Virus record (IMG/VR): IMGVR_UViG_3300032092_002720
Coordinates: 1-64,000 of that record
Origin: a virus
Lineage: Duplodnaviria > Heunggongvirae > Uroviricota > Caudoviricetes
Direction: 5' to 3' (one strand)
DNA: 64,000 nucleotides
In this document: positions 1-64,000 of the stretch, piece after piece
How positions within the stretch are numbered: position 1 is the stretch's first letter
Layout of the letters: each line of letters opens with the position of its first letter
Notes under the pieces: model-generated
Databases searched by the model: none
Told to the model about the DNA's origin: nothing
Seen by the model: the letters and a program-made list of their open reading frames with translations, nothing else
Made by a program: the position numbers and the translations under genes

Positions 1-1
1 T

Positions 2-805
2 TCGTTCAACCTTGGCGACACAGCTCTCTCACCTATTCTATTCATCGATCAGCTGCAAGGAACTACGTCACTGAATGGCACTACGTTTGCTCCTGTTGCA
101 CCCAATCAAGGATCTTCGGCACCAACTACTCCACCTCCGCCGCCTGCAGAACCGACATATCCAACTACATCGATTACGACCAATCAAACTATCAAGCTTG
201 GTCAGACGAATGCCATCACGAGCAACTCGATTTACATTCAAAACATCGGTGATAATAATACAGTCAACATCGAGCAGTTCTCGAGGTTTAATGCTATCAG
301 AGGTGTGAATGGTTCTCAAGCCATGCTGATTAATGGTAGCAATAACTCTATCACTATTAATCAAGGCACTGCAACTACGATTCTTGGAAACAATCTCGCT
401 GAAGTGTCTGTGACAGGAAACAATAACACATTATCTCTGACTCAGCAACATAATGGCAAATACACAGAGTTGGTAATGAATGGAACAGGAAATCAACTCA
501 CTGCTCAGCAGAAAGATGCTGGCGGGAAGTCTGCTTTCTTTAACATCTTAGGAAACTCGAATGTTGTGACAACTCTACAGCAAGGAACTGGAAATCATTT
601 CCTCGATGTCAGTGCGCCATTCGGTGGGTTGAATGCAAACATCACTCAATCTGGTTCTGCACAGAAGCTGTTTAAATTGGTGATAAATAATCCTGGAATT
701 GGAGTCACTGTATCGCAAACTTCTGCGAGCGTTACTGACTCAGTCTTAATGTCAATCACTTGTGCCACTGGGCCTTGTACTGGATACAGCTACGTAAAGA
801 ATTAA
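2..805 (+). CDS. Curlin-repeat (CsgA-like) beta-solenoid protein, 5' end truncated by window edge
   Basis: Frame 2 is open from position 2 and continuous with listed ORF 305-805. Sequence shows tandem ~22-aa repeats of the form N-x-(I/L)-x-Q-x-G-x-x-N-x-(A/L), e.g. SITINQGTATTILGNNLAEVSVTGNNNTLSLTQQHNG, typical of curli subunit repeats. Preceded by a Pro/Thr-rich linker. Confidence 0.5.
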   Translation, partial: SFNLGDTALSPILFIDQLQGTTSLNGTTFAPVAPNQGSSAPTTPPPPPAEPTYPTTSITTNQTIKLGQTNAITSNSIYIQNIGDNNTVNIEQFSRFNAIRGVNGSQAMLINGSNNSITINQGTATTILGNNLAEVSVTGNNNTLSLTQQHNGKYTELVMNGTGNQLTAQQKDAGGKSAFFNILGNSNVVTTLQQGTGNHFLDVSAPFGGLNANITQSGSAQKLFKLVINNPGIGVTVSQTSASVTDSVLMSITCATGPCTGYSYVKN

Positions 806-807
806 TT

Positions 808-1371
808 ATGTTTGTACATGATAATGGAAATCTGAATGTTTTAGCCATGGAAAAGTGTGGTCACACTGCCATGTGGTGTTATTTTGATATGCCTCTCATG
901 CAAAAATATTTTGCAGATTGGTTAGAATATACATCTCCTCGAGTAGTGGTGTTAAGACACCCTATGGAACGCGTCCATTCTGCAATGCGTTTTGCCGATA
1001 AATTATTTAATAACGGCCAAAAAACCAAAGAAATAATGGAAGCTGTCAGATTTACACCCGAATTTTTTGACTACTATGATAATAATCCTTCGGAAATATC
1101 GGAGTATGTTTTTAATAGGCACTGTCGTCCATACATGCATATTCTAAAAAATAGAGATTTTAGAATTATAAAGTTCGAAGAACTACCTCAATACATTCCA
1201 ACGGTATTACCAGGTGGAATTGCAACAAATACCACTGATAGGAATATAGATCCGTTTCCTTCGAACAGATGGTTCACAAGAAAAGATATGATAAAAGAGA
1301 TTGAGATATATGAAAATCTCGTGGAAAACAGAGAAGTTATAACTATTCAAGAATGGAAAGCGCTAACATGA
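808..1371 (+). CDS. Sulfotransferase-like protein (putative)
   Basis: An internal ATG at 808 is the likelier start. KCGHTA resembles the 5'-PSB motif (PKSGTT) and RHPMERVHS the 3'-PB motif (RDPxDxxxS) of PAPS-dependent sulfotransferases. Motif-level only. Confidence 0.3.
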   Translation: MFVHDNGNLNVLAMEKCGHTAMWCYFDMPLMQKYFADWLEYTSPRVVVLRHPMERVHSAMRFADKLFNNGQKTKEIMEAVRFTPEFFDYYDNNPSEISEYVFNRHCRPYMHILKNRDFRIIKFEELPQYIPTVLPGGIATNTTDRNIDPFPSNRWFTRKDMIKEIEIYENLVENREVITIQEWKALT

Positions 1372-3416
1372 TTAAGAAAATTTTACTTTCGCCATGGTTG
1401 GCGCTTTTTACATTTGCAGTACTACTTACTTTTAAGTTACAAGATCCGTATTTGGTTGAAGCGACTCGTCTTAAATTTTATGACTATATCATGCTTGATA
1501 AAGCAAAGCAATCTGAGCAGATTGTAGTCGTTAATTTAGGGGAGAAAGCAATTGAAAAATATGGCCAGTGGCCGTTCCCGCGTGAAGTCCACGCTGAAAT
1601 TATTGGGGACATTTATGGCCGAGGGGCTGCTCTTGTTGGCAGCACTGTACTTATGCCTGAGCCTGATCGGATGGGCACTGATCGAATTCTTGCTGATACT
1701 CTAAGCAAGTATCCAGTCGTTCTTAGTCAGACTGTGTCGGCGGATTGCGGTCGACCATCCAGTCGCGATGTTCGTCGGACAGGTGTGGCTGTGGTTGGAG
1801 ACGGTCAAGCGACCGACTTTCTTCCGTCATATCCATGCGTCCTATCGAATCTAGCAATGCTTCAACAGCATGCTGCTGGTGTAGGAGTGACGTCAACTCT
1901 TCCTGAACCTGACGGTGTTGTGCGACGAGTTCCGCTTCTCGCAACCTCAGAGGGTGAATACTATCCTGCATTTGCTCTAGAAATGTTAAGAGTCGCGGCC
2001 GGAGATCCTTCGTATCAGGCAAAGATAAACATTGGTGGGGTGGAAGCATTACGAATTCCTTCTTTTGAAACTATTAAGACCGATGAATACGGTCGCGTGT
2101 TTATTAATCCGAACTATCGATTTGAGTCATACGAAATTGGCAAGGATCCTTTGCCTGTCCTGAGTGGTAAAATCGTTGTCCTTGGAGTAACTGCAGCTGG
2201 CGTAAGTAACCCTGTAGCGACTCCTTCAGGTGCGCAGTATCCCCATCAGTTGCAAGCGAGTATTCTTGAGACTCTGATAAATGGTGATTCGGTTTCGATT
2301 CCGAATTGGACACAGCTTGTAGATCTTGCTGCTCTTCTTGTTTTGGCTCTGTCATTAATCATCATCTCTCGATTAAAATACTCTATCGTCTGGATAGGTT
2401 TAATTTTAGGCGGATATCTCTATCTGCCGGTGTATTTATTTGCGAGCAAGGGAATCTTGTTAGACGTTACATTTAACGTGATCGCAATCGCAATTATTTA
2501 CATGCATATCTATACAGTGAAATTTATATCTGAATTCCTTCAGAAGCAACAAATCAAGAAACAGTTCGGCACATATCTGAGCCCAGATCTTGTTGCAAGA
2601 TTGCAAAGACAGCCAGATCTCTTGAAGTTAGGCGGAGAATCTCGCGAGCTTTCAATCATGTTCACAGACGTTCGTGGCTTTACTACAATCTCTGAACACT
2701 ACGGAGAAGATGTTCAAGGTCTCACGTCGATTATGAATCGTTACATGACGGTCATGACAAGAGCGATCCTTGAAAACAACGGTACATTAGATAAGTATAT
2801 TGGTGATGCACAGATGGCATTCTGGAATGCGCCGCTCGATAATAATAAGCATGCTTTGGATGCTGTACGAACAGCCTTCCAAATGTTAAAAGATTTGGAG
2901 ACTTTCAATGAAGAAGTTACAAAAGAAGGCATCCCAGCTTTCGGTATGGGTCTTGGTATTAACACTGCCACTGTGGTTGTTGGCAATATGGGCTCTGACC
3001 AGCGTTTTGATTATACTTGCTTGGGCGATGGGGTTAATCTGGCTGCTCGTCTCGAAGGTCAAACCAAGCCTTATGGAGTCAAACTCATCGTCGGACCACA
3101 AACGGCCGAATCGATTGGGAATGTATACCAAGTAGTTGAGCTCGACCTGATCGCCGTGAAAGGTAAGACAGAACCTGCTCAAATCTATACAGTACTCGAA
3201 TTTGCAGATCCTGCTGGAGAACTGCTGCATAAAAAGTTCTTGGACTTCTATCGTCAGGGCAAATGGGATGCAGCTATCAACATGATAAAAGATCTGAAAC
3301 GCTGTTGGGACGAAGAGCTAAATGCATACTATGATATGATGGAACAAAGAATCTACGACTTGAAAACCGATGAGCCACTCAAGTGGGACGGAATTTATAG
3401 AGCTACCAGTAAGTGA
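1353..3416 (+). CDS. CHASE2 sensor domain - transmembrane - class III adenylyl/guanylyl cyclase
   Basis: N-terminal TM segment, a ~300-aa periplasmic CHASE2-like region, then multiple TM helices (aa ~320-400). C-terminal cyclase homology domain motifs: RELSIMFTDVRGFTTISE, YIGDAQMAFWNAP, DYTCLGDGVNLAARLEG. Confidence 0.75.
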   Translation: MESANMIKKILLSPWLALFTFAVLLTFKLQDPYLVEATRLKFYDYIMLDKAKQSEQIVVVNLGEKAIEKYGQWPFPREVHAEIIGDIYGRGAALVGSTVLMPEPDRMGTDRILADTLSKYPVVLSQTVSADCGRPSSRDVRRTGVAVVGDGQATDFLPSYPCVLSNLAMLQQHAAGVGVTSTLPEPDGVVRRVPLLATSEGEYYPAFALEMLRVAAGDPSYQAKINIGGVEALRIPSFETIKTDEYGRVFINPNYRFESYEIGKDPLPVLSGKIVVLGVTAAGVSNPVATPSGAQYPHQLQASILETLINGDSVSIPNWTQLVDLAALLVLALSLIIISRLKYSIVWIGLILGGYLYLPVYLFASKGILLDVTFNVIAIAIIYMHIYTVKFISEFLQKQQIKKQFGTYLSPDLVARLQRQPDLLKLGGESRELSIMFTDVRGFTTISEHYGEDVQGLTSIMNRYMTVMTRAILENNGTLDKYIGDAQMAFWNAPLDNNKHALDAVRTAFQMLKDLETFNEEVTKEGIPAFGMGLGINTATVVVGNMGSDQRFDYTCLGDGVNLAARLEGQTKPYGVKLIVGPQTAESIGNVYQVVELDLIAVKGKTEPAQIYTVLEFADPAGELLHKKFLDFYRQGKWDAAINMIKDLKRCWDEELNAYYDMMEQRIYDLKTDEPLKWDGIYRATSK

Positions 3417-3422
3417 GGTAAT

Positions 3423-4037
3423 ATGATAGACGATAGTATGTTTGCATCTTATAGAGATGAATTTGAAAAAAATGGATTCGTAAAGATCAAGGGAGTTTTA
3501 TCTCCTGATATGATCGAGATGTATAAGGCCTTTATTGATATCTCGCATCTGAAGGCAATTAGAAAACCAGAATTCGGTCCTTATCTCGGAGGAGATATTG
3601 ATTCGATAGACCATAACATCCTCGATGATAGCATCTTGCTTTATTGTAAACACATCATCGAAAAAGTTTGGGGCATTCCAAACATGGTGCCTTCATATGC
3701 TTTCTCTCGAGAATATTATAGAGGCTCAGAACTGAAACTTCACCGCGATCGTGAAGCCTGTCAGTACTCTATCAGCATTACTATGTGTAAGATGGGAGAA
3801 GGTAGCACTCCTTTGTGGTTCAGTGAAAACGATGATAAGAGCAACGCTATACCTGTCGACCTTGATGAAGGCGATGCCATCATTTTCAACGGCGGTTCTG
3901 ACTATGGAGGTAAGTGGCACTGGAGAGATCCTCTTGAGATAGATTCTCTTTTCCAACTGTTCCTGCACTATGTCCATCCTGACACACCAACCCTCGCAGA
4001 CAACGATTTCCCGAGACCTTTTTATCGTTCTAGCTGA
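3423..4037 (+). CDS. 2OG-Fe(II) oxygenase, PhyH-like (putative)
   Basis: HxD (LHRDRE) with a downstream His (KWHWRDP) and an intervening DEGDAIIF strand. The pattern matches phytanoyl-CoA dioxygenase-like proteins. Confidence 0.45.
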   Translation: MIDDSMFASYRDEFEKNGFVKIKGVLSPDMIEMYKAFIDISHLKAIRKPEFGPYLGGDIDSIDHNILDDSILLYCKHIIEKVWGIPNMVPSYAFSREYYRGSELKLHRDREACQYSISITMCKMGEGSTPLWFSENDDKSNAIPVDLDEGDAIIFNGGSDYGGKWHWRDPLEIDSLFQLFLHYVHPDTPTLADNDFPRPFYRSS

Positions 4038-4039
4038 TT

Positions 4040-4086
4040 TTTAGGGTGTACATTTTATCAAAAGTTTGGTAAGGTGGACCTATAAT
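4040..4086 (+). promoter_or_regulatory. Phage promoter motif copy (GTGTACA-N17-TAAGGT + TATAAT)
   Basis: Conserved -35-like (C/G)ATGTACA, 17-nt spacer, -10-like TAnnnT. Second TATAAT at 4081-4086. Confidence 0.5.
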
Positions 4087-4102
4087 GATGAAGGACGAAA
4101 AC

Positions 4103-4570
4103 ATGAACATCACGATCACTGGTATGATTGGCAAGCGCAAAGAGAAAGCGCTTCTCAAGGAAGCCGCAGAGTTCTTTGCAGCTCAACTCATGGATCCTCG
4201 CATGGTTCGCAACCTCACCCTCGACATCGAAGTTTACAACAACCTTGATGTTGAAGGTGAATGCGTCGACGAAGATGGTTTTCGTAATCCTCGTTGGTTC
4301 ACCATCGGCCTCAAGAGCCAAGACATTAAAGCCATGATCAAGACTCTTGGCCATGAGATGGTGCATGTCAAGCAACATGCCAAGAACGAACTTCGTACTG
4401 GCCATGTAGTAGCTGCACGTGGCGGCCTTAAAATCTACAGCAAGTGGATGGGCGAAATCTGGAAGCCAAAGGGCAAAGAAGATCATTACTTCGATGCACC
4501 ATGGGAGATCGAAGCATACGGCCGCGAAGTTGGTCTGTATGCAAAATGGGTTCAATATAAAGGAAACTAA
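4103..4570 (+). CDS. HExxH zincin-like hypothetical protein
   Basis: HEMVHVKQH motif. Start moved from 4085 to the ATG at 4103 because 4085 lies inside the conserved promoter/5'UTR cassette (TATAATGATGAAGGA) that also precedes the ATG at 53121. Confidence 0.35.
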   Translation: MNITITGMIGKRKEKALLKEAAEFFAAQLMDPRMVRNLTLDIEVYNNLDVEGECVDEDGFRNPRWFTIGLKSQDIKAMIKTLGHEMVHVKQHAKNELRTGHVVAARGGLKIYSKWMGEIWKPKGKEDHYFDAPWEIEAYGREVGLYAKWVQYKGN

Positions 4571-4571
4571 T

Positions 4572-4784
4572 ATGAGTTTTTGGTTAATCGTATATCTGTT
4601 CACTGCTGACGGTGAATACTTTGCAAAAGATGTCTATGAGACTGGCAGTGCGGAGCAGTGTGTAGAGTTTGCTGGACAAGTGACAAAGACTATCGTCAAT
4701 ACCAGTCTGCAAGCACAGTTTCATTGCGTAAGCGACGATCACTATATGGGTCGTAAACAGGATGAAGGCATCGAGTATGACTAA
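4572..4784 (+). CDS. hypothetical protein
   Basis: ATG directly after the stop of the previous gene; preceding AGGAAA as SD. No recognisable motif. Confidence 0.3.
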   Translation: MSFWLIVYLFTADGEYFAKDVYETGSAEQCVEFAGQVTKTIVNTSLQAQFHCVSDDHYMGRKQDEGIEYD

Positions 4785-4886
4785 TCATCCTCGTCAGCGG
4801 GCTATGTGGGATGGTCTGGATGGCAGCGGTTGTTTGGGCTTTATTGTTTTAATTATAATTGTAACTTTGATTGGAGTCTTTGTATC

Positions 4887-5120
4887 ATGAAAAGCTTTTT
4901 GGAAGGTGTTTTTGACGTAGTGTTTAGCTTGCCGACATTCCTTATTGGACTCATTGTCGGATTCGGGTTATTGATTATGGCCGTTGCAAAATCGGAACAA
5001 GAAGAGAAGGAACTTCGTACTAAGCAGACAGCTTATTGCTATAGCCTTGGACAGGTTCTGGTTACCAGCGATGCTGGTCGTCACTGTGTTGCTCCTGAAA
5101 ACCTGACGGTGATTAAATGA
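4887..5120 (+). CDS. small membrane protein
   Basis: GGAG SD precedes the ATG at 4887. Hydrophobic helix LPTFLIGLIVGFGLLIMAV. Confidence 0.3.
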   Translation: MKSFLEGVFDVVFSLPTFLIGLIVGFGLLIMAVAKSEQEEKELRTKQTAYCYSLGQVLVTSDAGRHCVAPENLTVIK

Positions 5121-5530
5121 GAGAGGAACGTGTAGGTATTGTAGCCAGTTGTTTTGATCTGTTCCATGCAGGTCATATCCTTATGCTGATGGAGGCTAAG
5201 GACCACTGTGATCGTTTGGTTGTAGCTTTGCAATCGGATCCTACAATCGATCGTCCTGAAAAGAACAAGCCCGTTCAAGGTCTATCTGAACGTTATATTC
5301 AGTTGGAGGCATGTAAGTATGTCGATCAGATCGTCCCGTACGATACTGAGGCAGATCTCTACAACCTACTTGCTGGTCTTGATTGGGACGTTCGTTTCCT
5401 TGGTATGGATTACATTGATCGAACAGACTTCACTGGATACGATCTCGACATTCCTATCCACTACTGCAGTCGTAGGCATAACTATAGTTCATCTGGTTTG
5501 CGTGAACGTATTTTGAAAGCAAAGAAATGA
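5117..5530 (+). CDS. Cytidylyltransferase-fold nucleotidyltransferase (RfaE domain II / TagD-like)
   Basis: CFDLFHAGH (HxGH) motif, RLVVALQSD, and a C-terminal SSSGLRERI (ISTT-like) motif. Collinear with the HldE C-terminal heptose-1-P adenylyltransferase and with glycerol-3-P cytidylyltransferase. Confidence 0.6.
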   Translation: MREERVGIVASCFDLFHAGHILMLMEAKDHCDRLVVALQSDPTIDRPEKNKPVQGLSERYIQLEACKYVDQIVPYDTEADLYNLLAGLDWDVRFLGMDYIDRTDFTGYDLDIPIHYCSRRHNYSSSGLRERILKAKK

Positions 5531-5970
5531 GTAAGTGGGTAGCACGATTCCTTGATCTCGCCGATCATGTTGCGACATGGTCAAAGGATCCTCGGACACA
5601 AGTAGGCTGTGTCATTGTAGATAAGCACAATCGTATCGTCTCTCTCGGTTTCAATGGCTTTCCTCGTGGTGTAAAAGATCTTGCAGAGAGATACAACGAT
5701 AGGCCTACGAAGCATCTGTTCGTAGCTCATGCCGAACGGAACGCACTCGACAATGCTCCGCTGTCTGTCGAAGGCTGCACGCTTTATAGTCCTCTTCTAC
5801 CTTGCAGCGAATGCGCCAAGAGCATCATTCAGAAGGGAATTACGAAGGTGGTATCGTACGAGCCAGTTGAAGACGTCGAACATTTTCACTGGCATGTTAC
5901 AAAACAAATGTTTTTAGAAGCTGGAGTTCAACTCTATCTTATAAATAAACCTGTCACGCCTAATGGGTGA
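5527..5970 (+). CDS. cd: dCMP deaminase
   Basis: HAERNA zinc-binding motif and PCSECAKSI (PCxxCA) motif of the CMP/dCMP deaminase family. ATGA overlap with the upstream gene. Confidence 0.75.
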   Translation: MSKWVARFLDLADHVATWSKDPRTQVGCVIVDKHNRIVSLGFNGFPRGVKDLAERYNDRPTKHLFVAHAERNALDNAPLSVEGCTLYSPLLPCSECAKSIIQKGITKVVSYEPVEDVEHFHWHVTKQMFLEAGVQLYLINKPVTPNG

Positions 5971-6004
5971 CACAACTCAAACTCGCTTATATAGGAGCAA
6001 AATT

Positions 6005-6529
6005 ATGTTTAAAGATAATCCGTTCTGGAGAACAAATGACTTCGATCGTTTCTACGTTGGATTCGATGAAGTTGCAAAAAAGCTAAACGCCGCTGCGAGC
6101 CAAGCTCAAGCCGTTGCTGCAAAATACCCTCCATACAATCTGAAGAAGATTGACGAAAACAAGTATACGATCGAACTCGCTGTTGCTGGCTTTGCTAAGC
6201 AAGATCTTGAGATCGAGATCGTAGACGACAAGCTAATCATCAAGGGCAATACCACATCTGGTGAACCTGCAGAGCAGGATTCGAAGGGAGAGTGGACATG
6301 GCCTCAGATGCTGCATCACGGACTTGCAATGCGTCCGTTCACACGAACATTTACTATTGCCGATAACGTAGAAATTCGCGGTGCATCACTTCTGAATGGC
6401 ATTCTGAAGATTGCTTTGGAAGCTATTATTCCAGAGCACAAGAAGCCGAAGAAGGTAAAGATTGAAGACGAAGATACAGAGTATCCGTCGCAAGCTGCCG
6501 AATTCTTGGCAGAAGGTAAGACTAAGTAA
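6005..6529 (+). CDS. Hsp20 / alpha-crystallin family small heat-shock protein
   Basis: AGGAG SD before the ATG at 6005. Alpha-crystallin-like core (YTIELAVAGFAKQDLEIEIVDDKLIIKG ... TFTIADNVEIRGASLLNGILKI). Confidence 0.55.
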   Translation: MFKDNPFWRTNDFDRFYVGFDEVAKKLNAAASQAQAVAAKYPPYNLKKIDENKYTIELAVAGFAKQDLEIEIVDDKLIIKGNTTSGEPAEQDSKGEWTWPQMLHHGLAMRPFTRTFTIADNVEIRGASLLNGILKIALEAIIPEHKKPKKVKIEDEDTEYPSQAAEFLAEGKTK

Positions 6530-6536
6530 AAAAGAA

Positions 6537-6560
6537 GGGGACCTTTCGGTCCCCTTCAAT
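6537..6560. terminator. Bidirectional intrinsic terminator hairpin
   Basis: GGGGACC-TTTC-GGTCCCC between the convergent genes ending at 6529 (+) and 6561 (-), with A/T runs on both sides. Confidence 0.7.
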
Positions 6561-7739
6561 TTATCCCCAATTGGAGTATTGTTTTGTTTTCTTTAAACGA
6601 TCGTCAAGACCGTGTGTACCGCCATTCACTCGCTTTGAGATTTGAGTGATCACCGCATCGGTAACACCTTTGTCTGCAATTGCAAGCAATCCATTCTTAC
6701 GGAAGAACCATAATGCAGACTCAAAAGCCAACTCACCAACCACAAGATCAGGATTCGTCAAGACGTCAGGACGTTTTACGTCAGCGGCAAAGGCTGTATA
6801 GTTGTCTTTCCCGGTCAGTTGGATCGGGCCTCGACCACGCCACTTCCAGCCATCTCCAGAGGCTTCTGAACCGTTCCCCATCCGATTAGCATACACTTTG
6901 TTTGCAATCTTTTCTGGCTTACGAGCATAACCTGCGGTCGAAGCGATCGTTGGAAAATACTTCTTAAAGGTTCCGTTGAGTCCCTTATCCGAATAGTTCA
7001 GGTTCTCAGAGAATACCTTAAACCCGCCTGACTCGTGTGCACACTGACCGAAGAAGTGTGCTGCCTGATTATTTGTCAGCTTGAAGAAGTCTCTTGCCGC
7101 CTTATATGTGCCAGGTCCCCACTTACCATCGGCAGTAATGCCGCATTTAGTTTGGAGAGCAGCTAATGGACCAAGACCTGCAGCTATTGGTTTGGCTTGC
7201 GTTACAGAGTCAGTGATTTGTGAGTTGACTGTCTTGATGGTAGGTGCACCAGCAGCCTTTGTCGTCGAAGGATCAAAGTCGGCAACAGTAGTGTATACCG
7301 TACCACCAGCTTTTGACTTCGTAGCGATCATACGTACTTTGCGATTGCCTCCACCCTTCTTAATCGAAGCATGCACCCAACCTGAATTCTTATCGCCCTT
7401 TGTGTAGAACTCAAGAATCACTTGGTCAAATTCAAGGTTATCACCGATCCAATCGGCAACAGTTTTGTTATCGACACCCTTTACTTCAAAGTCAATTGCC
7501 TGACCGTTGACGTGCTGAGATGTCTTCGAGCCACCGACTGCCTTATTGACAAGCGGAGCACGATACGAAGAGTTGACTGTGACTGGTCCAAACTTAGCAC
7601 GAACTGGTTCGAGAATCTTTTCGCAGCAGTAGCGCATATTCTCGATGTGTTCTGGAGTTGGAGTGTTACTCAGTCCAAGTCTTTTTGCAGTAGGAGAAAC
7701 AATCATTTCTGCCAAAGAAAAATGTTCAGTTAGTTTCAT
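6561..7739 (-). CDS. Modular endolysin: M15 peptidase + peptidoglycan-binding + GH19 glycosidase
   Basis: N-terminus has the Peptidase_M15_3 motifs SSYRAP...SQHVNGQAIDF...WVH. Middle region CGITADGKWGPGTYKAARDF is PG_binding-like. C-terminus carries GH19 motifs GQCAHESGGF and RGPIQLTGKDNY. It is the only - strand gene in the first 59 kb. Confidence 0.8.
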   Translation of the reverse strand: MKLTEHFSLAEMIVSPTAKRLGLSNTPTPEHIENMRYCCEKILEPVRAKFGPVTVNSSYRAPLVNKAVGGSKTSQHVNGQAIDFEVKGVDNKTVADWIGDNLEFDQVILEFYTKGDKNSGWVHASIKKGGGNRKVRMIATKSKAGGTVYTTVADFDPSTTKAAGAPTIKTVNSQITDSVTQAKPIAAGLGPLAALQTKCGITADGKWGPGTYKAARDFFKLTNNQAAHFFGQCAHESGGFKVFSENLNYSDKGLNGTFKKYFPTIASTAGYARKPEKIANKVYANRMGNGSEASGDGWKWRGRGPIQLTGKDNYTAFAADVKRPDVLTNPDLVVGELAFESALWFFRKNGLLAIADKGVTDAVITQISKRVNGGTHGLDDRLKKTKQYSNWG

Positions 7740-7815
7740 TTTTATCGCCTTTTACTATGTACTTTATTCGGGTTTTAGGGTATAACTAACAATGCGGCCA
7801 GACACTGGAGATCTC

Positions 7816-10323
7816 ATGAATTTTTACACCAATGTTACTCGACATCGAAATCAAATTTTAGTACGTGGAATATCTGACGGCAAGCCCGTCAAATTTTCTG
7901 TGAAATACAAACCTTATTTATTCGTTCAAGCAAATGCACAAACCGAACATAAGAACCTGAAGGGTGAATATGTCGGCAAGATGCAGTTCGACTCCATGTC
8001 TGAAACACGAGAGTTTCTGCAAAGTTACGAAAACGTGGCAGGCATGAACATCTATGGCCTCTCTGATTGGCCTTACATGTATATTTATGACAATTATAAG
8101 GGTGAGATCAGGTATGATCCCGCCCTCATTTCAGTTTGTTCGATCGATATCGAGACCAGCATCGAAGGTGGTTTCCCTGACATCGAGGAAGCAGACAAAG
8201 AAATCACAGGTATTACCATCGGCCGCAATGGTAGGAAGACCACATTTGGATGCGGTGAATATAAGGAACATCAAGACAATGTACAATATTACAAATGCGC
8301 AGACGAATCTGCACTCCTACTCGCTTTCCTTGAAGTCTGGAACGGGTCACTCTACTCGCCTGACGTTGTCACAGGCTGGAACATCGAGTTCTTCGACATT
8401 CCGTATCTTGTCAACAGGATTCGAAAGATTCTTGGATCTGATCACGCTGAACGTCTCTCTCCCTGGAAAATGCTCCGTGAATACAAAGTTAACAGCCGTG
8501 GACGAGAGTGCATTTGCTATGCCCCTGTCGGCATCGCCGTCCTTGATTACATCCAGCTTTATCGGAAGTTTACGTACACAGAGCAGGAATCTTACCGACT
8601 TGACTACATCGCTCAAGTTGAGCTAGGTGAAGGTAAGATTGACTTTCGCGACGAAGGTTATACCGACCTTGACGACCTTCGTCTGAGGAACTTCCAACGT
8701 TACATCGAGTATAACATTCGTGACGTTGAAATCGTTGAGAGGCTCGAAGATAAGCTGAAGCTCATCGAGTTGGTCTATGCTTTGGCTTATGACGCCAAGG
8801 TTAACTATGAAGATACTATGACAACCGTGAAACAGTGGGACGTGATCACTCACAACTACCTACTCGATCGAAACATCGTAGTGCCTCTCAACGATAAGAA
8901 TAAACCCGACCGAGCCTTCGTAGGCGGATATGTCAAAGATCCAAAGGTCGGTATGAGTAAATGGGTTGTGTCGTTCGATTTGAACTCCCTTTATCCTCAC
9001 CTTATCATGCAGTACAACATCTCCCCCGAGACGCTTGTCACTCGCTTAAAAGATAAGGTGTCAATCGACGACCTACTTGTTGGTGGCGCTAGTCAGTTCG
9101 GTGGCTATCTTGATAAAACGAACTGCACTATCGCCGCCAACCTTTGTATCTATACAAAAGAAAAACGCGGCTTCTTGCCATCGATTATGGATCGTATGTA
9201 TGACGATCGTACGAAATACAAGAAGCAGATGATCGAGTGTAAGAAGGAATATGAGAAGACGAAAGATCCTCGTCTTGTCAAGGAAATCGCACGACTCGAT
9301 AACATGCAGATGGCCAAGAAGATTCAGTTGAACTCGGCTTATGGTGCTCTCGGTAACAAGTGGTTCCGTTGGTTTGACGTGAACAATGCCGAAGCCATCA
9401 CCACCTCTGGTCAGCTCAGCATTCGTTGGATCGAGAAGAAGCTCAACGACTATCTCAACAAATTGTTGAAGACAGAAAACTTTGACTATGTGTTGGCTTC
9501 TGATACCGACTCGGTGTATGTGACGCTCGAATACCTCGTCAAGAATGTATTCGGTGATGATGTGCCTGAAACCAAGAAGGTGATTCAGTACATCGACAAG
9601 ATCTGTAAGGAACGAATCGAACCATTCATCGATCGTTCTTATCAAGAGCTTGCCGAATATATGCATGCATATGCTCAGAAGATGCAAATGAAGCGAGAGA
9701 ACATCGCAGACAAAGGCATCTGGAAAGCCAAGAAGATGTACATCCTCAATGTGTGGAACTCTGAAGGCGTTGAGTATGAGAAGCCGAAGTTGAAGATGAC
9801 AGGCATCGAAGCAGTTCGATCCTCGACTCCGACCGCATGTCGTGATGCCATTAAAAAGTCTCTCGAGATTATTATGGCTGGATCTGAATCGGATCTTCAG
9901 AAGTATGTGGCCAACTTCAAGTCAGAGTTTTCCTCTCTTGGATTTGACGACGTGGCCTTCACCCGTGGTGTCAAGGACATCGAGAAATATTGGGTAGGCG
10001 GTAGGTTCCAAAGCCAGACACCTATCCATGTTCGTGGTTCTGTGGTCTACAACGAAATGTTGAAGAAGAAGAAACTCACAAATAAATATCAATCTATTAC
10101 CAGCGGTGAGAAGATTAAGTTCGCATACTTGAAAAACCCAAATCCGACACAAGACTATGTTATCTCGTGTCCGAATGGTCTACCAAAAGAATTGAAGATG
10201 GAAGCTTACATCGACTATGCTGTGCAGTTCGAGAAAGGCTATCTCAGTCCTATCGAATCTATCACTAACACAATGGGCTGGCAAGCAGAAAAACGCGCAA
10301 CACTGGAGGATTGGTTCTCATGA
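7816..10323 (+). CDS. 43: Family B DNA polymerase (T4 gp43-like)
   Basis: Exo I motif CSIDIETS, Pol motifs SLYPHLIM and LASDTDSVYV (DTDS), KxxxNSxYG. T4-like N-terminus, so the start is probably the ATG at 7816 (MNFYTNV) rather than 7792. Confidence 0.9.
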   Translation: MNFYTNVTRHRNQILVRGISDGKPVKFSVKYKPYLFVQANAQTEHKNLKGEYVGKMQFDSMSETREFLQSYENVAGMNIYGLSDWPYMYIYDNYKGEIRYDPALISVCSIDIETSIEGGFPDIEEADKEITGITIGRNGRKTTFGCGEYKEHQDNVQYYKCADESALLLAFLEVWNGSLYSPDVVTGWNIEFFDIPYLVNRIRKILGSDHAERLSPWKMLREYKVNSRGRECICYAPVGIAVLDYIQLYRKFTYTEQESYRLDYIAQVELGEGKIDFRDEGYTDLDDLRLRNFQRYIEYNIRDVEIVERLEDKLKLIELVYALAYDAKVNYEDTMTTVKQWDVITHNYLLDRNIVVPLNDKNKPDRAFVGGYVKDPKVGMSKWVVSFDLNSLYPHLIMQYNISPETLVTRLKDKVSIDDLLVGGASQFGGYLDKTNCTIAANLCIYTKEKRGFLPSIMDRMYDDRTKYKKQMIECKKEYEKTKDPRLVKEIARLDNMQMAKKIQLNSAYGALGNKWFRWFDVNNAEAITTSGQLSIRWIEKKLNDYLNKLLKTENFDYVLASDTDSVYVTLEYLVKNVFGDDVPETKKVIQYIDKICKERIEPFIDRSYQELAEYMHAYAQKMQMKRENIADKGIWKAKKMYILNVWNSEGVEYEKPKLKMTGIEAVRSSTPTACRDAIKKSLEIIMAGSESDLQKYVANFKSEFSSLGFDDVAFTRGVKDIEKYWVGGRFQSQTPIHVRGSVVYNEMLKKKKLTNKYQSITSGEKIKFAYLKNPNPTQDYVISCPNGLPKELKMEAYIDYAVQFEKGYLSPIESITNTMGWQAEKRATLEDWFS

Positions 10324-10520
10324 TAGTAACAGAATATAATGGTAATGGAAAATATGCAAACCGCCGAGCTGAATTGCATAAGCAAAGCTATGATGATTAT
10401 TACTATGTCAAGTTTTTTGAAAATGATGAGCATATTGAAACGCGAGTTTTAAAAGAAAAAACATTACGATACGCAGAAGATTGCGCTGAAAACTGGACAA
10501 TAGGAGTTATTAATGGCTAA
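10311..10520 (+). CDS. hypothetical protein
   Basis: ORF overlapping the polymerase stop, then directly abutting the next gene. Confidence 0.25.
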   Translation: MVLMIVTEYNGNGKYANRRAELHKQSYDDYYYVKFFENDEHIETRVLKEKTLRYAEDCAENWTIGVING

Positions 10521-10743
10521 ACTAGATATAGACTTAGACTTTGATTTTGGTTTCACGACTTCATCTGAAGAAGAAATCAAACAAGAAGGCAACGATAAGG
10601 CAGATGCAATGTATGCTGCCATCATGCCTTTACTTGTAAATTTAAAGAAAGATGCAGATAAAAACCCGATCATCAACTGGCCTAATCGTGCCGAGAAGAT
10701 CGATCTCTTCATTGATAAATTAAATAAGATTCTCGCATCTTAA
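10513..10743 (+). CDS. hypothetical acidic protein
   Basis: ORF in the operon-like run between the polymerase and UvsX. Confidence 0.3.
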   Translation: MAKLDIDLDFDFGFTTSSEEEIKQEGNDKADAMYAAIMPLLVNLKKDADKNPIINWPNRAEKIDLFIDKLNKILAS

Positions 10744-10776
10744 TGGTGTACAAATAAAGATACATCGTGTATATTG
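10744..10776 (+). promoter_or_regulatory. Phage promoter motif copy
   Basis: GTGTACA at 10746-52, N17, TATATT at 10770-75; upstream of uvsX. Confidence 0.45.
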
Positions 10777-10798
10777 AACAATCAGACAAGGAGAAATT

Positions 10799-11869
10799 AT
10801 GTCAGACCTACTAAACAAACTTCGTAAGAATACGACTATCAAAGATTCAGACATCCTATCTGATTCGAAGTTCTTCAATGCCAAGGACATGGTTGCAACC
10901 ACCGTTCCTGCCATCAACATTGCCTTGAGCGGCAAGATCAACGGCGGTTTCGTTCCTGGTCTGACTATCTGGGCAGGTCCATCGAAGCACTTCAAGACAT
11001 CGTTCAGTCTGCTGATGGCCAAGGCATACATGGACAAGTACTCGGATGCAGTCATGCTTTTCTATGACTCAGAATTCGGTACTCCTCAATCTTACTTCGA
11101 CTCGTTCGGCATCGACACATCTCGAGTTCTCCATACTCCCATCACAGATGTCGAACAGTTGAAGTTTGATATTATGCATCAGTTCGAAGAGATCAAGCGT
11201 GGCGATCGTGTCATCGTTGTGATCGACTCGGTCGGCAATCTCGCTTCGAAGAAGGAAGTAGAAGATGCACTGAAGCAGAACTCAGCCGCCGATATGACTC
11301 GCGCAAAACAACTCAAGTCGCTCTTCCGCATGGTTACGCCCCATCTTAACCTCAAGGATATTCCTCTGATCGTGGTCAACCACACTTATCAGACTCAAGA
11401 GATGTACTCGAAGGCCGTCGTATCTGGTGGTACTGGCATCTATTACTCAGCTGACAACATCTTCATTCTTGGTCGTCAACAAGAGAAGGATGGCAAGGAA
11501 GTCACTGGTTACAACTTCATCATCAACGTTGAGAAGTCTCGCTTTGTAAAAGAAAAGAGCAAGATTCCAATCGAAGTATCATGGGACGAAGGCATCAGCA
11601 AATGGTCTGGTCTACTTGACATGGCTCTCGAGTCTGGTCACGTAATCAAGCCAAAGGTTGGCTGGTTCCAAAAGGTTGATATGGCTACTGGAGAAATCTT
11701 AGACAAGTCGTATCGCCTGAATGATACCTACAACTTCAGCTTCTGGCATCCTATCCTACAGTGTCCTAAGTTCAATGAGTTCATTGAAAAGAAGTACGCT
11801 GCAGCCAATGGTGCCATTATGCAAAATGAAGACGAAGTGGCAGATGTCTATGAGATGGAGGATGAATGA
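10799..11869 (+). CDS. uvsX: UvsX recombinase (RecA-like)
   Basis: Walker A GPSKHFKTSF, VVIDSVGNL; T4 UvsX-like organisation. GGAGAAATTATG SD. Confidence 0.85.
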   Translation: MSDLLNKLRKNTTIKDSDILSDSKFFNAKDMVATTVPAINIALSGKINGGFVPGLTIWAGPSKHFKTSFSLLMAKAYMDKYSDAVMLFYDSEFGTPQSYFDSFGIDTSRVLHTPITDVEQLKFDIMHQFEEIKRGDRVIVVIDSVGNLASKKEVEDALKQNSAADMTRAKQLKSLFRMVTPHLNLKDIPLIVVNHTYQTQEMYSKAVVSGGTGIYYSADNIFILGRQQEKDGKEVTGYNFIINVEKSRFVKEKSKIPIEVSWDEGISKWSGLLDMALESGHVIKPKVGWFQKVDMATGEILDKSYRLNDTYNFSFWHPILQCPKFNEFIEKKYAAANGAIMQNEDEVADVYEMEDE

Positions 11870-13281
11870 GAATTGAACACATTATATTTGGAAATCTTAT
11901 TGAAAACGAGGAGTACGGCCGCAAGGTCATTCCATTCCTCAAAGAAGAGTACTTTACTGACACTGTAGATCGTAAGATCTTCTCTATCATTCATGAATAT
12001 GTGGGAAAGTATAACAACTTTCCTACAAAATCTGCTGTCGAGATTGATCTCAACGAGGTAGGTGGTCTGTCTGACGATCAGTTCAAGCTTGCCAAAGAAG
12101 TTGTCTCTGGACTTGACAAGTCTGAAGATCGTGATGTTGCATGGCTCGTAGATAATACCGAGAAGTTTTGTAAAGACAAGGCATTGTATAATGCTTTGAT
12201 GAAGTCTATTCAGTTGGTAGACGACAGCAAAAAGGATAGCATCAGCGTAGGTGCTATTCCTCAGATCTTGACTGATGCACTCGGTGTTTCCTTCGATAGC
12301 CATATCGGTCATGACTTCTTGAATGATGCAGCAGAACGTTATGAGTTCTATCATCGTAAGGAAGTCCGTATCGGTTTCGACCTTGACTTCTTTAACAAGA
12401 TTACTCAAGGCGGTCTACCACGTAAGACATTGAACATTGCTCTTGCTGGTACTGGTGTCGGTAAGTCACTGTTCATGTGTCATAATGCTGCACACAACTT
12501 GATGGCAGGTCAGAACGTCTTGTATATCACTTTGGAAATGGCTGAAGAACGTATCGCTGAACGTATCGATGCTAACCTCCTCGGTGTAACACTCGACGAT
12601 CTAAAAGATTTACCACAGGCCATCTACTACAAGTTGGTAGGTAAAGTCAAGGAACGAGCAAAAGGCAAGCTCATTGTGAAGGAGTATCCAACAGCATGCG
12701 CAGGATCCGCAAACTTCCGACATCTCTTGAACGAGTTGAAGATCAAGAAGAACTTTATCCCCGACATTATCTACATCGATTATCTGAACATCTGTGCGTC
12801 GTCGAGGATCAAACCGGGATCGAACGTCAACTCGTACACCTACATCAAGGCGATCGCCGAAGAACTACGCGGCCTCGCCGTCGAGTTCAACGTGCCCATC
12901 ATTTCGGCTACTCAGACTAATCGTTCTGGTTTCAGCAACTCTGATGTCGGCCTCGAAGATACTTCTGAATCGTTCGGTCTGCCAGCAACAGCCGACTTTA
13001 TGTTTGCCTTGATTACGAGTGAAGAACTACGTCAACTCAATCAGATCATGGTAAAGCAGTTGAAAAATCGTTACGGCGATCCATCGGTGCACAAGCGATT
13101 CGTGATTGGTGTCGACTACTCGAAGATGCGTCTGTATAATGTAGAAGCGTCTGCACAAGAAGATCTTGTTCAAGATGAAGATCGACCAGTCTTCGACAAC
13201 TCCGCCTCTGGTTATCGACTCGAGAATGAATCGAAGCCAGTTAGTAAATTCGAGAAAATTAAATTTGCAGGATTTAAGTAA
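11866..13281 (+). CDS. 41: Replicative DnaB-like helicase (T4 gp41-like)
   Basis: Walker A LAGTGVGKS; IYIDYLNI; ATQTNRSG. ATGA overlap with uvsX. Confidence 0.85.
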   Translation: MRIEHIIFGNLIENEEYGRKVIPFLKEEYFTDTVDRKIFSIIHEYVGKYNNFPTKSAVEIDLNEVGGLSDDQFKLAKEVVSGLDKSEDRDVAWLVDNTEKFCKDKALYNALMKSIQLVDDSKKDSISVGAIPQILTDALGVSFDSHIGHDFLNDAAERYEFYHRKEVRIGFDLDFFNKITQGGLPRKTLNIALAGTGVGKSLFMCHNAAHNLMAGQNVLYITLEMAEERIAERIDANLLGVTLDDLKDLPQAIYYKLVGKVKERAKGKLIVKEYPTACAGSANFRHLLNELKIKKNFIPDIIYIDYLNICASSRIKPGSNVNSYTYIKAIAEELRGLAVEFNVPIISATQTNRSGFSNSDVGLEDTSESFGLPATADFMFALITSEELRQLNQIMVKQLKNRYGDPSVHKRFVIGVDYSKMRLYNVEASAQEDLVQDEDRPVFDNSASGYRLENESKPVSKFEKIKFAGFK

Positions 13282-13472
13282 TGGACTTTGAAAAAATGTC
13301 AGTCAAACCTGAACCACAATGGACGGTCATCAAACCTCCAGTTTACAAGTGGAGATGTCAACTCCATCCTGGCACATATTGGATGGTAGAGGATCATCGA
13401 GTTCCGAATTGGTTTCATCGTAAGATGCAAGAGCTTTGTTTTGGTATTGTATGGGAGAAGATTGATGGTTAA
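13281..13472 (+). CDS. hypothetical protein
   Basis: Small ORF coupled to the gp41 stop. Confidence 0.25.
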   Translation: MDFEKMSVKPEPQWTVIKPPVYKWRCQLHPGTYWMVEDHRVPNWFHRKMQELCFGIVWEKIDG

Positions 13473-13707
13473 CTACAAGATTACAAATGAAAACCAGTTG
13501 ATTGATATCGGTGCTGGTTATGTAGAACGTGGTGGAGATATTCTCGAGACCAAGACAGATCAGATCGTACTGAAAGGTTTAGGAATGCGGAAGGCCAAGG
13601 AGATGGTTCGTCATCTCAACTTTGGTGGTGGTTTTGACGGCCACACTCCAGCATTTTTTTTAGCTGAACGCGAAAAAACTTTAGAATTGACTGAAGAACT
13701 TGTATAA
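13441..13707 (+). CDS. hypothetical protein
   Basis: ORF followed by a non-coding region ending in a hairpin terminator. Confidence 0.3.
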   Translation: MVLYGRRLMVNYKITNENQLIDIGAGYVERGGDILETKTDQIVLKGLGMRKAKEMVRHLNFGGGFDGHTPAFFLAEREKTLELTEELV

Positions 13708-13826
13708 ATAGGTGTACACTATGTGGTGCGTGGATATGCAGTTTTAACTGTATAAGAGGCAAGTGTCTTAATTGACGACTGGAATAGGCAGGGTCACAGG
13801 TGGGGTTCCTCCTGCTACACGCATGA

Positions 13827-13857
13827 TGGGCGGCTTTCGGGTCGCCCATTTTTTTGT
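13827..13857 (+). terminator. Intrinsic terminator
   Basis: GGGCGGC-TTTC-GGGTCGCCC followed by TTTTTTT. Confidence 0.6.
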
Positions 13858-13862
13858 CTTCT

Positions 13863-13914
13863 CGAAAATAAACATGTACATTTTATCAAAACTTTGGTAA
13901 GGTGGACCTATAAT
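13863..13914 (+). promoter_or_regulatory. Phage promoter motif copy
   Basis: AAATAAACATGTACA (13873-80), N17, TAAGGT, then TATAAT at 13909-14. Near-identical cassette to 4040-4086 and 53054-53104. Confidence 0.55.
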
Positions 13915-13931
13915 CAAGAAGGAAAAAACAC

Positions 13932-14177
13932 ATGTACTCCATTCAATATTTCGATCGTCTTAACAACAACCTCGACACCTCTTCGCCTAAATTCCCCACC
14001 ATTCAACTTCTCGTCGATTTTATCAATCAAAATCCCGACCTCGAATATTCAATCGCCCTTTACAAAAACTACTTCGTCGCCGCGACCGTCGACGATATCG
14101 TTCTTAACAAAAAACCTCGCCTAAAATTCGTCAGACTTATGTCTCGCCTATCTCCTGTGATTGATAATTACAACTAA
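13932..14177 (+). CDS. hypothetical protein
   Basis: Preceded by the promoter cassette and an AAGAAGGAAAAAA SD. Confidence 0.3.
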   Translation: MYSIQYFDRLNNNLDTSSPKFPTIQLLVDFINQNPDLEYSIALYKNYFVAATVDDIVLNKKPRLKFVRLMSRLSPVIDNYN

Positions 14178-14226
14178 AAATAAACATGTACAATTAATAC
14201 AATTCTTGGTAAAGTGATACTATAAT
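14176..14226 (+). promoter_or_regulatory. Phage promoter motif copy
   Basis: AAATAAACATGTACA (14185-92), N17, TAAAGT, TATAAT at 14221-26. Confidence 0.55.
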
Positions 14227-14236
14227 CAATGAGGAT

Positions 14237-14338
14237 ATGATGATGTCTGCTGAAGAACAAGAATTCTGGGACGGTTACGAAGCTTGGCTCGATGAGCAAG
14301 CCGATCGTGCTGCATATGAACGTATGGTGGAAATGTGA
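14237..14338 (+). CDS. micro-protein (33 aa, acidic)
   Basis: Not in the ORF table (<60 aa). Preceded by the promoter motif and a GAGGA SD. Its stop overlaps the GTG start of the next gene (ATGTGA). Confidence 0.25.
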   Translation: MMMSAEEQEFWDGYEAWLDEQADRAAYERMVEM

Positions 14339-14949
14339 CTCGATTTGTAAACAGGTTCGTAATCTCTGACCATCATCTTGGTCATACGAATTCATGGGAA
14401 AAGTTCAAGCTCGAGGATGGCAGTCCTTTGCGTCCGTTCACTTCGACCGAAGAGATGAACGAGACCATGATTGAACGTCACAATGCCAAAGTGAAAGAGC
14501 AGGACACTGTCTACTTTCTTGGCGACGTGGTAATCAATAAGAAGTATCTCGAACTGGTAAAGCGCATGAACGGTCGTAAGATCCTCATCCGTGGTAACCA
14601 TGATATCTTCAAGGACGAAGACTATCGTGCAGTTGGCTTTGAGCAGATGCACGGTGTTCGTGTGTTTGTGGATAAGTTCATTCTGAGCCATATCCCTCTA
14701 CATCCTGACTGCGTATCAGAACGGTTCCGTGTCAACGTACATGGGCATCTGCACGCCAATCAAATAGGGTGGGTTGATCCAATTAACGGTCCTGGATATG
14801 ATCCTCGATATCTCTGCGTATGCGTAGAGCAAACCGACTTCACACCTCTTCACTTTGACGAGGTAGAAGAAAGAATCCAACAGCGTTGGGAATATGCAGG
14901 ATACGAAGGTCCTGTAAAAGCATGGGTAAATGGAAGTGGGCCAGGTTAA
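14335..14949 (+). CDS. Calcineurin-like metallophosphoesterase
   Basis: DHH (FVISDHHLGH), GDVV, GNHD and GHLH motifs in the order expected for Ser/Thr-phosphatase-like phosphoesterases. GTG start. Confidence 0.55.
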   Translation: MTRFVNRFVISDHHLGHTNSWEKFKLEDGSPLRPFTSTEEMNETMIERHNAKVKEQDTVYFLGDVVINKKYLELVKRMNGRKILIRGNHDIFKDEDYRAVGFEQMHGVRVFVDKFILSHIPLHPDCVSERFRVNVHGHLHANQIGWVDPINGPGYDPRYLCVCVEQTDFTPLHFDEVEERIQQRWEYAGYEGPVKAWVNGSGPG

Positions 14950-15313
14950 AGTGGGATACGCTTATCCTACCTCTAATCCGGTTGTAAATGATCTCTGTAA
15001 ATTCTTCTACGAAAGATTGCCAGCTGCAATCTGCAAACCAATTCCGGCATATGGCGATAAGCCTTCTCTCCATGAGGATTGGTGGGTAGAAGAGAAGATC
15101 AAATTGGGTTATGTAGTACCCGGTGTGAATGATAATGAACAAGGATTGCGAAATATCTATCGCTGGGGTAGGCATATTGCAATCGAAAAAGGTGACTGGT
15201 TCTTTGTTGACTATCATAAGGAGTTGCTATTGCATCAAGTTACAGAGTTGATTCCAACGCTTTTTATGAAAGCTGCGGAGATTTATAATGAGAAAAGGAA
15301 TTGTTATGAGTAA
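14930..15313 (+). CDS. hypothetical protein
   Basis: ORF overlapping the upstream stop. Confidence 0.3.
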   Translation: MEVGQVKVGYAYPTSNPVVNDLCKFFYERLPAAICKPIPAYGDKPSLHEDWWVEEKIKLGYVVPGVNDNEQGLRNIYRWGRHIAIEKGDWFFVDYHKELLLHQVTELIPTLFMKAAEIYNEKRNCYE

Positions 15314-15482
15314 AATGATTATTGCTTTCTTGTCATTGTTTGTCATCTTTTTTACAAGCATTGATATTTTCCGTCGGCTGACCGGAAAAGAAAAGATAAA
15401 AATGTTGGCCGTGGCCGGTTATTCTTTTGGAGTCACCGTTCTAGTAATGTTATTTGTTGCGTCTATTGTTATTTTGTTTTAA
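15306..15482 (+). CDS. small membrane protein
   Basis: AAGGAA SD; two hydrophobic helices. Confidence 0.3.
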   Translation: MSKMIIAFLSLFVIFFTSIDIFRRLTGKEKIKMLAVAGYSFGVTVLVMLFVASIVILF

Positions 15483-15496
15483 AGGAAAAGTGAATT

Positions 15497-16294
15497 ATGA
15501 ATCGTATTGCTAAGATCGCCGTTCTCGCTGGTTTGATGGCCACGACTGCTGCATGTACTCGAATTGAAACTGGTGAAGTTGGTGTTCGTCGGACATTTAA
15601 CAAGACTATTGAAACCACTGAACTGATGCCTGGTTCTGTTAATCAGACCATCTTTGGTGATGTATTGACGTTCCCAACGAAGGACGTTCAGGTTGACGTA
15701 GCTGACTTGACTCCACTCGCTTCGGATAACTCGACAGTTGCTGACTTCGATATGGCTGTCATCTACTCGATTAATCCTGGTTCGGTTGCAGAACTCTACA
15801 TCGAGAAGAACCGTGGCTTCCACGCTGACACCGAAGAAGGTGACACTCTCCTGATGTACAACTACATTCGTCAGCTTGGTCGCAATGCTGCCTATAAGGT
15901 TGCACGTAAGTATGAGTCATTGAAGATGGCTGATAATCGTGCTGAGATGGAACAACTGATTCGTCAGGAAGTTGTAGCACAGCTCGCTTCTGAGAAGCTT
16001 GACGGTGCAATTTCAATCTCACAGGTTCTTGTTCGTCAGGTAAAGCCTGCTGCAAATATCGTAGCCTCGGCTAATGCTCTTGTTCAGGCTCAGAATGCTG
16101 AAAAGCAAAAGCTGGTAGAGGTTCGTACCGCAAAGTTGGAAGCTGAACGTATTGCTGCTCTGAACGCCAACGCAGGCGCAACGAAGTACATGGAAGCAAC
16201 TGCTCTCGTAACGATCGCCGAAGCTGTCAAGGAAGGTAAGGTTTCTACCATTATCGTTCCTTACGACTTCAAGGGTATCGTCAACGTAAAGTAA
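15497..16294 (+). CDS. SPFH/band-7 (HflK/C-like) domain lipoprotein
   Basis: Signal peptide ending in the lipobox-like TAAC. GEVGVRR and a coiled ALVQAQNAEKQKLVEVRTAKLEAERIAA stretch typical of SPFH domains. Confidence 0.55.
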   Translation: MNRIAKIAVLAGLMATTAACTRIETGEVGVRRTFNKTIETTELMPGSVNQTIFGDVLTFPTKDVQVDVADLTPLASDNSTVADFDMAVIYSINPGSVAELYIEKNRGFHADTEEGDTLLMYNYIRQLGRNAAYKVARKYESLKMADNRAEMEQLIRQEVVAQLASEKLDGAISISQVLVRQVKPAANIVASANALVQAQNAEKQKLVEVRTAKLEAERIAALNANAGATKYMEATALVTIAEAVKEGKVSTIIVPYDFKGIVNVK

Positions 16295-16326
16295 GCATGT
16301 ACAATTAATGCGTGGTAGTGTATACC
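16292..16326 (+). promoter_or_regulatory. Phage promoter motif copy
   Basis: CATGTACA at 16296-303, N17, TATACC. Confidence 0.45.
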
Positions 16327-16348
16327 AGAATCAGGAGGAAATTATATT

Positions 16349-16768
16349 ATGACAATGCATCTTCTTGGTCCTGCTTACACTACCACTCATCATGGCAAGC
16401 GTAAGTCTAAAATGACGACGTCCAAGTATACCAAAATTGGTTTGGCTTGGCTCGAAGACTGTAAGTTCTGTAAGCGTAATGGCATCAAGCCGAAGACGTT
16501 CGAAGAATATCAAGCGTATCGTGCAGGCAACTACAAGCCTAAACTTCGTGGCACTCCGATGCCTCAGTACAACGTATCAGATCATCGTAAGAAGTACCCA
16601 TCTCAGAACGAGATCGGTGTACACTACGCAAAGAATTCCTCTTACGAGAAAGAAAAGCTTGCCGTCAGCGGCAATTATATCATCGGCCAAGCCTATAACA
16701 AAGGCGGACTTGTTGTCCTTTCCAAGTCTGAAGCGGCCGATCCGGCAACTGGTAAGAGACGCGGTTGA
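16349..16768 (+). CDS. hypothetical protein
   Basis: AGGAGGAAATTATATTATG SD; promoter motif upstream. Confidence 0.35.
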   Translation: MTMHLLGPAYTTTHHGKRKSKMTTSKYTKIGLAWLEDCKFCKRNGIKPKTFEEYQAYRAGNYKPKLRGTPMPQYNVSDHRKKYPSQNEIGVHYAKNSSYEKEKLAVSGNYIIGQAYNKGGLVVLSKSEAADPATGKRRG

Positions 16769-16798
16769 GCATCGTGTTCCTCCTCTCATCGTTGCCGT

Positions 16799-16858
16799 TC
16801 TTGGCGATCTTAGGTCTCTTTCTTTGGATCGGACTTAAGGTCGCCAAGATTTTTTTCC
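16799..16858 (+). terminator. Long hairpin + T-run (terminator or attenuator)
   Basis: CTTGGCGATCTTAGGTC ... GACTTAAGGTCGCCAAG followed by ATTTTTTT. Confidence 0.45.
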
Positions 16859-16948
16859 GATTTGCCCTCTATGGTTTTCTTTTCGTTATTTTAATTCTCC
16901 TCGCTTTAGGGGGTTTACAAAATTAATTTTTTGTAGTAAGGTGAACCT

Positions 16949-17182
16949 ATGATTGACCATACGCCAACTTATTCCGCCTTTCGTACTCCACTGGCATTGC
17001 CTGGATTGGAGTTCTACGACCACCATTTGGTCGGTCTGACATGGCCATATATAAACTGTAAAGGCAAACAGTATCACGTCACGATGCTCGATCAAGGTTG
17101 GGTGTGTGACTGTCCTGGTTTTAACTTCTATAATAAATGTAAGCACATTACACAAGTGCACGAAAAGGTGATAGCAGAATGA
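16949..17182 (+). CDS. SWIM zinc-finger protein
   Basis: CDCPGFNFYNKCKHITQVH matches CxCx(n)CxH of SWIM. Confidence 0.45.
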   Translation: MIDHTPTYSAFRTPLALPGLEFYDHHLVGLTWPYINCKGKQYHVTMLDQGWVCDCPGFNFYNKCKHITQVHEKVIAE

Positions 17183-17574
17183 TTGTTCAGAACGCAGTAA
17201 ATTGTTTGTCATGTGGAGATCTCATCGTCTCTAAGCATCGTCATGACTTTGTAAATTGCACTTGCGGTGCTGTATGGGTAGATGGCGGTCAGGACTACCT
17301 GCGTCGTGTAGGTGACTTTGAAAACGCCGTCGACTTGTCTTGGTCACTGCCAGACAAGTTATATTTTGATTGTGCTGATGCTGCTGGCCTTGCTATGGAT
17401 AGCGGTCGTAATACTAAAGGCATCGCCAATGCAGTGATGCGTACTCTTCGTGAAGCTGGTCGAGTGATCGCCGAAGGTGAACAAAGAATTCTAGCTCATA
17501 ATCCTCGTATGGATGAGATTATGGTTGAAGAAGCAGATGGAACAATTAATCGTTATAAGAAGGTTGTAGAATGA
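17179..17574 (+). CDS. hypothetical Cys-rich protein
   Basis: CLSCGD...CTCG putative zinc ribbon; ATGA overlap. Confidence 0.35.
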   Translation: MIVQNAVNCLSCGDLIVSKHRHDFVNCTCGAVWVDGGQDYLRRVGDFENAVDLSWSLPDKLYFDCADAAGLAMDSGRNTKGIANAVMRTLREAGRVIAEGEQRILAHNPRMDEIMVEEADGTINRYKKVVE

Positions 17575-18656
17575 CTTATTTTTTACGTACTGGTAATACT
17601 TACCGTGTAACTGACGAAGCTGCACTGGATCTCCATGAGTTGCTGCCTGCTGGTAACTACATCATCAAGCAAGATCAGTTTGGTAATTTGTTCCTCGAGG
17701 AAACTGATAAGTTCAAGCCGCTGAGTAAGTACTACGGCGATTGTTTGAAGCATGCTGATCGTATTCATCGTACTTTTGCCGATCGTCCTTCCAGCACTGG
17801 TGTCATGCTAACTGGCGAGAAGGGTTCTGGTAAGACTCTGCTTGCAAAGCAGCTTTCCATTCTCGGCTACGAGCTTGGTATTCCTACCATCATCATTAAT
17901 CATGACTGGACTGGCGATGCTTTCAATAAGTTCCTTGCAGACATCGATCAGCCATGCATTATCCTGTTCGACGAGTTCGAGAAGGTCTACAACCATCAGA
18001 AGCAGGAAGCTATCCTGACTCTGCTCGACGGTGTGTTTCCTTCGAAGAAGCTGTTCGTTCTGACTTGTAATGACAAGTGGCGTATCGACCAACATATGCG
18101 TAATCGGCCCGGTCGTATCTTCTACATGATTGACTTCAAGGGTCTGACGGCCGAGTTCATAGTTGAATATTGCAACGATAACCTCGAGGATAAGTCTCAT
18201 ATCGATCAGATCACGAAGATCGCTACTCTGTTTACTGAGTTCAACTTTGACATGCTGAAGGCAATGGTCGAAGACATGAACCGCTACGGTGAGACTCCAC
18301 AGGAAGTCATGCGACTCCTGAATGCCAAGCCCGAGTATGATAGTCGTGATGAGGCCAAGTTCAAGGTCGAGCTGTTTACCGAAAATGGCCAACAAGTCGA
18401 TGATAAGTTCCTGTACACTAAAATGTGGCATCGCAATCCATTGGCTAGCAACTCCATCTTTATTGAACTTAATGACGATGAAGATATCGATGGGCCTGAT
18501 GAATTCGATGGCTGTGAAGGCTACTCGTTCGACCAGTCTGAACTGATTAATATCAATGGCGAAACTGGTACGTTCGAGTATCGATCCAAGGATGGTTCTC
18601 GTCTTAAGCTGACTCGACAAAAGCAGCAAACCTTTAACTACTTTGGAGCTCTCTAA
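17571..18656 (+). CDS. AAA+ ATPase (clamp-loader-like)
   Basis: Walker A GEKGSGKT, Walker B ILFDEFE, sensor-like VLTCND and an arginine-finger-like RNRPGR. ATGA overlap. Confidence 0.6.
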   Translation: MTYFLRTGNTYRVTDEAALDLHELLPAGNYIIKQDQFGNLFLEETDKFKPLSKYYGDCLKHADRIHRTFADRPSSTGVMLTGEKGSGKTLLAKQLSILGYELGIPTIIINHDWTGDAFNKFLADIDQPCIILFDEFEKVYNHQKQEAILTLLDGVFPSKKLFVLTCNDKWRIDQHMRNRPGRIFYMIDFKGLTAEFIVEYCNDNLEDKSHIDQITKIATLFTEFNFDMLKAMVEDMNRYGETPQEVMRLLNAKPEYDSRDEAKFKVELFTENGQQVDDKFLYTKMWHRNPLASNSIFIELNDDEDIDGPDEFDGCEGYSFDQSELININGETGTFEYRSKDGSRLKLTRQKQQTFNYFGAL

Positions 18657-19765
18657 TGAAGGAAGCATGCATCGTCGGTTTTGGAATGATCGATGCGTTA
18701 GGCGATAATCCCATCGATTGTTGGGAGAATATGCTTAACGATCGAGACTTCCATAAACCTATTGAACCCCATGTACATGAAGGTCACACTCTTAAGGTAA
18801 AAACTGCCTTCTATCCTGATGTCGAGATCGACCAAGAATTGCAACCTCGTACTGTAGCATATGGTATGCATGCAGTCGAGCAAGCTTTGCATATGGCTGG
18901 TCTACCACACTCTTCAAGCGTAGGCGTCATCTTCTCGACTTTGACAGGTGGAAATTCCTTTAAAGCAAAGCTAGACGCCGTAGGCAGAAAGCAAAAGCCT
19001 AAGCAGATCCTTCGCTCTACGAAGGATTATCTCTGCAGCCAAATCTCAATCAAGTATGGATATACTGGTATCAATACCATGGTATATTCTGCTTGTGCTA
19101 CAGGTTTGGTAAGCATCGAATATGCTATGCGAATGCTCGATGAGTATGACTATGTGATCGTAGGCGGTTCTGATGCTGGCGTAAATCATATGGATCTCTA
19201 CTTCTTCTCGATTATCAAAGCAATCGGTTCGAAGTCGATGCCATTCGATAAGAATCGCGACGGCTTTATTATGGGCGAAGGCGCAGGTTGCATCATCCTT
19301 CAGTCGAGAGAAAAGGCCGAAGCGATGGGTTCGAAGGTCTATGCTCGTATCACTGGAGTTTCGAATGCTTCAGATGCACACGATCCGACTGCACCTTCTG
19401 GAGCCGGAGCTCGTCTTTGCTTGGAGAAGCTGGATCTCGAAGGAGTCGACTCAGTCAACTCACATGGAACCAGCACTCCACTCGGAGATGTGGTAGAGTA
19501 TGACGTGGTTCGCGAGTTTACTGATGCACCGATCTATTCCAATAAAGGAAAAATTGGACATACTTTCGCCGCGGCAGGTGTACTTGAAACGATTTATAGT
19601 GTACTGTCTATTCAGAACGGCGTGATTCCTCATACCGCTGGTTGTCAAGACACTGATATGGATGTGGTGACAGAGAACATCGAGACTGACGTCAAGAAGG
19701 TTCTTGTTAATTCATTTGGATTTGGTGGCAAGTGTTGTTCTATTATTGTTGAAAAGGAGTATTGA
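18656..19765 (+). CDS. Beta-ketoacyl-(ACP) synthase (KAS I/II-like, short form)
   Basis: Active-site Cys in YSACATG; His in NSHGTSTPLGD; His/Lys in NKGKIGHTFAAAG; C-terminal NSFGFGG. At 369 aa it is shorter than FabF. Confidence 0.8.
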   Translation: MKEACIVGFGMIDALGDNPIDCWENMLNDRDFHKPIEPHVHEGHTLKVKTAFYPDVEIDQELQPRTVAYGMHAVEQALHMAGLPHSSSVGVIFSTLTGGNSFKAKLDAVGRKQKPKQILRSTKDYLCSQISIKYGYTGINTMVYSACATGLVSIEYAMRMLDEYDYVIVGGSDAGVNHMDLYFFSIIKAIGSKSMPFDKNRDGFIMGEGAGCIILQSREKAEAMGSKVYARITGVSNASDAHDPTAPSGAGARLCLEKLDLEGVDSVNSHGTSTPLGDVVEYDVVREFTDAPIYSNKGKIGHTFAAAGVLETIYSVLSIQNGVIPHTAGCQDTDMDVVTENIETDVKKVLVNSFGFGGKCCSIIVEKEY

Positions 19766-20010
19766 TTATGTCTAAATTTACTGTAGAACTTGATTGGGAA
19801 ACTGTCGATCATATCGTTGTTGAACAGCTGCGTAATACGTGGGAAACTTTGAAGGACGATCTTGGTAAGGGCAGAAACATTTTTGTCTGGGGCGATATCG
19901 AAGCAGATGATGCAGAAATCCAAAAGCACATCGATGCACTCGCTCTTATGCTGAAGTGGTATTCCACTCCTTCCGAACTGGTAAAAATGGGACTGAAAGA
20001 CGATGCCTAA
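19762..20010 (+). CDS. hypothetical protein
   Basis: ATGA-coupled ORF. Confidence 0.3.
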   Translation: MIMSKFTVELDWETVDHIVVEQLRNTWETLKDDLGKGRNIFVWGDIEADDAEIQKHIDALALMLKWYSTPSELVKMGLKDDA

Positions 20011-20278
20011 GTATCTCGTAGAAGCTATCAGCATGTTTCGGATGCGTTACGTCGTTGAGGCGAATAATGCATCCGATGCTAAAGATGAAGTCACTATGAA
20101 CGAAGGCAATCTTCACGAGTTCTCTCAGTTGCATCTTGACGAGACAATCAGTTATGCTCGTGAGATCGATCAGCAAGAGTATCTTCGTCTATTCGATGAG
20201 GATAATGACTATCTCAAAGAGTGGGATGAAGATCTTAAACTTAGTTGGATTAATAAGGTGAAATATGGAACAGAATAA
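20003..20278 (+). CDS. hypothetical acidic protein
   Basis: Coupled ORF; no DSL phosphopantetheine site. Confidence 0.3.
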   Translation: MPKYLVEAISMFRMRYVVEANNASDAKDEVTMNEGNLHEFSQLHLDETISYAREIDQQEYLRLFDEDNDYLKEWDEDLKLSWINKVKYGTE

Positions 20279-20528
20279 AGTATATACAATTAAGCTCATG
20301 TCGGGCGAAGAACTCATTGCTCGTGTCAAGCAAGAAGGTGGTGTCACTGAACTGTTGAAGCCTCGTACAGTTGGTATGGGACCTCAAGGTTTTGCTATGA
20401 TGCCATGGATGATGTCAGCTCCTGATAACAACGTCGTAATCTCTGACACTGTCATTGTCGGTGCAACCGAGACCAGTCAAAACGTAGCCACTCAGTATCT
20501 GAAACAAGTAACAGGGATACAAGTCTGA
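20265..20528 (+). CDS. hypothetical protein
   Basis: Coupled ORF. Confidence 0.3.
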   Translation: MEQNKVYTIKLMSGEELIARVKQEGGVTELLKPRTVGMGPQGFAMMPWMMSAPDNNVVISDTVIVGATETSQNVATQYLKQVTGIQV

Positions 20529-20944
20529 TGTTAGAATGTTTGATTATGGGCGACTCGATCGCCGTTGGAACGAAGATGTTTGCTCCGAAAGAATGTGTAT
20601 CATATTCGAAGGGCGGATATAACACGTGGCAATGGAACAAGAAGTGGGGTAAGACTCCACTCGAAGCCAAGACAATCGTAATCAGCCTCGGAACAAACGA
20701 CCATAGCGGTGTGAATACGAAAAAAGAGTTGACAAAAATTAGAACTCGTGTTAAGGTAGGCAATGTAGTATGGATTATGCCTCCTTGTAACAAAGGCTTT
20801 TGCAAACCCGGAATCAACGCCGTAGTCAAGAGCATCGCTGTAAGTTATGGAGATCGTATCATTGCTACATCGTATGTTCAACCTGATGATATCCATCCAT
20901 CGTGGCGTGGATATAAAGATCTCGTAAAGAAAGCTGGACTGTGA
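20528..20944 (+). CDS. SGNH/GDSL-like hydrolase (putative)
   Basis: N-terminal GDSIAVG (GDSx), LGTNDH (block III-like), C-terminal DDIHPS (DxxH). Confidence 0.45.
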   Translation: MLECLIMGDSIAVGTKMFAPKECVSYSKGGYNTWQWNKKWGKTPLEAKTIVISLGTNDHSGVNTKKELTKIRTRVKVGNVVWIMPPCNKGFCKPGINAVVKSIAVSYGDRIIATSYVQPDDIHPSWRGYKDLVKKAGL

Positions 20945-21050
20945 CACTTTTCGTTTTTATAGTGTTCATTATTGGAGTTACAGTGTATGGTATCCTTACC
21001 AATAGGAATACTCCTGAGGAACGCGATGAAATGTTAAACGATAAGGAAAT

Positions 21051-21614
21051 GTGGCCGTGAATTTATTCATTCTTGACAGTGATCCTGTCAAAGCAGCACA
21101 ATTACAGTGTGACAAGCATGTCGTGAAGATGATCGTCGAGAGTGCTCAAATGCTCTCGACTGCACATCGTATGCTCGACGGTGTAGAGACACGCGTGCCT
21201 TCAAAGTCTGGTAAGACGATGTCGAAGGCATGGACTCTACCGGACGAACGCGAAGATACGTTCTATCGTGCAGTGCATATGCACCATCCTTGCACGATTT
21301 GGACCGCACAAAGTAATAACAACTACAACTGGCACTATGTGCACTTTGTAGCCCTTTGTGACGAGTATACGTATCGCTATGGCAAGGTTCATAGCACAGA
21401 TACTTTGCTTCGAGAAGCTCTGAAGAACCCGCCTCGTAATATTCCTGTCGGTTACAAGACTCCTCAGCCGTTGGCAATGAAGGCCAATCCTGAGTGCATC
21501 GACTACAATGATATCGTAGGCTCATATCGCAAGTTCTATCAGACGAAGCAAGCTCGATTCAAGATGGCATGGACTAAACGTCCAATTCCAGAATGGTTTG
21601 CTGTAGCAGCATAA
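21051..21614 (+). CDS. Pyrimidine-dimer DNA glycosylase (DenV-like), putative
   Basis: N-terminus NLFILDSDPVKAAQLQCDKHVVKMIVESAQMLS is collinear with T4 endonuclease V ([24 protein letters not shown]). GTG start with an AAGGA SD. Confidence 0.35.
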   Translation: MAVNLFILDSDPVKAAQLQCDKHVVKMIVESAQMLSTAHRMLDGVETRVPSKSGKTMSKAWTLPDEREDTFYRAVHMHHPCTIWTAQSNNNYNWHYVHFVALCDEYTYRYGKVHSTDTLLREALKNPPRNIPVGYKTPQPLAMKANPECIDYNDIVGSYRKFYQTKQARFKMAWTKRPIPEWFAVAA

Positions 21615-21635
21615 CATTATAAATAAGATTAACAT

Positions 21636-21680
21636 GGCCTTCCCCTCTGATGCGACAGCTCAAGGGAAGGCCTTTTTTTG
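21636..21680 (+). terminator. Intrinsic terminator
   Basis: GGCCTTCCCCT ... AAGGGAAGGCC followed by TTTTTTTG. Confidence 0.65.
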
Positions 21681-21710
21681 TTTTTGATAAATATCATAAA
21701 GGAGTTTTTT

Positions 21711-22436
21711 ATGAGTGTAGCATCAGATAAGTTTGAAAAAGATGTGGCTGCGGCTATCAATTCTGCACCGAATACTAAAGCAGCACAAGGTCGTGACGTT
21801 AAGTATGCTGATGTTCAGGTAACTCGTAACGGGACTACAGTGTGGCTTGAAGTGAAAATGTCTCACGGAGATAACCTTTCCAATCCAAGATGTTTTTATA
21901 TGGATGGAAAGTGGCAGACTACCTACACTACACCTGTGGCCGCAGAAACTGTAAAGATCCTAAACAAATCTTCCCAAGCAGCTAAGTTTATCAAAGACAT
22001 CGCAGCATATTCAGGAATTCCAGAAAAATCCATTATTATTGCAACGAATAAGGGACAGCTTAAAATGCCTGGCTGTGTGCCTCTTCATGTTATGAAAAGC
22101 TATTTTAATCAACCTGGCATAAATCGATATATTGCTAACGAGCCTAATATGAATATCGGAGAACTCGTAACGAGACACTATCTCGAAGGAAAAGCTGCGC
22201 CAGCATATTACATTCAGGCAGGCGATGACTTCTACATGATCGGTTCTAAAAATCCGCTTGGCCTCGACAGAAATATTCCAAAGCTGGCAGGAACAGGAGA
22301 TTTTAAGGTTCGTGTCTCGACTCGTTCGCAGTTTTATGAAGTTCAAGCCGAAGTGAAGATCAAAGAGTTTATGCCAAAAAAATCAAAGTACAGCGTTCTT
22401 GGAACTACAGGAAAAATAAATCCGTTTTCGAAATAA
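21711..22436 (+). CDS. hypothetical protein (possible PD-(D/E)XK fold)
   Basis: D...EVK arrangement (YADVQV...VWLEVKMS). Start chosen at the ATG after a GGAG SD. Confidence 0.3.
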   Translation: MSVASDKFEKDVAAAINSAPNTKAAQGRDVKYADVQVTRNGTTVWLEVKMSHGDNLSNPRCFYMDGKWQTTYTTPVAAETVKILNKSSQAAKFIKDIAAYSGIPEKSIIIATNKGQLKMPGCVPLHVMKSYFNQPGINRYIANEPNMNIGELVTRHYLEGKAAPAYYIQAGDDFYMIGSKNPLGLDRNIPKLAGTGDFKVRVSTRSQFYEVQAEVKIKEFMPKKSKYSVLGTTGKINPFSK

Positions 22437-22470
22437 AGCATGTACATTTTATCGAAACTATAGTAGAGTA
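22432..22470 (+). promoter_or_regulatory. Phage promoter motif copy (leaderless-type arrangement)
   Basis: CATGTACA at 22439-46, N17, TAGAGT at 22464-69; ATG at 22475. Confidence 0.45.
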
Positions 22471-22474
22471 AACT

Positions 22475-23080
22475 ATGATAAAAAAACGATTCAGAGAGTT
22501 TGTTGGTTCAGGTACACTCACGATATTCGATATCGATGAGACGCTGTTCCATACATATGCAAAGGTTGCTGTTGTGAAAGATGGCAAGGTTGTTCGAATG
22601 CTAGACAACCAAGAGTTCAATACTTACAAGCGTAAGAAGGGTGAAACCTACGATTTCGGAGAGTTTGCTAACGCAGAAGTGTTCCGCAAGTCATCGAAAC
22701 CTATCACTCGTATGGTTGCTAAAACGAAAGCTATCTTTGCCAATTCTCGTAAGAATCCTCATAGTCGAGTGATTATCTGCACAGCACGAGCTGACTTCGA
22801 TAACAAGGATATCTTCCTTCAGACGTTCAGAGATCATGGTCTGCCTATCGATAATATCCATGTCGAACGTGCCGGCAACTTGAAGATCGACTCTTCGGCA
22901 GAAGCCAAGAAGATCATCTTTCGAAAGTATATAAATACTAAGAACTACGTAAAGCTTCGGTTGTTTGATGATGCTCCTAGCAATCTTCAGGCATTTCTTT
23001 CCTTGAAGAAGGAATTTCCTGACATTACGTTCGAAGCCTTCTTTGTAAATCCTGATGGATCGGTAAAAACAGTACGATGA
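22475..23080 (+). CDS. HAD-superfamily phosphatase
   Basis: Motif I FDIDETLFH (DxDxT). The promoter -10 sits only 6 nt upstream, so the transcript is probably leaderless or nearly so. Confidence 0.55.
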   Translation: MIKKRFREFVGSGTLTIFDIDETLFHTYAKVAVVKDGKVVRMLDNQEFNTYKRKKGETYDFGEFANAEVFRKSSKPITRMVAKTKAIFANSRKNPHSRVIICTARADFDNKDIFLQTFRDHGLPIDNIHVERAGNLKIDSSAEAKKIIFRKYINTKNYVKLRLFDDAPSNLQAFLSLKKEFPDITFEAFFVNPDGSVKTVR

Positions 23081-24246
23081 CAAGTTTTAGAAATTTCCTT
23101 GCAGAAGAGCTTGATGAAAGCAAACTGAAGCATCTTGAGCATGCTGAAGATCACGTGATCAATGCTGGTCACGAAGGCTTTTCTCATGCCTATCACAATC
23201 TGAAAGATGTGCATGATAAGTTGACAGGAAAGAAGAACGACACAAGAATCACCATGAAGTATGATGGTTCTCCTTCTGTGGTATTCGGTCGCCATCCTGA
23301 AACTGGTCGTTTCTTCGTAGCATCAAAGTCTGTCTTTAACAAGAATCCAAAGATCAACTATACAGAAGAAGATATTCAGCGTAACCATGGACATGCTCCT
23401 GGCCTCGTGTCGAAGTTGAAAGCAGCTTTGCAACATCTTCCGAAGGTGACACCGAAGAAGGGTGTTTTCCAAGGAGATATCATGCATACTCCTGACGATG
23501 TACATGAATCTGATGGTCGTGTACACTTTACGCCTAACACTATCACTTACTCTGCTAGCAAAAACTCTCCGCACGGTAAAGCCGCATTGAATGCCAAGGT
23601 TGGTGTCGCTGTACATACAAAGTATAACGGCAAGAACCTCGAGGATATGCAAGCCGAACATGGTGCTCAGCTAGATGACTTTGGACTGCACAAAGACGTG
23701 CATCTGATTTCGACAGAGCATCATCTCGATAACATTAAGTTTACTCCCCAGCATCGCGAACGCTTTGCAAAGGCTATGACTGCAGCTGCTGCATACAATA
23801 AAAAGGCAAAGCCTGAAACTTATGAATCTTTGAAGGGCCACGAAATTCCTTTGAAGACTTACATCAATCATACGGTTCGTACTGGCACTAAGCCTAATGT
23901 AGAAGGTTTCATGAACCATTACATGAAGTCTCATCAGAAAAAAATCGAAAGTGTAAAGACAGCAGCATCGAAGGCAACTAAGACTGCGGCTATGGAATCA
24001 GACATCGGTCACGTTCAACGTAATCGTGCTCACTTCGAAAACGTTCTGAACCAGCACAAGCATCTACAAAGAGCAAAGGATATCCTTGCGAAGACTCTTT
24101 CGAGTAGTGCTGAGTTCGATCATAGCATCAACGGTAAGAAGTCAAAGCCTGAAGGATTCGTAGTAGTCAGACATAATCGTCCTACTAAAATCGTAGATCG
24201 TGCTGAATTCTCGGCTGCCAATTTCAACAGGGATAAAACAGTATGA
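23077..24246 (+). CDS. His-rich hypothetical protein with KxDG and EGFVVV motifs (possible nucleotidyltransferase)
   Basis: MKYDGSP resembles ligase/capping motif I, and PEGFVVVRH resembles motif IV, but the spacing (~300 aa) is atypical. ATGA overlaps on both sides. Confidence 0.3.
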   Translation: MTSFRNFLAEELDESKLKHLEHAEDHVINAGHEGFSHAYHNLKDVHDKLTGKKNDTRITMKYDGSPSVVFGRHPETGRFFVASKSVFNKNPKINYTEEDIQRNHGHAPGLVSKLKAALQHLPKVTPKKGVFQGDIMHTPDDVHESDGRVHFTPNTITYSASKNSPHGKAALNAKVGVAVHTKYNGKNLEDMQAEHGAQLDDFGLHKDVHLISTEHHLDNIKFTPQHRERFAKAMTAAAAYNKKAKPETYESLKGHEIPLKTYINHTVRTGTKPNVEGFMNHYMKSHQKKIESVKTAASKATKTAAMESDIGHVQRNRAHFENVLNQHKHLQRAKDILAKTLSSSAEFDHSINGKKSKPEGFVVVRHNRPTKIVDRAEFSAANFNRDKTV

Positions 24247-24854
24247 AGTCTATTCACATCACACAAGGACGATTCAATCCTGTTCATGCCGGCCATGAAA
24301 TGGTTGTCAAGCATGTGATGGACGCAGCCAAGAAAGAAGGTGCAGATCATAAGATCTTGACAACCGGATCACATGATGCCAAGAAGAATCCTCTGACTCC
24401 TGAGCAGAAGGTCAAGCATCTTTCTCGTGCTGTCAAAGGTGCACATGTCGAGGCGATGACGAAAGAACATCCGACTCTGCTTCATCAGATGTCGAAGCTG
24501 CATAAGCAAGGTTACACACACGTGACTATGCACGTTGGTTCTGATCGTGTCAAAGAGTTTCATGATCTACTGCACAGATATAATGGTCAAGATCTGAAGC
24601 ACGGCCACTATAACTTTAAGAGTATTAAAGTAAAGTCTGTAGGCGGTGAGCGCAAAGAAGGCGGCGGTGGAATCGAATCTGCTTCTGGTACTACTATGCG
24701 TAAGCATGCCACATCCGGTGATAAAGAATCATTCCACAAGATGGCTCCATCCGGCATGAGTAAAGCACATAAAGACGAACTGTACCACGATGTTCGCAAG
24801 GGTATGGGTATCCACGAATCGTTCATCGCAAGATTTAAAAACTGGATTAGCTGA
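24243..24854 (+). CDS. NMN adenylyltransferase (NadM/NadR-type)
   Basis: GRFNPVHAGH matches the NadM/NadR GRFQPFHKGH motif. ASGTTMRKH matches the ISSTxIR motif. Confidence 0.65.
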   Translation: MKSIHITQGRFNPVHAGHEMVVKHVMDAAKKEGADHKILTTGSHDAKKNPLTPEQKVKHLSRAVKGAHVEAMTKEHPTLLHQMSKLHKQGYTHVTMHVGSDRVKEFHDLLHRYNGQDLKHGHYNFKSIKVKSVGGERKEGGGGIESASGTTMRKHATSGDKESFHKMAPSGMSKAHKDELYHDVRKGMGIHESFIARFKNWIS

Positions 24855-25588
24855 TGCCGCAATATTTCCCAATGGATAATCTGTTCCTCAATATTGCAAG
24901 AGGCCTTGTAAAAGGCACTAGCGCTGTGCATAAGTTTGGTGCAGTTCCATCCATGAGTACTAATACCACAGGCACGGTATGGGATATCGGAGATACTGTC
25001 TATCCATGGTCTGCATGGGCCACAGCAGGAACTATCACTATTGATCGTGCTGATGCTGCAGATGCTAATAAACAGATCACAGTAGTAGGCCTCGATTCCA
25101 GTTATAATGCTCTCACTGAAACCATTACTCTTACTAATGCAACTGGCAATGCTTCTACAAACTCTTTCATCCGTATATTCAGAGCATTCGTGGTCGATGG
25201 AACTACAAACGTTGGTTTAATTTCTATTAAAAGAAATGGTACGACAGTAGCAGCTATCACTGCTGGTAAAGGCCAAACTTTGATGGCAGTGTATACTATT
25301 CCAGCTGGACACACTGGATATATTATCAAGGGTACTGCAACATCTCAGGCTGGTGCCGATGGGACTGGAGACATGTTCATTCGTTACTTCGGTCAATCGT
25401 CTTTTAGAGTAGGACATTCTTTCGAAGTTTCAGGTGCAGGCGGTCAATATCTTTACGAGTTTTCTACTCCTATTGCAATTCCTGCAAAATCTGACATCGA
25501 CGTGAGAATTGTTACTCGTTCAAATAATGGTCGTTATACAGCAGCATTTGACTTAATTCTTATCAAAGATTCCTTGGGTGGCGGTTGA
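24854..25588 (+). CDS. hypothetical (possibly structural, Thr/Gly/Ala-rich)
   Basis: ATGA-coupled; beta-rich composition. Confidence 0.35.
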   Translation: MPQYFPMDNLFLNIARGLVKGTSAVHKFGAVPSMSTNTTGTVWDIGDTVYPWSAWATAGTITIDRADAADANKQITVVGLDSSYNALTETITLTNATGNASTNSFIRIFRAFVVDGTTNVGLISIKRNGTTVAAITAGKGQTLMAVYTIPAGHTGYIIKGTATSQAGADGTGDMFIRYFGQSSFRVGHSFEVSGAGGQYLYEFSTPIAIPAKSDIDVRIVTRSNNGRYTAAFDLILIKDSLGGG

Positions 25589-25662
25589 TTTATTATAAAT
25601 AGATTTGCGGTTAGGCTACGGCAATCCCGTTTGTTTAACAGATAAGCCCAAGGGAAACTCTG

Positions 25663-28014
25663 ATGGAAGATAAGAATAAGAAACCGGTTGATACGAAGCA
25701 GTTAAAAAAGCCAACCGGCACATCTGTAACTGGCAAACCACTTGATGGTATCGAGATCCGTCCTCAGCTCAAAGGTCTCGGCAATCGCCAGCACAACGAG
25801 GATACCGTAGTCCTAACTGACACTTTAGCTGAGAAGAAAGCACTGACACTCGTTCAGCGCCAACGCAGAGCTCGCATCTTGAGAGCTAAAGAGCCGAAGA
25901 TGCAGAGAGCCAAAGAAGTCTCGAAACATAAGCTTGCCTCAGATGAGAAGCTGAAGGCTCGAGCAATTGTCAAAGCAAGAAACATTGTCAAGATGAGGTT
26001 TGCAGCTCGTAAGGGAACACCTTATACCGAGCTCACTACGTCTGAAAAGATTCAAGTCGATAAGGTAGTCGATAAGAAGGTCAAGCTGATCAGAAGATTA
26101 GCTGCTCGCCTTCTACCTGCCCTTCGTAAAGCAGAGGTAAATCGTCTCGCTTCATTCCAATCGGGAGCAAAGCTACAACATGCGACTGCCGCTCCAGTAA
26201 ACGAAGAATTCAATACAATCGTAGAGAGTCTTGATAATAAGACTTCTATGCAACTCGTTGACATTATCAACGATTCTATCGATGCCCTCAACGAGAATAA
26301 TAACTCGATGGGTATCACGCTGAAGAGACTGCTAAGCGCGGTCCTTCCAGAAGACGTAGCAACGTCAACCCTCATGAAAAAAGCCGAGAAGACCGGCATA
26401 CCGTTCTCGACCCTCAGAGAGGTGTTCGAGCGCGGTTCTTTTGCGTGGGAAGACGACGGTAGAACCACACAAGAACAATTCTCTTTCTCAAGAGTGAATA
26501 GCTATATCGCCAAAGGCAGAGCATGGACACTCGATGCAGATCTTCGCGAAGAGAAAGAAGTCAACGACAAGCTTGATAGTGTCTTCGAGGCCTATCATAC
26601 TGGCTTGAGTGCTTCGACTGCCAAGGCTCGTGAAGCCCATTGGAAGAAGATGGAAAAGTATTCTGATCGAGATCCACGTGCATATCAAGATGCGCCTGGT
26701 GACAAGGCAGCTCGTAAGAAAGATATGCCACAATCTGTACATACAAAGAAATATAAAGCGATGTATGGTGAAGAGATCGAACAGATGGTTAACGAAGCAG
26801 CTGACGGTCTTGCTGCAAAGGCAAAGAAGTCAGGCGTTTCCTTATCCACTCTGAAGAAAGTGTATGCTCGCGGTGTTGCTGCTTGGAACAGCGGTCACCG
26901 CCCAGGAACTACACCTCAGCAGTGGGGTATGGCTCGCGTAAACTCTTACATCACAAAGGGCAAAGGCACTTATCACGGCGCTGATAAGGATCTTCGTGAA
27001 TCTGATATCAATGAAAGCCTATGGGCTAACATTCATGCCAAGCGTAAGAGAATTAAAGCTGGATCTGGCGAACGTATGCGTAAGCCTGGATCGAAGGGCG
27101 CACCGACTGCAGCAGGTTTTAGATCAGCATCTGAAGCAGTCGAAGATCAAGTAGGCAACAAGGTTGCTGATACAGCTAGACACGGTAAAGTGCAATATGT
27201 CGGCGTAAGAACCGCCGCGCACAAAGAAACTGGTACACAAGAGCGTCAAGAAGTTCAGTATATCAAGCGTCATAAGATGCATACAAAAAAAGAAACTGAC
27301 GCTGATCCACAACAGATTCGTATTGCTCAAGACCAGATCAAGAAGAAGGTCATCGACGAGTCGAACAATACGCCATACGTCAAGCCTTTCACAGAAAAGG
27401 GTAGCACTCAGCAGCGCGGTTGGAAAGCTTCGAACAAGCATGGCAAGGTAAAATACTTTGGCATGGACTTCAAGGCTTCTGCTCATAAGCATGCTGGTAT
27501 TTCAGAAGCTGCTGAAAAGCATCCGATTGTAAAAGAATACGACTCATTAAAAAAGCACGATATTAAAACTCTGCATGGACTTATTAAGCAACAAAGCAAA
27601 GTAGTTGATACTTCTGAATTCAAAACAAAAGATCATGCAATATCACACTACCTGCGTAATAAGCATGGCCATAAGAAGGTAGATGCTGCGTTTGGATTGA
27701 AAGAAGATACTCCAGCACAACGCGAAGTCGGTACAAAATCGCTTGTCAAGAAGTATCAGAAAGAAACTCCTGGTCAAGAAAAAGCAGATCTGAACGAGTC
27801 GTTCAACATCGAGTTCGCAGCTGGTATCGGTGTAGGTCTGACTGCTAATGAATGCGGTATCTTCATCAAGCCAGGATTCGAGATGCATCCGAGCGTAGTA
27901 GAAGAAGAGAAAGAAACCAAATCAGACTTTCGTATGGTAAAGGTTCGCACACCAAAGGGATGGGCTTGGAGAAAAGTTCGTCGCGAAGTTGATATCGAGA
28001 GGGACGCAGAATGA
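25663..28014 (+). CDS. Lysine-rich 783-aa protein with internal repeats
   Basis: Two copies of a ~50-aa motif (LSTLxxVxxRGxxAW...QWGxARVNSYIxKG...DLRE) and two copies of NKHGKVxYxG. Very basic N-terminus. Confidence 0.5.
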   Translation: MEDKNKKPVDTKQLKKPTGTSVTGKPLDGIEIRPQLKGLGNRQHNEDTVVLTDTLAEKKALTLVQRQRRARILRAKEPKMQRAKEVSKHKLASDEKLKARAIVKARNIVKMRFAARKGTPYTELTTSEKIQVDKVVDKKVKLIRRLAARLLPALRKAEVNRLASFQSGAKLQHATAAPVNEEFNTIVESLDNKTSMQLVDIINDSIDALNENNNSMGITLKRLLSAVLPEDVATSTLMKKAEKTGIPFSTLREVFERGSFAWEDDGRTTQEQFSFSRVNSYIAKGRAWTLDADLREEKEVNDKLDSVFEAYHTGLSASTAKAREAHWKKMEKYSDRDPRAYQDAPGDKAARKKDMPQSVHTKKYKAMYGEEIEQMVNEAADGLAAKAKKSGVSLSTLKKVYARGVAAWNSGHRPGTTPQQWGMARVNSYITKGKGTYHGADKDLRESDINESLWANIHAKRKRIKAGSGERMRKPGSKGAPTAAGFRSASEAVEDQVGNKVADTARHGKVQYVGVRTAAHKETGTQERQEVQYIKRHKMHTKKETDADPQQIRIAQDQIKKKVIDESNNTPYVKPFTEKGSTQQRGWKASNKHGKVKYFGMDFKASAHKHAGISEAAEKHPIVKEYDSLKKHDIKTLHGLIKQQSKVVDTSEFKTKDHAISHYLRNKHGHKKVDAAFGLKEDTPAQREVGTKSLVKKYQKETPGQEKADLNESFNIEFAAGIGVGLTANECGIFIKPGFEMHPSVVEEEKETKSDFRMVKVRTPKGWAWRKVRREVDIERDAE

Positions 28015-28304
28015 TCGGATTTAAGGAATTCATCACTGAGCGTGGCGAAGATTCGAAAGGCCACTTCATTGCCACCGAGAAGGGTGCAGGTATGACAGCG
28101 AAGGGTGTAAAAGCCTATCGTGCCAAGAATCCTGGATCCAAGCTTCAGACTGCTGTGACTGGAAAAGTAAAACCCGGATCCAAAGATGCAGGTAGACGTA
28201 AGTCTTTCTGTGCTCGTATGAGCGGCGTCAAAGGTCCGATGAAAGATGAAAAAGGTAGACCGACTCGCAAGGCGATGTCGCTTCGTAGATGGAAGTGCAA
28301 TTGA
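28011..28304 (+). CDS. small basic protein
   Basis: ATGA overlap with the upstream gene; K/R-rich. Confidence 0.35.
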   Translation: MIGFKEFITERGEDSKGHFIATEKGAGMTAKGVKAYRAKNPGSKLQTAVTGKVKPGSKDAGRRKSFCARMSGVKGPMKDEKGRPTRKAMSLRRWKCN

Positions 28305-28738
28305 TGGAAGAGATTACAAACCCGCTGAAGGTAGCCTTCGCTGACACTTATGCTTTCTATGTGAAGGCACAGAACTATCACTGGAATGTCGAAGGTCCAT
28401 TCTTTGCGATGTACCACGAGTTCTTTGGTAAGATCTACGAAGAAGTAGGTGGAGCTATCGACACGTTTGCCGAAGAGATTCGTGCACAGAATGCATATGC
28501 TCCTGCAGCATTCGGTCGTTTTAAAGAATTGACAACTATTCAAGACGAAGTTCTTATCATTAAGCCTGAACAGATGGTTGCCAACTTGTTTTCAGACAAT
28601 GCCAAAGTACTGGCTTCTGTACAAGCAGCAAGAGACGTAGCAGATAAGTACAATGAAAACGGTCTCGTTAACTTCCTCGAAGAGAGACTCGATCAGCACA
28701 ACAAACATGCATGGATGCTCAAAGCATCGATGAAATAA
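28289..28738 (+). CDS. Dps / ferritin-like DNA-protection protein
   Basis: YAFYVKAQNYHWNVEGPFFAMYHEFFGKIYEEV and EEIRAQNAY match the Dps ferroxidase-site helices. An alternative start at 28304 overlaps the upstream stop (TGATG). Confidence 0.7.
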   Translation: MEVQLMEEITNPLKVAFADTYAFYVKAQNYHWNVEGPFFAMYHEFFGKIYEEVGGAIDTFAEEIRAQNAYAPAAFGRFKELTTIQDEVLIIKPEQMVANLFSDNAKVLASVQAARDVADKYNENGLVNFLEERLDQHNKHAWMLKASMK

Positions 28739-28774
28739 CATTTCATAAATAGATTTAAATTAACGGAGCAAAAG

Positions 28775-30238
28775 ATGTTAACTAAGAAAATTGCAGATTT
28801 CAGTGCTGATCTTCTCGACACAGTACGCGGAGTACTTGGTGAAGCCAAGAAGTGCCCAGCCGATTGCGAATGCCCAAAGTGCGAAGCAGAAGAAGATGAT
28901 GAAGATGAAGATGAGATGAAGAAAGAAGGCTATATGCCTACTGCTGATGAGCCGACTGAAGCTAACAAGAAGACGGCACAGAAGATTCGCGACATGATGG
29001 CAAAAGAAAAGAAGCCAGTCAAGGAAGATGCAGAACAGATCGATGAGATCTCATCTGATATGGCGCATCGTTACCTAAAAGGAAAGCGTGAAAGAGATTA
29101 TGATATTAGTCCAGACGGCAAATCCAGCAAATTAAAGAAGCCGCAGTCTTTTGACAAGATGAATAAAGATATGAAGAGCACTGTGCGTGCGCTCAAAACA
29201 ATTGAAAAGGCTAAGAAAGCCAATGAAGATGTAGAGCATACCAATTGCGGAACTCCTGATTGTTGCGGTCAGTGCGATACAGCAGCGCCGATCAATGAGA
29301 TCTCGAAGGGAACACTTGGTCGTTACATCAACAAAGCCAAAGATTCTATTGATATGGCTTCTTATAGACAGGGTGCACACCATGGTGATCTCGGTAGTCC
29401 AAGATACAACAGACTCGAAAAGAAGCTATCAAAGCGTCATAAAGGTATTTCAACTGCAGTCAATAAACTGACCAAGGAAGCTTCTGGCGACCAACACATT
29501 GAAGTAACACACGCCGTTACTGGTCAAAAGAAAAAGGTTCCTGTTCATCCTGATAATGCTTTTAAAGCTCTAAACCATTATAAGAGTCTTTCGTCAACGA
29601 AGTCGGCTCGTATTGTTTCAGAAGATGCCGAACAGATCGATGAACTATCGAAGGCAACTATGGGTCGTTACATCAACAAGGCTGCTACAAAAATGGGTAG
29701 TCAAGGTGTTACTGCTGGTCTGAAGATTGCTGCAGACGAAAAGTCAAGCAAGAACTTTAAGGATATGGGCAAGCGCGAAAAGGGTATCAAACTCGCCGTC
29801 AATAAGCTGACTAAGGAAGAGCAAGACTTCATCGACTCTCTGAACAATGACATGTTCGAAGAAGTAGAAATCACTGAAGCACGCGGTCGTCCTAAGAAGG
29901 CTGGTGCCAAGGATTTCACGATCCATCCGAAGACAAAAGAAAAGCTGATGCATAATAATCCTGAGCATATGAAGAAGATCGAAGCTCTTCAGAAGAATAA
30001 AGTTCTTGAGAAGCCAAAGATTGAAGCTGGTCAGCACATCATGAATCAGCTACAAAAAGCTAAAACATCGATGCTAGGTGGCAGCACGATTCACTTTACA
30101 CATGGTGACTCGAAGCATGTTTCTGGTACTCATGCTGCAAAGCTTCTGTCTAAATATGCGGGCATGAAACCGAATGAGAAAGAAGACTTCCAAAAGAAGA
30201 TCGGCCACTCACACGAACAACTAATGAAGCACGTATAA
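28775..30238 (+). CDS. Lysine-rich 487-aa protein with internal repeats
   Basis: Repeats EDAEQIDE(I/L)S...GRYINKA and KxxKGIxxAVNKLTKE occur twice. CxxC...CxxC pair near the N-terminus. Confidence 0.45.
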   Translation: MLTKKIADFSADLLDTVRGVLGEAKKCPADCECPKCEAEEDDEDEDEMKKEGYMPTADEPTEANKKTAQKIRDMMAKEKKPVKEDAEQIDEISSDMAHRYLKGKRERDYDISPDGKSSKLKKPQSFDKMNKDMKSTVRALKTIEKAKKANEDVEHTNCGTPDCCGQCDTAAPINEISKGTLGRYINKAKDSIDMASYRQGAHHGDLGSPRYNRLEKKLSKRHKGISTAVNKLTKEASGDQHIEVTHAVTGQKKKVPVHPDNAFKALNHYKSLSSTKSARIVSEDAEQIDELSKATMGRYINKAATKMGSQGVTAGLKIAADEKSSKNFKDMGKREKGIKLAVNKLTKEEQDFIDSLNNDMFEEVEITEARGRPKKAGAKDFTIHPKTKEKLMHNNPEHMKKIEALQKNKVLEKPKIEAGQHIMNQLQKAKTSMLGGSTIHFTHGDSKHVSGTHAAKLLSKYAGMKPNEKEDFQKKIGHSHEQLMKHV

Positions 30239-30460
30239 GGTGTATCATGGCAATTAATGTCGGAACTTTTATAGTAAAAAATACGGTTGTTGAAAACGAA
30301 AAAGCTGAGCCTTTACCAAAAGTTGCACAGATGGAAGAAGGCACTGTCGTTCATAATGGTAAACCTAAAAAGTTTAATAAAAAAATGTCAGCATACATGA
30401 TTGATATGCTTACATCCGAAGAATGATAAATAAAACAAAGAATCTTTAGGAGAAACTAAG

Positions 30461-31327
30461 ATGGCTCAATGGGGCAATACAGACGATGCTGCAAACTCGG
30501 TCCTATGGGCCACAACTGCAGTGAACAAAACACCTAACACAGTAAACCAAACAGCGCTGTTTGGTAACACCACTGTCGGCGCATTTGTTGCTGGCGAAGC
30601 AGTAGGCCAATTCGGTCTTGATGCTACAGAAATTCGCGTTTCTGGCAATGCAGCAGTTCAGCAATATATTATTACGAATGCTGGTTCAGGTTATGCCGCT
30701 AACGCTGCGGTCACAGTAGCTAACACGACTGGTGGTGCAAATACCCTTGTTGCTAACTCAACTGTAGCAGCAGGTAAAGTAACTACGCTGACAGCAAACG
30801 GCACAGCTATTCGCGGTTACACCGCTGCACCAGCAGTAACAATCGCTGCACCAGCTCTTATTATCTTCAACGGTAATACTGCTGTTACTCCGAACACAAC
30901 AACTGGTGCGTTCATTGCTATCTCGTCAGCAAACTCGTTCTTAGCAGTTGGCGATAAGCTTGTATATGCTGGTAACGCCACATCAACACCAGCAACTCTA
31001 GCTGACAACCGTCCATACTATGTTAGCTTTGCTAATACGTCGGGCATCAAACTTTCAGATGAGCCTAACACAGCAAACATCAACTTTGCAAAGGCAAGCG
31101 GCGATAACACGACTGCTGGCGGTGCTACGCTTCAAGGTGAAACTGCAACAGCTGTAGCTGAACTCACAGAAACAGGTTACACCAAGGGTGCAGCACATAC
31201 TGGTTGGGTTCTTCGTACAGTTGGTACAGGCGGTCGCGCAGGTCGCGTTCAGTATGAAACACTCGTAGCAATGGGTGGAACGTTCTCGACTGATGCATCT
31301 GACGATACAATTCTTCCTGACGCATAA
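30461..31327 (+). CDS. Ala/Thr/Gly-rich fibre-like structural protein (putative)
   Basis: Low-complexity beta-rich composition typical of fibre/decoration proteins. Confidence 0.35.
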   Translation: MAQWGNTDDAANSVLWATTAVNKTPNTVNQTALFGNTTVGAFVAGEAVGQFGLDATEIRVSGNAAVQQYIITNAGSGYAANAAVTVANTTGGANTLVANSTVAAGKVTTLTANGTAIRGYTAAPAVTIAAPALIIFNGNTAVTPNTTTGAFIAISSANSFLAVGDKLVYAGNATSTPATLADNRPYYVSFANTSGIKLSDEPNTANINFAKASGDNTTAGGATLQGETATAVAELTETGYTKGAAHTGWVLRTVGTGGRAGRVQYETLVAMGGTFSTDASDDTILPDA

Positions 31328-31336
31328 GGATAAAAA

Positions 31337-31588
31337 ATGAGTGATCGTGCCAAGAAAATACCTGAACTAAATTCGATTGGCACGGCCAACACGTCGATCG
31401 CTAGCGGAGACCTCTTCATTGTAGAGGATGTCTCCGCTAACACGACCAAGAACGCTACGCTTTCAACCCTTCGTAAAGCTATGTTTCAAGGACCATTCGC
31501 CAACGATTCAGTAGCAAATACTAATGGAGTGGCACTCGGCCAAGCGTATTATACGGCCGATGGGAGCGTAAAAGTAAGAATTGCCTAA
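31337..31588 (+). CDS. hypothetical protein
   Basis: GGATAAAAAATG SD. Confidence 0.3.
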   Translation: MSDRAKKIPELNSIGTANTSIASGDLFIVEDVSANTTKNATLSTLRKAMFQGPFANDSVANTNGVALGQAYYTADGSVKVRIA

Positions 31589-31977
31589 TGATTGAAAAAC
31601 TTGATGATTCCAATTTCTTGATATATGCTGCTAAGTGTTATGATAATCCGCAATGTTTTGAGGATCTTGAATTTTACGAAGACTTAGCCAGATTCAAATA
31701 TATTAAGAGATTGCTTAATCGCTATGAAGAGTCCGGAGAATTAAAAGATAGATTAATCGTCAACCATCTCGTTGTTCTGTACAACGTATTTGGTAACGAA
31801 GCTACAAGATTACTCTTCTTTAAATTGGACGGCTATCACCATATGTTGAAGCCGTTCATTATTTTATTAGGAAGACTTCCTGAGAAGATACCGAATATAG
31901 GCATAGATAATAAAACTATTCTAACCAATGATATTGTTGCAGACGAAGTCATAGCACAAAAACTAAGGAAGATTTAA
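31588..31977 (+). CDS. hypothetical protein
   Basis: TAATG overlap. Confidence 0.3.
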   Translation: MIEKLDDSNFLIYAAKCYDNPQCFEDLEFYEDLARFKYIKRLLNRYEESGELKDRLIVNHLVVLYNVFGNEATRLLFFKLDGYHHMLKPFIILLGRLPEKIPNIGIDNKTILTNDIVADEVIAQKLRKI

Positions 31978-32447
31978 TGGCCAATAAAGAGAAGCAAGAA
32001 TACGACTACGAAGGCGACATGGCCATGTCGCAACTGAAGTCTATCATTGCCAATGCTCAGCGCATGCATGATATGCTGAAGGTAGATACGAATCTTCCTG
32101 AATGGGTTCAGTCGAAGATCACGCTGGCCGAAGACTATATCTCGACGGCTTCGAACTATCTCCAAGGCGAGATGAGCGAAGAAGTAAACATAGACAAGTA
32201 TGCTGATTCGTTGATAAAGCGCGACAAACAAAATCTTAGCAAAAGCCACGTAGTTCATGCAGCTCGCGTGGCAGGCGTAGATCATAAGAAACTTATGGCT
32301 GCTGTTAATCAAAAAGTAGGTCGCATTAAAGAAGAAGCAGCAGTGAATTCTGTTGGTTCTGGGCAAGTTGCAGGCTTACAAGGTGAACCGCCTGTAAGAA
32401 AGAAAAAGAAAAACGTTATGACTTTCAATAGGTTTATGAAGAAGTAA
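31977..32447 (+). CDS. hypothetical protein
   Basis: Coupled ORF. Confidence 0.3.
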   Translation: MANKEKQEYDYEGDMAMSQLKSIIANAQRMHDMLKVDTNLPEWVQSKITLAEDYISTASNYLQGEMSEEVNIDKYADSLIKRDKQNLSKSHVVHAARVAGVDHKKLMAAVNQKVGRIKEEAAVNSVGSGQVAGLQGEPPVRKKKKNVMTFNRFMKK

Positions 32448-32448
32448 T

Positions 32449-32961
32449 ATGTTTGGAATGATCCCACTGCCATACAAACTGCTTGCCATCGGCGCGGCTT
32501 TGGTTGGCGTGTTCGTCTTTGGTTATATGAAAGGATCTGCTTATGCTGAAGCTGAATTGGCTCGTTACTCTGCACAAAAGAGTGAGCAAATCGCGGAATT
32601 GGAGAGGAAGAATTCTGCAATTTCTACTGAGGTAGTTACCGAGTATGTTGATAGAACAAACACAATTAGAGAGAAAGAATATGTATACCTTGACTCCGCT
32701 AAAAACACTGTTCCTAGTCAGCACGTTATGTCTAACGGCTGGGTGTACACGCACGACCTTAGTGCCACATCCGGTAATGCCGACTCCACCAGAGCTTCTG
32801 ATGCGAGCCCCTCAGGAATTGCAGACACTACAGCCCTCGTCGGAATCATCACAAACTACTCAAGATGCCAGCAAAACGCCGAGCAACTCAGACAACTCCA
32901 GCAATGGATAATTCAGAATAAAGAAGCTGTTGATGCCATGGCAAAAGAGAAAAAGAAATGA
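32449..32961 (+). CDS. i-spanin (Rz-like)
   Basis: N-terminal TM segment LLAIGAALVGVFVFGY followed by a coiled-coil periplasmic domain. Contains an embedded lipoprotein gene in the +1 frame. Confidence 0.6.
   Translation: MFGMIPLPYKLLAIGAALVGVFVFGYMKGSAYAEAELARYSAQKSEQIAELERKNSAISTEVVTEYVDRTNTIREKEYVYLDSAKNTVPSQHVMSNGWVYTHDLSATSGNADSTRASDASPSGIADTTALVGIITNYSRCQQNAEQLRQLQQWIIQNKEAVDAMAKEKKK
32681..32911 (+). CDS. o-spanin (Rz1-like), embedded in the +1 frame of the i-spanin gene
   Basis: Lipobox LTAGC after a signal peptide; Pro-rich mature region; entirely within 32449-32961 in a different frame. Confidence 0.6.
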   Translation: MYTLTPLKTLFLVSTLCLTAGCTRTTLVPHPVMPTPPELLMRAPQELQTLQPSSESSQTTQDASKTPSNSDNSSNG

Positions 32962-33173
32962 AGAAGTTTAAAGACGTACCAGAAGAAGACAACTCAAACG
33001 AAAGTTTGATTACCATCATTGCCAACTCTCTCAATAGAGCGAGTAGCGGCAATAAAGATGATACGCGCGGTCTGTTACTTTTGATCGCCGCTCTGGGACT
33101 TCTTAATCTTTCGAAAGAAGGGCTTCCTGCAAGTGTTGCAAGAAAGCTCGCATCAACATCAAATAGAAAATAA
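32958..33173 (+). CDS. hypothetical protein
   Basis: ATGA-coupled. Confidence 0.25.
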   Translation: MKKFKDVPEEDNSNESLITIIANSLNRASSGNKDDTRGLLLLIAALGLLNLSKEGLPASVARKLASTSNRK

Positions 33174-33185
33174 GCGGAGATTCAC

Positions 33186-33368
33186 ATGTGGGAAAAAATT
33201 AAAAAGTGGTTTGGTTTTCTCGATCTAAATAAAGATGGCAAAGTATCGGCCGAAGATCTTGAACTTGCTCGTGCACTTGCCGACAAGAAAGCCAAAGAAG
33301 CAAATGAAACTATTAATGCGGTTGTAGAAGCTGCTGATAAAATTAAGAAGGTTAGAAGAAAGAAATGA
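33186..33368 (+). CDS. EF-hand-like micro-protein
   Basis: DLNKDGKVSAED fits the 12-residue EF-hand loop (D-x-N-x-D-G-x-V-S-x-x-D). Confidence 0.4.
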   Translation: MWEKIKKWFGFLDLNKDGKVSAEDLELARALADKKAKEANETINAVVEAADKIKKVRRKK

Positions 33369-33814
33369 GTCTGATGTCGTTTTTCTCATCACCGCCAATT
33401 ACTAGCTTCGAGCAGCTCGAGCTTGAAAAGGGCAAGATCCAGCTGACTATCATGAAGATGGCTGCTGCAGTTCTCGGATCGATCATGATGGCAGTGGTTG
33501 CCATTTTCCTTGTCGGTTTGTTTATGCCAAATCATGTTATCGATAACAACGAGATCTTTAAGATCATTGGTCCAGCATTCTCTACGATCGTCGGTGCCTT
33601 TGTTGGTGCATTTGCTACCATGATGGGCATGAAAGTAACTGAACTTGATACGAACGTCAAGACACAGGAACTTGGTAAGACAGATCATAAGGAACTGGCT
33701 GAAGCTCATAAGATTAATGCTGAAGCTGAAACGATTGAAACCGAAAATGAAATCAAGATGATGGCTGCAATCGATAAATACAAAGATAGCGACGAGGATT
33801 ACGGTCCTTTCTAA
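33365..33814 (+). CDS. membrane protein
   Basis: Two hydrophobic helices, then an acidic tail. Confidence 0.35.
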   Translation: MSLMSFFSSPPITSFEQLELEKGKIQLTIMKMAAAVLGSIMMAVVAIFLVGLFMPNHVIDNNEIFKIIGPAFSTIVGAFVGAFATMMGMKVTELDTNVKTQELGKTDHKELAEAHKINAEAETIETENEIKMMAAIDKYKDSDEDYGPF

Positions 33815-33845
33815 ATTATGATTTCGTTCACTCACGGAGTCTAAT

Positions 33846-34085
33846 ATGTTTAAGAAACTAAAGGATCTCATTTTCCAGACATTCACTGGAAAAGATAATA
33901 AGACGCTTGATCTTGGTAGAATTCTATGGGCCAAAGGCGTAATGCTTTTCTTTGGTCTATCAATCTACGACATCTATCGCGGTGCAGAATTTGATGCATC
34001 GACATGGGGCGTCGGTCTTGGTGCCGTTCTTGCGGCAGGCGGTGCAGCTCTTGCACTGAAAGCTGGAACGGAACCTACTGAGTAA
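33846..34085 (+). CDS. small two-TM membrane protein (holin-like candidate)
   Basis: Two TM helices (MLFFGLSIYDIY; LGAVLAAGGAALAL). Size and topology are holin-like. Confidence 0.3.
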   Translation: MFKKLKDLIFQTFTGKDNKTLDLGRILWAKGVMLFFGLSIYDIYRGAEFDASTWGVGLGAVLAAGGAALALKAGTEPTE

Positions 34086-34567
34086 TGGCAACACCATCGG
34101 TCAACAAGTTAGCTGAAGATGTGTCGTATCTGAATAGAGATATGGCAGTCGTCAACACGCTTGTTGGCCGTTTGGATATGACTATCGACAAACTTACTGA
34201 TATTTCAAGTAACGTATCGAATCTTCTTGCTGTTCACGAAACTAAGTTGACTTCCCAGGAAATCATAAGTAAACAACTATCAGATCTAGTGGAAGCGCGC
34301 AGAGTGGAAACAGACGACAAGGTCCAGCTACTACACGAACGTATCTCTTCTGGAGAGCGCGAGCTAAAAACCAGTATTGATCAACAATACGACGAGCTCA
34401 TGAAAGAAATTAAAGAGATGAGAGCTGAGTCAGCTACTCAGCATACCACTCTAAGCGATAGAATTACTGCCATGGAAAAATGGATGTGGACAGTCATCGG
34501 TGGAGCTGCTATCGTAGGTGGTATTATTACATTGGTGCCATGGAGTACAATATTCGGGATTGGATAA
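34085..34567 (+). CDS. coiled-coil protein with C-terminal TM anchor
   Basis: TAATG overlap; C-terminal WTVIGGAAIVGGIITLVPW. Confidence 0.35.
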   Translation: MATPSVNKLAEDVSYLNRDMAVVNTLVGRLDMTIDKLTDISSNVSNLLAVHETKLTSQEIISKQLSDLVEARRVETDDKVQLLHERISSGERELKTSIDQQYDELMKEIKEMRAESATQHTTLSDRITAMEKWMWTVIGGAAIVGGIITLVPWSTIFGIG

Positions 34568-34570
34568 ATT

Positions 34571-35113
34571 ATGAGGCGCGTGATTGACAACTTCTTACCG
34601 AGAAGTTATTTTAATGAAATAAAACATATGATCGAACAGCCAGCATTTCGCTGGAACTTCTCATCGATACTTCCTGAAGGATACGACGGTCAAACTGAAA
34701 AAGACTGGTACTTCGTGAAGAAAATATACTCAGAGCACGAACACATCGAAGATGCGCTAGGATACTGGCAAACTATCAGACCGATGTTCTATTTCTTTGA
34801 AGAGAAACTTAACTTCATTACAGAACACATCATCAGCGTTAACGTCAATAGCATGATGAATCAAGGCCGTAAGCGTGCGCACGGCTGGCATAACGATTGC
34901 CCATATCCGCATTACGTTGCTCTTTTCTATATCAATACTTGTAATACAGCACCTACATTATTTGAGGATGGTGCAGAAGTCGATCACATCGAGAATCGAT
35001 TACTGTTCTTTGAAGGCGGAGATCATATCGATAATCGGCATAGTACTAATCTTCCATTAGATGTCGAAAGAAGAATAGCGATTAATTTTAATATTAAAGG
35101 CTCTTTATTCTAA
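34571..35113 (+). CDS. 2OG-Fe(II) oxygenase-like (putative)
   Basis: WHNDCPYPH (HxD) with a distal GGDHIDNRH and RRIAINF (RxS-like). Confidence 0.3.
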   Translation: MRRVIDNFLPRSYFNEIKHMIEQPAFRWNFSSILPEGYDGQTEKDWYFVKKIYSEHEHIEDALGYWQTIRPMFYFFEEKLNFITEHIISVNVNSMMNQGRKRAHGWHNDCPYPHYVALFYINTCNTAPTLFEDGAEVDHIENRLLFFEGGDHIDNRHSTNLPLDVERRIAINFNIKGSLF

Positions 35114-35150
35114 AATAAACATGTACAATAATCACAATCTGTGTATAATG
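35111..35150 (+). promoter_or_regulatory. Phage promoter motif copy
   Basis: AAATAAACATGTACA (35120-27), N16, TATAAT at 35144-49; upstream of the primase. Confidence 0.55.
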
Positions 35151-35172
35151 AAGTTAACAGATTGGAGTTATA

Positions 35173-36192
35173 ATGCTTTGGATTGAACACAAATACATCA
35201 GCCTTCTCTCAGGTCGCCTCGAGAGATTTCAGCGGGTCAACAACACGGTCTATCGGTTTCGTTGCCCTATCTGCGGCGACTCAAAGAAAGATCGTCGTAA
35301 AACTCGTGGGCATTTGATCGAGAAGGGCGGCAAGGTCCGCTTCTATTGTCACAACTGTAGCGCGAGCATGCAGTTCAAATATTTTATGAAAGAGATCGAT
35401 CCGACTCTCTACCTCGAATACGTCAAAGAACAGATCAAGGAATCTGGTAATCAAAAAGACGTCGAGACTTTCGCAGAGAAGATGAAACCTCCAGTCTTTG
35501 TCAAGACCACCGCTCTGTCAAAGTTAAAGAAGGTAAGTCAGCTCGACCCGAACCATCCTGTCAAGAAGTACGTGGATAGTCGGCAGATCCCTCCTGGCAA
35601 TCACTACAAGCTATTCTATGCTCCAAAATTTGGCGCGTGGGTCAATAGCATGATTCCTGACAAGATCAAGATCGGTGAAGAGGACGAACCACGTCTGATC
35701 ATACCATTCCTTGATAAGGAAAAGAATCTCTTTGGTTTTCAAGGCAGATCGTTCAAGAAAGACGGTGTTCGATATATCACCATCATGCTGGACGATTCGA
35801 AACCAAAAGTATTTGGTATGGATACTATCGATGAGTCCAAAGATATATATCTACTAGAGGGACCGATCGATTCGATGTTCTTGCCAAATGCAATGGCAGC
35901 GGCAGGTGGAGATCTTGCTGCACAAGTCGAACAAACCGGTTTACTTAAAGAGAAAATTGTGGTAGTATTTGATAATGAGCCAAGGCATTCAGATACTATC
36001 AAGAGAATGCAGAAGGCGATTGACGCTGGTTATCGTGTAGTCATATGGCCTTCAGACATCGAGCATAAAGATGTCAATGATATGATCTTAGCTGGCTACA
36101 CGCCAGAATATATTAAGGATGTTTTAGATGAATGCAATTACTCCGGACCAACTGCAAAACTACACTTTGCGATATGGAGAAAAGACCGTTGA
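35173..36192 (+). CDS. 61: DNA primase (T4 gp61-like)
   Basis: N-terminal zinc ribbon CPICGDSKKD...CHNC; TOPRIM-like EGPIDSMF...VVFDNE. Confidence 0.8.
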   Translation: MLWIEHKYISLLSGRLERFQRVNNTVYRFRCPICGDSKKDRRKTRGHLIEKGGKVRFYCHNCSASMQFKYFMKEIDPTLYLEYVKEQIKESGNQKDVETFAEKMKPPVFVKTTALSKLKKVSQLDPNHPVKKYVDSRQIPPGNHYKLFYAPKFGAWVNSMIPDKIKIGEEDEPRLIIPFLDKEKNLFGFQGRSFKKDGVRYITIMLDDSKPKVFGMDTIDESKDIYLLEGPIDSMFLPNAMAAAGGDLAAQVEQTGLLKEKIVVVFDNEPRHSDTIKRMQKAIDAGYRVVIWPSDIEHKDVNDMILAGYTPEYIKDVLDECNYSGPTAKLHFAIWRKDR

Positions 36193-36406
36193 AGCGGTGT
36201 TAGCTCTACCTGAAGAGAAACTTACGTGGGTAGTATATAATGCCAACATGGTGCAAACCGCGGTAACTCTGATTATTTCATTGCGTGGCATGGATTTCTT
36301 CGATGACTACGTGAAGGTTATTTCAAGAGAATGTGGCGATGGCGCTCAAGGTGCATTGTACTTTGATCCTAACATCTTCAATCTAATAGGAAACGGATAT
36401 GACTGA
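36128..36406 (+). CDS. hypothetical protein (start uncertain)
   Basis: Overlaps the primase 3' end; an internal ATG at 36248 is also possible. Confidence 0.25.
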   Translation: MNAITPDQLQNYTLRYGEKTVEAVLALPEEKLTWVVYNANMVQTAVTLIISLRGMDFFDDYVKVISRECGDGAQGALYFDPNIFNLIGNGYD

Positions 36407-36671
36407 GTTAGTAGACAACGAGTTTGGAATCGAGTACGAGCAGATCCCGATCAAGCGACTGCGAATCTTCCGAGTAGGCAAGCAGTGGCTTGTCGAGTAT
36501 CAACGTTATGTTCGTCTTTGGGCGCCGTGGGACCATTTCTGGTGGTACAATGACGGGCAGTACGTAGAGTATTATGATGCTCTTGGCCGAGTCAATGATC
36601 TGAAGGCCAACGGTTACGTGAATATCCCGCGGTTTATGAATGCAAAAACTTTTGAGGTGAATGATGCGTGA
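36399..36671 (+). CDS. hypothetical protein
   Basis: ATGA-coupled. Confidence 0.3.
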   Translation: MTELVDNEFGIEYEQIPIKRLRIFRVGKQWLVEYQRYVRLWAPWDHFWWYNDGQYVEYYDALGRVNDLKANGYVNIPRFMNAKTFEVNDA

Positions 36672-36810
36672 AGTAACATATGAAGATGCTATGGAGTTTC
36701 TTCATCTACTCAAGGAAAATATGCGAGAATGGTCATATGACGACTATGAACCAGAAATTGAATACATCCAAGAAATGCTTTGGCGATATGAAGATATGAG
36801 GAACAGTTAA

Positions 36811-37005
36811 ATGAAAGATGAAATTAAAATGGTGCTTCGGAAACAGTTCCAAGCGAATATTGACAAGCATGCAGTGAACGTGCGTGTTATGATGAATAAC
36901 CCAATGGCTATTCATGAACATACTGATTATATGGGTGCAATTGAACTTGAACTTGGACATATCGCCGAGTACAAAGACAAGTTGGAAGCATTGGAACATA
37001 TTTAA
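36811..37005 (+). CDS. hypothetical protein
   Basis: Ends TAATG into thyX. Confidence 0.3.
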   Translation: MKDEIKMVLRKQFQANIDKHAVNVRVMMNNPMAIHEHTDYMGAIELELGHIAEYKDKLEALEHI

Positions 37006-37703
37006 TGAGTGAAGTAAATCTAGTCGGCATTACCAAGCCGAGTGCATATACAGAATGCACAACCGCAAACGAACTGATTGCATGGGCTGCTCGAGTATCG
37101 AATCCATCAAATCAAAACAACACTGCTACAGCACCTAAGCTTGTTCAGTATCTTATTAAGAACCAACATTGGTCGCCTTTGGAGATGGTCCATGTCTCAA
37201 TGGAAATCAGAACGACAAGAGATATCGCTAGACAAATTCTTAGACATCGTTCTTTCATGTTCCAAGAGTACTCTCAGCGTTACGCCGATCCAACGAAAGA
37301 TCTTGGCTTTGTTAATCGAGAAGCCAGACTTCAAGATAAAACCAATCGTCAAAACTCGATCGAAGCTGATAACAAATTACTACAAGAAAATTGGAATATA
37401 CGACAGGCACGAGTAACAAGCGAAGCCAAGTATGCTTACGAATGGGCTATCGAAAATGGCATCGCCAAGGAACAAGCACGTGTAGTTCTTCCTGAAGGGA
37501 ATACAGAATCGGTTATGATCGTGACTGGCACGCTTCGTTCATGGGTTCACTACTGTCAGTTGCGTATGGATAAGGCAACTCAGAAAGAACATCGTATCAT
37601 TGCCGAACAGTGCTGGGATATTATTGCGCACCATTTCCCTGATGTGAAGAAGGCTCTTGACGATATGGCTGCGCAAGCAGAGTTTGAAAGGAAACTACCA
37701 TGA
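37005..37703 (+). CDS. thyX: Flavin-dependent thymidylate synthase ThyX
   Basis: ThyX signature RHRSFMFQEYSQRY (RHRxxxxxS). Confidence 0.85.
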   Translation: MSEVNLVGITKPSAYTECTTANELIAWAARVSNPSNQNNTATAPKLVQYLIKNQHWSPLEMVHVSMEIRTTRDIARQILRHRSFMFQEYSQRYADPTKDLGFVNREARLQDKTNRQNSIEADNKLLQENWNIRQARVTSEAKYAYEWAIENGIAKEQARVVLPEGNTESVMIVTGTLRSWVHYCQLRMDKATQKEHRIIAEQCWDIIAHHFPDVKKALDDMAAQAEFERKLP

Positions 37704-37800
37704 TTAATTGGCTAGTATACAATAAAAATGATATCGTCGTTGCAGACGTTGAGTCTGAAGAAGAAGCTCTCGAGGTTGTACAAGATCTTACAGAAGATCC

Positions 37801-38019
37801 GTGGTGGAAAGACGAAGCACCTTATCGAATAGAGATGTTACCATGAGTCATAGCAGTGTAGTAAAAGAAACTGAAGACGGCGAATTGTATATAGAATTAT
37901 CAGATGAACTCATGGAAGCTATGGGTTGGGATATAGATACTGAACTAGTATGGACCGTTTATGACGACGGTAAGATTGGATTAAGGAAAAGAACGGATGA
38001 TTCAAGTAACGAAGCGTGA
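37801..38019 (+). CDS. hypothetical protein
   Basis: Overlaps the nrdA start. Confidence 0.25.
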   Translation: MVERRSTLSNRDVTMSHSSVVKETEDGELYIELSDELMEAMGWDIDTELVWTVYDDGKIGLRKRTDDSSNEA

Positions 38020-40267
38020 TGGAACGCGCGAACCCCTCGATATTAATAAGTTCCACAAAGTTGCGCTACATGCATGTGAAGGTCTATCTGGCGTTTCTGT
38101 ATCTGATCTCGAAATCAAGACACATATTCAATTTTATGATAAGATCAAGTCAACTGATATTCAAGAGACGCTGATCAAGGCTGCAGCCGAACTCATTACA
38201 GAAGAATCACCGAACTATCAGTATGTTGCTGGTCGTCTGATCAACTATAACCTTCGTAAGGAAGTTTATGGTCAGTACGAACCTCCTCACCTTTTCGGTC
38301 ATTATGGTCGAGTAGTACTAGAAGGGTATTATGATAATGCTCTGGCTTCTGCATACTCGCAAGAAGAGTGGATTCAACTAGCTGATTATATCGACCACGA
38401 TCGTGATAACCTACTGACCTATGCTGCCATGGAACAATTCCGTGGAAAGTATCTGATCCGTAATCGTGTGACGAATAAGTTCTACGAAACACCGCAAATG
38501 GCATTCATGTTGATTGCCATGACACTCTTTCAGAATTACAAAAAGAATCGAATTAAATGGGTAAAGGAACTTTACGATGCTATCAGTACATTTGACATTA
38601 GTCTTCCTACTCCTATTATGGCAGGAGTGCGGTCACCTCAACGTCAGTTTAGTTCGTGCGTACTTATCGAAACTGACGACTCGCTGGATTCCATAAATGC
38701 AACAGCCTCAGCAATTGTCAAGTATGTTTCTCAGAAAGCTGGTATTGGTATTGGCGGCGGTCGTATTAGGGCTGTTGGATCTCCTATACGCAACGGTGAT
38801 GCTTCTCACACTGGTACTATTCCTTTTTATAAGCATTTCCAGTCAGCTGTTAAATCTTGTAGCCAAGGCGGTGTCCGTGGTGGAGCAGCGACTCTCTATT
38901 ACCCCCTTTGGCATTACGAAGTGGAGGATCTTCTTGTCCTAAAGAACAACAAGGGCACCGAAGACAATCGAATCCGTCATCTCGATTATGGCGTACAATT
39001 TAATAAGGTAATGTATGAAAGACTTCTTTCTGGAGGTAATATCACCCTCTTCTCACCTAGTGATGTCCCGGATCTCTACGAAGCGTTTTACAACAACGTT
39101 GATGCCTTTAGAGAACTCTACGAAAAGTACGAACGTAGTAAGGTTAGAAAGAAAACCGTCCCTGCGATTGATCTCTTCTCAGCCTTCGTCACCGAACGAA
39201 AAGACACAGGACGAATCTATCTGATGAACGTCGACCATGCCAACGAGCATGGTTCGTTCGATCAAAAAGTGGCGCCGATTAAGATGTCGAATTTGTGCTG
39301 TGAGATTACATTACCAACAACACCACTAAAGGATATTCATGATGAAACAGGCGAGATTAGCCTATGCACGCTTGCAGCGATCAATTGGGGAAAGATTAGA
39401 AAGCCAGCTGATTTCGAAAAGCCATGCACCATTGCAGTACGCGCTTTGGATGCCCTACTGGATTATCAGGACTATCCTGTTCGAGCCGCTGCTATTGGTA
39501 CTCGGAATCGTAGGCCTCTTGGTATTGGTATCATTAACTTTGCTTATTGGTTGGCTCGTAATGACACTAATTACTCTGATCCTAACCTTGAGCTTGTTCA
39601 TGAGTATGCTGAAGCATGGAGTTATTACCTTATTAAAGCCTCGGTCGACTTGGCTGAAGAAGTAGGTCAATGTCCGCTGTCAGTAGATACTAAGTATGGT
39701 ATGGGTCTCATGCCTATCAATACGTATAAGAAGGACGTCGACGAATTAGTTGCTCCAAATTATAAAATGGATTGGCCAGATCTTAAATCGAGAGCTGTTC
39801 TTCATGGCATTCGTAACTCGACTCTGATGGCTCTGATGCCTGCCGAGACTTCTGCTCAGATCAGCAACTCGACTAATGGCATTGAACCACCTCGCGCACT
39901 GATCTCGATCAAGCAATCGAAGGACGGCGTACTGAAGCAGGTTGTTCCAGAGCTAAGACGACTCAAGAATAAATACGAATTACTATGGGATCAAAAGTCT
40001 CCAGAAGGTTATCTGAAGATTATGGCAGTCCTACAGAAGTTTATCGATCAGGCAATCTCGGTCAATACTTCTTATAATCCTCGCCACTATGAGGACGAGA
40101 AGATCCCGATGTCTGAGATGATTAAACATATTTTGATGCACTACAAGTATGGCGGTAAGACGCTTTACTATTTCAACACCTTCGATGGTGCTGGTGAGAT
40201 TGAAGAACCTAAACCACTAGCACAAGGGCAACTAGATGATGAGGATTGTGACTCTTGTAAAATCTAA
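37997..40267 (+). CDS. nrdA: Ribonucleotide reductase class I alpha subunit NrdA
   Basis: N-terminal ATP cone (VTKRDGTREPLDINKF); active-site NLCCEI; C-terminal CxxC tail (EDCDSCKI). Confidence 0.9.
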   Translation: MIQVTKRDGTREPLDINKFHKVALHACEGLSGVSVSDLEIKTHIQFYDKIKSTDIQETLIKAAAELITEESPNYQYVAGRLINYNLRKEVYGQYEPPHLFGHYGRVVLEGYYDNALASAYSQEEWIQLADYIDHDRDNLLTYAAMEQFRGKYLIRNRVTNKFYETPQMAFMLIAMTLFQNYKKNRIKWVKELYDAISTFDISLPTPIMAGVRSPQRQFSSCVLIETDDSLDSINATASAIVKYVSQKAGIGIGGGRIRAVGSPIRNGDASHTGTIPFYKHFQSAVKSCSQGGVRGGAATLYYPLWHYEVEDLLVLKNNKGTEDNRIRHLDYGVQFNKVMYERLLSGGNITLFSPSDVPDLYEAFYNNVDAFRELYEKYERSKVRKKTVPAIDLFSAFVTERKDTGRIYLMNVDHANEHGSFDQKVAPIKMSNLCCEITLPTTPLKDIHDETGEISLCTLAAINWGKIRKPADFEKPCTIAVRALDALLDYQDYPVRAAAIGTRNRRPLGIGIINFAYWLARNDTNYSDPNLELVHEYAEAWSYYLIKASVDLAEEVGQCPLSVDTKYGMGLMPINTYKKDVDELVAPNYKMDWPDLKSRAVLHGIRNSTLMALMPAETSAQISNSTNGIEPPRALISIKQSKDGVLKQVVPELRRLKNKYELLWDQKSPEGYLKIMAVLQKFIDQAISVNTSYNPRHYEDEKIPMSEMIKHILMHYKYGGKTLYYFNTFDGAGEIEEPKPLAQGQLDDEDCDSCKI

Positions 40268-40425
40268 CAGGAGTATTACATGGCAAGAAAAGCGCCGTCG
40301 TCAACAGCTACGATACACGTTCCAATCGTAACGGGAACTTCACAAGACACACGTCGTCCGAAGCTCTCATCGATGAATAAGCATAAGAAGAGAAACTTCA
40401 AGGCATACCGTGGACAAGGAAGATA

Positions 40426-40614
40426 ATGCAGTATATTAAAATTGATAGTGACATGTGGTCCGATGCGGGCAAAGTTTGGTTTGTACATGAATATACGACA
40501 CGTGAAAATAGTACCGGCGTAACTCTTACGATTGAAGATACCACAAACGGTGAAATTCAAACACGCGTTGTTCCACAAAACCAAATTCAATGGCTTGAAG
40601 CGAAGGACTGGTAA
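40426..40614 (+). CDS. hypothetical protein
   Basis: Small ORF between nrdA and nrdB. Confidence 0.25.
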   Translation: MQYIKIDSDMWSDAGKVWFVHEYTTRENSTGVTLTIEDTTNGEIQTRVVPQNQIQWLEAKDW

Positions 40615-41159
40615 TGCTCTATACGGGATCGGGGAATATACCTCATCACATTTATTGTTGGGTAGATTCTTCGTTCATTCGTAAGAATGCTAAGCCATAT
40701 ACTTTCGAGCCATGTATCTGGTTTGCTCTTCATGCCAAAGCTGGACATTCTTGGGGATGTCATATCATGCTCGAGTGTGGAGCAGTTTGGCGCGGAGTTC
40801 CTCCTCATGCATTGGCATTCTCTCCGGATCCAGAACCAGTTTGGCATCTCGAAGACACGCAAGTGTGGGATTGCTACGGCGATCAGTTTTCAGTGTTGAT
40901 ATATAACTATCTGCACAGCCAACAAGCTGAGATTCGAAAGAGCGGTCTTTTTGGCCGTTATCTTTTCACAGTCGTTCCGATGAATGATGGATATACACAA
41001 CATCCTTCGCAGTCAAAAGAATTCATGTTCATTGAATTGGATAATGGTAGATTGACTATCATGCCGACAAACGAACTTCGATTCCATGATAAATCATATA
41101 CCGAAGGCGATTGGCCTAAGGATCTTAAATTAAATACCAGCACCTGGAGAGTTGAATGA
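40614..41159 (+). CDS. hypothetical 181-aa protein inserted between nrdA and nrdB
   Basis: ATGA coupling on both sides; Trp/His-rich; no nuclease motif seen. Confidence 0.35.
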   Translation: MLYTGSGNIPHHIYCWVDSSFIRKNAKPYTFEPCIWFALHAKAGHSWGCHIMLECGAVWRGVPPHALAFSPDPEPVWHLEDTQVWDCYGDQFSVLIYNYLHSQQAEIRKSGLFGRYLFTVVPMNDGYTQHPSQSKEFMFIELDNGRLTIMPTNELRFHDKSYTEGDWPKDLKLNTSTWRVE

Positions 41160-42256
41160 CAGTTTTTTCAAACGAAATGTTTGATGCTACAGAACAAACT
41201 TGCTTCTTTGGCAAGTCGGTGAATATTGCTCGTTATGATAAGCAACGTTACAATACGTTTGAAAAGTTAACCGAGAAACAACTTGGTTTCTTCTGGCGTC
41301 CCGAAGAAGTCGATCTGTCTCGCGATGGTAAAGATTTTAAGGCACTCAACGACCATGAAAAACATATTTTTACGAGCAATCTCAAGCGTCAGATCCTCCT
41401 TGATTCTGTACAGGGCAGAGCTCCATCTTTGGCTTTTCTTCCAGTATGTTCGCTTCCTGAGCTGGAAACCTGGATCCAAACTTGGGCGTTTAGCGAGACG
41501 ATTCATTCCCGTTCCTATACTCATATCATTCGCAACGTCTATTCTGATCCTTCCAGAGTTTTTGACGAGATGCTGGACATCCAAGAAATAGCCGACTGCG
41601 CAGCTGATATCAGTAAGTACTACGATGATTTGATTGAAATGAACAATCTAAATTCCATCGATCCTTACTGGGTTGGTGATAGGCAAGCTGTTGATCCATA
41701 TCAACACAAGAAGGCTCTATGGCTTTGTCTAAATGCTGTTAACGCTCTCGAAGGAGTAAGATTCTATGTCTCGTTCGCATGTAGCTGGGCTTTTGCGGAA
41801 GTTAAGAAGATGGAGGGCAATGCCAAGATCATTAAGCTCATCGCGCGGGACGAGAACGTTCACCTTGCCTCGACTCAACAGCTCCTCAAAATTCTACCAA
41901 AAGAGGATGAGGACTTTGCTCGCATACAAGAAGAAACACGAGATGAATGCATCAGCATGTTTTACCGAGTGGTCGAGCAAGAGAAAAGCTGGGCACATTA
42001 CCTTTTCAAGGAAGGGTCGATGATCGGACTCAACGAGCAGTTGCTCTGTGAATATGTCGATCACATTGCTGCTAAACGTATGGGTGCTATCGGCTTGAAT
42101 GGAAAGCCAGGAGCGAATCCTTTGCCATGGACACAGAAGTGGATTTCAGGTTCTGACGTGCAAGTTGCTCCACAAGAAACAGAAATTACTAGCTATGTAA
42201 TCGGCGGCGTGAAGAAAGACGTCGACGAAAATACTTTTAAAGGATTTACTTTATAA
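41156..42256 (+). CDS. nrdB: Ribonucleotide reductase class I beta subunit NrdB
   Basis: FFWRPEEVDLSRD, the iron-ligand region WAFSETIHSRSYTHII, and a C-terminal aromatic tail. Confidence 0.9.
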   Translation: MTVFSNEMFDATEQTCFFGKSVNIARYDKQRYNTFEKLTEKQLGFFWRPEEVDLSRDGKDFKALNDHEKHIFTSNLKRQILLDSVQGRAPSLAFLPVCSLPELETWIQTWAFSETIHSRSYTHIIRNVYSDPSRVFDEMLDIQEIADCAADISKYYDDLIEMNNLNSIDPYWVGDRQAVDPYQHKKALWLCLNAVNALEGVRFYVSFACSWAFAEVKKMEGNAKIIKLIARDENVHLASTQQLLKILPKEDEDFARIQEETRDECISMFYRVVEQEKSWAHYLFKEGSMIGLNEQLLCEYVDHIAAKRMGAIGLNGKPGANPLPWTQKWISGSDVQVAPQETEITSYVIGGVKKDVDENTFKGFTL

Positions 42257-42591
42257 TGTGTACAGTATCTAATATCGGTGATGGTTATCGGGACAACTTT
42301 CCTCCTCGTTGGCCAAACATTGTTTGGCCAGCACAGCCAACAGGTGTTCCATATCCGTCACAACCAGGCATACCCGGACAACCTTTTGTTATCAATACTT
42401 CCGAAGTTACAAGAGAAGAGTTCAACGCGCTGAAGAAAGAGGTTGAGGAACTTAAGCAACTGCTAAAAGCTGCTAAGAAGTTCGACGAAGAAACAGGTCA
42501 GCCTGATTGCCACATGGATGACAAAGTAGATTTCATTAAGAAGCTAGCAGAATATGTTGGCGTTGATTTAGAAGACATCTTTAAAAAATAA
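42256..42591 (+). CDS. hypothetical protein
   Basis: TAATG overlap with nrdB. Confidence 0.3.
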   Translation: MCTVSNIGDGYRDNFPPRWPNIVWPAQPTGVPYPSQPGIPGQPFVINTSEVTREEFNALKKEVEELKQLLKAAKKFDEETGQPDCHMDDKVDFIKKLAEYVGVDLEDIFKK

Positions 42592-42602
42592 GAGGAACTA
42601 AG

Positions 42603-42740
42603 ATGGATTGGATAACCTGCCCGTCATGCGACGAGGAATTTAAAATAATCACAGAAAATACCGCTCTTCCAGAATACTGTCCATACTGTTCTGCAGAGCT
42701 TGATCTTGAAGATCCATTCGAAGAAGAATATGACGAATAA
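42603..42740 (+). CDS. zinc-ribbon micro-protein (45 aa)
   Basis: Not in the ORF table. CPSCDEE...CPYCSAE (two CxxC pairs); AGGAACTAAGATG SD. Confidence 0.3.
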   Translation: MDWITCPSCDEEFKIITENTALPEYCPYCSAELDLEDPFEEEYDE

Positions 42741-42772
42741 ATAGATCTTTCCTCATCTACCGGATTTGATCT

Positions 42773-43195
42773 ATGAGTTGGTTATACGAAGACAAAGAAT
42801 TTACTGATGTTGAAGATTATTATGGCTTCATATATCTCATTGAAAACATGGCAAACGGCAAGAAATATATAGGCCGTAAATTTCTGACCAAAGCCGGATA
42901 TAAAACTGTCAAAGGCAAACGAAAGAAGATTCGTGTAGAGTCCGATTGGCGAGACTACTATGGATCTTCGAATTCCCTGAAAGAAGATATCGATCTCTAC
43001 GGAAAAGACAACTTTCGTAGAACAATATTACGACTTTGTAAGAGTCGTGGAGAATGTAATTACTTCGAAACGAAATATATATTTGATAACGACGCTATCT
43101 TAGATCCTAAATATTATAATAGTTGGGTGTCGTGTAAAATTCAAGCAAGCCACGTGAAGGCTTTACTTTTCAACCCCGAACAGGAGAATTTATGA
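42773..43195 (+). CDS. GIY-YIG endonuclease-domain protein (Seg-like)
   Basis: YGFIYLIENMANGKKYIGRK matches GIY-(x10)-YIG, with downstream R and E in the expected register. Confidence 0.5.
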   Translation: MSWLYEDKEFTDVEDYYGFIYLIENMANGKKYIGRKFLTKAGYKTVKGKRKKIRVESDWRDYYGSSNSLKEDIDLYGKDNFRRTILRLCKSRGECNYFETKYIFDNDAILDPKYYNSWVSCKIQASHVKALLFNPEQENL

Positions 43196-43196
43196 G

Positions 43197-43586
43197 GTGG
43201 GTAAGGTACTAGAACACAAGCATTTGATTGTAAGAGCAGAGCTGAATAATCCTCCACAATGTACATCGGCGATCGATGAGTGGATGAAAAAGCTGGTCAA
43301 TCAGATTGATATGAAAATTTTAATGGGACCATATACAGTTTATTCTGATATGGTTGGTAATCGTGGATTGACTGCCGTGACTATCATCGAAACTAGTCAT
43401 ATTGCTCTACATGTTTGGGACGAATGCGAGCCTGCTATGGCTCAACTGGATGTTTATACGTGCAGCACTTTAAATATTCAAGATGTGTTCGATGCCATCA
43501 CTGAATGGGATCCTACAAAAGTTGAGTATAAGTATATAGACCGAGAAAACGGGTTGACATTAATTGAGAAAAATGAGGTGTTATAA
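43197..43586 (+). CDS. speD: S-adenosylmethionine decarboxylase proenzyme (small, pyruvoyl-type)
   Basis: IIETSHIALHVWDE matches the self-cleavage/active-site motif (E-S cleavage, ...SHIxxHTWPE). GTG start after an AGGAG SD. Confidence 0.6.
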   Translation: MGKVLEHKHLIVRAELNNPPQCTSAIDEWMKKLVNQIDMKILMGPYTVYSDMVGNRGLTAVTIIETSHIALHVWDECEPAMAQLDVYTCSTLNIQDVFDAITEWDPTKVEYKYIDRENGLTLIEKNEVL

Positions 43587-43855
43587 TGGGTAAAAAGAGA
43601 ACGCGTAAGACGGTAGTATCGAAAGGCCAGCGTCGTAATATCGTTGCTGGTGTGAAAGAAGTTCGTCAAGACCGCGGTGAAGGCGAAAAAGCCTACAACA
43701 AACTAAAGGCGTGGCGCAAAGGTCAGAATCCATGGATTACTGTTCCTGGCACACAAACTAACAAGCGCTTTATCAAAGTCCGTGCTAATGCAGTATACGG
43801 AGATCCAAAGCGTGCATCATACGGAATTTATGGAAAGCCAAGCACAAATGAGTAG
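43586..43855 (+). CDS. hypothetical basic protein
   Basis: ATGG-coupled. Confidence 0.3.
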   Translation: MGKKRTRKTVVSKGQRRNIVAGVKEVRQDRGEGEKAYNKLKAWRKGQNPWITVPGTQTNKRFIKVRANAVYGDPKRASYGIYGKPSTNE

Positions 43856-44102
43856 AAACATTCTAATCTATACCAAAGATAACTGTCCTTTTTGCGTACA
43901 AGCGAAAAACTTGTTTACAAATAAAGGAGAACAGTATATAGAGAAGAAGATAGGAAAAGATCTTACACGCGAAGAGTTTATGGAAAGCTTTCCCGATGTA
44001 AGAACGGTTCCTTTCATTATAATTGACACAGAAAAGGTAGGTGGTTATGACAAACTCGTTGAATGGTACGACAGACCAGAACGATCGTTCTTGGCAGAAT
44101 GA
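43848..44102 (+). CDS. nrdC: Glutaredoxin (NrdC-like)
   Basis: CPFC active site (ILIYTKDNCPFCVQAK) and TVPFIII. The ATG at 43848 is preferred over the longer upstream extension. Confidence 0.7.
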   Translation: MSRNILIYTKDNCPFCVQAKNLFTNKGEQYIEKKIGKDLTREEFMESFPDVRTVPFIIIDTEKVGGYDKLVEWYDRPERSFLAE

Positions 44103-44352
44103 ATATTTAAAGGGCGTTCTCCAAACTGGAATCGCAAATGTAACCTTCGTAAAGAAGGACGGAACACAACGAAATCTTCTATGCACTCTGTTACCGAGCG
44201 AATTGCCGGCACAGACTGATCTTGAAGAAGCCGTACAGAAGAAGACTCCAAATCCTGAAGTGCTCGCTGTATGGGATCTTGAAAATAAAGGTTGGCGTTC
44301 GTTCCGCTACGACTCGGTTCTCGGCTTTAATGTACTGTCGCTAGACGCATGA
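44047..44352 (+). CDS. hypothetical protein
   Basis: Start uncertain; overlaps the glutaredoxin 3' end. Confidence 0.3.
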   Translation: MTNSLNGTTDQNDRSWQNEYLKGVLQTGIANVTFVKKDGTQRNLLCTLLPSELPAQTDLEEAVQKKTPNPEVLAVWDLENKGWRSFRYDSVLGFNVLSLDA

Positions 44353-44690
44353 TCTACATGGTAGACATTGATCAGACCATCTGTAAAACACCATATACAG
44401 ATGGTCAACATCGCTATGGATTGGCAACTCCATTTAAGCATCGTATCGAGAAGATAAATAAACTATACGATCAGGGCAATACCATCATCTATTGGACAGC
44501 CCGTGGTTCAGGATCTGGAATCGACTGGACCGAACTTACTACAAAACAACTAAAAGATTGGGGATGCAAGTTCCACGAAGTCCGTCTCGGAAAGCCATCA
44601 TACGACGTTTGGATCGATGATAAAGCAATTGGAGATGGGTTCTTCTTTTACGATGAAGATATGGAATTGCTGAACGCTACTAAGGAATAA
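44349..44690 (+). CDS. Minimal HAD-superfamily phosphatase (possible heptose bisphosphate phosphatase role)
   Basis: Motif I VDIDQTIC, motif II WTARG, motif III GKP, motif IV IDDK. ATGA overlap. Confidence 0.5.
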   Translation: MIYMVDIDQTICKTPYTDGQHRYGLATPFKHRIEKINKLYDQGNTIIYWTARGSGSGIDWTELTTKQLKDWGCKFHEVRLGKPSYDVWIDDKAIGDGFFFYDEDMELLNATKE

Positions 44691-44692
44691 TA

Positions 44693-45682
44693 ATGAATAA
44701 TCAAGATAAGATTGAACTGAACGAACTGAACAAGGAATCGAATGGTGGAACAGAACTTACCACTCGAAATCTCTTCCACCGACTTTCAAGTGATGAACTC
44801 GATGGTATCCAAATTATCACTGCTCGCGTCCGCGACCTTGATCCTAACCGAATTAAGATCTATCATCTACACGACCTTGCCGGCGATCCGGAGGCTTCAC
44901 ACCTTCAAGATCCAGCTTCTCGAGCTCGCTTCCAAAAGTTGGTCTTCAGCTCTAACTGGCAGTATCAACAGTATCGTGACTATCTTGGAGTTCCATATAG
45001 CAATCATTCAACAGTTATCGAAACAGGCATCGAGCCTATTCCACTCGTTGACAAACCAAAGGATAAGATACGTCTCATTTATACGTCCACGCCTCATCGT
45101 GGATTGGAGATTCTGGTTCCTGTTTTTATCGCTCTTGCCGATAAATATCCAAACATCGAGCTAGACGTCTTCTCTTCATTCGGCATCTATGGTCCAGGTT
45201 GGGAAGGTCGTGATCAGGCATACGAACCGCTGTTCGAAGCATGTCGTAATCATCCACAAATTAACTATCATGGCTGGGCAGATCAGGAGACAGTACGTGC
45301 CGCATATCAAAAAGCTCACATCTTTGCATATCCTTGTATCTGGCCGGAAACTTCGTGCAGGTCACTTATTGAAGCTATGTCGGCTGGTTGTCTGGCGGTT
45401 CATCCTAACTTCTCTGCTTTGGCTGACACGTCGGGCGGGTTGACTGTCCAGTATGACGGCGATCACGAGAATCCAAATCTGCATGCTAATATCTTTGCAC
45501 ACACTCTGATGTATGCTATCGAGAACATGCAACAAAATGACATGACTAACATGTTGTCATTTGTCAAAGCCTACGCAGATACTCGTTTCGGTTGGGATTC
45601 TGTAATTCCCAAGTGGAAGGGGCTCATTGCTTCGTTAAAGGAACAAAACCGTGATATTGGCCAAAGCACCACTCAGAGTTAG
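44693..45682 (+). CDS. Glycosyltransferase (GT-B, GT4-like)
   Basis: C-terminal ETSCRSLIEAMSAGCLAV (Ex7E-type donor-binding motif). Confidence 0.6.
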   Translation: MNNQDKIELNELNKESNGGTELTTRNLFHRLSSDELDGIQIITARVRDLDPNRIKIYHLHDLAGDPEASHLQDPASRARFQKLVFSSNWQYQQYRDYLGVPYSNHSTVIETGIEPIPLVDKPKDKIRLIYTSTPHRGLEILVPVFIALADKYPNIELDVFSSFGIYGPGWEGRDQAYEPLFEACRNHPQINYHGWADQETVRAAYQKAHIFAYPCIWPETSCRSLIEAMSAGCLAVHPNFSALADTSGGLTVQYDGDHENPNLHANIFAHTLMYAIENMQQNDMTNMLSFVKAYADTRFGWDSVIPKWKGLIASLKEQNRDIGQSTTQS

Positions 45683-46592
45683 TTTTTTCGGCGGGGGTAG
45701 TGATATCCCCGCCCACTTTGAAAAATGGGGTGGAGCAACCATCTCAACTGCCATTGACAAGTATGTCTATGTAGCAGTCATGCACACACCACACGACCAC
45801 ATCAAAGTTTCTTATTCGAAACAAGAGCTCGTTACAGACGTAGACGATATCCAGAATGAAATCGTTCGTAATGCACTCAAGTTCTTCGGTATCAAATCCA
45901 ACATCGAGATCACATCATTCGCAGACATTCCCACGATCGGTAACGGTCTTGGTGGATCGTCTGCTTTTACTTGTGCTCTGATTAAAGCTTTGTCAGCATA
46001 TCTTGGTTATGAATACGTAAATCCTTATCTTATTGCGAAGACTGCTTGCAATATCGAAATTGACATGTGCGGTTGGAAGATCGGCATGCAAGATCAGTTT
46101 GCGTCTACATTCGGCGGTATGAACTACATCGAGTATTCGAATAGTGGTCGTGTGAATGTAAAACGTTTGGATACAATGGCAATCGAGAACTATATGATCT
46201 TGATTCCTACAAACATAGAGCATCATGCAGCTAAGATCCTTGACAATATCAACTTTGAATCGAAAGAATTTACAATTCGTGAGCTTGCACGTATAGCAGA
46301 GATGCAAAGTACCCAACTTGTAAATCCATTTGAGTACGGTCGATTGCTCGATTCTGCATGGATTCTCAAGAAGCAGATGAGTGCTGAGATCTCCAGTAGT
46401 GATATAGATATTATGTACGACAAGTGCAAATCTGCTGGTGCCTATGGGGCTAAATTGCTTGGAGCCGGAGGCGGAGGATACATGCTAGCAATCACAGATT
46501 CGAAAGAAATGATTCGCCGAGAATTTTCAGACAGAACATGCCTCGATGTAGGTATCGCACATGAAGGAGCAAGAGTTGTCTATCGAGACTGA
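45651..46592 (+). CDS. GHMP sugar kinase (D-glycero-D-manno-heptose 7-phosphate kinase HddA-like)
   Basis: N-terminal PLRVSFFGGGSD; GHMP motif PTIGNGLGGSSAF; C-terminal GAKLLGAGGGGYML. Confidence 0.65.
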   Translation: MILAKAPLRVSFFGGGSDIPAHFEKWGGATISTAIDKYVYVAVMHTPHDHIKVSYSKQELVTDVDDIQNEIVRNALKFFGIKSNIEITSFADIPTIGNGLGGSSAFTCALIKALSAYLGYEYVNPYLIAKTACNIEIDMCGWKIGMQDQFASTFGGMNYIEYSNSGRVNVKRLDTMAIENYMILIPTNIEHHAAKILDNINFESKEFTIRELARIAEMQSTQLVNPFEYGRLLDSAWILKKQMSAEISSSDIDIMYDKCKSAGAYGAKLLGAGGGGYMLAITDSKEMIRREFSDRTCLDVGIAHEGARVVYRD

Positions 46593-47157
46593 CATTATAT
46601 TTGATCATATGGGCCTAATTAATATTGGGTTTGCAAGTATCGATCATGAAGAATTTAAAAAAGCAGCCGAACTAATTTGGCTGACAAGCATTTCAAATCA
46701 TCGTAACAACATCTATACTATCGGTAACGGTGCATCTGCATCCATCGCTCAGCATTGGGCGTGCGACTATACCAAAGGTTGTAAGAAAGGTGGATTACGC
46801 CCAAGAGTTATTTCTTTGGCGGCAAATATTCCACTGATGACAGCCGTGGCGAATGACATCTCCTATGACGACGTTTACTCGTTCCAGCTCGATGCACTCG
46901 GACAAGAAGGCGACGTACTCGTGGCCATCTCTTCGAGTGGTAATTCTCCAAACGTTGTCAAGGCAATTGAGACTGCTAAGTCATTGAAAATGAAGACTAT
47001 TGCCTTGACAGGTTTTTCACCAGATAATAAGTGCGCTCAACTCGCAGATATCTCTCTACATGTCGATATCCAAGAATACGAGGCAGCAGAAGACGTTCAT
47101 CAAGCTATTATGCATATGATTGCTAAATATATCAGAAACAGAGGTAAGGTTACATAA
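46561..47157 (+). CDS. gmhA: Sedoheptulose-7-phosphate isomerase GmhA (SIS domain)
   Basis: GNGASASIAQHW, EGDVLVAISSSGNSPNVVKAI and HQAIMHMI are collinear with E. coli GmhA. Confidence 0.8.
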   Translation: MKEQELSIETDIIFDHMGLINIGFASIDHEEFKKAAELIWLTSISNHRNNIYTIGNGASASIAQHWACDYTKGCKKGGLRPRVISLAANIPLMTAVANDISYDDVYSFQLDALGQEGDVLVAISSSGNSPNVVKAIETAKSLKMKTIALTGFSPDNKCAQLADISLHVDIQEYEAAEDVHQAIMHMIAKYIRNRGKVT

Positions 47158-47912
47158 TGTCAAATCAACCAGTATCAATTCATCAGATCGCAGCCCAGTT
47201 CGGCACAGATAGTGGTAACTATGAAGTACTCACTGACGCTGCCATTCGATCGAAGGGTGTAGAAGGTGCAGCAGTCGAGATTGGTGTCCGTCTTGGTGGT
47301 GGTCTACAAAAGATCATCGACGGTCTCGTAGGAAGTGGTCAAACTCCTGAGAAGCCAGTCTTTGGTATCGATCCTTATGGCAACATCGAGTACTATCGCG
47401 ATGAGATCTTCAAGGAAGGTCGTTGCGACTATACGAATGAGATGCGCGACATTTGCATGATCAACTTGTATCTGTACTGCCGTCAGAAGAACGTCAACTT
47501 CTACATGTTTAATCTCGAAGATACAGAATTCTTCAATCGTTATGCAGACGGTGTTCCTGTCTATGCAGACTATAAGCAGCTTGTCAATAAGTACAGCGTA
47601 GTCCACTTCGACGGTCCTCATACACTCGAAGCTCTCGATGCTGAGATTGCATTCTTCCTCGAGCGGTCAGATCCTGGCGCTGTCTTCGTCTTCGACGACG
47701 TAGAGATGTACGAGCATGATGCTGTGCACAATCAGTTGCTAGAGTATGGAATGGAAATTGCCATAAGAACTCCTCGTAAGTGGTCATACGTCAAGAAGGA
47801 ACATGTCGACAAGAAGTGGGAACCAGTCGTTGGGACTCCTGGTTGGGAACCAAATGCAGATCAATACACGCCAAAGGGTGGTCCAAGTTTTAATTATAAA
47901 ATCGACCTGTGA
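47157..47912 (+). CDS. Class I SAM-dependent methyltransferase-like (CmcI/Methyltransf_24-like), putative sugar O-methyltransferase
   Basis: AVEIGVRLGGG (motif I-like), VHFDGPH, VFVFDDV. TAATG overlap with gmhA. Confidence 0.4.
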   Translation: MSNQPVSIHQIAAQFGTDSGNYEVLTDAAIRSKGVEGAAVEIGVRLGGGLQKIIDGLVGSGQTPEKPVFGIDPYGNIEYYRDEIFKEGRCDYTNEMRDICMINLYLYCRQKNVNFYMFNLEDTEFFNRYADGVPVYADYKQLVNKYSVVHFDGPHTLEALDAEIAFFLERSDPGAVFVFDDVEMYEHDAVHNQLLEYGMEIAIRTPRKWSYVKKEHVDKKWEPVVGTPGWEPNADQYTPKGGPSFNYKIDL

Positions 47913-47951
47913 AAATAAGCATGTACAAATTATCAAAACTGTAGTAGATTG
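47912..47951 (+). promoter_or_regulatory. Phage promoter motif copy
   Basis: AAATAAGCATGTACA (47920-27), N17, TAGATT. Confidence 0.5.
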
Positions 47952-47983
47952 AATAATACAAACAAGGAACTACAGAGGTAAAC

Positions 47984-49072
47984 ATGGTCATTAAGGTTAA
48001 AGCTAAACCCAAACAGATCTCTCGCTCGGCTATCAAGTCTATCGATGACAAAGCTTATGGCTCAGAGCCTATCGTAATCGATGGCTATAGCAATGCCTTG
48101 AATTGGTATAACTACATGGCATCTGATGATCAGTCACGCGACTGGTTCTTCACGTATGCCAAGAAGAATTATACCAAGGACCAGCTCGCTCTCCTACGCA
48201 AGCTTCCAAAGTGGAAGATTTCCAAGACTCTTGGTAACGTTGCACGCATTCTCCTGAATGGCAATGAGCTGCCGCAAAAGAATCTCGACTACTTCAATGA
48301 TAGTGTAAAGAATCTCCTTGCGGCAGCTACACAAGTTGTCGAAGAAGTCGAAGACGCTCCAAAGCCTGTCATCGACATTCAAGCTCGCATTCGTGAGAAG
48401 GCCAACTACATCATTACGAGTCTCGAAGAAGAACTCGACAATGTCATCGATGGCAAAGCGTTCTCGATGTACACTTTCTGTCAAGCCAACGAGCTGAACG
48501 CACAGATCCTCGGCATCGTAGCTGACTACTACCGTCCTCAGTACACCGAGATTATGTCAGACGACGAGCAAGTCAAAGAAGCCTTTGGTAAGCGTCAGAA
48601 GTTTTGGATTAATTTTTGGCAGAGTTTCTTTGATGACATCGACCGTTATGTAAATAACAAGAAGGCTGTCAAGGTTCGTAGGCCACGTGAGAAGAAAGCA
48701 AAGTCTGCAGTCGATCTGGTCAAGAACCTTAAATACCAGAAGGAAGAGCCTTCACTCAAGATTGTCTCTGTCCATCCAGCAGAGGTCGTAGGATGTGCAC
48801 AGCTATGGGCTTACAACACCAAATACAAGAAGCTGGCTCGATACGATTCGAGTGGTCCAGCTGGAATCCAAGTCAAAGGCACTACCTTGATTGGTTATGA
48901 TGTCGAAACCTCTACAAGCAAAAGCTTGCGTAAACCAGATGTTTCTATTCAAGCGTTGCTTGGTGCTGGTAAAGTCAGCCTACGCAAGTTTATGGACGAG
49001 ATTAAGACCGTAGAGTCCAAGCCAAATGGCCGAATCAATCAAGACACTATCCTCTTAAGGGTTATTAAATGA
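47984..49072 (+). CDS. hypothetical 362-aa protein
   Basis: Promoter motif and a GGAACTACAGAGGTAAACATG SD upstream. Confidence 0.4.
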   Translation: MVIKVKAKPKQISRSAIKSIDDKAYGSEPIVIDGYSNALNWYNYMASDDQSRDWFFTYAKKNYTKDQLALLRKLPKWKISKTLGNVARILLNGNELPQKNLDYFNDSVKNLLAAATQVVEEVEDAPKPVIDIQARIREKANYIITSLEEELDNVIDGKAFSMYTFCQANELNAQILGIVADYYRPQYTEIMSDDEQVKEAFGKRQKFWINFWQSFFDDIDRYVNNKKAVKVRRPREKKAKSAVDLVKNLKYQKEEPSLKIVSVHPAEVVGCAQLWAYNTKYKKLARYDSSGPAGIQVKGTTLIGYDVETSTSKSLRKPDVSIQALLGAGKVSLRKFMDEIKTVESKPNGRINQDTILLRVIK

Positions 49073-49419
49073 CAGATAACGTAATCTTGTTTCCAGGTTT
49101 CAAGCGTGACGATGCTCCGCCTCAGAACTTGGACGAAATTCTTGACAAAGTTACACAAACTCGGAAAGAGCATGTAGCTGGTGTCATGAATGATATGATT
49201 CCTGATTTGATTCATATCTTCGGTGCCTACGGTGTAGACATCAATGACGATAAATATGTAAAAGATGTTGCTATGGTAATGGAAGCCACAAAGTCTTTAC
49301 TGCACAAGCAGTATAACCTTGAGCATCCGTTCCATAAAATGGTCGACGGCATATTTGAGTTTAGTTACAATGAAGATAGTACAATCGCGTACACATACAC
49401 TTTACCAGATGAAGAGTGA
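49069..49419 (+). CDS. hypothetical protein
   Basis: ATGA-coupled. Confidence 0.35.
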   Translation: MTDNVILFPGFKRDDAPPQNLDEILDKVTQTRKEHVAGVMNDMIPDLIHIFGAYGVDINDDKYVKDVAMVMEATKSLLHKQYNLEHPFHKMVDGIFEFSYNEDSTIAYTYTLPDEE

Positions 49420-49437
49420 GAAACTGAAATGATTATT

Positions 49438-50283
49438 ATGGACCTTTCACAGGTCATGATCTCCAACCTGATGGTTCAGCTTGGAAACCACACCAACGCC
49501 GAGATCGAAGAAGATCTTCTACGGCATATGATTCTCAATTCGATTCGTTCATATAACCAAAAGTTTAAGAACGAGTTCGGTGAGATGATCATCGCATGCG
49601 ATGCTGGCAACAACTGGCGTCGTCAAGTCTTTCCTTACTATAAAGCTAATCGTCGTAAGAATCGCGAGAAGTCAGAGATCAATTGGACTACGGTGTTCGA
49701 GACTCTGAACAAGGTTCGCGACGAGCTAAAGGATTATTTCCCATATCGAGTTATCCGCGTTGACGGTGCAGAGGCTGATGATGTCATCGGTTCTCTCGCT
49801 CAGACGTACGGTAATACGAACGAACCAATTCTGATTCTCTCAGGAGATAAGGACTTCGTTCAGTTGCAGTGTTATATGAACGTAAAGCAGTTTGATCCTG
49901 TGCAGAAGAAGTGGCGCAAGACAAATGATGTCGATAAGTTCATCAAGGAACACATCATTCGCGGCGATACAGGCGACGGTGTTCCTAACTTCTTGTCAGC
50001 AGATGACACGTTCGTTGTCGGTGCAAGACAGAAGCCTATCAGCCAGAAGAAGCTAGATCAGTGGCTCGAAGCAGCAGATCCAAAGGAATTCTGTGACGAG
50101 AAGATGCTGCGTGGCTACCTTCGTAATCAACAGTTGGTCGATCTTAACTTCATTCCTCCTGATATCAAGAAGGAAGTGCTTGTGCAGTTCGAAGAGCAGG
50201 CAGGAAAAGGCCGTGATAAGCTCTTTAACTACTTCATCGATCGTCGACTTAAACTCCTTGTAGAAAGCATTAATGAGTTTTAA
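49438..50283 (+). CDS. rnh: RNase H / 5'-3' flap exonuclease (T4 rnh-like)
   Basis: ACDAGNNWRRQVFPYYKANR, VDGAEADDVIGS, ILSGDKDFVQL. The C-terminus LKLLVESINEF is nearly identical to the T4 RNase H tail. Confidence 0.8.
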   Translation: MDLSQVMISNLMVQLGNHTNAEIEEDLLRHMILNSIRSYNQKFKNEFGEMIIACDAGNNWRRQVFPYYKANRRKNREKSEINWTTVFETLNKVRDELKDYFPYRVIRVDGAEADDVIGSLAQTYGNTNEPILILSGDKDFVQLQCYMNVKQFDPVQKKWRKTNDVDKFIKEHIIRGDTGDGVPNFLSADDTFVVGARQKPISQKKLDQWLEAADPKEFCDEKMLRGYLRNQQLVDLNFIPPDIKKEVLVQFEEQAGKGRDKLFNYFIDRRLKLLVESINEF

Positions 50284-50713
50284 TATGCAAAGAACATTAG
50301 CGATAGCAGAAATCCTTGATCTTGTCAAGGAAGCCAAGGACGTACCGACAAAGGTTTCTCTCCTTCGTCAGTATGACAGTGAAACCCTTCGTTATATCCT
50401 TGAACTGGCTTTCCATCCAAATGTAGGATGGTGGTTGCCAGAAGGAGCTCCTCCTTATACGCCAAGCTCGCTGCTTGACACAGAAGGAAGGCTCTACAAA
50501 GAGGCACGTACTCTGCCTCTTTATCTCTACGGTAATCGTCCTGATCTCAAGAAGCATCAGCGCGAAAACCTTTTTATCGGTCTTCTCGAATCTCTTCATC
50601 CGAAAGATGCCGCTCTTTTGATCGCCGTCAAGGATAAGAAAGTCGAAGGACTTAACGTCGCAACAATTAACGAAGCTTTTCCAGGGTTAATTCCAAATGA
50701 GCAACACAGTTAA
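50273..50713 (+). CDS. hypothetical protein
   Basis: Overlaps the rnh stop. Confidence 0.35.
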   Translation: MSFNMQRTLAIAEILDLVKEAKDVPTKVSLLRQYDSETLRYILELAFHPNVGWWLPEGAPPYTPSSLLDTEGRLYKEARTLPLYLYGNRPDLKKHQRENLFIGLLESLHPKDAALLIAVKDKKVEGLNVATINEAFPGLIPNEQHS

Positions 50714-50863
50714 GCGTTTTAGAAAATACAATGAAGAATATGACGACTCGAAAAATACATCACATGATCATCGTCAGCATTTAAGTGAGAAGCGGCTTCG
50801 AGCTGCCCTCCGTTCTAAGACAAAAAGTACATTGTTAGATTTGATAGAAGATGAAGATTATTA

Positions 50864-51163
50864 ATGCCTATATACGAATTTAGATTGAAAGAAACCGGCG
50901 AAGTCTTCGAGGAATTCTTTAACTACCAACAGAAAAAAGATTTCCTCGAAGATAATCCCGATATCGAAGAGATTATAGGTGCACCTCATGTAATATCAGG
51001 AATATCAGGCGTTACTCATAAGACAGATTCTGGCTTTAATGATCTGTTGAATAGAATTGGTAATGCTAACCCACACTCTCCACTCGGTCAACAACACGGC
51101 GATAAAGATATCAAGAGTTCGAAGATCAGAGAGGCAGTGAATAAGGCTCGTAATAAAAAATAA
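50864..51163 (+). CDS. hypothetical protein
   Basis: Isolated ORF. Confidence 0.3.
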   Translation: MPIYEFRLKETGEVFEEFFNYQQKKDFLEDNPDIEEIIGAPHVISGISGVTHKTDSGFNDLLNRIGNANPHSPLGQQHGDKDIKSSKIREAVNKARNKK

Positions 51164-51172
51164 GGACAACTT

Positions 51173-51925
51173 GTGCAACATAGCCAACCTCGTTTAACTA
51201 AGAGAGAAAAAAGAATCGCCAGACAAAATGGTGACACACAAGAAGGGTTGACATTTAAGAGTCAAAATTTTAATTTAAAAAAAATAAATCCACTCACAGA
51301 AAACCAGCGCATTGCGTTTGATTCTTTTGATGATGGAAAACATCTGATGTTGCACGGCATGGCTGGTACAGGTAAAACGTTTATTGCTCTGTATAAGGCC
51401 ATCGAATCGTTGATGGAAAATACCGGTGTACAAAATAAGATTTATATTGTAAGATCGGTAGTACCAACACGAGATATGGGTTTTCTTCCAGGAAACCAGA
51501 AGGAAAAGATGAAGGTCTATGAGGCACCTTATTATGCCATCTGCACCGAACTATTTGATCGGTCTGATGCATACGAGATCCTCAAGCAGAAGAACGCAGT
51601 CGAGTTTATCTCAACATCGTTCGTTCGTGGTATTACCATGAACAATTGTTTTGTTATCGTGGACGAAGTCAATAATATGACGTTCCACGAACTGGACTCG
51701 GTGATCACTCGTATTGGTAAGGGTTGTAGAGTATTGTTCTGCGGTGACTTCCGTCAGTCAGATCTTACGAAGGACCAAGAACGCAGCGGACTGAAAGACT
51801 TCATGCGAGTCATCGGTAAGTTGAATGATTTTGTACATGTTGACTTTCTCGAACAGGATATCGTTCGATCAAAATTAGTGAAGGAATATATAATTGCTCG
51901 TCAAAAACTCGGACTTCAACCGTAA
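51173..51925 (+). CDS. phoH: PhoH-family ATPase
   Basis: Walker A GMAGTGKTFIAL, Walker B FVIVDE, FCGDFRQSD. GTG start. Confidence 0.75.
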   Translation: MQHSQPRLTKREKRIARQNGDTQEGLTFKSQNFNLKKINPLTENQRIAFDSFDDGKHLMLHGMAGTGKTFIALYKAIESLMENTGVQNKIYIVRSVVPTRDMGFLPGNQKEKMKVYEAPYYAICTELFDRSDAYEILKQKNAVEFISTSFVRGITMNNCFVIVDEVNNMTFHELDSVITRIGKGCRVLFCGDFRQSDLTKDQERSGLKDFMRVIGKLNDFVHVDFLEQDIVRSKLVKEYIIARQKLGLQP

Positions 51926-52583
51926 AGGTTTCGAATACGATTTGCTAGACTTTGCGGAGCTGCAAAGGATAGATGGTCCAACACGTCTCTATGAGACGCC
52001 AGAAGGGAAGAGATATCCGTCTGTCACCGCCGTCCTCGGTAAGATGACTGATAAATCTGCCCTTGAAGCTTGGAAGAAAAGAGTAGGCGAGGACGAAGCA
52101 GCTCGAGTTTCATCTCGGGCTGCCACTCGTGGAACTAACATCCATACCATGTGTGAGAACTATGTGTTAGGTCATGACATCGATACGTCGATGCCTCATA
52201 ACATGATGATGTTCCGTCAGATCAAGATGATCCTTGACGACAAGGTCGACATGATCCGAGCCACAGAATGCACTCTGTTCTCTGATCATCTGAAGCTAGC
52301 AGGTTCATGCGACCTGATAGCAGACTACGACGGCCGTCTGTCGATCATCGACTATAAGACTTCGTCTAAACTCAAGCGTAAGGAATGGATCGAAGGTTAC
52401 TTCATGCAAGCCAGTCTCTATGCATACATGCTATGGGAAATGACAGGCATCTTAGTGAAGGACATCGTTATCATCATTGGTGTCGATGATTCTCTCGAGG
52501 CACAAGTGTTTAGGGAACGACCTCAAAACTACCTTGAGAAAGCGGTCGATCTGGTTCGATCTTACCATCAAATGTACGGATAA
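51894..52583 (+). CDS. PD-(D/E)XK nuclease-fold protein (Cas4/RecB-like)
   Basis: GSCDLIADYDGRLSIIDYKTS (D...D/E-x-K), with a downstream QASLYAYM. Confidence 0.45.
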   Translation: MLVKNSDFNRKGFEYDLLDFAELQRIDGPTRLYETPEGKRYPSVTAVLGKMTDKSALEAWKKRVGEDEAARVSSRAATRGTNIHTMCENYVLGHDIDTSMPHNMMMFRQIKMILDDKVDMIRATECTLFSDHLKLAGSCDLIADYDGRLSIIDYKTSSKLKRKEWIEGYFMQASLYAYMLWEMTGILVKDIVIIIGVDDSLEAQVFRERPQNYLEKAVDLVRSYHQMYG

Positions 52584-52586
52584 GAA

Positions 52587-52612
52587 AATGCGGCTTCGGT
52601 CGCATTTTTTTT
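52587..52612 (+). terminator. Intrinsic terminator
   Basis: ATGCG-GCTTCGGT-CGCAT followed by TTTTTTTT. Confidence 0.65.
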
Positions 52613-52663
52613 GACAATAAACATGTACAATATTTCGAAAACAATGTAAGGTGGAACTATAAT
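52613..52663 (+). promoter_or_regulatory. Phage promoter motif copy
   Basis: AATAAACATGTACA (52622-29), N17, TAAGGT, TATAAT at 52658-63. Confidence 0.55.
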
Positions 52664-52681
52664 CAAGAAGGAAAAAATATT

Positions 52682-52888
52682 ATGACTCGCTTATTTGAAT
52701 ACATCCTCGCTCAAGATGATCCATTTGATTTCATCTATGAAGCCCTCGGTGGAACGCATGGTGTTGAAACCATGAAGACTTGCACTGAGATGTATGGTGA
52801 TATCTCTGCAGACTACATGCTGCATCCAGATGATGACTTCGAACGCATCATTGAGATCATGGTCGAACAGATGGAGGATGATGTATGA
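52682..52888 (+). CDS. hypothetical acidic protein
   Basis: Promoter cassette upstream; AAGAAGGAAAAAATATTATG. Confidence 0.3.
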   Translation: MTRLFEYILAQDDPFDFIYEALGGTHGVETMKTCTEMYGDISADYMLHPDDDFERIIEIMVEQMEDDV

Positions 52889-53061
52889 GTAGTTCTATTC
52901 TTGCCTTTTCCTACTTTGGCAGAGAGACTGTTGAGAGAGCAGTCGCTGCATATTTTGCCAAGCACGGCGTTACAGAAGATGTCCGTGACTATCTGATGGT
53001 TCTCGAAGACGAAAAGCCAGACGATTTTTTTCAGCTAGTTTGTGATTTTATCGAAAAATAA
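52885..53061 (+). CDS. micro-protein (58 aa)
   Basis: ATGA-coupled; not in the table. Confidence 0.25.
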   Translation: MSSSILAFSYFGRETVERAVAAYFAKHGVTEDVRDYLMVLEDEKPDDFFQLVCDFIEK

Positions 53062-53104
53062 GCATGTACATTTTATCAAAACTTTGGTAAGGTGGACCTA
53101 TAAT
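53054..53104 (+). promoter_or_regulatory. Phage promoter motif copy
   Basis: AAATAAGCATGTACA (53063-70), N17, TAAGGT, TATAAT at 53099-104. Confidence 0.55.
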
Positions 53105-53120
53105 GATGAAGGAAGAAAAA

Positions 53121-53267
53121 ATGTTGAAGTACGTAGCAGTTTTCGCCGGTCTGATGATTATGTGTGTTCCTGAAGATGCAAGCTTTCTTCAGTTCGCCGT
53201 ACAAGGCCTCATCGGTCTCTCCATCTTTATCGCTGGTACAGTCGCACTGATTGATTCGGCTGAATAA
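53121..53267 (+). CDS. small membrane protein (48 aa)
   Basis: Directly downstream of the promoter cassette; two hydrophobic helices. Confidence 0.3.
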   Translation: MLKYVAVFAGLMIMCVPEDASFLQFAVQGLIGLSIFIAGTVALIDSAE

Positions 53268-53270
53268 TTT

Positions 53271-53311
53271 TAAAATAAACATGTACAAATAAGCCATTCT
53301 TTGGTAGAATG
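53271..53311 (+). promoter_or_regulatory. Phage promoter motif copy
   Basis: AAATAAACATGTACA (53280-87), N17, TAGAAT at 53305-10. Confidence 0.55.
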
Positions 53312-53342
53312 GTATTACCAAATTGAAAAAGGAAACTATATT

Positions 53343-54290
53343 ATGGCACATATGATTGAATTTCTCGACGGCAAGGCTTCGATGGCTTATGCAGGAGAAA
53401 CACCTTGGCATCACCTCGGCACGAAGGTCTCGAACGACCTCACTCCGAATCAGATGCTGAAGGCAGCAAACCTCGACTGGAAGGTCAATCCAGTTCCTGC
53501 TTTCGCCGATATTGGTGGCAAGCAAGTCGACATCGGTCACTCCGCTCTGGTTCGTGACGTCGACAACAAGATCCTCGACGTGATCACTAACGATTGGGTT
53601 CCTAATCAGAACGAATCAGCCTTCGAATTCTTCAATGATTTCGTTGCAGCCGGTGAGATGGAAATGCACACCGCTGGTTCGCTTCGCGATGGTCAGCTTG
53701 TTTGGGCCTTGGCAAAGGTGAAGGATTCCTTCGAATTGTTCAAAGGCGATCAGGTCGATTCCTACCTGCTCTTCACCAATCCGCATAAGTATGGTTGGTC
53801 GATCGATGTCCGCTTCACGCCAGTTCGCGTTGTTTGCAACAACACTCTGACTCTCTCGCTCAACAGCCAGTCGAGCAAGATCGTCAAGGTTAGCCATCGC
53901 CGCGAGTTTGACGGTGACGTTGTCAAGGAAACGCTCGGCGTAGCCAAGGAAAAGCTTGCGAAGTACAAGGAAATGGCTGCTTATCTTGGTTCGAAGCGCT
54001 ACACTGACGAGAACATCGTCGAGTATTTCCAGCGTGTATTCCCTGTTACTGGTTCGAAGAAGGATCTCAGCAAGAATGCTGGTATCGCTCTCGAAATCAT
54101 GGACCAACAACCTGGTGCCGAGTTTGGCGAAGGTAGCTGGTGGCAGGCTTTCAACGCGGTTACCTTCATGACTGACCACATGATTGGTCGTAATGCAGAT
54201 AATCGTATGACTTCTGCTTGGTACGGTTCGAACAAGAACCTCAAGACGAAGGCATTGGAAACTGCCATCGAATTTGCAGACGCAGCATGA
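53343..54290 (+). CDS. hypothetical 315-aa protein (DUF932-like?)
   Basis: The N-terminal region loosely resembles the phage/plasmid DUF932 family. The ATG at 53343 follows an AAAAAGGAAACT SD. Confidence 0.3.
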   Translation: MAHMIEFLDGKASMAYAGETPWHHLGTKVSNDLTPNQMLKAANLDWKVNPVPAFADIGGKQVDIGHSALVRDVDNKILDVITNDWVPNQNESAFEFFNDFVAAGEMEMHTAGSLRDGQLVWALAKVKDSFELFKGDQVDSYLLFTNPHKYGWSIDVRFTPVRVVCNNTLTLSLNSQSSKIVKVSHRREFDGDVVKETLGVAKEKLAKYKEMAAYLGSKRYTDENIVEYFQRVFPVTGSKKDLSKNAGIALEIMDQQPGAEFGEGSWWQAFNAVTFMTDHMIGRNADNRMTSAWYGSNKNLKTKALETAIEFADAA

Positions 54291-54517
54291 TTGTAACTTA
54301 CCTGCCATGGCTAATGTCATGCCTTACCATTTGGATGACATTGCTGGCGGGTAACAATCATCCTCGGGCGTGGGCAGTCGGTCTTGCGAATCAGGTCCTA
54401 TGGGTGACATGGATTATTGCCAGTCAAACATGGGGCCTGATTCCAATGAGCATTGCTCTTGCGATTGTATATGCTCGAAATCATTTTAAATGGAATGCGG
54501 AGGATAGGAATGTTTGA
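54287..54517 (+). CDS. small membrane protein
   Basis: ATGA-coupled; two TM helices. Confidence 0.3.
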   Translation: MIVTYLPWLMSCLTIWMTLLAGNNHPRAWAVGLANQVLWVTWIIASQTWGLIPMSIALAIVYARNHFKWNAEDRNV

Positions 54518-54848
54518 AGTTAAGAGTCGTTCTGTCGAATCGTGGGGACCTCTTGCTTTTCTTAGCGAGAGTAAGTTCAATCAGATCCTCAACAGTCAGC
54601 CTGGTTCTACGAAGGATAAGATCAAGAAACTCAAGAAGCTCAAGACTTATAAGGTTCAGTTCAAGAAAGTTTGGCAATCAGGTTACTTTGAAATCCAGGC
54701 TCAAGATGACTACTCTGTTGGTATTGCAGCTAAGCAATACTTTAAGGAGAATGCAGAATCCATCGAGTTCGAAGAACAAGCTCGCAATCAGTGGGCAGAT
54801 GGTTATGCAGGTTATGATTCGTTTAGTTATGTAAAGGTAAGGAGTTAA
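54510..54848 (+). CDS. hypothetical protein
   Basis: AGGATAGGAATG SD. Confidence 0.3.
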   Translation: MFEVKSRSVESWGPLAFLSESKFNQILNSQPGSTKDKIKKLKKLKTYKVQFKKVWQSGYFEIQAQDDYSVGIAAKQYFKENAESIEFEEQARNQWADGYAGYDSFSYVKVRS

Positions 54849-54851
54849 GTT

Positions 54852-55094
54852 ATGTTTTGGTTATATGGTTTTATTGCATTGCTTTTAGGACGGACGTTCT
54901 ATGCAGGCATGAGTTATAAGACTCTGTTTTATCGTGATCCTAAGCGTTACGGTGAAACAGGTCAGCAGGTGGATGATGATCGGGTTGTTGGTTATATCCT
55001 GAGAACAGTCGTCGTTGCGCTTACTTGGCCGATATCTTTGCCTTTGATCGGCATCTTCAAAATTGGTCAGAAGTTTGGTAGGAAGGAAGCTTAA
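54852..55094 (+). CDS. small membrane protein
   Basis: Hydrophobic helices. Confidence 0.3.
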   Translation: MFWLYGFIALLLGRTFYAGMSYKTLFYRDPKRYGETGQQVDDDRVVGYILRTVVVALTWPISLPLIGIFKIGQKFGRKEA

Positions 55095-55095
55095 T

Positions 55096-55335
55096 ATGTG
55101 GTTATGGTTAATTGTTGCTATTTTGCTCATTGCAATTGGTGTGTATGTTCTCGGCACACTCGATTGGGATGAAGATCAAAAGGTCGGTCTGTTTTGGATT
55201 ATCTTTATTTGCTCGTTGTTGTGGCCGCTTGCACTTGGTATAGTAGTCGTAGCAGGTCCGTTTGTCGGTCTCTTCTGGCTCGGTAATCGCAAGCGTAAGA
55301 AGCTCGAGAAGGAAAAATCTACCACGAATAAATAA
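55096..55335 (+). CDS. small membrane protein
   Basis: Two TM helices, then a basic tail. Confidence 0.3.
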   Translation: MWLWLIVAILLIAIGVYVLGTLDWDEDQKVGLFWIIFICSLLWPLALGIVVVAGPFVGLFWLGNRKRKKLEKEKSTTNK

Positions 55336-55339
55336 GTGA

Positions 55340-55525
55340 ATGGTAGAAGAAAATGGTACTTACTTTGTAGGCATGTCTTTCGAAACCGAGGAGAACGAAG
55401 AGATCGTCTTCCCGGTGATGTTCCATACGAAGAATTACAAAGAAGCGCTGACACTCACTCGATGCATTGCCGCTGGCGATCCAAGAAAACGAGTGATGTT
55501 TGCAGATATTGATGAGGAGTTCTAA
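55340..55525 (+). CDS. hypothetical protein
   Basis: Short ORF. Confidence 0.25.
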   Translation: MVEENGTYFVGMSFETEENEEIVFPVMFHTKNYKEALTLTRCIAAGDPRKRVMFADIDEEF

Positions 55526-55526
55526 T

Positions 55527-55877
55527 ATGAAGAAACTTATTGCATCTTTAGTTGTCGGTAGTATGTTAATCTCTACTCCTGCCTTTGCTGATCATCGTCG
55601 AGATCGAAATCGCGACCATGTCCAGCAAGAGCGTCGTAAAGCTGGCTGTGGCTGGCTTTGCGGCGCTATCATTGGAGGTGTTGTAGTTGGTGCTCTGAGC
55701 TCGGGTAATCGAGATCGCGAGAGGGATCGCGAGAGAGAAAGAGATTATGAGCCATACAACGAAATCCGCTATTACCCGCCTGATTATAGATATGATAGAC
55801 GTTATTGTGTTCGCGAGCAGATTACCGAATGGTATCGTGGAGAACGCTACGTTTATTGGGAAACCCGTTGTAACTAA
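55527..55877 (+). CDS. Secreted RD/RE dipeptide-repeat protein
   Basis: Signal peptide MKKLIASLVVGSMLISTPAFA, then HRRDRNRDH ... RDRERDRERERD repeats. Confidence 0.4.
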   Translation: MKKLIASLVVGSMLISTPAFADHRRDRNRDHVQQERRKAGCGWLCGAIIGGVVVGALSSGNRDRERDRERERDYEPYNEIRYYPPDYRYDRRYCVREQITEWYRGERYVYWETRCN

Positions 55878-55887
55878 GGAATAATAT

Positions 55888-56325
55888 ATGAAGAATTTTA
55901 TTGCGCTAGCACTTGTGATGCTGGCAACTCCAGCTATCGCGCAGAAGACGCCTACAGGTGTGACGTATGATACTACCATTGTCCGTGCGATTGATGGTGA
56001 TACGATTGTCATTACCGCACCATACCTACCAGCTCCTCTTAAGCCTGAGCTCGGTGTTCGAATCTTTGGTGTCGATACACCTGAAAAGAGCTTTCGTGCC
56101 AAGTGTGAGAGCGAGAAGAAGCGTGGCGAACAATCCAGTGAATTCACCAATTTGGTAATCAAATCTACAAAGAAGCATCAGGTTGTTTTGTACGATTGGG
56201 ATAAGTTCGGTGGTCGTGTTCTTGGAGATATTCTCCTTGACGGCATGAGCCTTCGAGATCTTCTTATCAAGAACGGTTTTGCGCGTGCATATTTTGGTGA
56301 TGCAAAGCAATCTTGGTGCAATTAA
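55888..56325 (+). CDS. Secreted staphylococcal-nuclease (SNase/thermonuclease) homologue
   Basis: Signal peptide; RAIDGDTIVI and RIFGVDTPE match the SNase Ca-binding/active-site motifs. Confidence 0.6.
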   Translation: MKNFIALALVMLATPAIAQKTPTGVTYDTTIVRAIDGDTIVITAPYLPAPLKPELGVRIFGVDTPEKSFRAKCESEKKRGEQSSEFTNLVIKSTKKHQVVLYDWDKFGGRVLGDILLDGMSLRDLLIKNGFARAYFGDAKQSWCN

Positions 56326-56357
56326 GCATGTACAATTAAAGCCCGTTGGGGTATAAA
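56319..56357 (+). promoter_or_regulatory. Phage promoter motif copy driving the tmRNA region
   Basis: AAGCATGTACA (56327-34), N17, TATAAA at 56352-57; no ORF downstream for ~650 nt. Confidence 0.55.
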
Positions 56358-56405
56358 TAGAATATCAGTTGTTGACAATCAACGATAAAAGTGCCGAGGA
56401 CGCGG

Positions 56406-56800
56406 GGGCAGTACCCGCCGCCTCCACCATCTATACTGGCACCAAGAACGCCACGGGGTTACCTAGGGACTGCAGCCCGAAAAGCATCTGGTGAGAAGTG
56501 CAGGTAGCAGCCAGTATAGATGATGGGGGCGAACTAGGATCGACTGGGACAGAATAAGGCGGTTTGAGACTGATTGCTTGGCAAAGTGCCACTAAACATA
56601 AATGCTAACGATAACGATAGCTTTGCAGATATCCGCCTAGCGGCATGATCTACACGGGTATGGCTCCACCTTGGAACAGAACGGGCCACTTGCTACCAGT
56701 TGAATCGCTGGTGCTACGAGTCACCAGAAAAAACGCTGGTGTAAGTATAAATAAAATATCACGACGGAGGTTGAAATCCTCCATTGACTCTTGCAAAACT
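56406..56800 (+). ncRNA. ssrA: tmRNA (ssrA), apparently circularly permuted two-piece form
   Basis: 56406-56439 (GGACGCGGG-GGCAGUA-CCCGC-CGCCUCC-ACCA) is nearly identical in arrangement to the E. coli tmRNA 3' end. 56524-56549 (GGGGGCGAACUAGGAUCGACUGGGAC) matches the tmRNA 5' end, and GGGGGCG pairs with CGCCUCC including a G3:U wobble. A tag reading frame at 56603-56644 encodes ANDNDSFADIRLAA followed by UGA. The whole region is ORF-free. The 3' boundary is uncertain. Confidence 0.7.
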
Positions 56801-57007
56801 TCAAGTCTTAGATGGCTAGAAAGCGGCATCATTCGGATGCCACCGACGAAAACACTAATGATTTTGCATTTCCAGTAAGAGGGAAATGGATGGAAGATAC
56901 TTCGTTATTCTCTTGTGTATCTTCTTATAGCGGCAGAAAACTATATGGCTGGGATGCCTGTAAAGTAGTCTCTGTTTGCCAAAGTCATTGAGACTAAGAG
57001 GAAGAAC

Positions 57008-57586
57008 ATGAAACTTTTCGAAAATAGAAAAGATTATCCGTATCTACGCTGGGCCGAAGGCTTTGTCATAGGTATCATTGCAGTAACAGGTGTGGCTTTG
57101 GCTACTCCAACGAAAGAACCTGAAGTCAAGATCGTAAAGGTCCCAGTGGTTCAGGTAATCGAAAAAGAAAAAGTCGTAAAGAAGCCTGTTTATCTCAGTG
57201 CTCACGACAAAAAACAAATCCAATGCATGGCCGAGAATACATACTTCGAAGCGGGTCATGAACCTTATAAAGGTAGGATTGCGGTAAACAATGTTGTTTT
57301 GAACCGCGCTAAAGATAAAAGATTCCCTAGCACACCATGTGGAGTTATCAATCAGAGAACTGCGCGCGTATGCCAATTTTCATGGAAGTGTGAGGGAGGA
57401 AAGCGAATAGCTGATGCAGGCGCATATCGAAAAGCCAAAGAAATCGCCGAACACGTGTATCTCGGAAATTACGGTGACGTAACAAGAGGAGCAAAGTTTT
57501 ACCACGCAGATTACGTAAGCCCTTCATGGGGTAGAGTATTTGATCGCACCACCAAGATCGGTGCACATATTTTTTATAGAGGATGA
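57008..57586 (+). CDS. SleB/CwlJ-type cell-wall hydrolase with N-terminal signal-anchor
   Basis: N-terminal TM segment; then CMAENTYFEAGHEP...IAVNNVVLNRAKDKRFPSTPCGVINQ...QFSW, the Hydrolase_2 signature. Confidence 0.65.
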   Translation: MKLFENRKDYPYLRWAEGFVIGIIAVTGVALATPTKEPEVKIVKVPVVQVIEKEKVVKKPVYLSAHDKKQIQCMAENTYFEAGHEPYKGRIAVNNVVLNRAKDKRFPSTPCGVINQRTARVCQFSWKCEGGKRIADAGAYRKAKEIAEHVYLGNYGDVTRGAKFYHADYVSPSWGRVFDRTTKIGAHIFYRG

Positions 57587-57590
57587 TATT

Positions 57591-57836
57591 ATGGTGGACG
57601 ACGTCATTTCAACGAAAGCATTGACTTCTGAAAAGTTCATTAAAGAAATTGAACGATTGGTTTCTAATTATAACTTAGATTATATGGATGCCGTCGTCCA
57701 CTATTGCGAAAAGAATAACATCGAGATCGAGGCTGCTGCAAGTATCATTCGCAGTAACATTCGTATCAAGGCTCGTCTACAAGACGAAGCAGAAGATCTT
57801 AACTTCTTGCCAAAGAGGGCTAAGTTGCCAGTATGA
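57591..57836 (+). CDS. gp33-like late-transcription accessory protein (putative)
   Basis: Position (immediately 5' of gp59-gp32) and an acidic C-terminal helix collinear with T4 gp33. Weak. Confidence 0.35.
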   Translation: MVDDVISTKALTSEKFIKEIERLVSNYNLDYMDAVVHYCEKNNIEIEAAASIIRSNIRIKARLQDEAEDLNFLPKRAKLPV

Positions 57837-58408
57837 GCCCATTCGAGAGCTATACCACCTTTCTCGCCCTTAAAAATCACTTCACAACAGACAGTTACGA
57901 CTACATCAAATACAATGGCAAAGTAGGAGCAAAGCCTTCTAGCTTTGATGTGCGTAAGGACAAGTATCAGTTCTATAAGCTGTCAAAACATAAAGATCCA
58001 CTCAAATATCTGGTTGCCAACTTTGTAGACGGCGATCTGAAATGGATAGGCGATCTGTTCAGCGATGACTCAGAGAAAGTGTACAATGAATGGTTGAAGA
58101 GACAGCAGTCTCTTTCTTATATCTTTGAACAAGATATGAAAAAACTATGTACAAATTTCAACGATAATGTTATAGTAAAAAATGGACAGCATCCCTATCT
58201 GTTGAAACAATATCTTCGTCGAGAGATTTCTATCGAGACGGTGATTATCCTCAACGATATCTTCGGGTTCTTCGGTCATTGGAACAAGAAGATTGAGGAT
58301 ACAGTCCTATGGCCCAGCATCCACAAGAAGCTGCTGAAGTATAAGCCGTTCTTTCATTATGATGTATTCAGGTGTAGAAAAATTGTCAAGGACGTCTTTA
58401 TTTCATGA
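57833..58408 (+). CDS. 59: Helicase loader (T4 gp59-like)
   Basis: SYDYIKYNGKV...RKDKYQFYKLSKH...LVANFVDGDLKWIGDLFSDD is collinear with T4 gp59 (KYDVIKYNW...RRDKYFFQKLSEK...LVANQDAWIGDISD). Confidence 0.7.
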   Translation: MSPFESYTTFLALKNHFTTDSYDYIKYNGKVGAKPSSFDVRKDKYQFYKLSKHKDPLKYLVANFVDGDLKWIGDLFSDDSEKVYNEWLKRQQSLSYIFEQDMKKLCTNFNDNVIVKNGQHPYLLKQYLRREISIETVIILNDIFGFFGHWNKKIEDTVLWPSIHKKLLKYKPFFHYDVFRCRKIVKDVFIS

Positions 58409-58473
58409 TAAATACAGTTGCAGTTCGCTGCAATCTAAATACTTCGAAACACACCGACATATAGGAGATAACT

Positions 58474-59370
58474 ATGTCATTTGCAGACCTTAAGCGTTCT
58501 TCCAGCTCTTCTTTCGAGAAGCTCACTAAAGAACTTGCTAAACAAAACACCACCTATTCAGATCCCGATGAGGGCAAATATTGGAAGCCTACCGTCGATA
58601 AGGCTGGTAACGGATACGCTGTGATTCGTTTCCTTCCTGCTCCGGCAAACGAGGACATTCCTTTCGTTCGCATCTGGGACCATGGATTCCAAGGACCAAC
58701 AGGTCTTTGGTACATCGAGAAGTCGCTTACGACTCTCGGTAAAGACGATCCCGTGTCAGAATACAACAGCGTTCTTTGGAACACTGGTCTTGACTCTGAT
58801 AAGGAGATCGCACGCAAGCAGAAGCGCCGCTTGGCATACCACAGCAACATCTATGTTGTGAAGGATCCAGGCAATCCTGCGAACGAAGGTAAGGTCTTCC
58901 TGTACAAGTACGGAAAGAAGATCTTCGATAAGCTGAACGACCTCATGAACCCAGGTTTTGAGGACGAGAAGCCAGTAAATCCTTTCGATCTTTGGAACGG
59001 TGCTAATTTCAAGCTCAAAATTCGTAAGGTCGAAGGTTGGCCTAACTACGATAAGTCAGAATTCGACTCTCCCGCACCACTGTTCGATGATGACAGTGAG
59101 CTTGAACGTGTCTACACTCAAGAGTATTCGCTTGCCGAACTCGTAGATACAAAGCAATTCAAGTCTTATGAGGACCTCAAGACTCGTCTTAATACTGTCT
59201 TGGCACTTTCTGCGGAACCTGCTAAGATTCGCGGCGTTGATCGTGATGAAGAGGAGTATAAAGCTCCTGCGCCTACCTTCAAGGCGACTGCTGCACCTGC
59301 TGCGGCTTCTACGGTCGATGAAGACGACGATGATCTCGATTTCTTCAAACGACTTGCCGAAGAAGATTGA
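58474..59370 (+). CDS. 32: ssDNA-binding protein (T4 gp32-like)
   Basis: AGNGYAVIRFLP, YVVKDPGNPANEGKVFLYKYGKKIFDKL, and an acidic C-terminal tail (DEDDDDLDFF) match the T4 gp32 hallmarks. Confidence 0.85.
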   Translation: MSFADLKRSSSSSFEKLTKELAKQNTTYSDPDEGKYWKPTVDKAGNGYAVIRFLPAPANEDIPFVRIWDHGFQGPTGLWYIEKSLTTLGKDDPVSEYNSVLWNTGLDSDKEIARKQKRRLAYHSNIYVVKDPGNPANEGKVFLYKYGKKIFDKLNDLMNPGFEDEKPVNPFDLWNGANFKLKIRKVEGWPNYDKSEFDSPAPLFDDDSELERVYTQEYSLAELVDTKQFKSYEDLKTRLNTVLALSAEPAKIRGVDRDEEEYKAPAPTFKATAAPAAASTVDEDDDDLDFFKRLAEED

Positions 59371-59377
59371 TAAGGTG

Positions 59378-59410
59378 GGAAAGGGGGCCGAAAGGTCCCC
59401 TTTCTTTTTA
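59378..59410. terminator. Bidirectional intrinsic terminator hairpin
   Basis: GGGGGCC-GAAA-GGTCCCC between gp32 (+, ends 59370) and the - strand gene ending at 59408; T-run on + and A-run upstream. Confidence 0.7.
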
Positions 59411-61660
59411 TCTTAGCGTTGCTCCACGAGCCGTCTGAGTGTATACGATCTTTGGAAATCCCATACGTGTCAAGTAGAATTCGACTCCAGCCTTATCAGA
59501 AGTCGTAGGCATGTTTTGAACAGTAGAAGAACCTGTCGAGGCATTTAGATTCACTGGATCTGATCTTGTTGTAGCTACAGGTTCAGGTGTCTTCGTAGCG
59601 GCAACCGTAGCAGTTCTTTCTCGAGCAGCTCTTGCAATATTTCCTGACATTGTGTCATTTACTGTTGAAAGCTGAGATCCACTCGTAGGTGTCATGGTAT
59701 TACTTCCGAGTCCGGCACGTAGAATAGTGCCGATGGCTTCCATTGTGCCTTTGGTTAATTCTACTCCAGCGGTTGCAACTTGCTGCAATGTGCTACCATC
59801 ACCTCCACCTTCCATATCATAACCTTCCATTCCAGCTGGAATGGTAACTCCTCCCTTTCTTAGAAGTGGAGCAGGATTTACTGTATTTCCTTGAGTTGGC
59901 ACTGCATGCCCAGTTTTTTGCACGATGAAGTGCAAGTGATTACCTGTAGATGTTCCGGTACTTCCGACGTAACCAATAACTTGTCCTTGTTGAACGCTAT
60001 CACCAACTTTACATGCAAATTGCGATAAGTGAGCATATACGGTTTGATAACCATCACCGTGGTCGATTATGACTACATTGCCGAATCCGGAGTATGGTTT
60101 CTGGTTGTTACTGATCTTGGTAACAGTACCGCTCTTCACTGCTCGAACAGGAGTGCCTGCTGGTGCCTTGATATCAACACCGGTGTGAAATCTCATGCCG
60201 CCATATACTGGATGTCTTCTCATTCCATATGCGCTATTGATACTGTGTCCTTCTACAGGATTAATATAACCGTCTACAGAATTTTGTGCAGTATTTGACT
60301 TCGCTTCATCTTTTTTTGTTTTTCCGGCCGGAGTTGCGGCTGACGTAGGAGCTTCTTCTCCTCCAAGCCAACTCGGCATATTTCTTTGCCACCAATTGCG
60401 ATCATCTTGAACTGGAGTTGCAGCAGGAGCAGGGGCAGGAGTGGCCGCCGGTGGAGGTGTAGCTGGAGTCGAAGGTGTTGCAGCGGGAGGAGTTGATGTT
60501 GACGGAGAAGGAACTCGTGCGGCATCAGATCTATTGGCAGCCGGTGTATTAGCGCCCGCAGATGCGGCTGAAGATGGGGTATTTGTTTGAGTATTTGAAG
60601 AAGATGTAGGCCCAGGAAATGGCGTAGTGATTTCTTCTGGAGTTGCTGGTCCACTCGAAGCTCTGCCGTTTGAAGCAGAAGATTCTCCTGGACCAGGAAA
60701 CGCAGCGTCTTCTCCAGCCCCGCTAGAGGGCTGTGCAGCACCAGCAGATCTTTCTGTGTTTGCAGTTGGAGTGGCACCAGGAGTGGTCGAAGATTGTTCT
60801 CCTCGAGATTCTGGTGTTCCTACAATGCGAACTAAGCCTTCGTTAATAACTCCGGCGATGTCTGATGCAAAGTTATAAACTCCTTTTGCAAAACCTACAA
60901 TAGAATTAAAAGTTTCTTTTACTGGATCGAGTTGAGATATAAAGAGTGCGCCGGCTGCTGCAGCTCCGGCAACCAATATCGCTTGCGACTCCTTATTTGT
61001 TTTTTCTACTTCAGCATCAATATTATCTTCTTTTAGATTAGGTGTAGCATCTGTTTGTATTGCTGACTGTTCTATTGCTTGTTCTTTTGCAGAAACACTT
61101 TGCGAATTGGCAATTGCCATATCATTCGCAAGTCTCTGCTTTAAATAGCCGTCAATAACAGATAGCTTCTCTATCATTCGAATGATTGGAGAGTTAATCT
61201 TTACATTCGCTACAGAAAACTGCCCGCCGCCTGTGGGCTTTTTTACTTTCTGCTTTGCTGCCTGTCCTGCCACTCCCATTCCCGTAAAGACTTGTCCAGC
61301 TGCAGCTTTCTTCGCCCAACTTTCGTAAAGCTTTTCTTCTTCAGTCGTGCCTTGCACAATGCCTTGATAGGCAGCTTCGATAAGCTTACTGAAAGCAGGA
61401 TTCGCTGCATCCTTTGTTTTCTTATCGATCCATACTTTGCTGTTAAGATCCCATACGTATTCTGTTTTTCCCAGTTTTACAACTGGACGAGAAGTATCGA
61501 TTTTAACACGCTTCTTCTTTCCTTCAGGAGAATTTTCAACCTGAAGCCTATTTAGAAGTGAAAGCAGTCCTTCAGGCGCTTTTGCTTTTGATTTTTGATC
61601 TACCCAACCATCAGCCGTTTTAATAAACGTTTGACCGCCAATTGTAACTGGTTCAGCCAT
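59408..61660 (-). CDS. Large virion-associated M23 peptidase protein with Pro/Thr/Ala-rich linker
   Basis: Peptidase_M23 motifs HTGVDIKAPAGTPV and GSTGTSTGNHLHF. A ~150-aa PT/PA low-complexity linker. N-terminal GMGVAGQAAK and C-terminal AIGTILRAGLGSNTMTPTSGSQLS blocks are shared with the neighbouring paralogue. Confidence 0.7.
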   Translation of the reverse strand: MAEPVTIGGQTFIKTADGWVDQKSKAKAPEGLLSLLNRLQVENSPEGKKKRVKIDTSRPVVKLGKTEYVWDLNSKVWIDKKTKDAANPAFSKLIEAAYQGIVQGTTEEEKLYESWAKKAAAGQVFTGMGVAGQAAKQKVKKPTGGGQFSVANVKINSPIIRMIEKLSVIDGYLKQRLANDMAIANSQSVSAKEQAIEQSAIQTDATPNLKEDNIDAEVEKTNKESQAILVAGAAAAGALFISQLDPVKETFNSIVGFAKGVYNFASDIAGVINEGLVRIVGTPESRGEQSSTTPGATPTANTERSAGAAQPSSGAGEDAAFPGPGESSASNGRASSGPATPEEITTPFPGPTSSSNTQTNTPSSAASAGANTPAANRSDAARVPSPSTSTPPAATPSTPATPPPAATPAPAPAATPVQDDRNWWQRNMPSWLGGEEAPTSAATPAGKTKKDEAKSNTAQNSVDGYINPVEGHSINSAYGMRRHPVYGGMRFHTGVDIKAPAGTPVRAVKSGTVTKISNNQKPYSGFGNVVIIDHGDGYQTVYAHLSQFACKVGDSVQQGQVIGYVGSTGTSTGNHLHFIVQKTGHAVPTQGNTVNPAPLLRKGGVTIPAGMEGYDMEGGGDGSTLQQVATAGVELTKGTMEAIGTILRAGLGSNTMTPTSGSQLSTVNDTMSGNIARAARERTATVAATKTPEPVATTRSDPVNLNASTGSSTVQNMPTTSDKAGVEFYLTRMGFPKIVYTQTARGATLR

Positions 61661-63921
61661 TATGCAGCCAATCTATGATACTGGAGATAACCTTCTACGG
61701 CTCCGCTTCCAGGGAAATTAGGATCAAGACATTCTAACTTGCCGTCGTTCGAAGCATTTGCTTGACGAATAGAAGATGCTCCCGCAGATTCTTGTTGAGT
61801 TGCAGTTTGAGCGGCGTTAGCGTTTCCTAAATCAACCGCATTTTGTATCTGTGCAGAAGTACGTGCTAGCGCGGTAGTTACAGTAGATTCTCCTTGAACT
61901 GGCGTTGCAGCACCACCCCCTCCACCACCTGCCGAAGGTATATCAGAAGAAGATCTTTCAACGTTACCACTCATGGTATCGTTAAAACCTGATAATTGAG
62001 ATCCACTCGTAGGTCTCATAGTATTACTTCCGAGTCCAGCACGTAATACTGTACCGATGGCTTCCATTGCTCCTTTGCCTAAGTCGGCAAAACTCGAAGC
62101 CATACTGCTACCAGTTTCTCCCTGAGGATTCAGCGTTCCATCATAGCCTGGACGAACTGATCCTAGCATTTTTGCGTAGTGCGCGCCGTTGCCTCCAGAC
62201 CAAGTTCCTAATCCAGCTCTTACTGATTTTCCGCGATAATAGCGAGAATTTCTCCAGTTTTCCATCGCAGCGCGAATGCCGTTTTCGGGTGTATCATATA
62301 CAGCAATTTTAACAGAGCTATCACCGTTAGCGCGTTTAAATCCTATCTGATGATCTTTTAATGGTCCTGTACCATAAAGAATGCCGCCGGGATTATTCGT
62401 TACTCCTCGAGGATCTTCAATACGACCTTGTGCTTCTACAAGTTGTCTGAGTTCTCCGTCCGTAAGTTGCTCGGGATTCTTATCGAGAATAGCATCAATA
62501 GAACCTGACGCGGCAGGGGGTAAAACATCACCACTAGAAGTTGGTGTAGCAGCCGGAGGAGAAGACGTAGGAGCTGGAGATGCGTCAGCTGTCGGTGAAG
62601 TTGAAGTAGCAGGAGAAGCATTTGCTTTCTCGTCGTCAGTAGCAGCTTGTGCTCTTGCCTCTGCAGTTTCTGAGAATTCTACCCAAATTTGATACAAATC
62701 CCATAACAACCAAGCCGCGAAACCTGCTGCTATCAGTTTTGTTACAACAGCAGAAACCGCAGCCACTGGTGCACCTATACCGGTGGCAGCTAGTGTAGCT
62801 TCAGCAGCAGTAGTAGCGGCGGTCGTAGCGGCCACAGCAGCAATTTGAGCGAGAAGTCTTTGTTGTGCTTTCTTTTCTAAGTATCTTAAGAAGAGATTCC
62901 ACAATCTATTTTTGCCATATGCAGAGAAAGCGAAACGTATAAAAGCTTTTTCTGCAAACCATGCGCTAAATCTTGCGGCTTGTCTCGCTACAAATCCAGT
63001 TACAGCACCGGCTGCAGCTTTAACGCCCTTATATGCAAACTTTACCGCCGTGACAGGAGCTATGGCCAATGCAGCGAGTGGGAAATTGCCTACGATCGCG
63101 GAGAGCAATCCTTTTCCACCTTCTCTTTTATTAGTTTCAGGATTAATCTTTCCGTAAGCATCTTCATAGATTTTTCCGGCAACTGCACCTATTAGTGCTC
63201 CTCGCACACCTGCAACAGTAAATCCAATGCCCGCTCCTAAGGTTGCATCGTAACCCAATGCACCCGCCAAGTTTTTAACAAAATCAATAACAGGCGATAT
63301 CTTATCAGTGAAAGCTGCCCAATTTGATTTCAACTCGTTTAACTGCGTCGTATCTAAATTTCCAATGGCGCCCAGTCCGAGAGCACCTAATAGACCACCT
63401 CCGATTAAAAGCTTACCTACAATCCCAGCTCTTTCTTTGGCGTTATCTTTGACCGCGCCCAGCTTTTCCCCCAAATTACTAAAGGGATTCTGAATAGATC
63501 TTCCGCCAGATTCGATCGAGGCTTCTTTTTCTGCCTGAGCTTGTTGCTGAAAAGCCTTTCTTTCAAACTGAAGTTGTTGCTCAAGAGTCTTTTCAATCGA
63601 AGAAAGATAGTTTACCGCTACAACCAACAATTTTTCTGTTGGCATATTTGGATTGACAGCCGGTCTACCCGACTTTTTAGGAGAAGTAGGAATTGTGCCT
63701 GATCCAGACACCCTTGTTTTTGCAGCCTGACCTGCCATACCAACACCATTAATAACAGTCACTGGAGCTGGAGAAAGAGCTCCTTGCATAGCTCCTCCTA
63801 CAGCTTCTCCAACACCGCGAACGGCGTTGCCAGCTGCTTCTACTACTTTTCCTGCTAATCCAAAAGTACCTGCAATGGTTTCTTTTACAGCAGCAGAAAA
63901 TGGTGTTTCTACAAGTGCCAT
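61660..63921 (-). CDS. Large virion protein (tape-measure/ejection-like), paralogue of 59408-61660
   Basis: Gly/Ala-rich TM-like segments and coiled-coil stretches. Shares VGMAGQAAK and AIGTVLRAGLGSNTMRPTSGSQLS blocks with the downstream gene. TAATG coupling. Confidence 0.5.
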   Translation of the reverse strand: MALVETPFSAAVKETIAGTFGLAGKVVEAAGNAVRGVGEAVGGAMQGALSPAPVTVINGVGMAGQAAKTRVSGSGTIPTSPKKSGRPAVNPNMPTEKLLVVAVNYLSSIEKTLEQQLQFERKAFQQQAQAEKEASIESGGRSIQNPFSNLGEKLGAVKDNAKERAGIVGKLLIGGGLLGALGLGAIGNLDTTQLNELKSNWAAFTDKISPVIDFVKNLAGALGYDATLGAGIGFTVAGVRGALIGAVAGKIYEDAYGKINPETNKREGGKGLLSAIVGNFPLAALAIAPVTAVKFAYKGVKAAAGAVTGFVARQAARFSAWFAEKAFIRFAFSAYGKNRLWNLFLRYLEKKAQQRLLAQIAAVAATTAATTAAEATLAATGIGAPVAAVSAVVTKLIAAGFAAWLLWDLYQIWVEFSETAEARAQAATDDEKANASPATSTSPTADASPAPTSSPPAATPTSSGDVLPPAASGSIDAILDKNPEQLTDGELRQLVEAQGRIEDPRGVTNNPGGILYGTGPLKDHQIGFKRANGDSSVKIAVYDTPENGIRAAMENWRNSRYYRGKSVRAGLGTWSGGNGAHYAKMLGSVRPGYDGTLNPQGETGSSMASSFADLGKGAMEAIGTVLRAGLGSNTMRPTSGSQLSGFNDTMSGNVERSSSDIPSAGGGGGGAATPVQGESTVTTALARTSAQIQNAVDLGNANAAQTATQQESAGASSIRQANASNDGKLECLDPNFPGSGAVEGYLQYHRLAA

Positions 63922-64000
63922 TACTTTCTTCTACTCTCTATTTCTTGTTTCTGCTCTTCAAGATGAGCCATCAACAAATCGACATAAAGATCTCTTTCAT

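Follow-up and report, generated by a model that had tools for sequence, protein, structure and literature searches.

The five genes at 44349–47912 of the window (the whole 64-kb stretch of DNA analyzed here) probably serve to provide a heptose in nucleotide-activated form to a glycosyltransferase (GT), itself one of the five and a core gene in the lineage of this uncultured T4-like phage. Most likely, a host sugar phosphate is converted into an activated seven-carbon sugar for the GT; this sugar is probably also methylated. Viral NDP-heptose pathways are already known as a type, and what is new here is the combination of enzymes.

Organization and conservation of the cluster

The earlier note described five coupled genes at 44349–47912, and this description holds in coordinates, strand, packing, and conservation across 58 loci. 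The five ORFs have exactly the boundaries it gave, all lie on the plus strand, and are packed in an operon-like manner, with junctions of the block ORFs of −4, +2, −32, −32, and −1 nt. The kinase ORF starts with GTG at 45651 and overlaps the GT gene by 32 nt. Promoter- and terminator-like motifs within the block show no excess over the shuffled expectation. On identical public contigs, gene callers place the start of the SIS isomerase at TTG 46576, 15 nt downstream of 46561, yielding a product of 193 aa. Nucleotide metabolism and replication genes (ThyX, RNR, nrdC, and rnh) surround the cluster in the window.

GT and kinase are kept together in 50 of 58 judgeable related phage loci, and the block is therefore no chance juxtaposition; 47 of these 50 loci also contain the SIS gene, and 43 contain the HAD gene. 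The methyltransferase, present in 24 of the 58 loci, is an optional accessory and, like a dehydratase, varies between related loci. In L082/83/86, an RmlB-like 4,6-dehydratase gene is inserted between the HAD and GT genes. The remaining 8 loci have the GT alone. From phage phiM12 to Caulobacter phage Cr30, the GT is found at a constant position between nrdC/WYL_2 and P362/rnh, and ~100 metagenomic loci carry it at the same place; no family was detectable for P362, its constant neighbor. Cr30 has the same gene order, Grx-(epimerase)-GT-kinase-SIS-P362. The phiM12 group has the GT only, with no kinase, SIS, or CTP-transferase gene. Within this T4 sub-lineage, the GT is the ancestral element, and in phages of the phiM12 type it functions with no sugar genes of phage origin, so that the heptose module would have been added to supply or change the donor. 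Since GTs of 82 to 86% identity also occur without sugar genes nearby, the GT may not need heptose. Overall, the conserved element of the locus is the GT rather than the pathway, to which the sugar genes belong as an added module.

Isomerase and kinase

The ORF at 46561–47157 (plus strand; start possibly TTG 46576) encodes a GmhA-type SIS isomerase. It matches SIS_2 in Pfam (70.3 bits), its top NCBIfam match is gmhA (TIGR00441; 116.5 bits versus an equivalog cutoff of 209), and GmhA structures in the PDB score 67 to 93 bits. All 40 phage sequences compared keep S55, H61, D94, S119–S121, S124, H175, and H180. The pair of changes E65D/Q172E, in which Asp replaces the catalytic Glu65 and Glu replaces Gln172, is fixed in the same set; the D65/E172 signature is also present in the isomerase of a bacterial HddA/HddC locus and in cyanophage g205. 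A KpsF/GutQ identity was rejected (24 bits versus 116.5 for gmhA), as was a DiaA identity, since both GmhA catalytic positions that are lost in DiaA are kept here.

The ORF at 45651–46592 (plus strand) encodes an HddA/WcbL-type GHMP sugar kinase with GHMP_kinases_N and GHMP_kinases_C domains (Pfam) and the motifs PLRVSFFGGGSD, GNGLGGSSA, and GAGGGG. Its top NCBIfam match is HddA (NF049969) at 125.6 bits (cutoff 600), followed by mevalonate kinase at 70.9. In the PDB, heptokinases 4usk, 3k85, and 4n3o score 99 to 110 bits and other GHMP kinases at most 46; each of the four nearest solved relatives is a heptose-7-P kinase, and the score margin is twofold. A galacto- or mevalonate kinase identity was rejected by the NCBIfam and PDB scores. 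The nearest cellular kinase/SIS pair sits within a classical HddA + HddC + GmhA polysaccharide locus. In the refutation tests, the SIS protein grouped with GmhA instead of KpsF/GutQ or DiaA and the kinase with heptose-7-P kinases, which bears out the GmhA and HddA-like assignments made earlier from the sequence.

Phosphatase, glycosyltransferase, and methyltransferase

The first ORF (44349–44690, plus strand) encodes a cap-less mini-HAD phosphatase of 113 aa. Its DxDxT core, T50, R52, K82, and D90-D91 are invariant across 46 homologs; it matches phrog_1238 (5e-29) and, at 36 bits, PDB 9iqw, a “capsule biosynthesis protein.” It shares 36 to 42% identity with RB69 ORF051c-family proteins from ara-5hoC phages and 46 to 58% with cyanophage copies that adjoin nucleotidyltransferase and kinase genes. 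A GmhB identity was rejected; the family is the RB69 gp51/AfhF/EcbF-type mini-HAD. In records of the P-SSM2/S-SM2/SynMITS9220M01 type, the HAD is mostly misannotated as “phosphoheptose isomerase.”

The second ORF (44693–45682, plus strand) encodes a retaining GT4-type GT-B glycosyltransferase (Glycos_transf_1, 34.6 bits versus a cutoff of 26.4) with 2475 homologs found. Its structure model (pLDDT 86, pTM 0.84) has a GT-B fold, with SenB, PimA, TarM, SdgB, GtfA, and HepE as fold neighbors, and both glutamates of the E-x7-E motif, E219 and E227, are invariant. The protein is soluble and acidic (pI 5.5, net charge −11).

The last ORF (47157–47912, plus strand) encodes a metal-dependent sugar O-methyltransferase of the TylF/Methyltransf_24 class. 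It scores 25.2 bits with PF13578 (Methyltransf_24), slightly below the cutoff of 26.3; most of the 120 homologs listed, of 1788 found, bear this domain. The SAM- and metal-binding motifs E41-x-G43-x-R45-x-G47-G48, D72, D152-G-P-H155, and D180-D181 are invariant, and the top fold matches of the model (pLDDT 86.5) are the sugar O-methyltransferases MeT1, SpnH, NovP, CalS11, and MycF. Two labels in the earlier note thus needed partial correction: “HAD phosphatase” stands without membership in GmhB, and the “CmcI-like methyltransferase” is a methyltransferase that by fold is TylF/MycF/CalS11-like.

Nucleotidyltransferase at 5117–5530

A CTP_transf_like nucleotidyltransferase (PF01467, 51.3 bits) is encoded at 5117–5530 on the plus strand, 39 kb away from the cluster. 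Its best NCBIfam matches, rfaE_dom_II (65.7 bits, cutoff 181) and the TagD family (58.1 bits), both fall under cutoff, and it aligns to TagD over its full length. HxGH is conserved, as is the C-terminal motif R-x-H-[ND]-[YW]-S-S-[ST], here RRHNYSSS; the published heptose nucleotidyltransferase motif (F/L)XXGXSTT is absent from this protein. No HddC-type NTP_transferase was detected in any window ORF of at least 120 aa.

In cyanophage SynMITS9220M01, the order is GT, kinase, SIS, a fusion of the CTP-transferase with the same mini-HAD, and epimerase; the GT there is nonhomologous. At least five further lineages (L010-12, L102/103, L110, L112/113, and L116) have the CTP-transferase gene as the direct neighbor of the GT gene, 0 to 3 kb upstream. 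Cr30, which has GT, kinase, and isomerase, encodes a “TagD” 50% identical to the window protein, and the GT-only phiM12 group lacks it. A 53% homolog is the first gene of an NDP-sugar dehydratase/epimerase operon in S-H68, and homologs are also present in many phages without kinase and SIS genes. Genetic coupling of all six genes is thus evident from synteny, one gene fusion, and phyletic pattern. The fusion, the adjacency to the GT elsewhere, and the phyletic pattern support the suggestion that 5117–5530 encodes the missing nucleotidyltransferase. Its RfaE-domain-II/TagD-like label is right as to fold; the leaning toward HldE-C is not, because HldE-C is no nearer than TagD and the heptose motif is absent. 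The pairing of a kinase of the GHMP family with an enzyme of the cytidylyltransferase fold, flagged as atypical, is real and recurrent. No biochemical precedent was found in the literature for passing the alpha product of such a kinase to this fold, which is known for beta-heptose-1-P only.

Proposed pathway

In the proposed pathway, the GmhA-type isomerase would convert host sedoheptulose-7-phosphate to D-glycero-D-manno-heptose-7-phosphate, which the HddA/WcbL-type kinase would phosphorylate at C1 to heptose-1,7-bisphosphate (expected, from the family, as the alpha anomer). The mini-HAD would strip the 7-phosphate, and the cytidylyltransferase-fold enzyme would join the resulting heptose-1-phosphate with NTP to give NDP-heptose. 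The TylF-class enzyme may O-methylate the sugar either as NDP-sugar or after transfer, and the retaining GT4 would move it onto the acceptor. An NDP-sugar intermediate is implied by the RmlB-like dehydratase insertion and the S-H68 operon. Family and subfamily membership of each enzyme, intact catalytic motifs, operon-like packing, and genetic coupling are observed; which sugar is made, in which anomeric form and with which nucleotide, and at what point it is methylated are inferred. Since scores are far under the equivalog cutoffs (HddA 126/600, GmhA 116/209, rfaE_dom_II 66/181), substrate identity is extrapolated. The E65D/Q172E changes, the missing nucleotidyltransferase motif, and the 39-kb distance of that gene within the window count against the proposed pathway.

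Acceptor and alternative explanations

We tentatively place a host cell-envelope glycan first as the acceptor, followed by a phage-encoded protein (e.g., a virion component) and then by DNA. Addition of (methyl-)heptose to a conserved phage-encoded protein such as a capsid, tail, or fiber protein is rather doubtful. The GT is vertically inherited and keeps its core position in phages whose hosts differ widely (Sinorhizobium, Caulobacter, Stenotrophomonas, and freshwater unknowns), which favors an acceptor that travels with the phage, and a soluble, acidic GT with the protein O-glycosyltransferases SdgB and GtfA among its fold neighbors would suit it. In other viruses, glycosylated virions typically go along with terminal O-methyl sugars and sugar pathways encoded by the virus; for T4-like phages, no virion protein is known to us to be glycosylated. 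Moreover, the fold is matched just as well by GT4 enzymes acting on lipids, polymers, and small molecules, no candidate acceptor was found (P362 being without a detectable family), and the gene is located in the early/replication rather than the structural region. Heptosylation of a modified base of phage DNA by the GT, with the module providing an unusual donor so as to evade host modification-dependent nucleases, is quite improbable, even though T4 glucosylates 5hmC and RB69 arabinosylates 5hoC, and the mini-HAD is homologous to the gp51/AfhF phosphatase of the latter pathway (PMC13326640), whose logic is identical. The location among ThyX, RNR, nrdC, and rnh, the split into GT-only and GT-plus-pathway phages resembling that between T4 and RB69, and tailoring genes that differ between near relatives, as an arms race would predict, also favor DNA, as does a metagenomic HAD/kinase, cytidylyltransferase, and GT-B cluster that yields heptosyl-5hmC in E. 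coli (bioRxiv 10.1101/2023.12.21.572611). However, window ORFs of at least 120 aa, covering 64 kb of the genome, contain no ThyA-type dCMP hydroxymethylase/hydroxylase, TET/JBP, DNA C5-methyltransferase, or dCTPase domain, and this lack of hydroxylated-base machinery disfavors DNA glycosylation. The window ThyX has the canonical RHR-x7-S motif, and the only ThyA in the complete Cr30 genome has the dUMP-specifying Asn (PYNIA). The acidic GT is unrelated in sequence to RB69-type arabinosyltransferases, and its best fold matches include neither T4 alpha-GT nor beta-GT.

Two further explanations concern the sugar itself. The substrate of the SIS/GHMP pair could be a different ketose-phosphate or sugar, or the CTP-transferase could make an unrelated CDP-alcohol (e.g., CDP-glycerol), with genome architecture as the only link. 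The scores under cutoff, the isomerase substitutions, the TagD alignment without the heptose motif, and the CTP-transferases widespread in phages without kinase and SIS point this way, but we consider it improbable: the nearest solved kinases all act on heptose-7-P, the D65/E172 signature is shared with the isomerase of the classical HddA/HddC locus, the cyanophage fusion directly follows kinase and SIS, and the CTP-transferase clade heads NDP-sugar tailoring operons. To our knowledge, CDP-glycerol, the TagD-type product, is not a GT4 donor. It is highly improbable that NDP-heptose is itself the end product (a metabolic sink, signal, or decoy) and the GT functionally unrelated; the GT does occur without the module, and one study describes what NDP-heptoses of viruses do physiologically as unknown (PMC11573728), but the kinase lies directly beside a GT in every kinase-bearing lineage, including the nonhomologous one in SynMITS9220M01, and start and stop codons overlap.

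Comparison with known systems

The isomerase and kinase find their best matches in the GmhA-HddA-GmhB-HddC pathway to GDP-D-glycero-alpha-D-manno-heptose, used for the Aneurinibacillus S-layer glycan and, in Campylobacter and Burkholderia (WcbL/WcbN/WcbM), for capsule. The isomerase signature matches that of the bacterial HddA + HddC locus, and dehydratase/O-methyltransferase tailoring and a retaining GT4 fit alpha-linked donors. Unlike in that pathway, a cytidylyltransferase-fold enzyme stands in for the HddC-type NTP_transferase, which was not detected in window ORFs of at least 120 aa, and the phosphatase is the RB69 gp51/EcbF-type HAD, not GmhB. The isomerase-kinase-phosphatase-nucleotidyltransferase logic is common to the ADP-L-glycero-beta-D-manno-heptose pathway and the viral HldE/HldA-HldC “HENases” (Tang et al. 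2024), whose nucleotidyltransferase has the same fold (rfaE_dom_II is the top match). Viral enzymes made NDP-heptose in vitro (PMC11461863, PMC11573728), ADP-heptose in the former study. In contrast to that pathway, the kinase here is GHMP and not PfkB/HldE-N, RRHNYSSS stands in place of (F/L)XXGXSTT (66 versus a cutoff of 181), and the alpha anomer is expected. Viruses were reported to lack the phosphatase of the heptose pathway (PMC11461863); a predicted one is present here.

RB69-type phages use isomerase-kinase-miniHAD-nucleotidyltransferase-GT logic to make UDP-arabinose (PMC13326640), with RB69 gp51-55, DLP3 gp81-83, and HY126 AfhE/AfhF as members of the ara-5hoC pathway. Shared features are the homologous mini-HAD, an SIS isomerase, a C1 kinase, distal dephosphorylation, and nucleotidyl transfer followed by a GT4-like GT-B, in T4-like phages with these genes near nucleotide metabolism. 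Here, however, the isomerase is GmhA-type rather than KpsF/API-type, the kinase is GHMP rather than APH-like, the nucleotidyltransferase has another fold, the GT is not sequence-homologous, and no 5hoC/5hmC synthase was found in window ORFs of at least 120 aa or the Cr30 genome. Homologous HAD, CTP-transferase, kinase, and isomerase also occur among the “heptose/LPS auxiliary metabolic genes” of cyano- and pelagimyophages (P-SSM2, S-SM2, and SynMITS9220M01), which were read as LPS-modifying without tests (PMC7378029, PMC7029224). In those phages, they are part of extensive, hypervariable sugar islands that contain other GTs as well, whereas here they surround a lineage-core GT in the replication module.

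Genomic context of the cluster

The window derives from the genome of an uncultured T4-like myovirus. Its family-B DNA polymerase is ~50% identical to cyanomyovirus counterparts, and UvsX, a gp41-type helicase, gp59, gp32, RNase H, RNR alpha and beta, an nrdC-type glutaredoxin, and ThyX are also encoded. At the nucleotide level, no GenBank phage matched the window or the cluster, while hundreds of metagenomic contigs, some of them >150 kb, matched the window. At a genome size of roughly 150 kb, the window represents ~40% of the total, and absences within it are bounded by this fraction.

The five ORFs described in the earlier note were recovered exactly at the positions assigned to them, every one on the + strand. 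The cluster junctions measure −4, +2, −32, −32, and −1 nt. The frequency of promoter- and terminator-like motifs in the cluster did not exceed that in shuffled sequence, and these motifs therefore provide no argument for separate transcription units. A PADLOC search with the cluster proteins, P362 and P116 (proteins encoded between the glycosyltransferase and RNase H genes), and the CTP-transferase encoded at 5117-5530 matched nothing.

Several other genes of the window, all on the + strand, are worth recording. The 687–amino acid product of 1353-3416 combines a CHASE2 sensor (129 bits) with the catalytic domain of an adenylate/guanylate cyclase (63.7 bits); signalling proteins of this kind are unusual in viruses. 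An AAA/MoxR-like ATPase (17571-18656) is directly followed by a complete beta-ketoacyl synthase (18656-19765; N and C domains, 99 and 71 bits), a fatty-acid/polyketide condensing enzyme in a T4-like phage. A Band_7/SPFH protein (15497-16294), a ferritin-like protein (28289-28738), and an S-adenosylmethionine decarboxylase-like protein (43197-43586) are also present.

Predicted heptose kinase and isomerase

The GHMP kinase (45651-46592, + strand; PF00288 and PF08544) has HddA as its best family, scoring 125.6 bits against NF049969 compared to 70.9 bits for mevalonate kinase; the score lies below the HddA equivalog cutoff of 600 bits. The protein is thus best described as a predicted distant member of the HddA subfamily. 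Its four best solved relatives (WcbL 4usk/4usm, 3k85, and HddA 4n3o) are all heptose-7-phosphate kinases and score 99 to 110 bits, whereas other GHMP structures, mevalonate kinases and galactokinases among them, reach at most 46 bits. The grouping with non-heptose kinases that the earlier note had set up as a challenge to its reading was therefore not seen.

The same is true of the SIS protein (46561-47157, + strand; SIS_2, 70.3 bits). Its top family is GmhA (TIGR00441), at 116.5 bits against a cutoff of 209.45, followed by DiaA at 86 and KpsF at 24 bits. We aligned 40 distinct phage isomerases with GmhA and DiaA, using E. coli numbering; the reference residues were cross-checked against alignments to the Vibrio cholerae (1x94) and Neisseria (5i01) proteins, where the same columns are legible, and against a bacterial homolog linked to HddA/HddC genes. 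H61, D94, S119, S121, S124, H175, and H180 are invariant in 40/40 phage sequences, the three serines being phosphate-binding and H180 catalytic. Catalytic Glu65 is always replaced conservatively by Asp, Gln172 is always Glu, and position 120 is Ser. DiaA, a non-enzymatic paralog, has Ser65 and Asn180, i.e., it lost both positions. With positions 65 and 180 and the phosphate-binding serines in place, 46561-47157 is predicted to be a sedoheptulose-7-phosphate isomerase.

The Asp65/Glu172 pair also occurs in a cyanophage copy of the isomerase and in that encoded by a bacterial polysaccharide locus of high GC content, alongside an HddA-type kinase and an HddC-type transferase. Since it is common to HddA/HddC-linked and cyanophage enzymes, the pair characterizes a GmhA subfamily that accompanies GHMP heptokinases. 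Its presence in a classical HddA/HddC locus rules it out as a sign of a new substrate. The bacterial locus lies on MT835644, the best match to both kinase and isomerase. Besides Wzz-like genes and a GHMP kinase, this high-GC record (MT835644.1, L101), deposited as "UNVERIFIED: Bacteriophage sp.", encodes an SIS protein, a GT, an SDR, and an HddC-type NTP_transferase. Its content resembles that of a bacterial locus for surface polysaccharides more than that of a phage, and it was used solely as a cellular comparator.

A cap-less HAD of the RB69 gp51/AfhF type

The first ORF of the cluster (44349-44690, + strand) encodes a cap-less HAD protein of 113 amino acids with HAD catalytic motifs; DxDxT, Thr50, Lys82, and Asp90-Asp91 are invariant across 46 homologs. 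No GmhB or histidinol-phosphatase-type model matched, and an identity as GmhB was rejected. The sole NCBIfam match is TIGR01689 (EcbF-BcbF), at 16.4 bits against a cutoff of 162, and the sole solved relative is a 134–amino acid "capsule biosynthesis protein" (PDB 9iqw, 4e-8). Homologs were found in 241 GenBank phage records. Those of the RB69 ORF051c family (JS98, Bp7, phiR1-RT "RB69ORF051c", Acj9, Serratia X20, and Shewanella Thanatos-1) are 36 to 42% identical to the mini-HAD over 80 to 88% of its length; other homologs are cyanophage copies adjoining nucleotidyltransferase and kinase genes. The mini-HAD thus shares with the RB69 gp51/AfhF type its homology, a cap-less body of ~110 to 135 amino acids, and association with kinase and nucleotidyltransferase genes. 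The phages named here as carriers of an RB69 ORF051c-family protein make arabinosyl-5-hydroxycytosine, and their protein is the AfhF-type arabinose-1,5-bisphosphate 5-phosphatase (PMC13326640).

In many GenBank T4-like records and in PHROG 1238, mini-HADs of the RB69 ORF051c type are labelled "phosphoheptose isomerase". Judging by the HAD motifs present and the SIS domain absent, this label is a mis-annotation, widespread enough to merit correction. A phosphatase is missing from viral heptose gene sets according to Tang et al. (PMC11461863). The mini-HAD family, a predicted phosphatase, fills this step, which viruses thus do encode.

The candidate nucleotidyltransferase is linked to the cluster from a distance

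The earlier note had suggested that the missing nucleotidyltransferase may be the CTP_transf_like protein encoded at 5117-5530 (+ strand; PF01467, 51.3 bits). Four independent lines, namely, fusion, adjacency, phyletic pattern, and sugar operons, tie this gene to the cluster and support the suggestion. In Synechococcus phage SynMITS9220M01, gene 206 directly follows the GT, kinase, and isomerase genes. Its product (QJT70212, positions 8448-9200 of the comparison locus L002, labelled hypothetical) is a fusion of a mini-HAD and a CTP-transferase, 50.5% identical to the 44349 mini-HAD and 45% identical to the 5117 CTP-transferase. Among the best 120 matches to the CTP-transferase, all at least 88% identical, no new fusion was seen. 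The CTP-transferase gene lies immediately or at most 3 kb upstream of the GT gene in L010-12, L102/103, L110, L112/113, and L116. The complete genome of Caulobacter phage Cr30, which has the GT, kinase, and isomerase, encodes a CTP-transferase at 50% identity, named TagD (AGS81165); rnh is ~1 kb away from its gene, and the cluster is ~6 kb away when the ends of the permuted map are joined. The phiM12 group, which has the GT only, is absent among the 129 phage records with a CTP-transferase homolog. In cyanophage S-H68, a 53% identical homolog heads an operon of 4,6-dehydratase, 3,5-epimerase, and reductase genes as its sole nucleotidyltransferase. In Acinetobacter phage vB_AbaM_3098, a 52% identical CTP_transf_like domain (in XRM23522, L099 4977-5750) is fused to a C-terminal cupin-like domain. 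The S-H68 operon and the cupin fusion together indicate that this CTP-transferase clade does act on sugar phosphates.

The score against rfaE domain II (TIGR02199; 65.7 bits, cutoff 181.5) is about equal to that against TagD (58.1 bits), both being far below cutoff; among solved structures, TagD (41 bits) ranks above HldC 5x9q (25.5 bits). The HxGH motif is kept, and FDLFHAGH is conserved across lineages. The hallmark of heptose nucleotidyltransferases is (F/L)XXGXSTT (PMC11461863). This motif does not occur in the CTP-transferase, which instead has R-x-H-[ND]-[YW]-S-S-[ST], conserved across phage lineages; the region reads RRHNYSSS in the window, REHDWSSS in Cr30, and ENHDYSST in SynMITS9220M01. 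A second CTP_transf_like ORF (24243-24854) was ruled out as the missing enzyme because it is NMN-adenylyltransferase-like; it ends a stretch (23077-24854, + strand) that begins with a DUF6267 protein. No HddC-type NTP_transferase (PF00483) was found in the scanned window ORFs of at least 120 amino acids, whereas one is present in the bacterial comparator L101. By curated thresholds, the cluster lies outside the HddA, GmhA, GmhB, HldE-C, and HddC equivalog families.

GHMP sugar-1-kinases yield sugar-1-phosphates of the alpha-D (or beta-L) form, and the donors of retaining GT4 enzymes are alpha-linked. An alpha-linked NDP-heptose is therefore the self-consistent reading, and the cytidylyltransferase-fold enzyme encoded at 5117-5530 would be the one to make it. 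In the literature, we found no described example of alpha-heptose-1-phosphate paired with an enzyme of this fold.

A core glycosyltransferase with a modular sugar pathway

The glycosyltransferase (44693-45682, + strand) scores 34.6 bits against Glycos_transf_1 (cutoff, 26.4). Its AlphaFold model (pLDDT 86) has a two-Rossmann GT-B fold that is closest to retaining GT4 enzymes, with matches at probability 1.0 to PimA, TarM, SdgB, SenB, and HepE. The E-x7-E motif is present, its glutamates E219 and E227 being invariant. Cultured carriers include DLP6 (48% identity), Cr30 (45%), the phiM12 group (40%), and a few others; RB69-type phages are not among them.

The neighborhood of the GT gene was surveyed by local tblastn over the phage loci collected. 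In 58 of them, the flanks were long enough for an assessment; close relatives are overrepresented in this sample. The order HAD-GT-kinase-SIS was found in 22 loci, and the same order followed by the methyltransferase (MT) gene, as in the window, in 21. CTP-transferase-GT-kinase-SIS-MT and CTP-transferase-GT-kinase each occurred in 3/58 loci, GT-kinase-SIS in a single locus, and the GT gene stood alone in 8. A backbone of glutaredoxin, WYL_2/DUF2693, GT, P362, P116, and RNase H genes is kept as far as Sinorhizobium phage phiM12, where the sugar-precursor genes are absent altogether. In Cr30, the order is Grx-epimerase-GT-kinase-x-SIS-P362, with AGS80894 as the GT, AGS80893 as the kinase, and AGS80891 as the isomerase. 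Since the GT is kept to phiM12 without the sugar genes, it is ancestral and vertically inherited, and the heptose genes are a modular addition with interchangeable tailoring.

P362 (47984-49072, + strand) is a basic protein (pI 9.4) without a detectable family. From phiM12 to the window phage, its gene is always directly downstream of the GT gene or GT module, and P362 may be a partner or target of the GT. Searched against PDB sequences, the family profiles of the GT, P362, and the methyltransferase gave no match. Eight comparison loci (L116-L122 and L135) are contigs in metagenome-assembled genomes labelled Bacteroidetes, Melainabacteria, Flavobacterium, Cellvibrionaceae, Legionella, Actinomycetes, and Hyphomicrobiales. 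Most have part or all of the backbone RNR-Grx-WYL_2-GT-P362-RNase H (entire in L120, only a looser version in L121); in all likelihood, T4-like phage DNA was here assigned to bacterial genomes during binning.

The last ORF of the cluster (47157-47912, + strand) scores 25.2 bits against Methyltransf_24, just below the cutoff of 26.3; the same domain (PF13578) is present in most of its listed homologs. Its model (pLDDT 86.5) resembles MeT1, SpnH, NovP, CalS11, and MycF, the best Foldseek matches (E values of 5e-8 to 1e-5), and ExGxRxGG, D72, DGPH, and DD are invariant. With a class I SAM fold and metal-binding acidic residues, it is a predicted sugar O-methyltransferase of the TylF/Methyltransf_24 class. 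In three loci, all close relatives, an RmlB-like NDP-sugar 4,6-dehydratase gene lies between the HAD and GT genes. The inserted SDR of ~340 amino acids (GGAGFIAHH...YSASK; L082 ~2750-3760, L083 ~3520-4530, and L086 ~8725-9740) suggests putative 6-deoxy-heptose variants of the pathway.

Possible acceptors of the sugar

A host envelope glycan is the acceptor that we tentatively favor. It fits what GT4 enzymes and heptose usually do, and it is the role proposed for phage heptose genes in the literature (PMC7378029, PMC7029224). If the acceptor is host LPS, the cluster would be an ordinary, though well-organised, auxiliary metabolic module. The GT occupies a fixed core position though the envelopes of the hosts differ greatly, which argues for an acceptor of the phage's own; a phage protein is a possible, if somewhat doubtful, candidate of this kind. 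DNA is an improbable one. It would suit the location of the cluster among nucleotide-metabolism genes, the AfhF type of the HAD, and the division into GT-only and GT-plus-pathway phages, which resembles the contrast of T4 and RB69; moreover, a published metagenomic cluster (HAD/kinase, cytidylyltransferase, and GT-B) makes heptosyl-5hmC (bioRxiv 10.1101/2023.12.21.572611). However, DNA hypermodification requires a hydroxylated-pyrimidine enzyme and removal of the canonical dNTP, and no ThyA-type hydroxylase/hydroxymethylase, TET/JBP, C5-methyltransferase, or dCTPase domain was found in ORFs of at least 120 amino acids in the window, i.e., in ~40% of the genome. The window ThyX is canonical, and the complete Cr30 genome has one ThyA with the dUMP-specifying Asn, a normal thymidylate synthase. 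The GT is acidic (pI 5.5), and the T4 alpha- and beta-GT are absent from its top fold matches.

We give very little credence to a more far-reaching version, in which the phage's DNA, or some other macromolecule of the phage, is heptosylated by the GT via a previously undescribed alpha-linked NDP-(O-methyl)heptose from a cytidylyltransferase-fold enzyme, without a ThyA-type hydroxylated-base pathway; a 2OG-Fe(II) oxygenase such as that encoded at 3423-4037 might act on DNA instead. If true, T4-like phages that are abundant in freshwater and among alphaproteobacterial phages would possess a new kind of counter-defence hypermodification. The 3423-4037 protein (+ strand, 1 kb upstream of the CTP-transferase gene) is 2OG-Fe(II) oxygenase-like, with a weak PhyH match and membership in phrog_2954 (labelled "ferrochelatase"); it is without a TET/JBP signature and is the only candidate hydroxylase within the window.

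GT homologs with 41 to 45% identity are also encoded on Paraburkholderia, Caballeronia, and Burkholderia chromosomes (L124, L126, L128, L130-L134, L136, L140, and L144), always preceded by a conserved GT-A-like ORF of ~260 amino acids ("WIDADIGF"). In L126, the gene also adjoins those for a C39-peptidase ABC exporter, HlyD, and an OMP; the other loci do not consistently share these type I secretion genes. With the GT-A-like ORF as the sole conserved partner, the Burkholderiaceae loci give no hint of the acceptor.

Comparison with known systems

According to published reports, virus-encoded NDP-heptose enzymes work in vitro (Tang et al. 2024; PMC11461863, PMC11573728), and commentary on them states their purpose in viruses as unknown (PMC11573728). 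Cyanophage copies are annotated as LPS genes (PMC7378029, PMC7029224). The general kind of pathway is thus already known. What is new is the hybrid enzyme set of a GHMP kinase, an RB69-type mini-HAD, and a cytidylyltransferase-fold nucleotidyltransferase; the fusion and synteny evidence that binds it together; the viral phosphatase; and the recognition that a lineage-core GT is served by a module whose tailoring steps vary. The hybrid pathway may yield a hitherto undescribed nucleotide-sugar.

The heptose genes are physically coupled to a single GT gene, which belongs to the fixed core of a T4-like lineage of very high abundance; public metagenomes contain >2,400 homologs of the GT and ~7,000 of the nucleotidyltransferase. 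The same arrangement is present in Cr30, a cultured phage whose Caulobacter host is genetically tractable, and the role of viral activated heptose is therefore directly testable.

Overall, the first two steps of the cluster resemble those of the GDP-D-glycero-alpha-D-manno-heptose pathway. Its phosphatase and general scheme are like those of the RB69 UDP-arabinose pathway, and its nucleotidyltransferase has the fold of the enzyme that acts at the HldE-C step.

Follow-up and report, generated by a model that had tools for sequence, protein, structure and literature searches.

Results

A circularly permuted tmRNA gene in the genome of a T4-like phage

What does a phage genome encode in a long gap between its genes? 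The window, by which we mean the whole 64,000-nt stretch of DNA analysed here, derives from an uncultured T4-like myovirus and lacks supported genes at 56326-57007. An initial annotation had proposed that this gap holds a two-piece tmRNA gene in which the half ending in CCA precedes the half beginning with GGGG. Permuted-gene detection with ARAGORN across all 64 kb reported one gene only, a circularly permuted tmRNA (tmRNA*) at 56337-56739 that encodes the tag ANDNDSFADIRLAA. A cmscan search of the whole window matched both tmRNA_permuted (RF04321; 100.3 bits against a cut-off of 47, E = 2.4e-18) and alpha_tmRNA (RF01849; 87.3 bits against a cut-off of 50, E = 2.8e-22). Both scores are about twice the cut-offs and model coverage is full-length; alpha_tmRNA is matched end to end, with its distal P2 helices deleted in the alignment. 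When 56200-57100 was scanned permissively against Rfam (E ≤ 10), alpha_tmRNA was kept as the best match in the tmRNA clan, and three weaker clan matches were discarded.

The three elements described in the initial annotation are all present on the + strand and in the order claimed, although some positions had to be moved: the T-arm/CCA element lies at 56398-56429 rather than 56406-56439, a shift of 8-10 nt, and the near match to a tmRNA 5' end (GGGGGCGAACUAGGAUCGACUGGGAC) starts at 56525 rather than 56524, with the tag following from 56604. The T-arm/CCA element and the GGGGGCG 5' strand each occur once in the window. A standard-order tmRNA is therefore excluded, since there is no second T-arm/CCA and nothing tRNA-like beyond the tag. 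ARAGORN, the two Rfam covariance models and the comparative covariation described below agree that the phage carries a genuine tmRNA gene that is circularly permuted and has the alphaproteobacterial type of structure. The identity elements are all there (G3.U70, discriminator A and an encoded CCA), and we consider it very probable that the gene is a functional ssrA carried by a lytic T4-like myovirus. Coordinates are collected in Table 1.

Table 1. Features of the tmRNA locus (positions in the window).
Feature	Position	Strand	Remarks	Basis
Putative T4-type late promoter TATAAATA	56352-56359	+	predicted transcription start ~56364-56367	
Acceptor piece	56364-56429	+	predicted ~65 nt	cmscan alignments
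Outer-helix 5' strand, AUCAGU(U)	56364-56370	+		
tRNA-like-domain cassette, apparently exchangeable	56384-56557	+		L237 comparison, megablast breaks
P2a strand, acceptor piece	56392-56398	+		
T-stem	56402-56406 with 56414-56418	+	5 bp	
T-loop GGCAGUA	56407-56413	+	7 nt	
Acceptor 3' strand CGCCUCC	56419-56425	+		
Discriminator A	56426	+		
Encoded CCA	56427-56429	+		
Intervening spacer	56430-56524	+	95 nt, predicted excised	fold energy, covariation
Coding piece	56525-56745	+	3' end between ~56690 and 56745	ARAGORN end 56739, alpha_tmRNA end 56690
Acceptor 5' strand GGGGGCG	56525-56531	+	G3 = 56527	
D-loop analogue	56532-56543	+		
P2a strand, coding piece	56544-56551	+		
Outer-helix 3' strand	56568-56574	+		
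Hairpin UGGCA-AAG-UGCCA	56579-56591	+		
Tag reading frame ANDNDSFADIRLAA	56604-56648	+	GCU resume codon; UGA 56646-56648	ARAGORN
3' pseudoknot	56656-56688	+		fits 3' end of alpha_tmRNA model; covariation
3' terminal hairpin CUGGUG-CUACGAGU-CACCAG	56708-56727	+	after conserved motif AGUUGAAUCG	

Helices of the two pieces are conserved by compensatory change

The T-arm, acceptor strand and CCA read GGAC-GCGGG-GGCAGUA-CCCGC-CGCCUCC-ACCA, and the acceptor 3' strand forms a 7-bp stem with the 5' strand of the coding piece that includes the expected wobble, G3 (56527).U70 (56423). This stem is formed in each of 100 unique relatives, a count that is not independent evidence because the scan pattern had selected for the 3' strand and a regular expression, used for extraction, for the 5' strand. 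The closing pair of the T-stem is Watson-Crick in all 100 unique relatives in four different forms (G-C 36, C-G 32, U-A 25, A-U 7), and the second P2a pair is formed in 99 of the 100, against a shuffle mean of 47. Because a plain MAFFT alignment misaligned the variable helices, column-wise pair counts were of no use for the outer helix and inner P2a; a replacement test compared the duplex energies of cognate and non-cognate strands, with cross controls, and in both the outer helix and P2a the cognate strands pair better. P2a of the window allele is itself imperfect, with a G.G mismatch or bulges and non-standard pairs in the cmscan alignments. A pairing between GUGCCGA of the acceptor piece and UUGGCA (56578-56583), suggested by co-folding, was dropped, since it is not kept in the closest relative, L033.

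The T-loop had been taken for non-canonical, but the alpha_tmRNA consensus reads GGCgGUA at this position. Among the matches listed from the first scan, GGC[A/G]GUA is found in 120 of 120 sequences, a fit that is partly by design because only the A/G position was left free in the pattern; 117 of these 120 have GGGG[GA]CG downstream of the CCA.

The spacer between CCA and the 5' strand, for which 84 nt had been given, measures 95 nt. It folds with an energy of -41.5 kcal/mol (z = -3.1), and its 13-bp terminal stem (56428-56440 with 56510-56522) extends the acceptor stem. This terminal stem covaries across 91 relatives (cognate -10.5 versus non-cognate -5.2 kcal/mol), such that a median of only 1.1% of non-cognate partners equal the cognate one; compensatory changes are visible against L033 and L111. 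The leader UGAU (56521-56524) directly precedes G1, as it does in 71 of 103 relatives.

In the coding piece, the tag frame that had been read as GCU...GCA UGA is present and encodes ANDNDSFADIRLAA. This tag is shared by 38 sequences (37 contigs and the window), the sole nucleotide difference being a synonymous change from CUA to UUA, even though the flanking genes of these sequences differ by 4-15%. At the place of PK1, ahead of the resume codon, no true pseudoknot could be drawn, the only evident structure being a hairpin of 5 bp with a loop of 3 nt. In an alignment inspected by eye, relatives such as L003 permit an H-type pseudoknot at that position. Downstream of the tag, a 3' pseudoknot pairs GGGU (56656-56659) with ACCU (56668-56671) and UGGCUC (56661-56666) with GGGCCA (56683-56688), spanning the conserved motif AACAGAA (56675-56681). 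Covariation in 84 relatives supports its main stem (cognate -11.6 versus non-cognate -7.5 kcal/mol), with stems such as GGCGGUUU/AAACCGCC and GGGGAG/CUCCCC. The 3' terminal hairpin is replaced in L033 and L111 by a different hairpin at the matching position (GAGACU...GGUCUC); it lacks a U-tract and was not called in a terminator scan, and may serve to stabilise the 3' end or to terminate transcription.

A conserved locus behind a putative late promoter

The copy of the phage promoter that had been noted before the region is TATAAATA, the T4 late-promoter consensus. It occurs seven times in the window, always on the + strand, where 2.2 copies would be expected on both strands. Of 102 unique upstream regions from related sequences, 62 have an exact copy 41-50 nt ahead of the T-arm, or 65 with the inclusion of three copies at -33/-34, and another 13 have a copy with a single mismatch, against a background of 0.11 per kb. 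The tmRNA_permuted match begins at 56367, near the predicted start. The fixed distance between this candidate promoter and the gene predicts late expression.

The locus has the order PhoH...tmRNA-(cell-wall hydrolase)-gp33-gp59-gp32, with gp33 (57591-57836; PF16805, 65 bits) 0.85 kb downstream of the tmRNA. In relatives, PhoH is upstream of the tmRNA in 29 of 29 cases, and the downstream genes lie on the same strand in every case (gp33 25/25, gp59 35/35, gp32 32/32). The tmRNA occupies ~56364-56745 of the gap, and the rest (56746-57007) opens with a second TATAAATA. Mechanically called ORFs in the region (41-77 aa) and a 59-aa ORF at 56812-56991 have no family matches and no homologues in the relatives, and are also uncalled in the ENA assembly.

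Related tmRNA genes are found on more than 200 IMG/VR contigs, and each of two IMG/VR scans found the gene on at least 119 contigs, which makes both gene and locus very common. One contig, L238, comes from an independent assembly and is 99.9% identical to the window.

Exchange of the tRNA-like domain between close relatives

Because the gene is permuted, its tRNA-like domain is one contiguous block of DNA, comprising both P2a strands, the T-arm, both acceptor strands, the spacer and the D-loop analogue. Contig L237 matches the window without a single difference at 56319-56383 and 56560-56760, whereas the block in between has only ~19% local identity. Similarly, five contigs with 90-96% identity elsewhere give megablast alignments that are each interrupted at 56430 and 56553. 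Another tRNA-like domain, with a UUCGACU T-loop and a spacer of 5-122 nt, is found on contigs whose flanks and tag are the same as those of the window, and this domain fails or barely passes the alpha_tmRNA model. Sequence comparison therefore indicates that the tRNA-like domain is exchanged as a cassette between close relatives while the tag half stays fixed. Among the matches listed, the window's allele of the domain is confined to its own contig and the other allele is on 12 near-identical contigs; hence, the window allele may have arisen by recent recombination and be less fit.

A separate observation concerns relative L164, in which the mRNA-like domain is partly duplicated and carries an insert, so rearrangements do occur at the tmRNA locus.

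Discussion

The permuted tmRNA gene in the window is real, but its kind has been published: two-piece tmRNAs were reported in the aquatic T4-like phages Melnitz and Mosig (Buchholz et al., 2022; PMC9004378). The window adds one uncultured T4-like phage to the published aquatic phages with their own two-piece ribosome-rescue RNA and, by itself, one more phage tmRNA opens no new question; the addition made here is cassette swapping. Melnitz and Mosig are likewise aquatic T4-like myoviruses, and their permuted genes pass the threshold of the alpha-type Rfam model and are located upstream of the late-transcription coactivator gene gp33, then gp59 and gp32. In Pelagibacter phage Mosig EXVC030M (MT647606), the annotated SsrA (111467-111805) is at the same locus, directly upstream of gp33; in the window, by contrast, a cell-wall hydrolase gene intervenes between the tmRNA and gp33. 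The sequences of both phages are only distantly related to the window (gp59 is ~40% identical), and Mosig differs in its T-loop (GUGCAACU type) and its tag (GEDNFALAA). A glutamine riboswitch has been reported in both phages, within the ssrA 3' domain in Melnitz, and is described as common, not defining (PMC9004378). The permissive scan of 56200-57100 (Rfam, E ≤ 10) gave no match to the glutamine (glnA) riboswitch or to Downstream-peptide, with only the two tmRNA models and noise detected. The Melnitz tmRNA is reported to lie behind an early promoter (PMC9004378), in contrast to the late promoter at a conserved distance here; late timing is therefore not universal.

Other phage-borne ssrA genes are more distant. 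Those of mycobacteriophages (Bxz1 group) and Bacillus phage G are one-piece, in standard order and in other phage and host lineages, and phage DS6A has an RNA consisting only of a tRNA-like domain without the tag frame that is present in the window gene; all are presumed to support or manipulate ribosome rescue (PMC4131195). A DNA search of a cultured-phage collection gave a single match, of 40 nt covering the T-arm and acceptor, to Erythrobacter phage vB_EliS-L02, so that collection holds no close cultured relative. We find that vB_EliS-L02 has an unannotated permuted tmRNA (OL955261, ~75738-76146; alpha_tmRNA 83.7 bits) whose tag, VNDNDVVVARDEVRLAA, also ends in RLAA. Unlike the phage studied here, vB_EliS-L02 is a 150-kb siphovirus in which the tmRNA ends a cluster of 12 tRNAs rather than preceding gp33-gp59-gp32.

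A two-piece tmRNA was reportedly found in Caulobacter crescentus by Keiler, Shapiro and Williams in 2000 (cited in PMC9004378). The window gene resembles that RNA and RF01849 in its order of acceptor piece, spacer and coding piece, its GGCRGUA T-loop, G3.U70, a tag that starts with ANDN and ends with AA, and a 3' pseudoknot around AACAGAA; it differs in being phage-borne and in having a tag that ends in IRLAA. From this likeness we infer transcription timing, processing, aminoacylation and trans-translation as follows. Late in infection, a gp55-type sigma factor with the gp33 coactivator would start transcription at TATAAATA, near 56365, to give one precursor of ~380 nt. In this precursor the two acceptor strands would pair and the spacer hairpin would extend their stem. 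Host RNase P would cleave 5' of G56525, and 3' trimming would free the CCA at 56429, such that the spacer is lost and an acceptor piece of ~65 nt and a coding piece of ~170-220 nt remain, held together by the acceptor stem, P2a and the outer helix. Host AlaRS would charge the RNA via G3.U70 and A73, and host SmpB would bring it to stalled ribosomes. Translation would restart at GCU 56604 and append ANDNDSFADIRLAA, leading to ClpXP-type degradation of the truncated protein and a freed ribosome. The likely benefit would be to keep ribosomes available in the late protein burst, when mRNA decay yields non-stop messages. A tblastn search of the 64 kb with an approximate E. coli SmpB query gave insignificant matches, inside the RNR gene; with no SmpB gene detected in the 64 kb, function would depend on a compatible host SmpB.

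The RNA might instead be mainly an inhibitor or decoy that titrates host SmpB or AlaRS, or that absorbs nucleases targeting tRNA-like RNAs. There is precedent in DS6A, whose tRNA-like-domain-only RNA has been proposed to shut down host trans-translation (PMC4131195; PMC11915505), and the part that is swapped here is the tRNA-like domain, a pattern often seen at host-interaction interfaces. Nonetheless, the tag frame, resume context and 3' pseudoknot are intact and show stronger conservation than the protein genes on either side; a decoy could do without them, and we consider this explanation improbable. We consider it very improbable that the gene was picked up from a host or another phage, has lost its function in this phage and now persists as a decaying or neutral hitch-hiker. 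The imperfect P2a of the window allele, the lack of a detected SmpB in the window and the rearrangement in L164 would fit such decay, but all diagnostic elements are intact, compensatory changes are seen in five helices in a set of more than 100 contigs, locus and candidate promoter are both conserved, and the tag region is nearly invariant.

Two papers describe tmRNA genes as frequent integration targets and ssrA fragments in prophages (PMC9004378; PMC4383910), and the locus could on that basis be an attP-like piece of a host ssrA, or else a host or assembly contaminant. The gene is, however, complete rather than a 3' fragment, and follows a putative phage late promoter, in the coding orientation and with T4-like genes on both sides. 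No integrase was found among the ORFs scanned in the window, and the same arrangement recurs in independent assemblies, L238 and many related contigs, making this origin extremely improbable. A functional, permuted phage ssrA remains our preferred reading.

In this phage population, GGCAGUA- (alpha-type) and UUCGACU-type domains, with many unrelated spacers, are recombined onto an invariant tag module. Cassette exchange invites a broader proposal, which we regard as rather doubtful: that the swapping is adaptive. It could bring the tRNA-like domain into line with each host's AlaRS, SmpB or RNase P, or could allow escape from host nucleases aimed at that domain. If true, the phage tmRNA would take part in an arms race and in host range instead of serving as a passive housekeeping gene. 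The natural allele pairs (GGCAGUA versus UUCGACU) offer tests of the role of phage tmRNA.

The initial annotation took the two-piece arrangement as a clue to an alphaproteobacterial or cyanobacterial host. This clue is weak. Melnitz, a phage of OM43, which is not an alphaproteobacterium, has an alpha-type tmRNA (PMC9004378), and contigs nearly identical to the window hold a tRNA-like domain that is not alpha-type. Since the tRNA-like half is swapped between near-identical phages, the tmRNA "type" cannot indicate the host. The nearest cultured relatives of the window are cyanomyoviruses and pelagiphages, at 40-50% protein identity. A search of cellular genomes for the donor lineage with a 51-nt gapped pattern gave no match, and the 23-nt 5' end GGGGGCGAACUAGGAUCGACUGG is absent from 185,579 species-representative genomes save for one contig. 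That contig, assigned to a "Lysinibacter MAG", itself looks like phage, with a tRNA cluster, a T4-like gene and a permuted tmRNA.

Identity and gene order of the window tmRNA

Over the full 64 kb, ARAGORN predicts a single RNA gene: a permuted tmRNA (56337-56739, tag ANDNDSFADIRLAA), as the initial annotation had proposed, and two Rfam models match over their full length: tmRNA_permuted (100.3 bits, E=2.4e-18, cut-off 47) and alpha_tmRNA (87.3 bits, E=2.8e-22, cut-off 50). No other model gave a meaningful score in a scan of 56200-57100 to E<=10. The three elements from which the gene had been recognised are all present on the + strand in the order claimed; the T-arm/acceptor/CCA element had been placed 8-10 nt too high, and the spacer, given as 84 nt, measures 95 nt. 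A standard-order tmRNA gene was ruled out, because the window has a single T-arm/CCA element and a single GGGGGCG strand. The T-loop GGCAGUA, initially described as non-canonical, is no anomaly, since it fits the alpha consensus GGCgGUA. We consider the original observation confirmed and its interpretation supported, with these minor corrections.

Features of the tmRNA gene and its surroundings (window coordinates)
Feature	Position	Strand	Basis or remark
Endonuclease gene	55888-56325		flanks the tmRNA on one side
Exchanged cassette	56384-56557		breakpoints ~56384, 56430, 56553; swapped in contigs L237, L187, L193, L224, L190, L196
T-arm, acceptor 3' strand and CCA	56398-56429	+	sequence
GGGGGCG 5' strand	start 56525	+	sequence
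Tag frame	56604-56648	+	sequence
Cell-wall hydrolase gene	57008-57586		first of a four-gene run on the tmRNA's other side
gp33 gene	57591-57836		second in the run, followed by gp59 and gp32

The window belongs to a T4-like myovirus genome, and encodes a family-B DNA polymerase, a gp41-like helicase, the large and small RNR subunits, UvsX, Hsp20, ThyX, PhoH, an exonuclease, the late-transcription coactivator gp33, the helicase loader gp59 and gp32. The nearest cultured phages are cyanomyoviruses (polymerase ~50% identical) and pelagiphages (gp59 ~40%); a DNA-level search of cultured phages found no match beyond 40 nt. The gp32 is also present in an ENA assembly (ERZ27248021) and a JGI metagenome (3300031786), and over window 51958-58855 the IMG/VR contig L238 shows 99.9% identity. 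In Pelagibacter phage Mosig the equivalent locus, immediately upstream of gp33, is occupied by an annotated SsrA, which is permuted and alpha-type like the window's (ARAGORN, Rfam). Our search of the 64-kb window gave no SmpB gene, so the tmRNA presumably uses host SmpB.

Elsewhere in the window, a 687-aa ORF (1353-3416, +) combines a CHASE2 sensor with an adenylate/guanylate cyclase catalytic domain, making it a signalling gene unusual in a phage. Host-like metabolic genes include those for an SPFH/Band-7 protein (15497-16294) and a FabF-like beta-ketoacyl synthase (18656-19765), together with a cluster of glycosyltransferase, GHMP kinase and SIS-domain isomerase genes (44693-47157) resembling a sugar pathway.

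Comparative support for the structure

A degenerate acceptor-piece pattern matched at least 119 IMG/VR contigs; we analysed the 119 listed contigs together with the window (120 sequences), and the counts and energies that follow apply among these matches. A GGGG[GA]CG strand lies 4-264 nt downstream of CCA in 117/120 sequences. The search pattern left one T-stem pair unconstrained; this pair is Watson-Crick in 100/100 unique sequences, with four pair types. The second P2a pair forms in 99/100 (shuffled expectation 47), mainly as three pair types. When the duplex energy of each variable helix with its own partner strand was compared to that with partner strands from other contigs, the own partner was favoured for the outer helix (-8.3 vs -6.5 kcal/mol) and for P2a (-5.5 vs -3.8 kcal/mol), with no difference in cross controls for these two helices. 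The same holds for the main stem of the 3' pseudoknot around AACAGAA (-11.6 vs -7.5 kcal/mol) and for the spacer ends (cognate -10.5 vs non-cognate -5.2 kcal/mol), where a median of just 1.1% of non-cognate partners pair equally well. UGAU directly precedes G1 in 71/103.

The window spacer is predicted to fold into a 13-bp stem continuing the acceptor helix (z = -3.1). L033 and L111, the closest relatives with a different tag, keep the promoter and both pieces when aligned to the window; a T-stem pair shows a compensatory change from G-C to U-A, and their spacer sequence is unrelated to the window's, with the terminal stem nevertheless retained. Among the matches listed (~210 IMG/VR tmRNA loci), the putatively excised spacer is hypervariable, at 4-264 nt, and always retains a terminal stem; the 168 spacers of at least 40 nt form 96 sequence clusters. 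One spacer can accompany different T-arm types: a 97% identical copy of the window's spacer adjoins a UUCGACU T-arm in L235, a locus with a different tag.

Exchange of the tRNA-like domain

A second IMG/VR scan, with a coding-piece motif, matched at least 119 contigs; 37 of those listed have a tag identical to the window's. Megablast alignments to contigs 90-96% identical to the window over neighbouring genes break exactly at 56430 and 56553. Contig L237 is 100% identical to the window over 65 nt to the left of the cassette (56319-56383) and over 201 nt to its right (56560-56760); the intervening 174 nt hold an unrelated tRNA-like domain in place of the window's, with T-arm CGGGG-UUCGACU-CCCCG, acceptor stem GCACCUCC/GGGGGUG, its own P2a helix (CGGAAA/UUUUCG) and another spacer. 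Among the matches listed, 12 of the 13 contigs with near-identical flanks have the UUCGACU domain, the alpha type being confined to the window's own contig. The UUCGACU alleles score above the tmRNA_permuted cut-off and fail or barely pass that of alpha_tmRNA. Flanks and tag are unchanged between the GGCAGUA type of the window and the UUCGACU type of most near-identical contigs.

Recombination is the simplest explanation of this exchange, which the permuted order would aid because the entire tRNA-like domain forms one contiguous DNA block. We found no description of such exchange in the literature searched, although it could still have been reported. Since the domain is exchanged among near-identical phages, inferring a host from the tmRNA type is undermined in general, including the host clue that the initial annotation drew from it. 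In L164, a close relative, the tmRNA is followed by a ~330-nt insert and a partial second mRNA-like domain identical to the window's (~3460-4547, minus strand); this looks like a recombination scar.

Expression signals and proposed function

The phage promoter copy noted initially is the T4 late-promoter consensus, TATAAATA, at 56352-56359. The window has seven copies, all on the coding strand, against an expectation of 2.2 over both strands. Among the matches listed, an exact copy lies 41-50 nt before the T-arm in 62/102 unique upstream regions of related tmRNAs (65/102 once three copies at -33/-34 are included), and 13 further regions have a one-mismatch version; the motif has a background frequency of 0.11 per kb. 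The start predicted from promoter spacing is the first outer-helix base, coinciding with the start of the Rfam match at 56367. No sigma-70-like site was found upstream of the window tmRNA. Expression timing may differ between phage lineages, because some related tmRNAs (L018, L031, L061, L092) have no late promoter but an upstream TGTG(A/G)TATAAT extended -10 element (TGnTATAAT) in its stead, and the ssrA of phage Melnitz is reported to lie behind an early promoter (PMC9004378).

A second TATAAATA (56746-56753) precedes a hairpin, GGAGG-UUGAAAU-CCUCC (~56766-56782), after which an unusually long leader (~250 nt) extends to the hydrolase start at 57008. Region 56746-57007 has a fold z-score of -2.2 and no Rfam match; a 59-aa ORF within it (56812-56991) has no homologues that we could find and is not called in the ENA assembly. 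A ~60-nt repeat ending in AAGCATGTACATTTTATCAAAAcTTTGGTAAGGTGGACCTATAATGATGAAGGAAGAAAACATG lies immediately upstream of three ORF starts (4047-4105, 13859-13935, 53057-53123) and resembles a mobile module of promoter plus RBS; the 11 nt with which it opens, AAGCATGTACA, recur at 56324-56334, shortly upstream of the tmRNA promoter.

The known two-piece tmRNA pathway is the best-supported model for this gene. Its sequence, structure, gene order and conservation are established by the present analysis; late timing, RNA processing and tmRNA activity are inferred. One late transcript would cover the whole gene. RNase P would cleave 5' of G56525 and 3' trimming would expose CCA56429, with loss of the spacer, leaving two RNAs paired through the acceptor stem, P2a and outer helix. 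The two-piece RNA would be charged with alanine via G3.U70 and delivered to stalled ribosomes by SmpB; translation would restart at GCU, adding the tag, and the tagged protein would be degraded. Among the matches listed, the tag-coding segment has one synonymous change in 38 sequences with 85-96% identity in the neighbouring genes; this near-invariance argues for function and against a decoy or pseudogene.

Relation to known phage tmRNAs

The window tmRNA belongs to a known kind, since phage tmRNAs are already published: the two-piece ssrA of Melnitz and pelagimyophages (Buchholz et al., 2022; PMC9004378), 79 unique bacteriophage tmRNAs in a 2025 database (PMC11915505), and, in earlier work, mycobacteriophage and phage G genes (PMC4131195). 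Buchholz et al. listed 53 ARAGORN-predicted two-piece tmRNAs in the genomes of isolate phages, of which 50 were aquatic, and permuted genes in 17/47 Melnitz-like contigs; the Melnitz ssrA is alpha-type, mismatching its OM43 host (PMC9004378). The window gene is an ordinary member of this class, to which domain exchange at the population level adds a modestly interesting twist.

A glutamine riboswitch is reported for Melnitz and Mosig, but was not found in the window (Rfam scan of 56200-57100, E<=10); in the 7.6 kb around the Mosig ssrA, no glnA riboswitch scored as high as the gathering cut-off. The Mosig locus has a manA RNA motif (RF01745, 64 bits; L123 5276-5483) upstream of a rubrerythrin gene, between gp59 and gp32. 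Erythrobacter phage vB_EliS-L02 (OL955261.1, 74299-77338) has a permuted tmRNA with tag VNDNDVVVARDEVRLAA and 12 tRNA genes, all unannotated in the deposited record. A 160,757-bp contig in a 'Lysinibacter sp.' MAG (JBBAQX010000002.1) has a tRNA cluster, a permuted tmRNA (tag ANDNVAPRLALAA) and a gene homologous to the T4-like phage gene that occupies window 53301-54290; the contig probably represents a phage genome that binning placed in an actinobacterial MAG.
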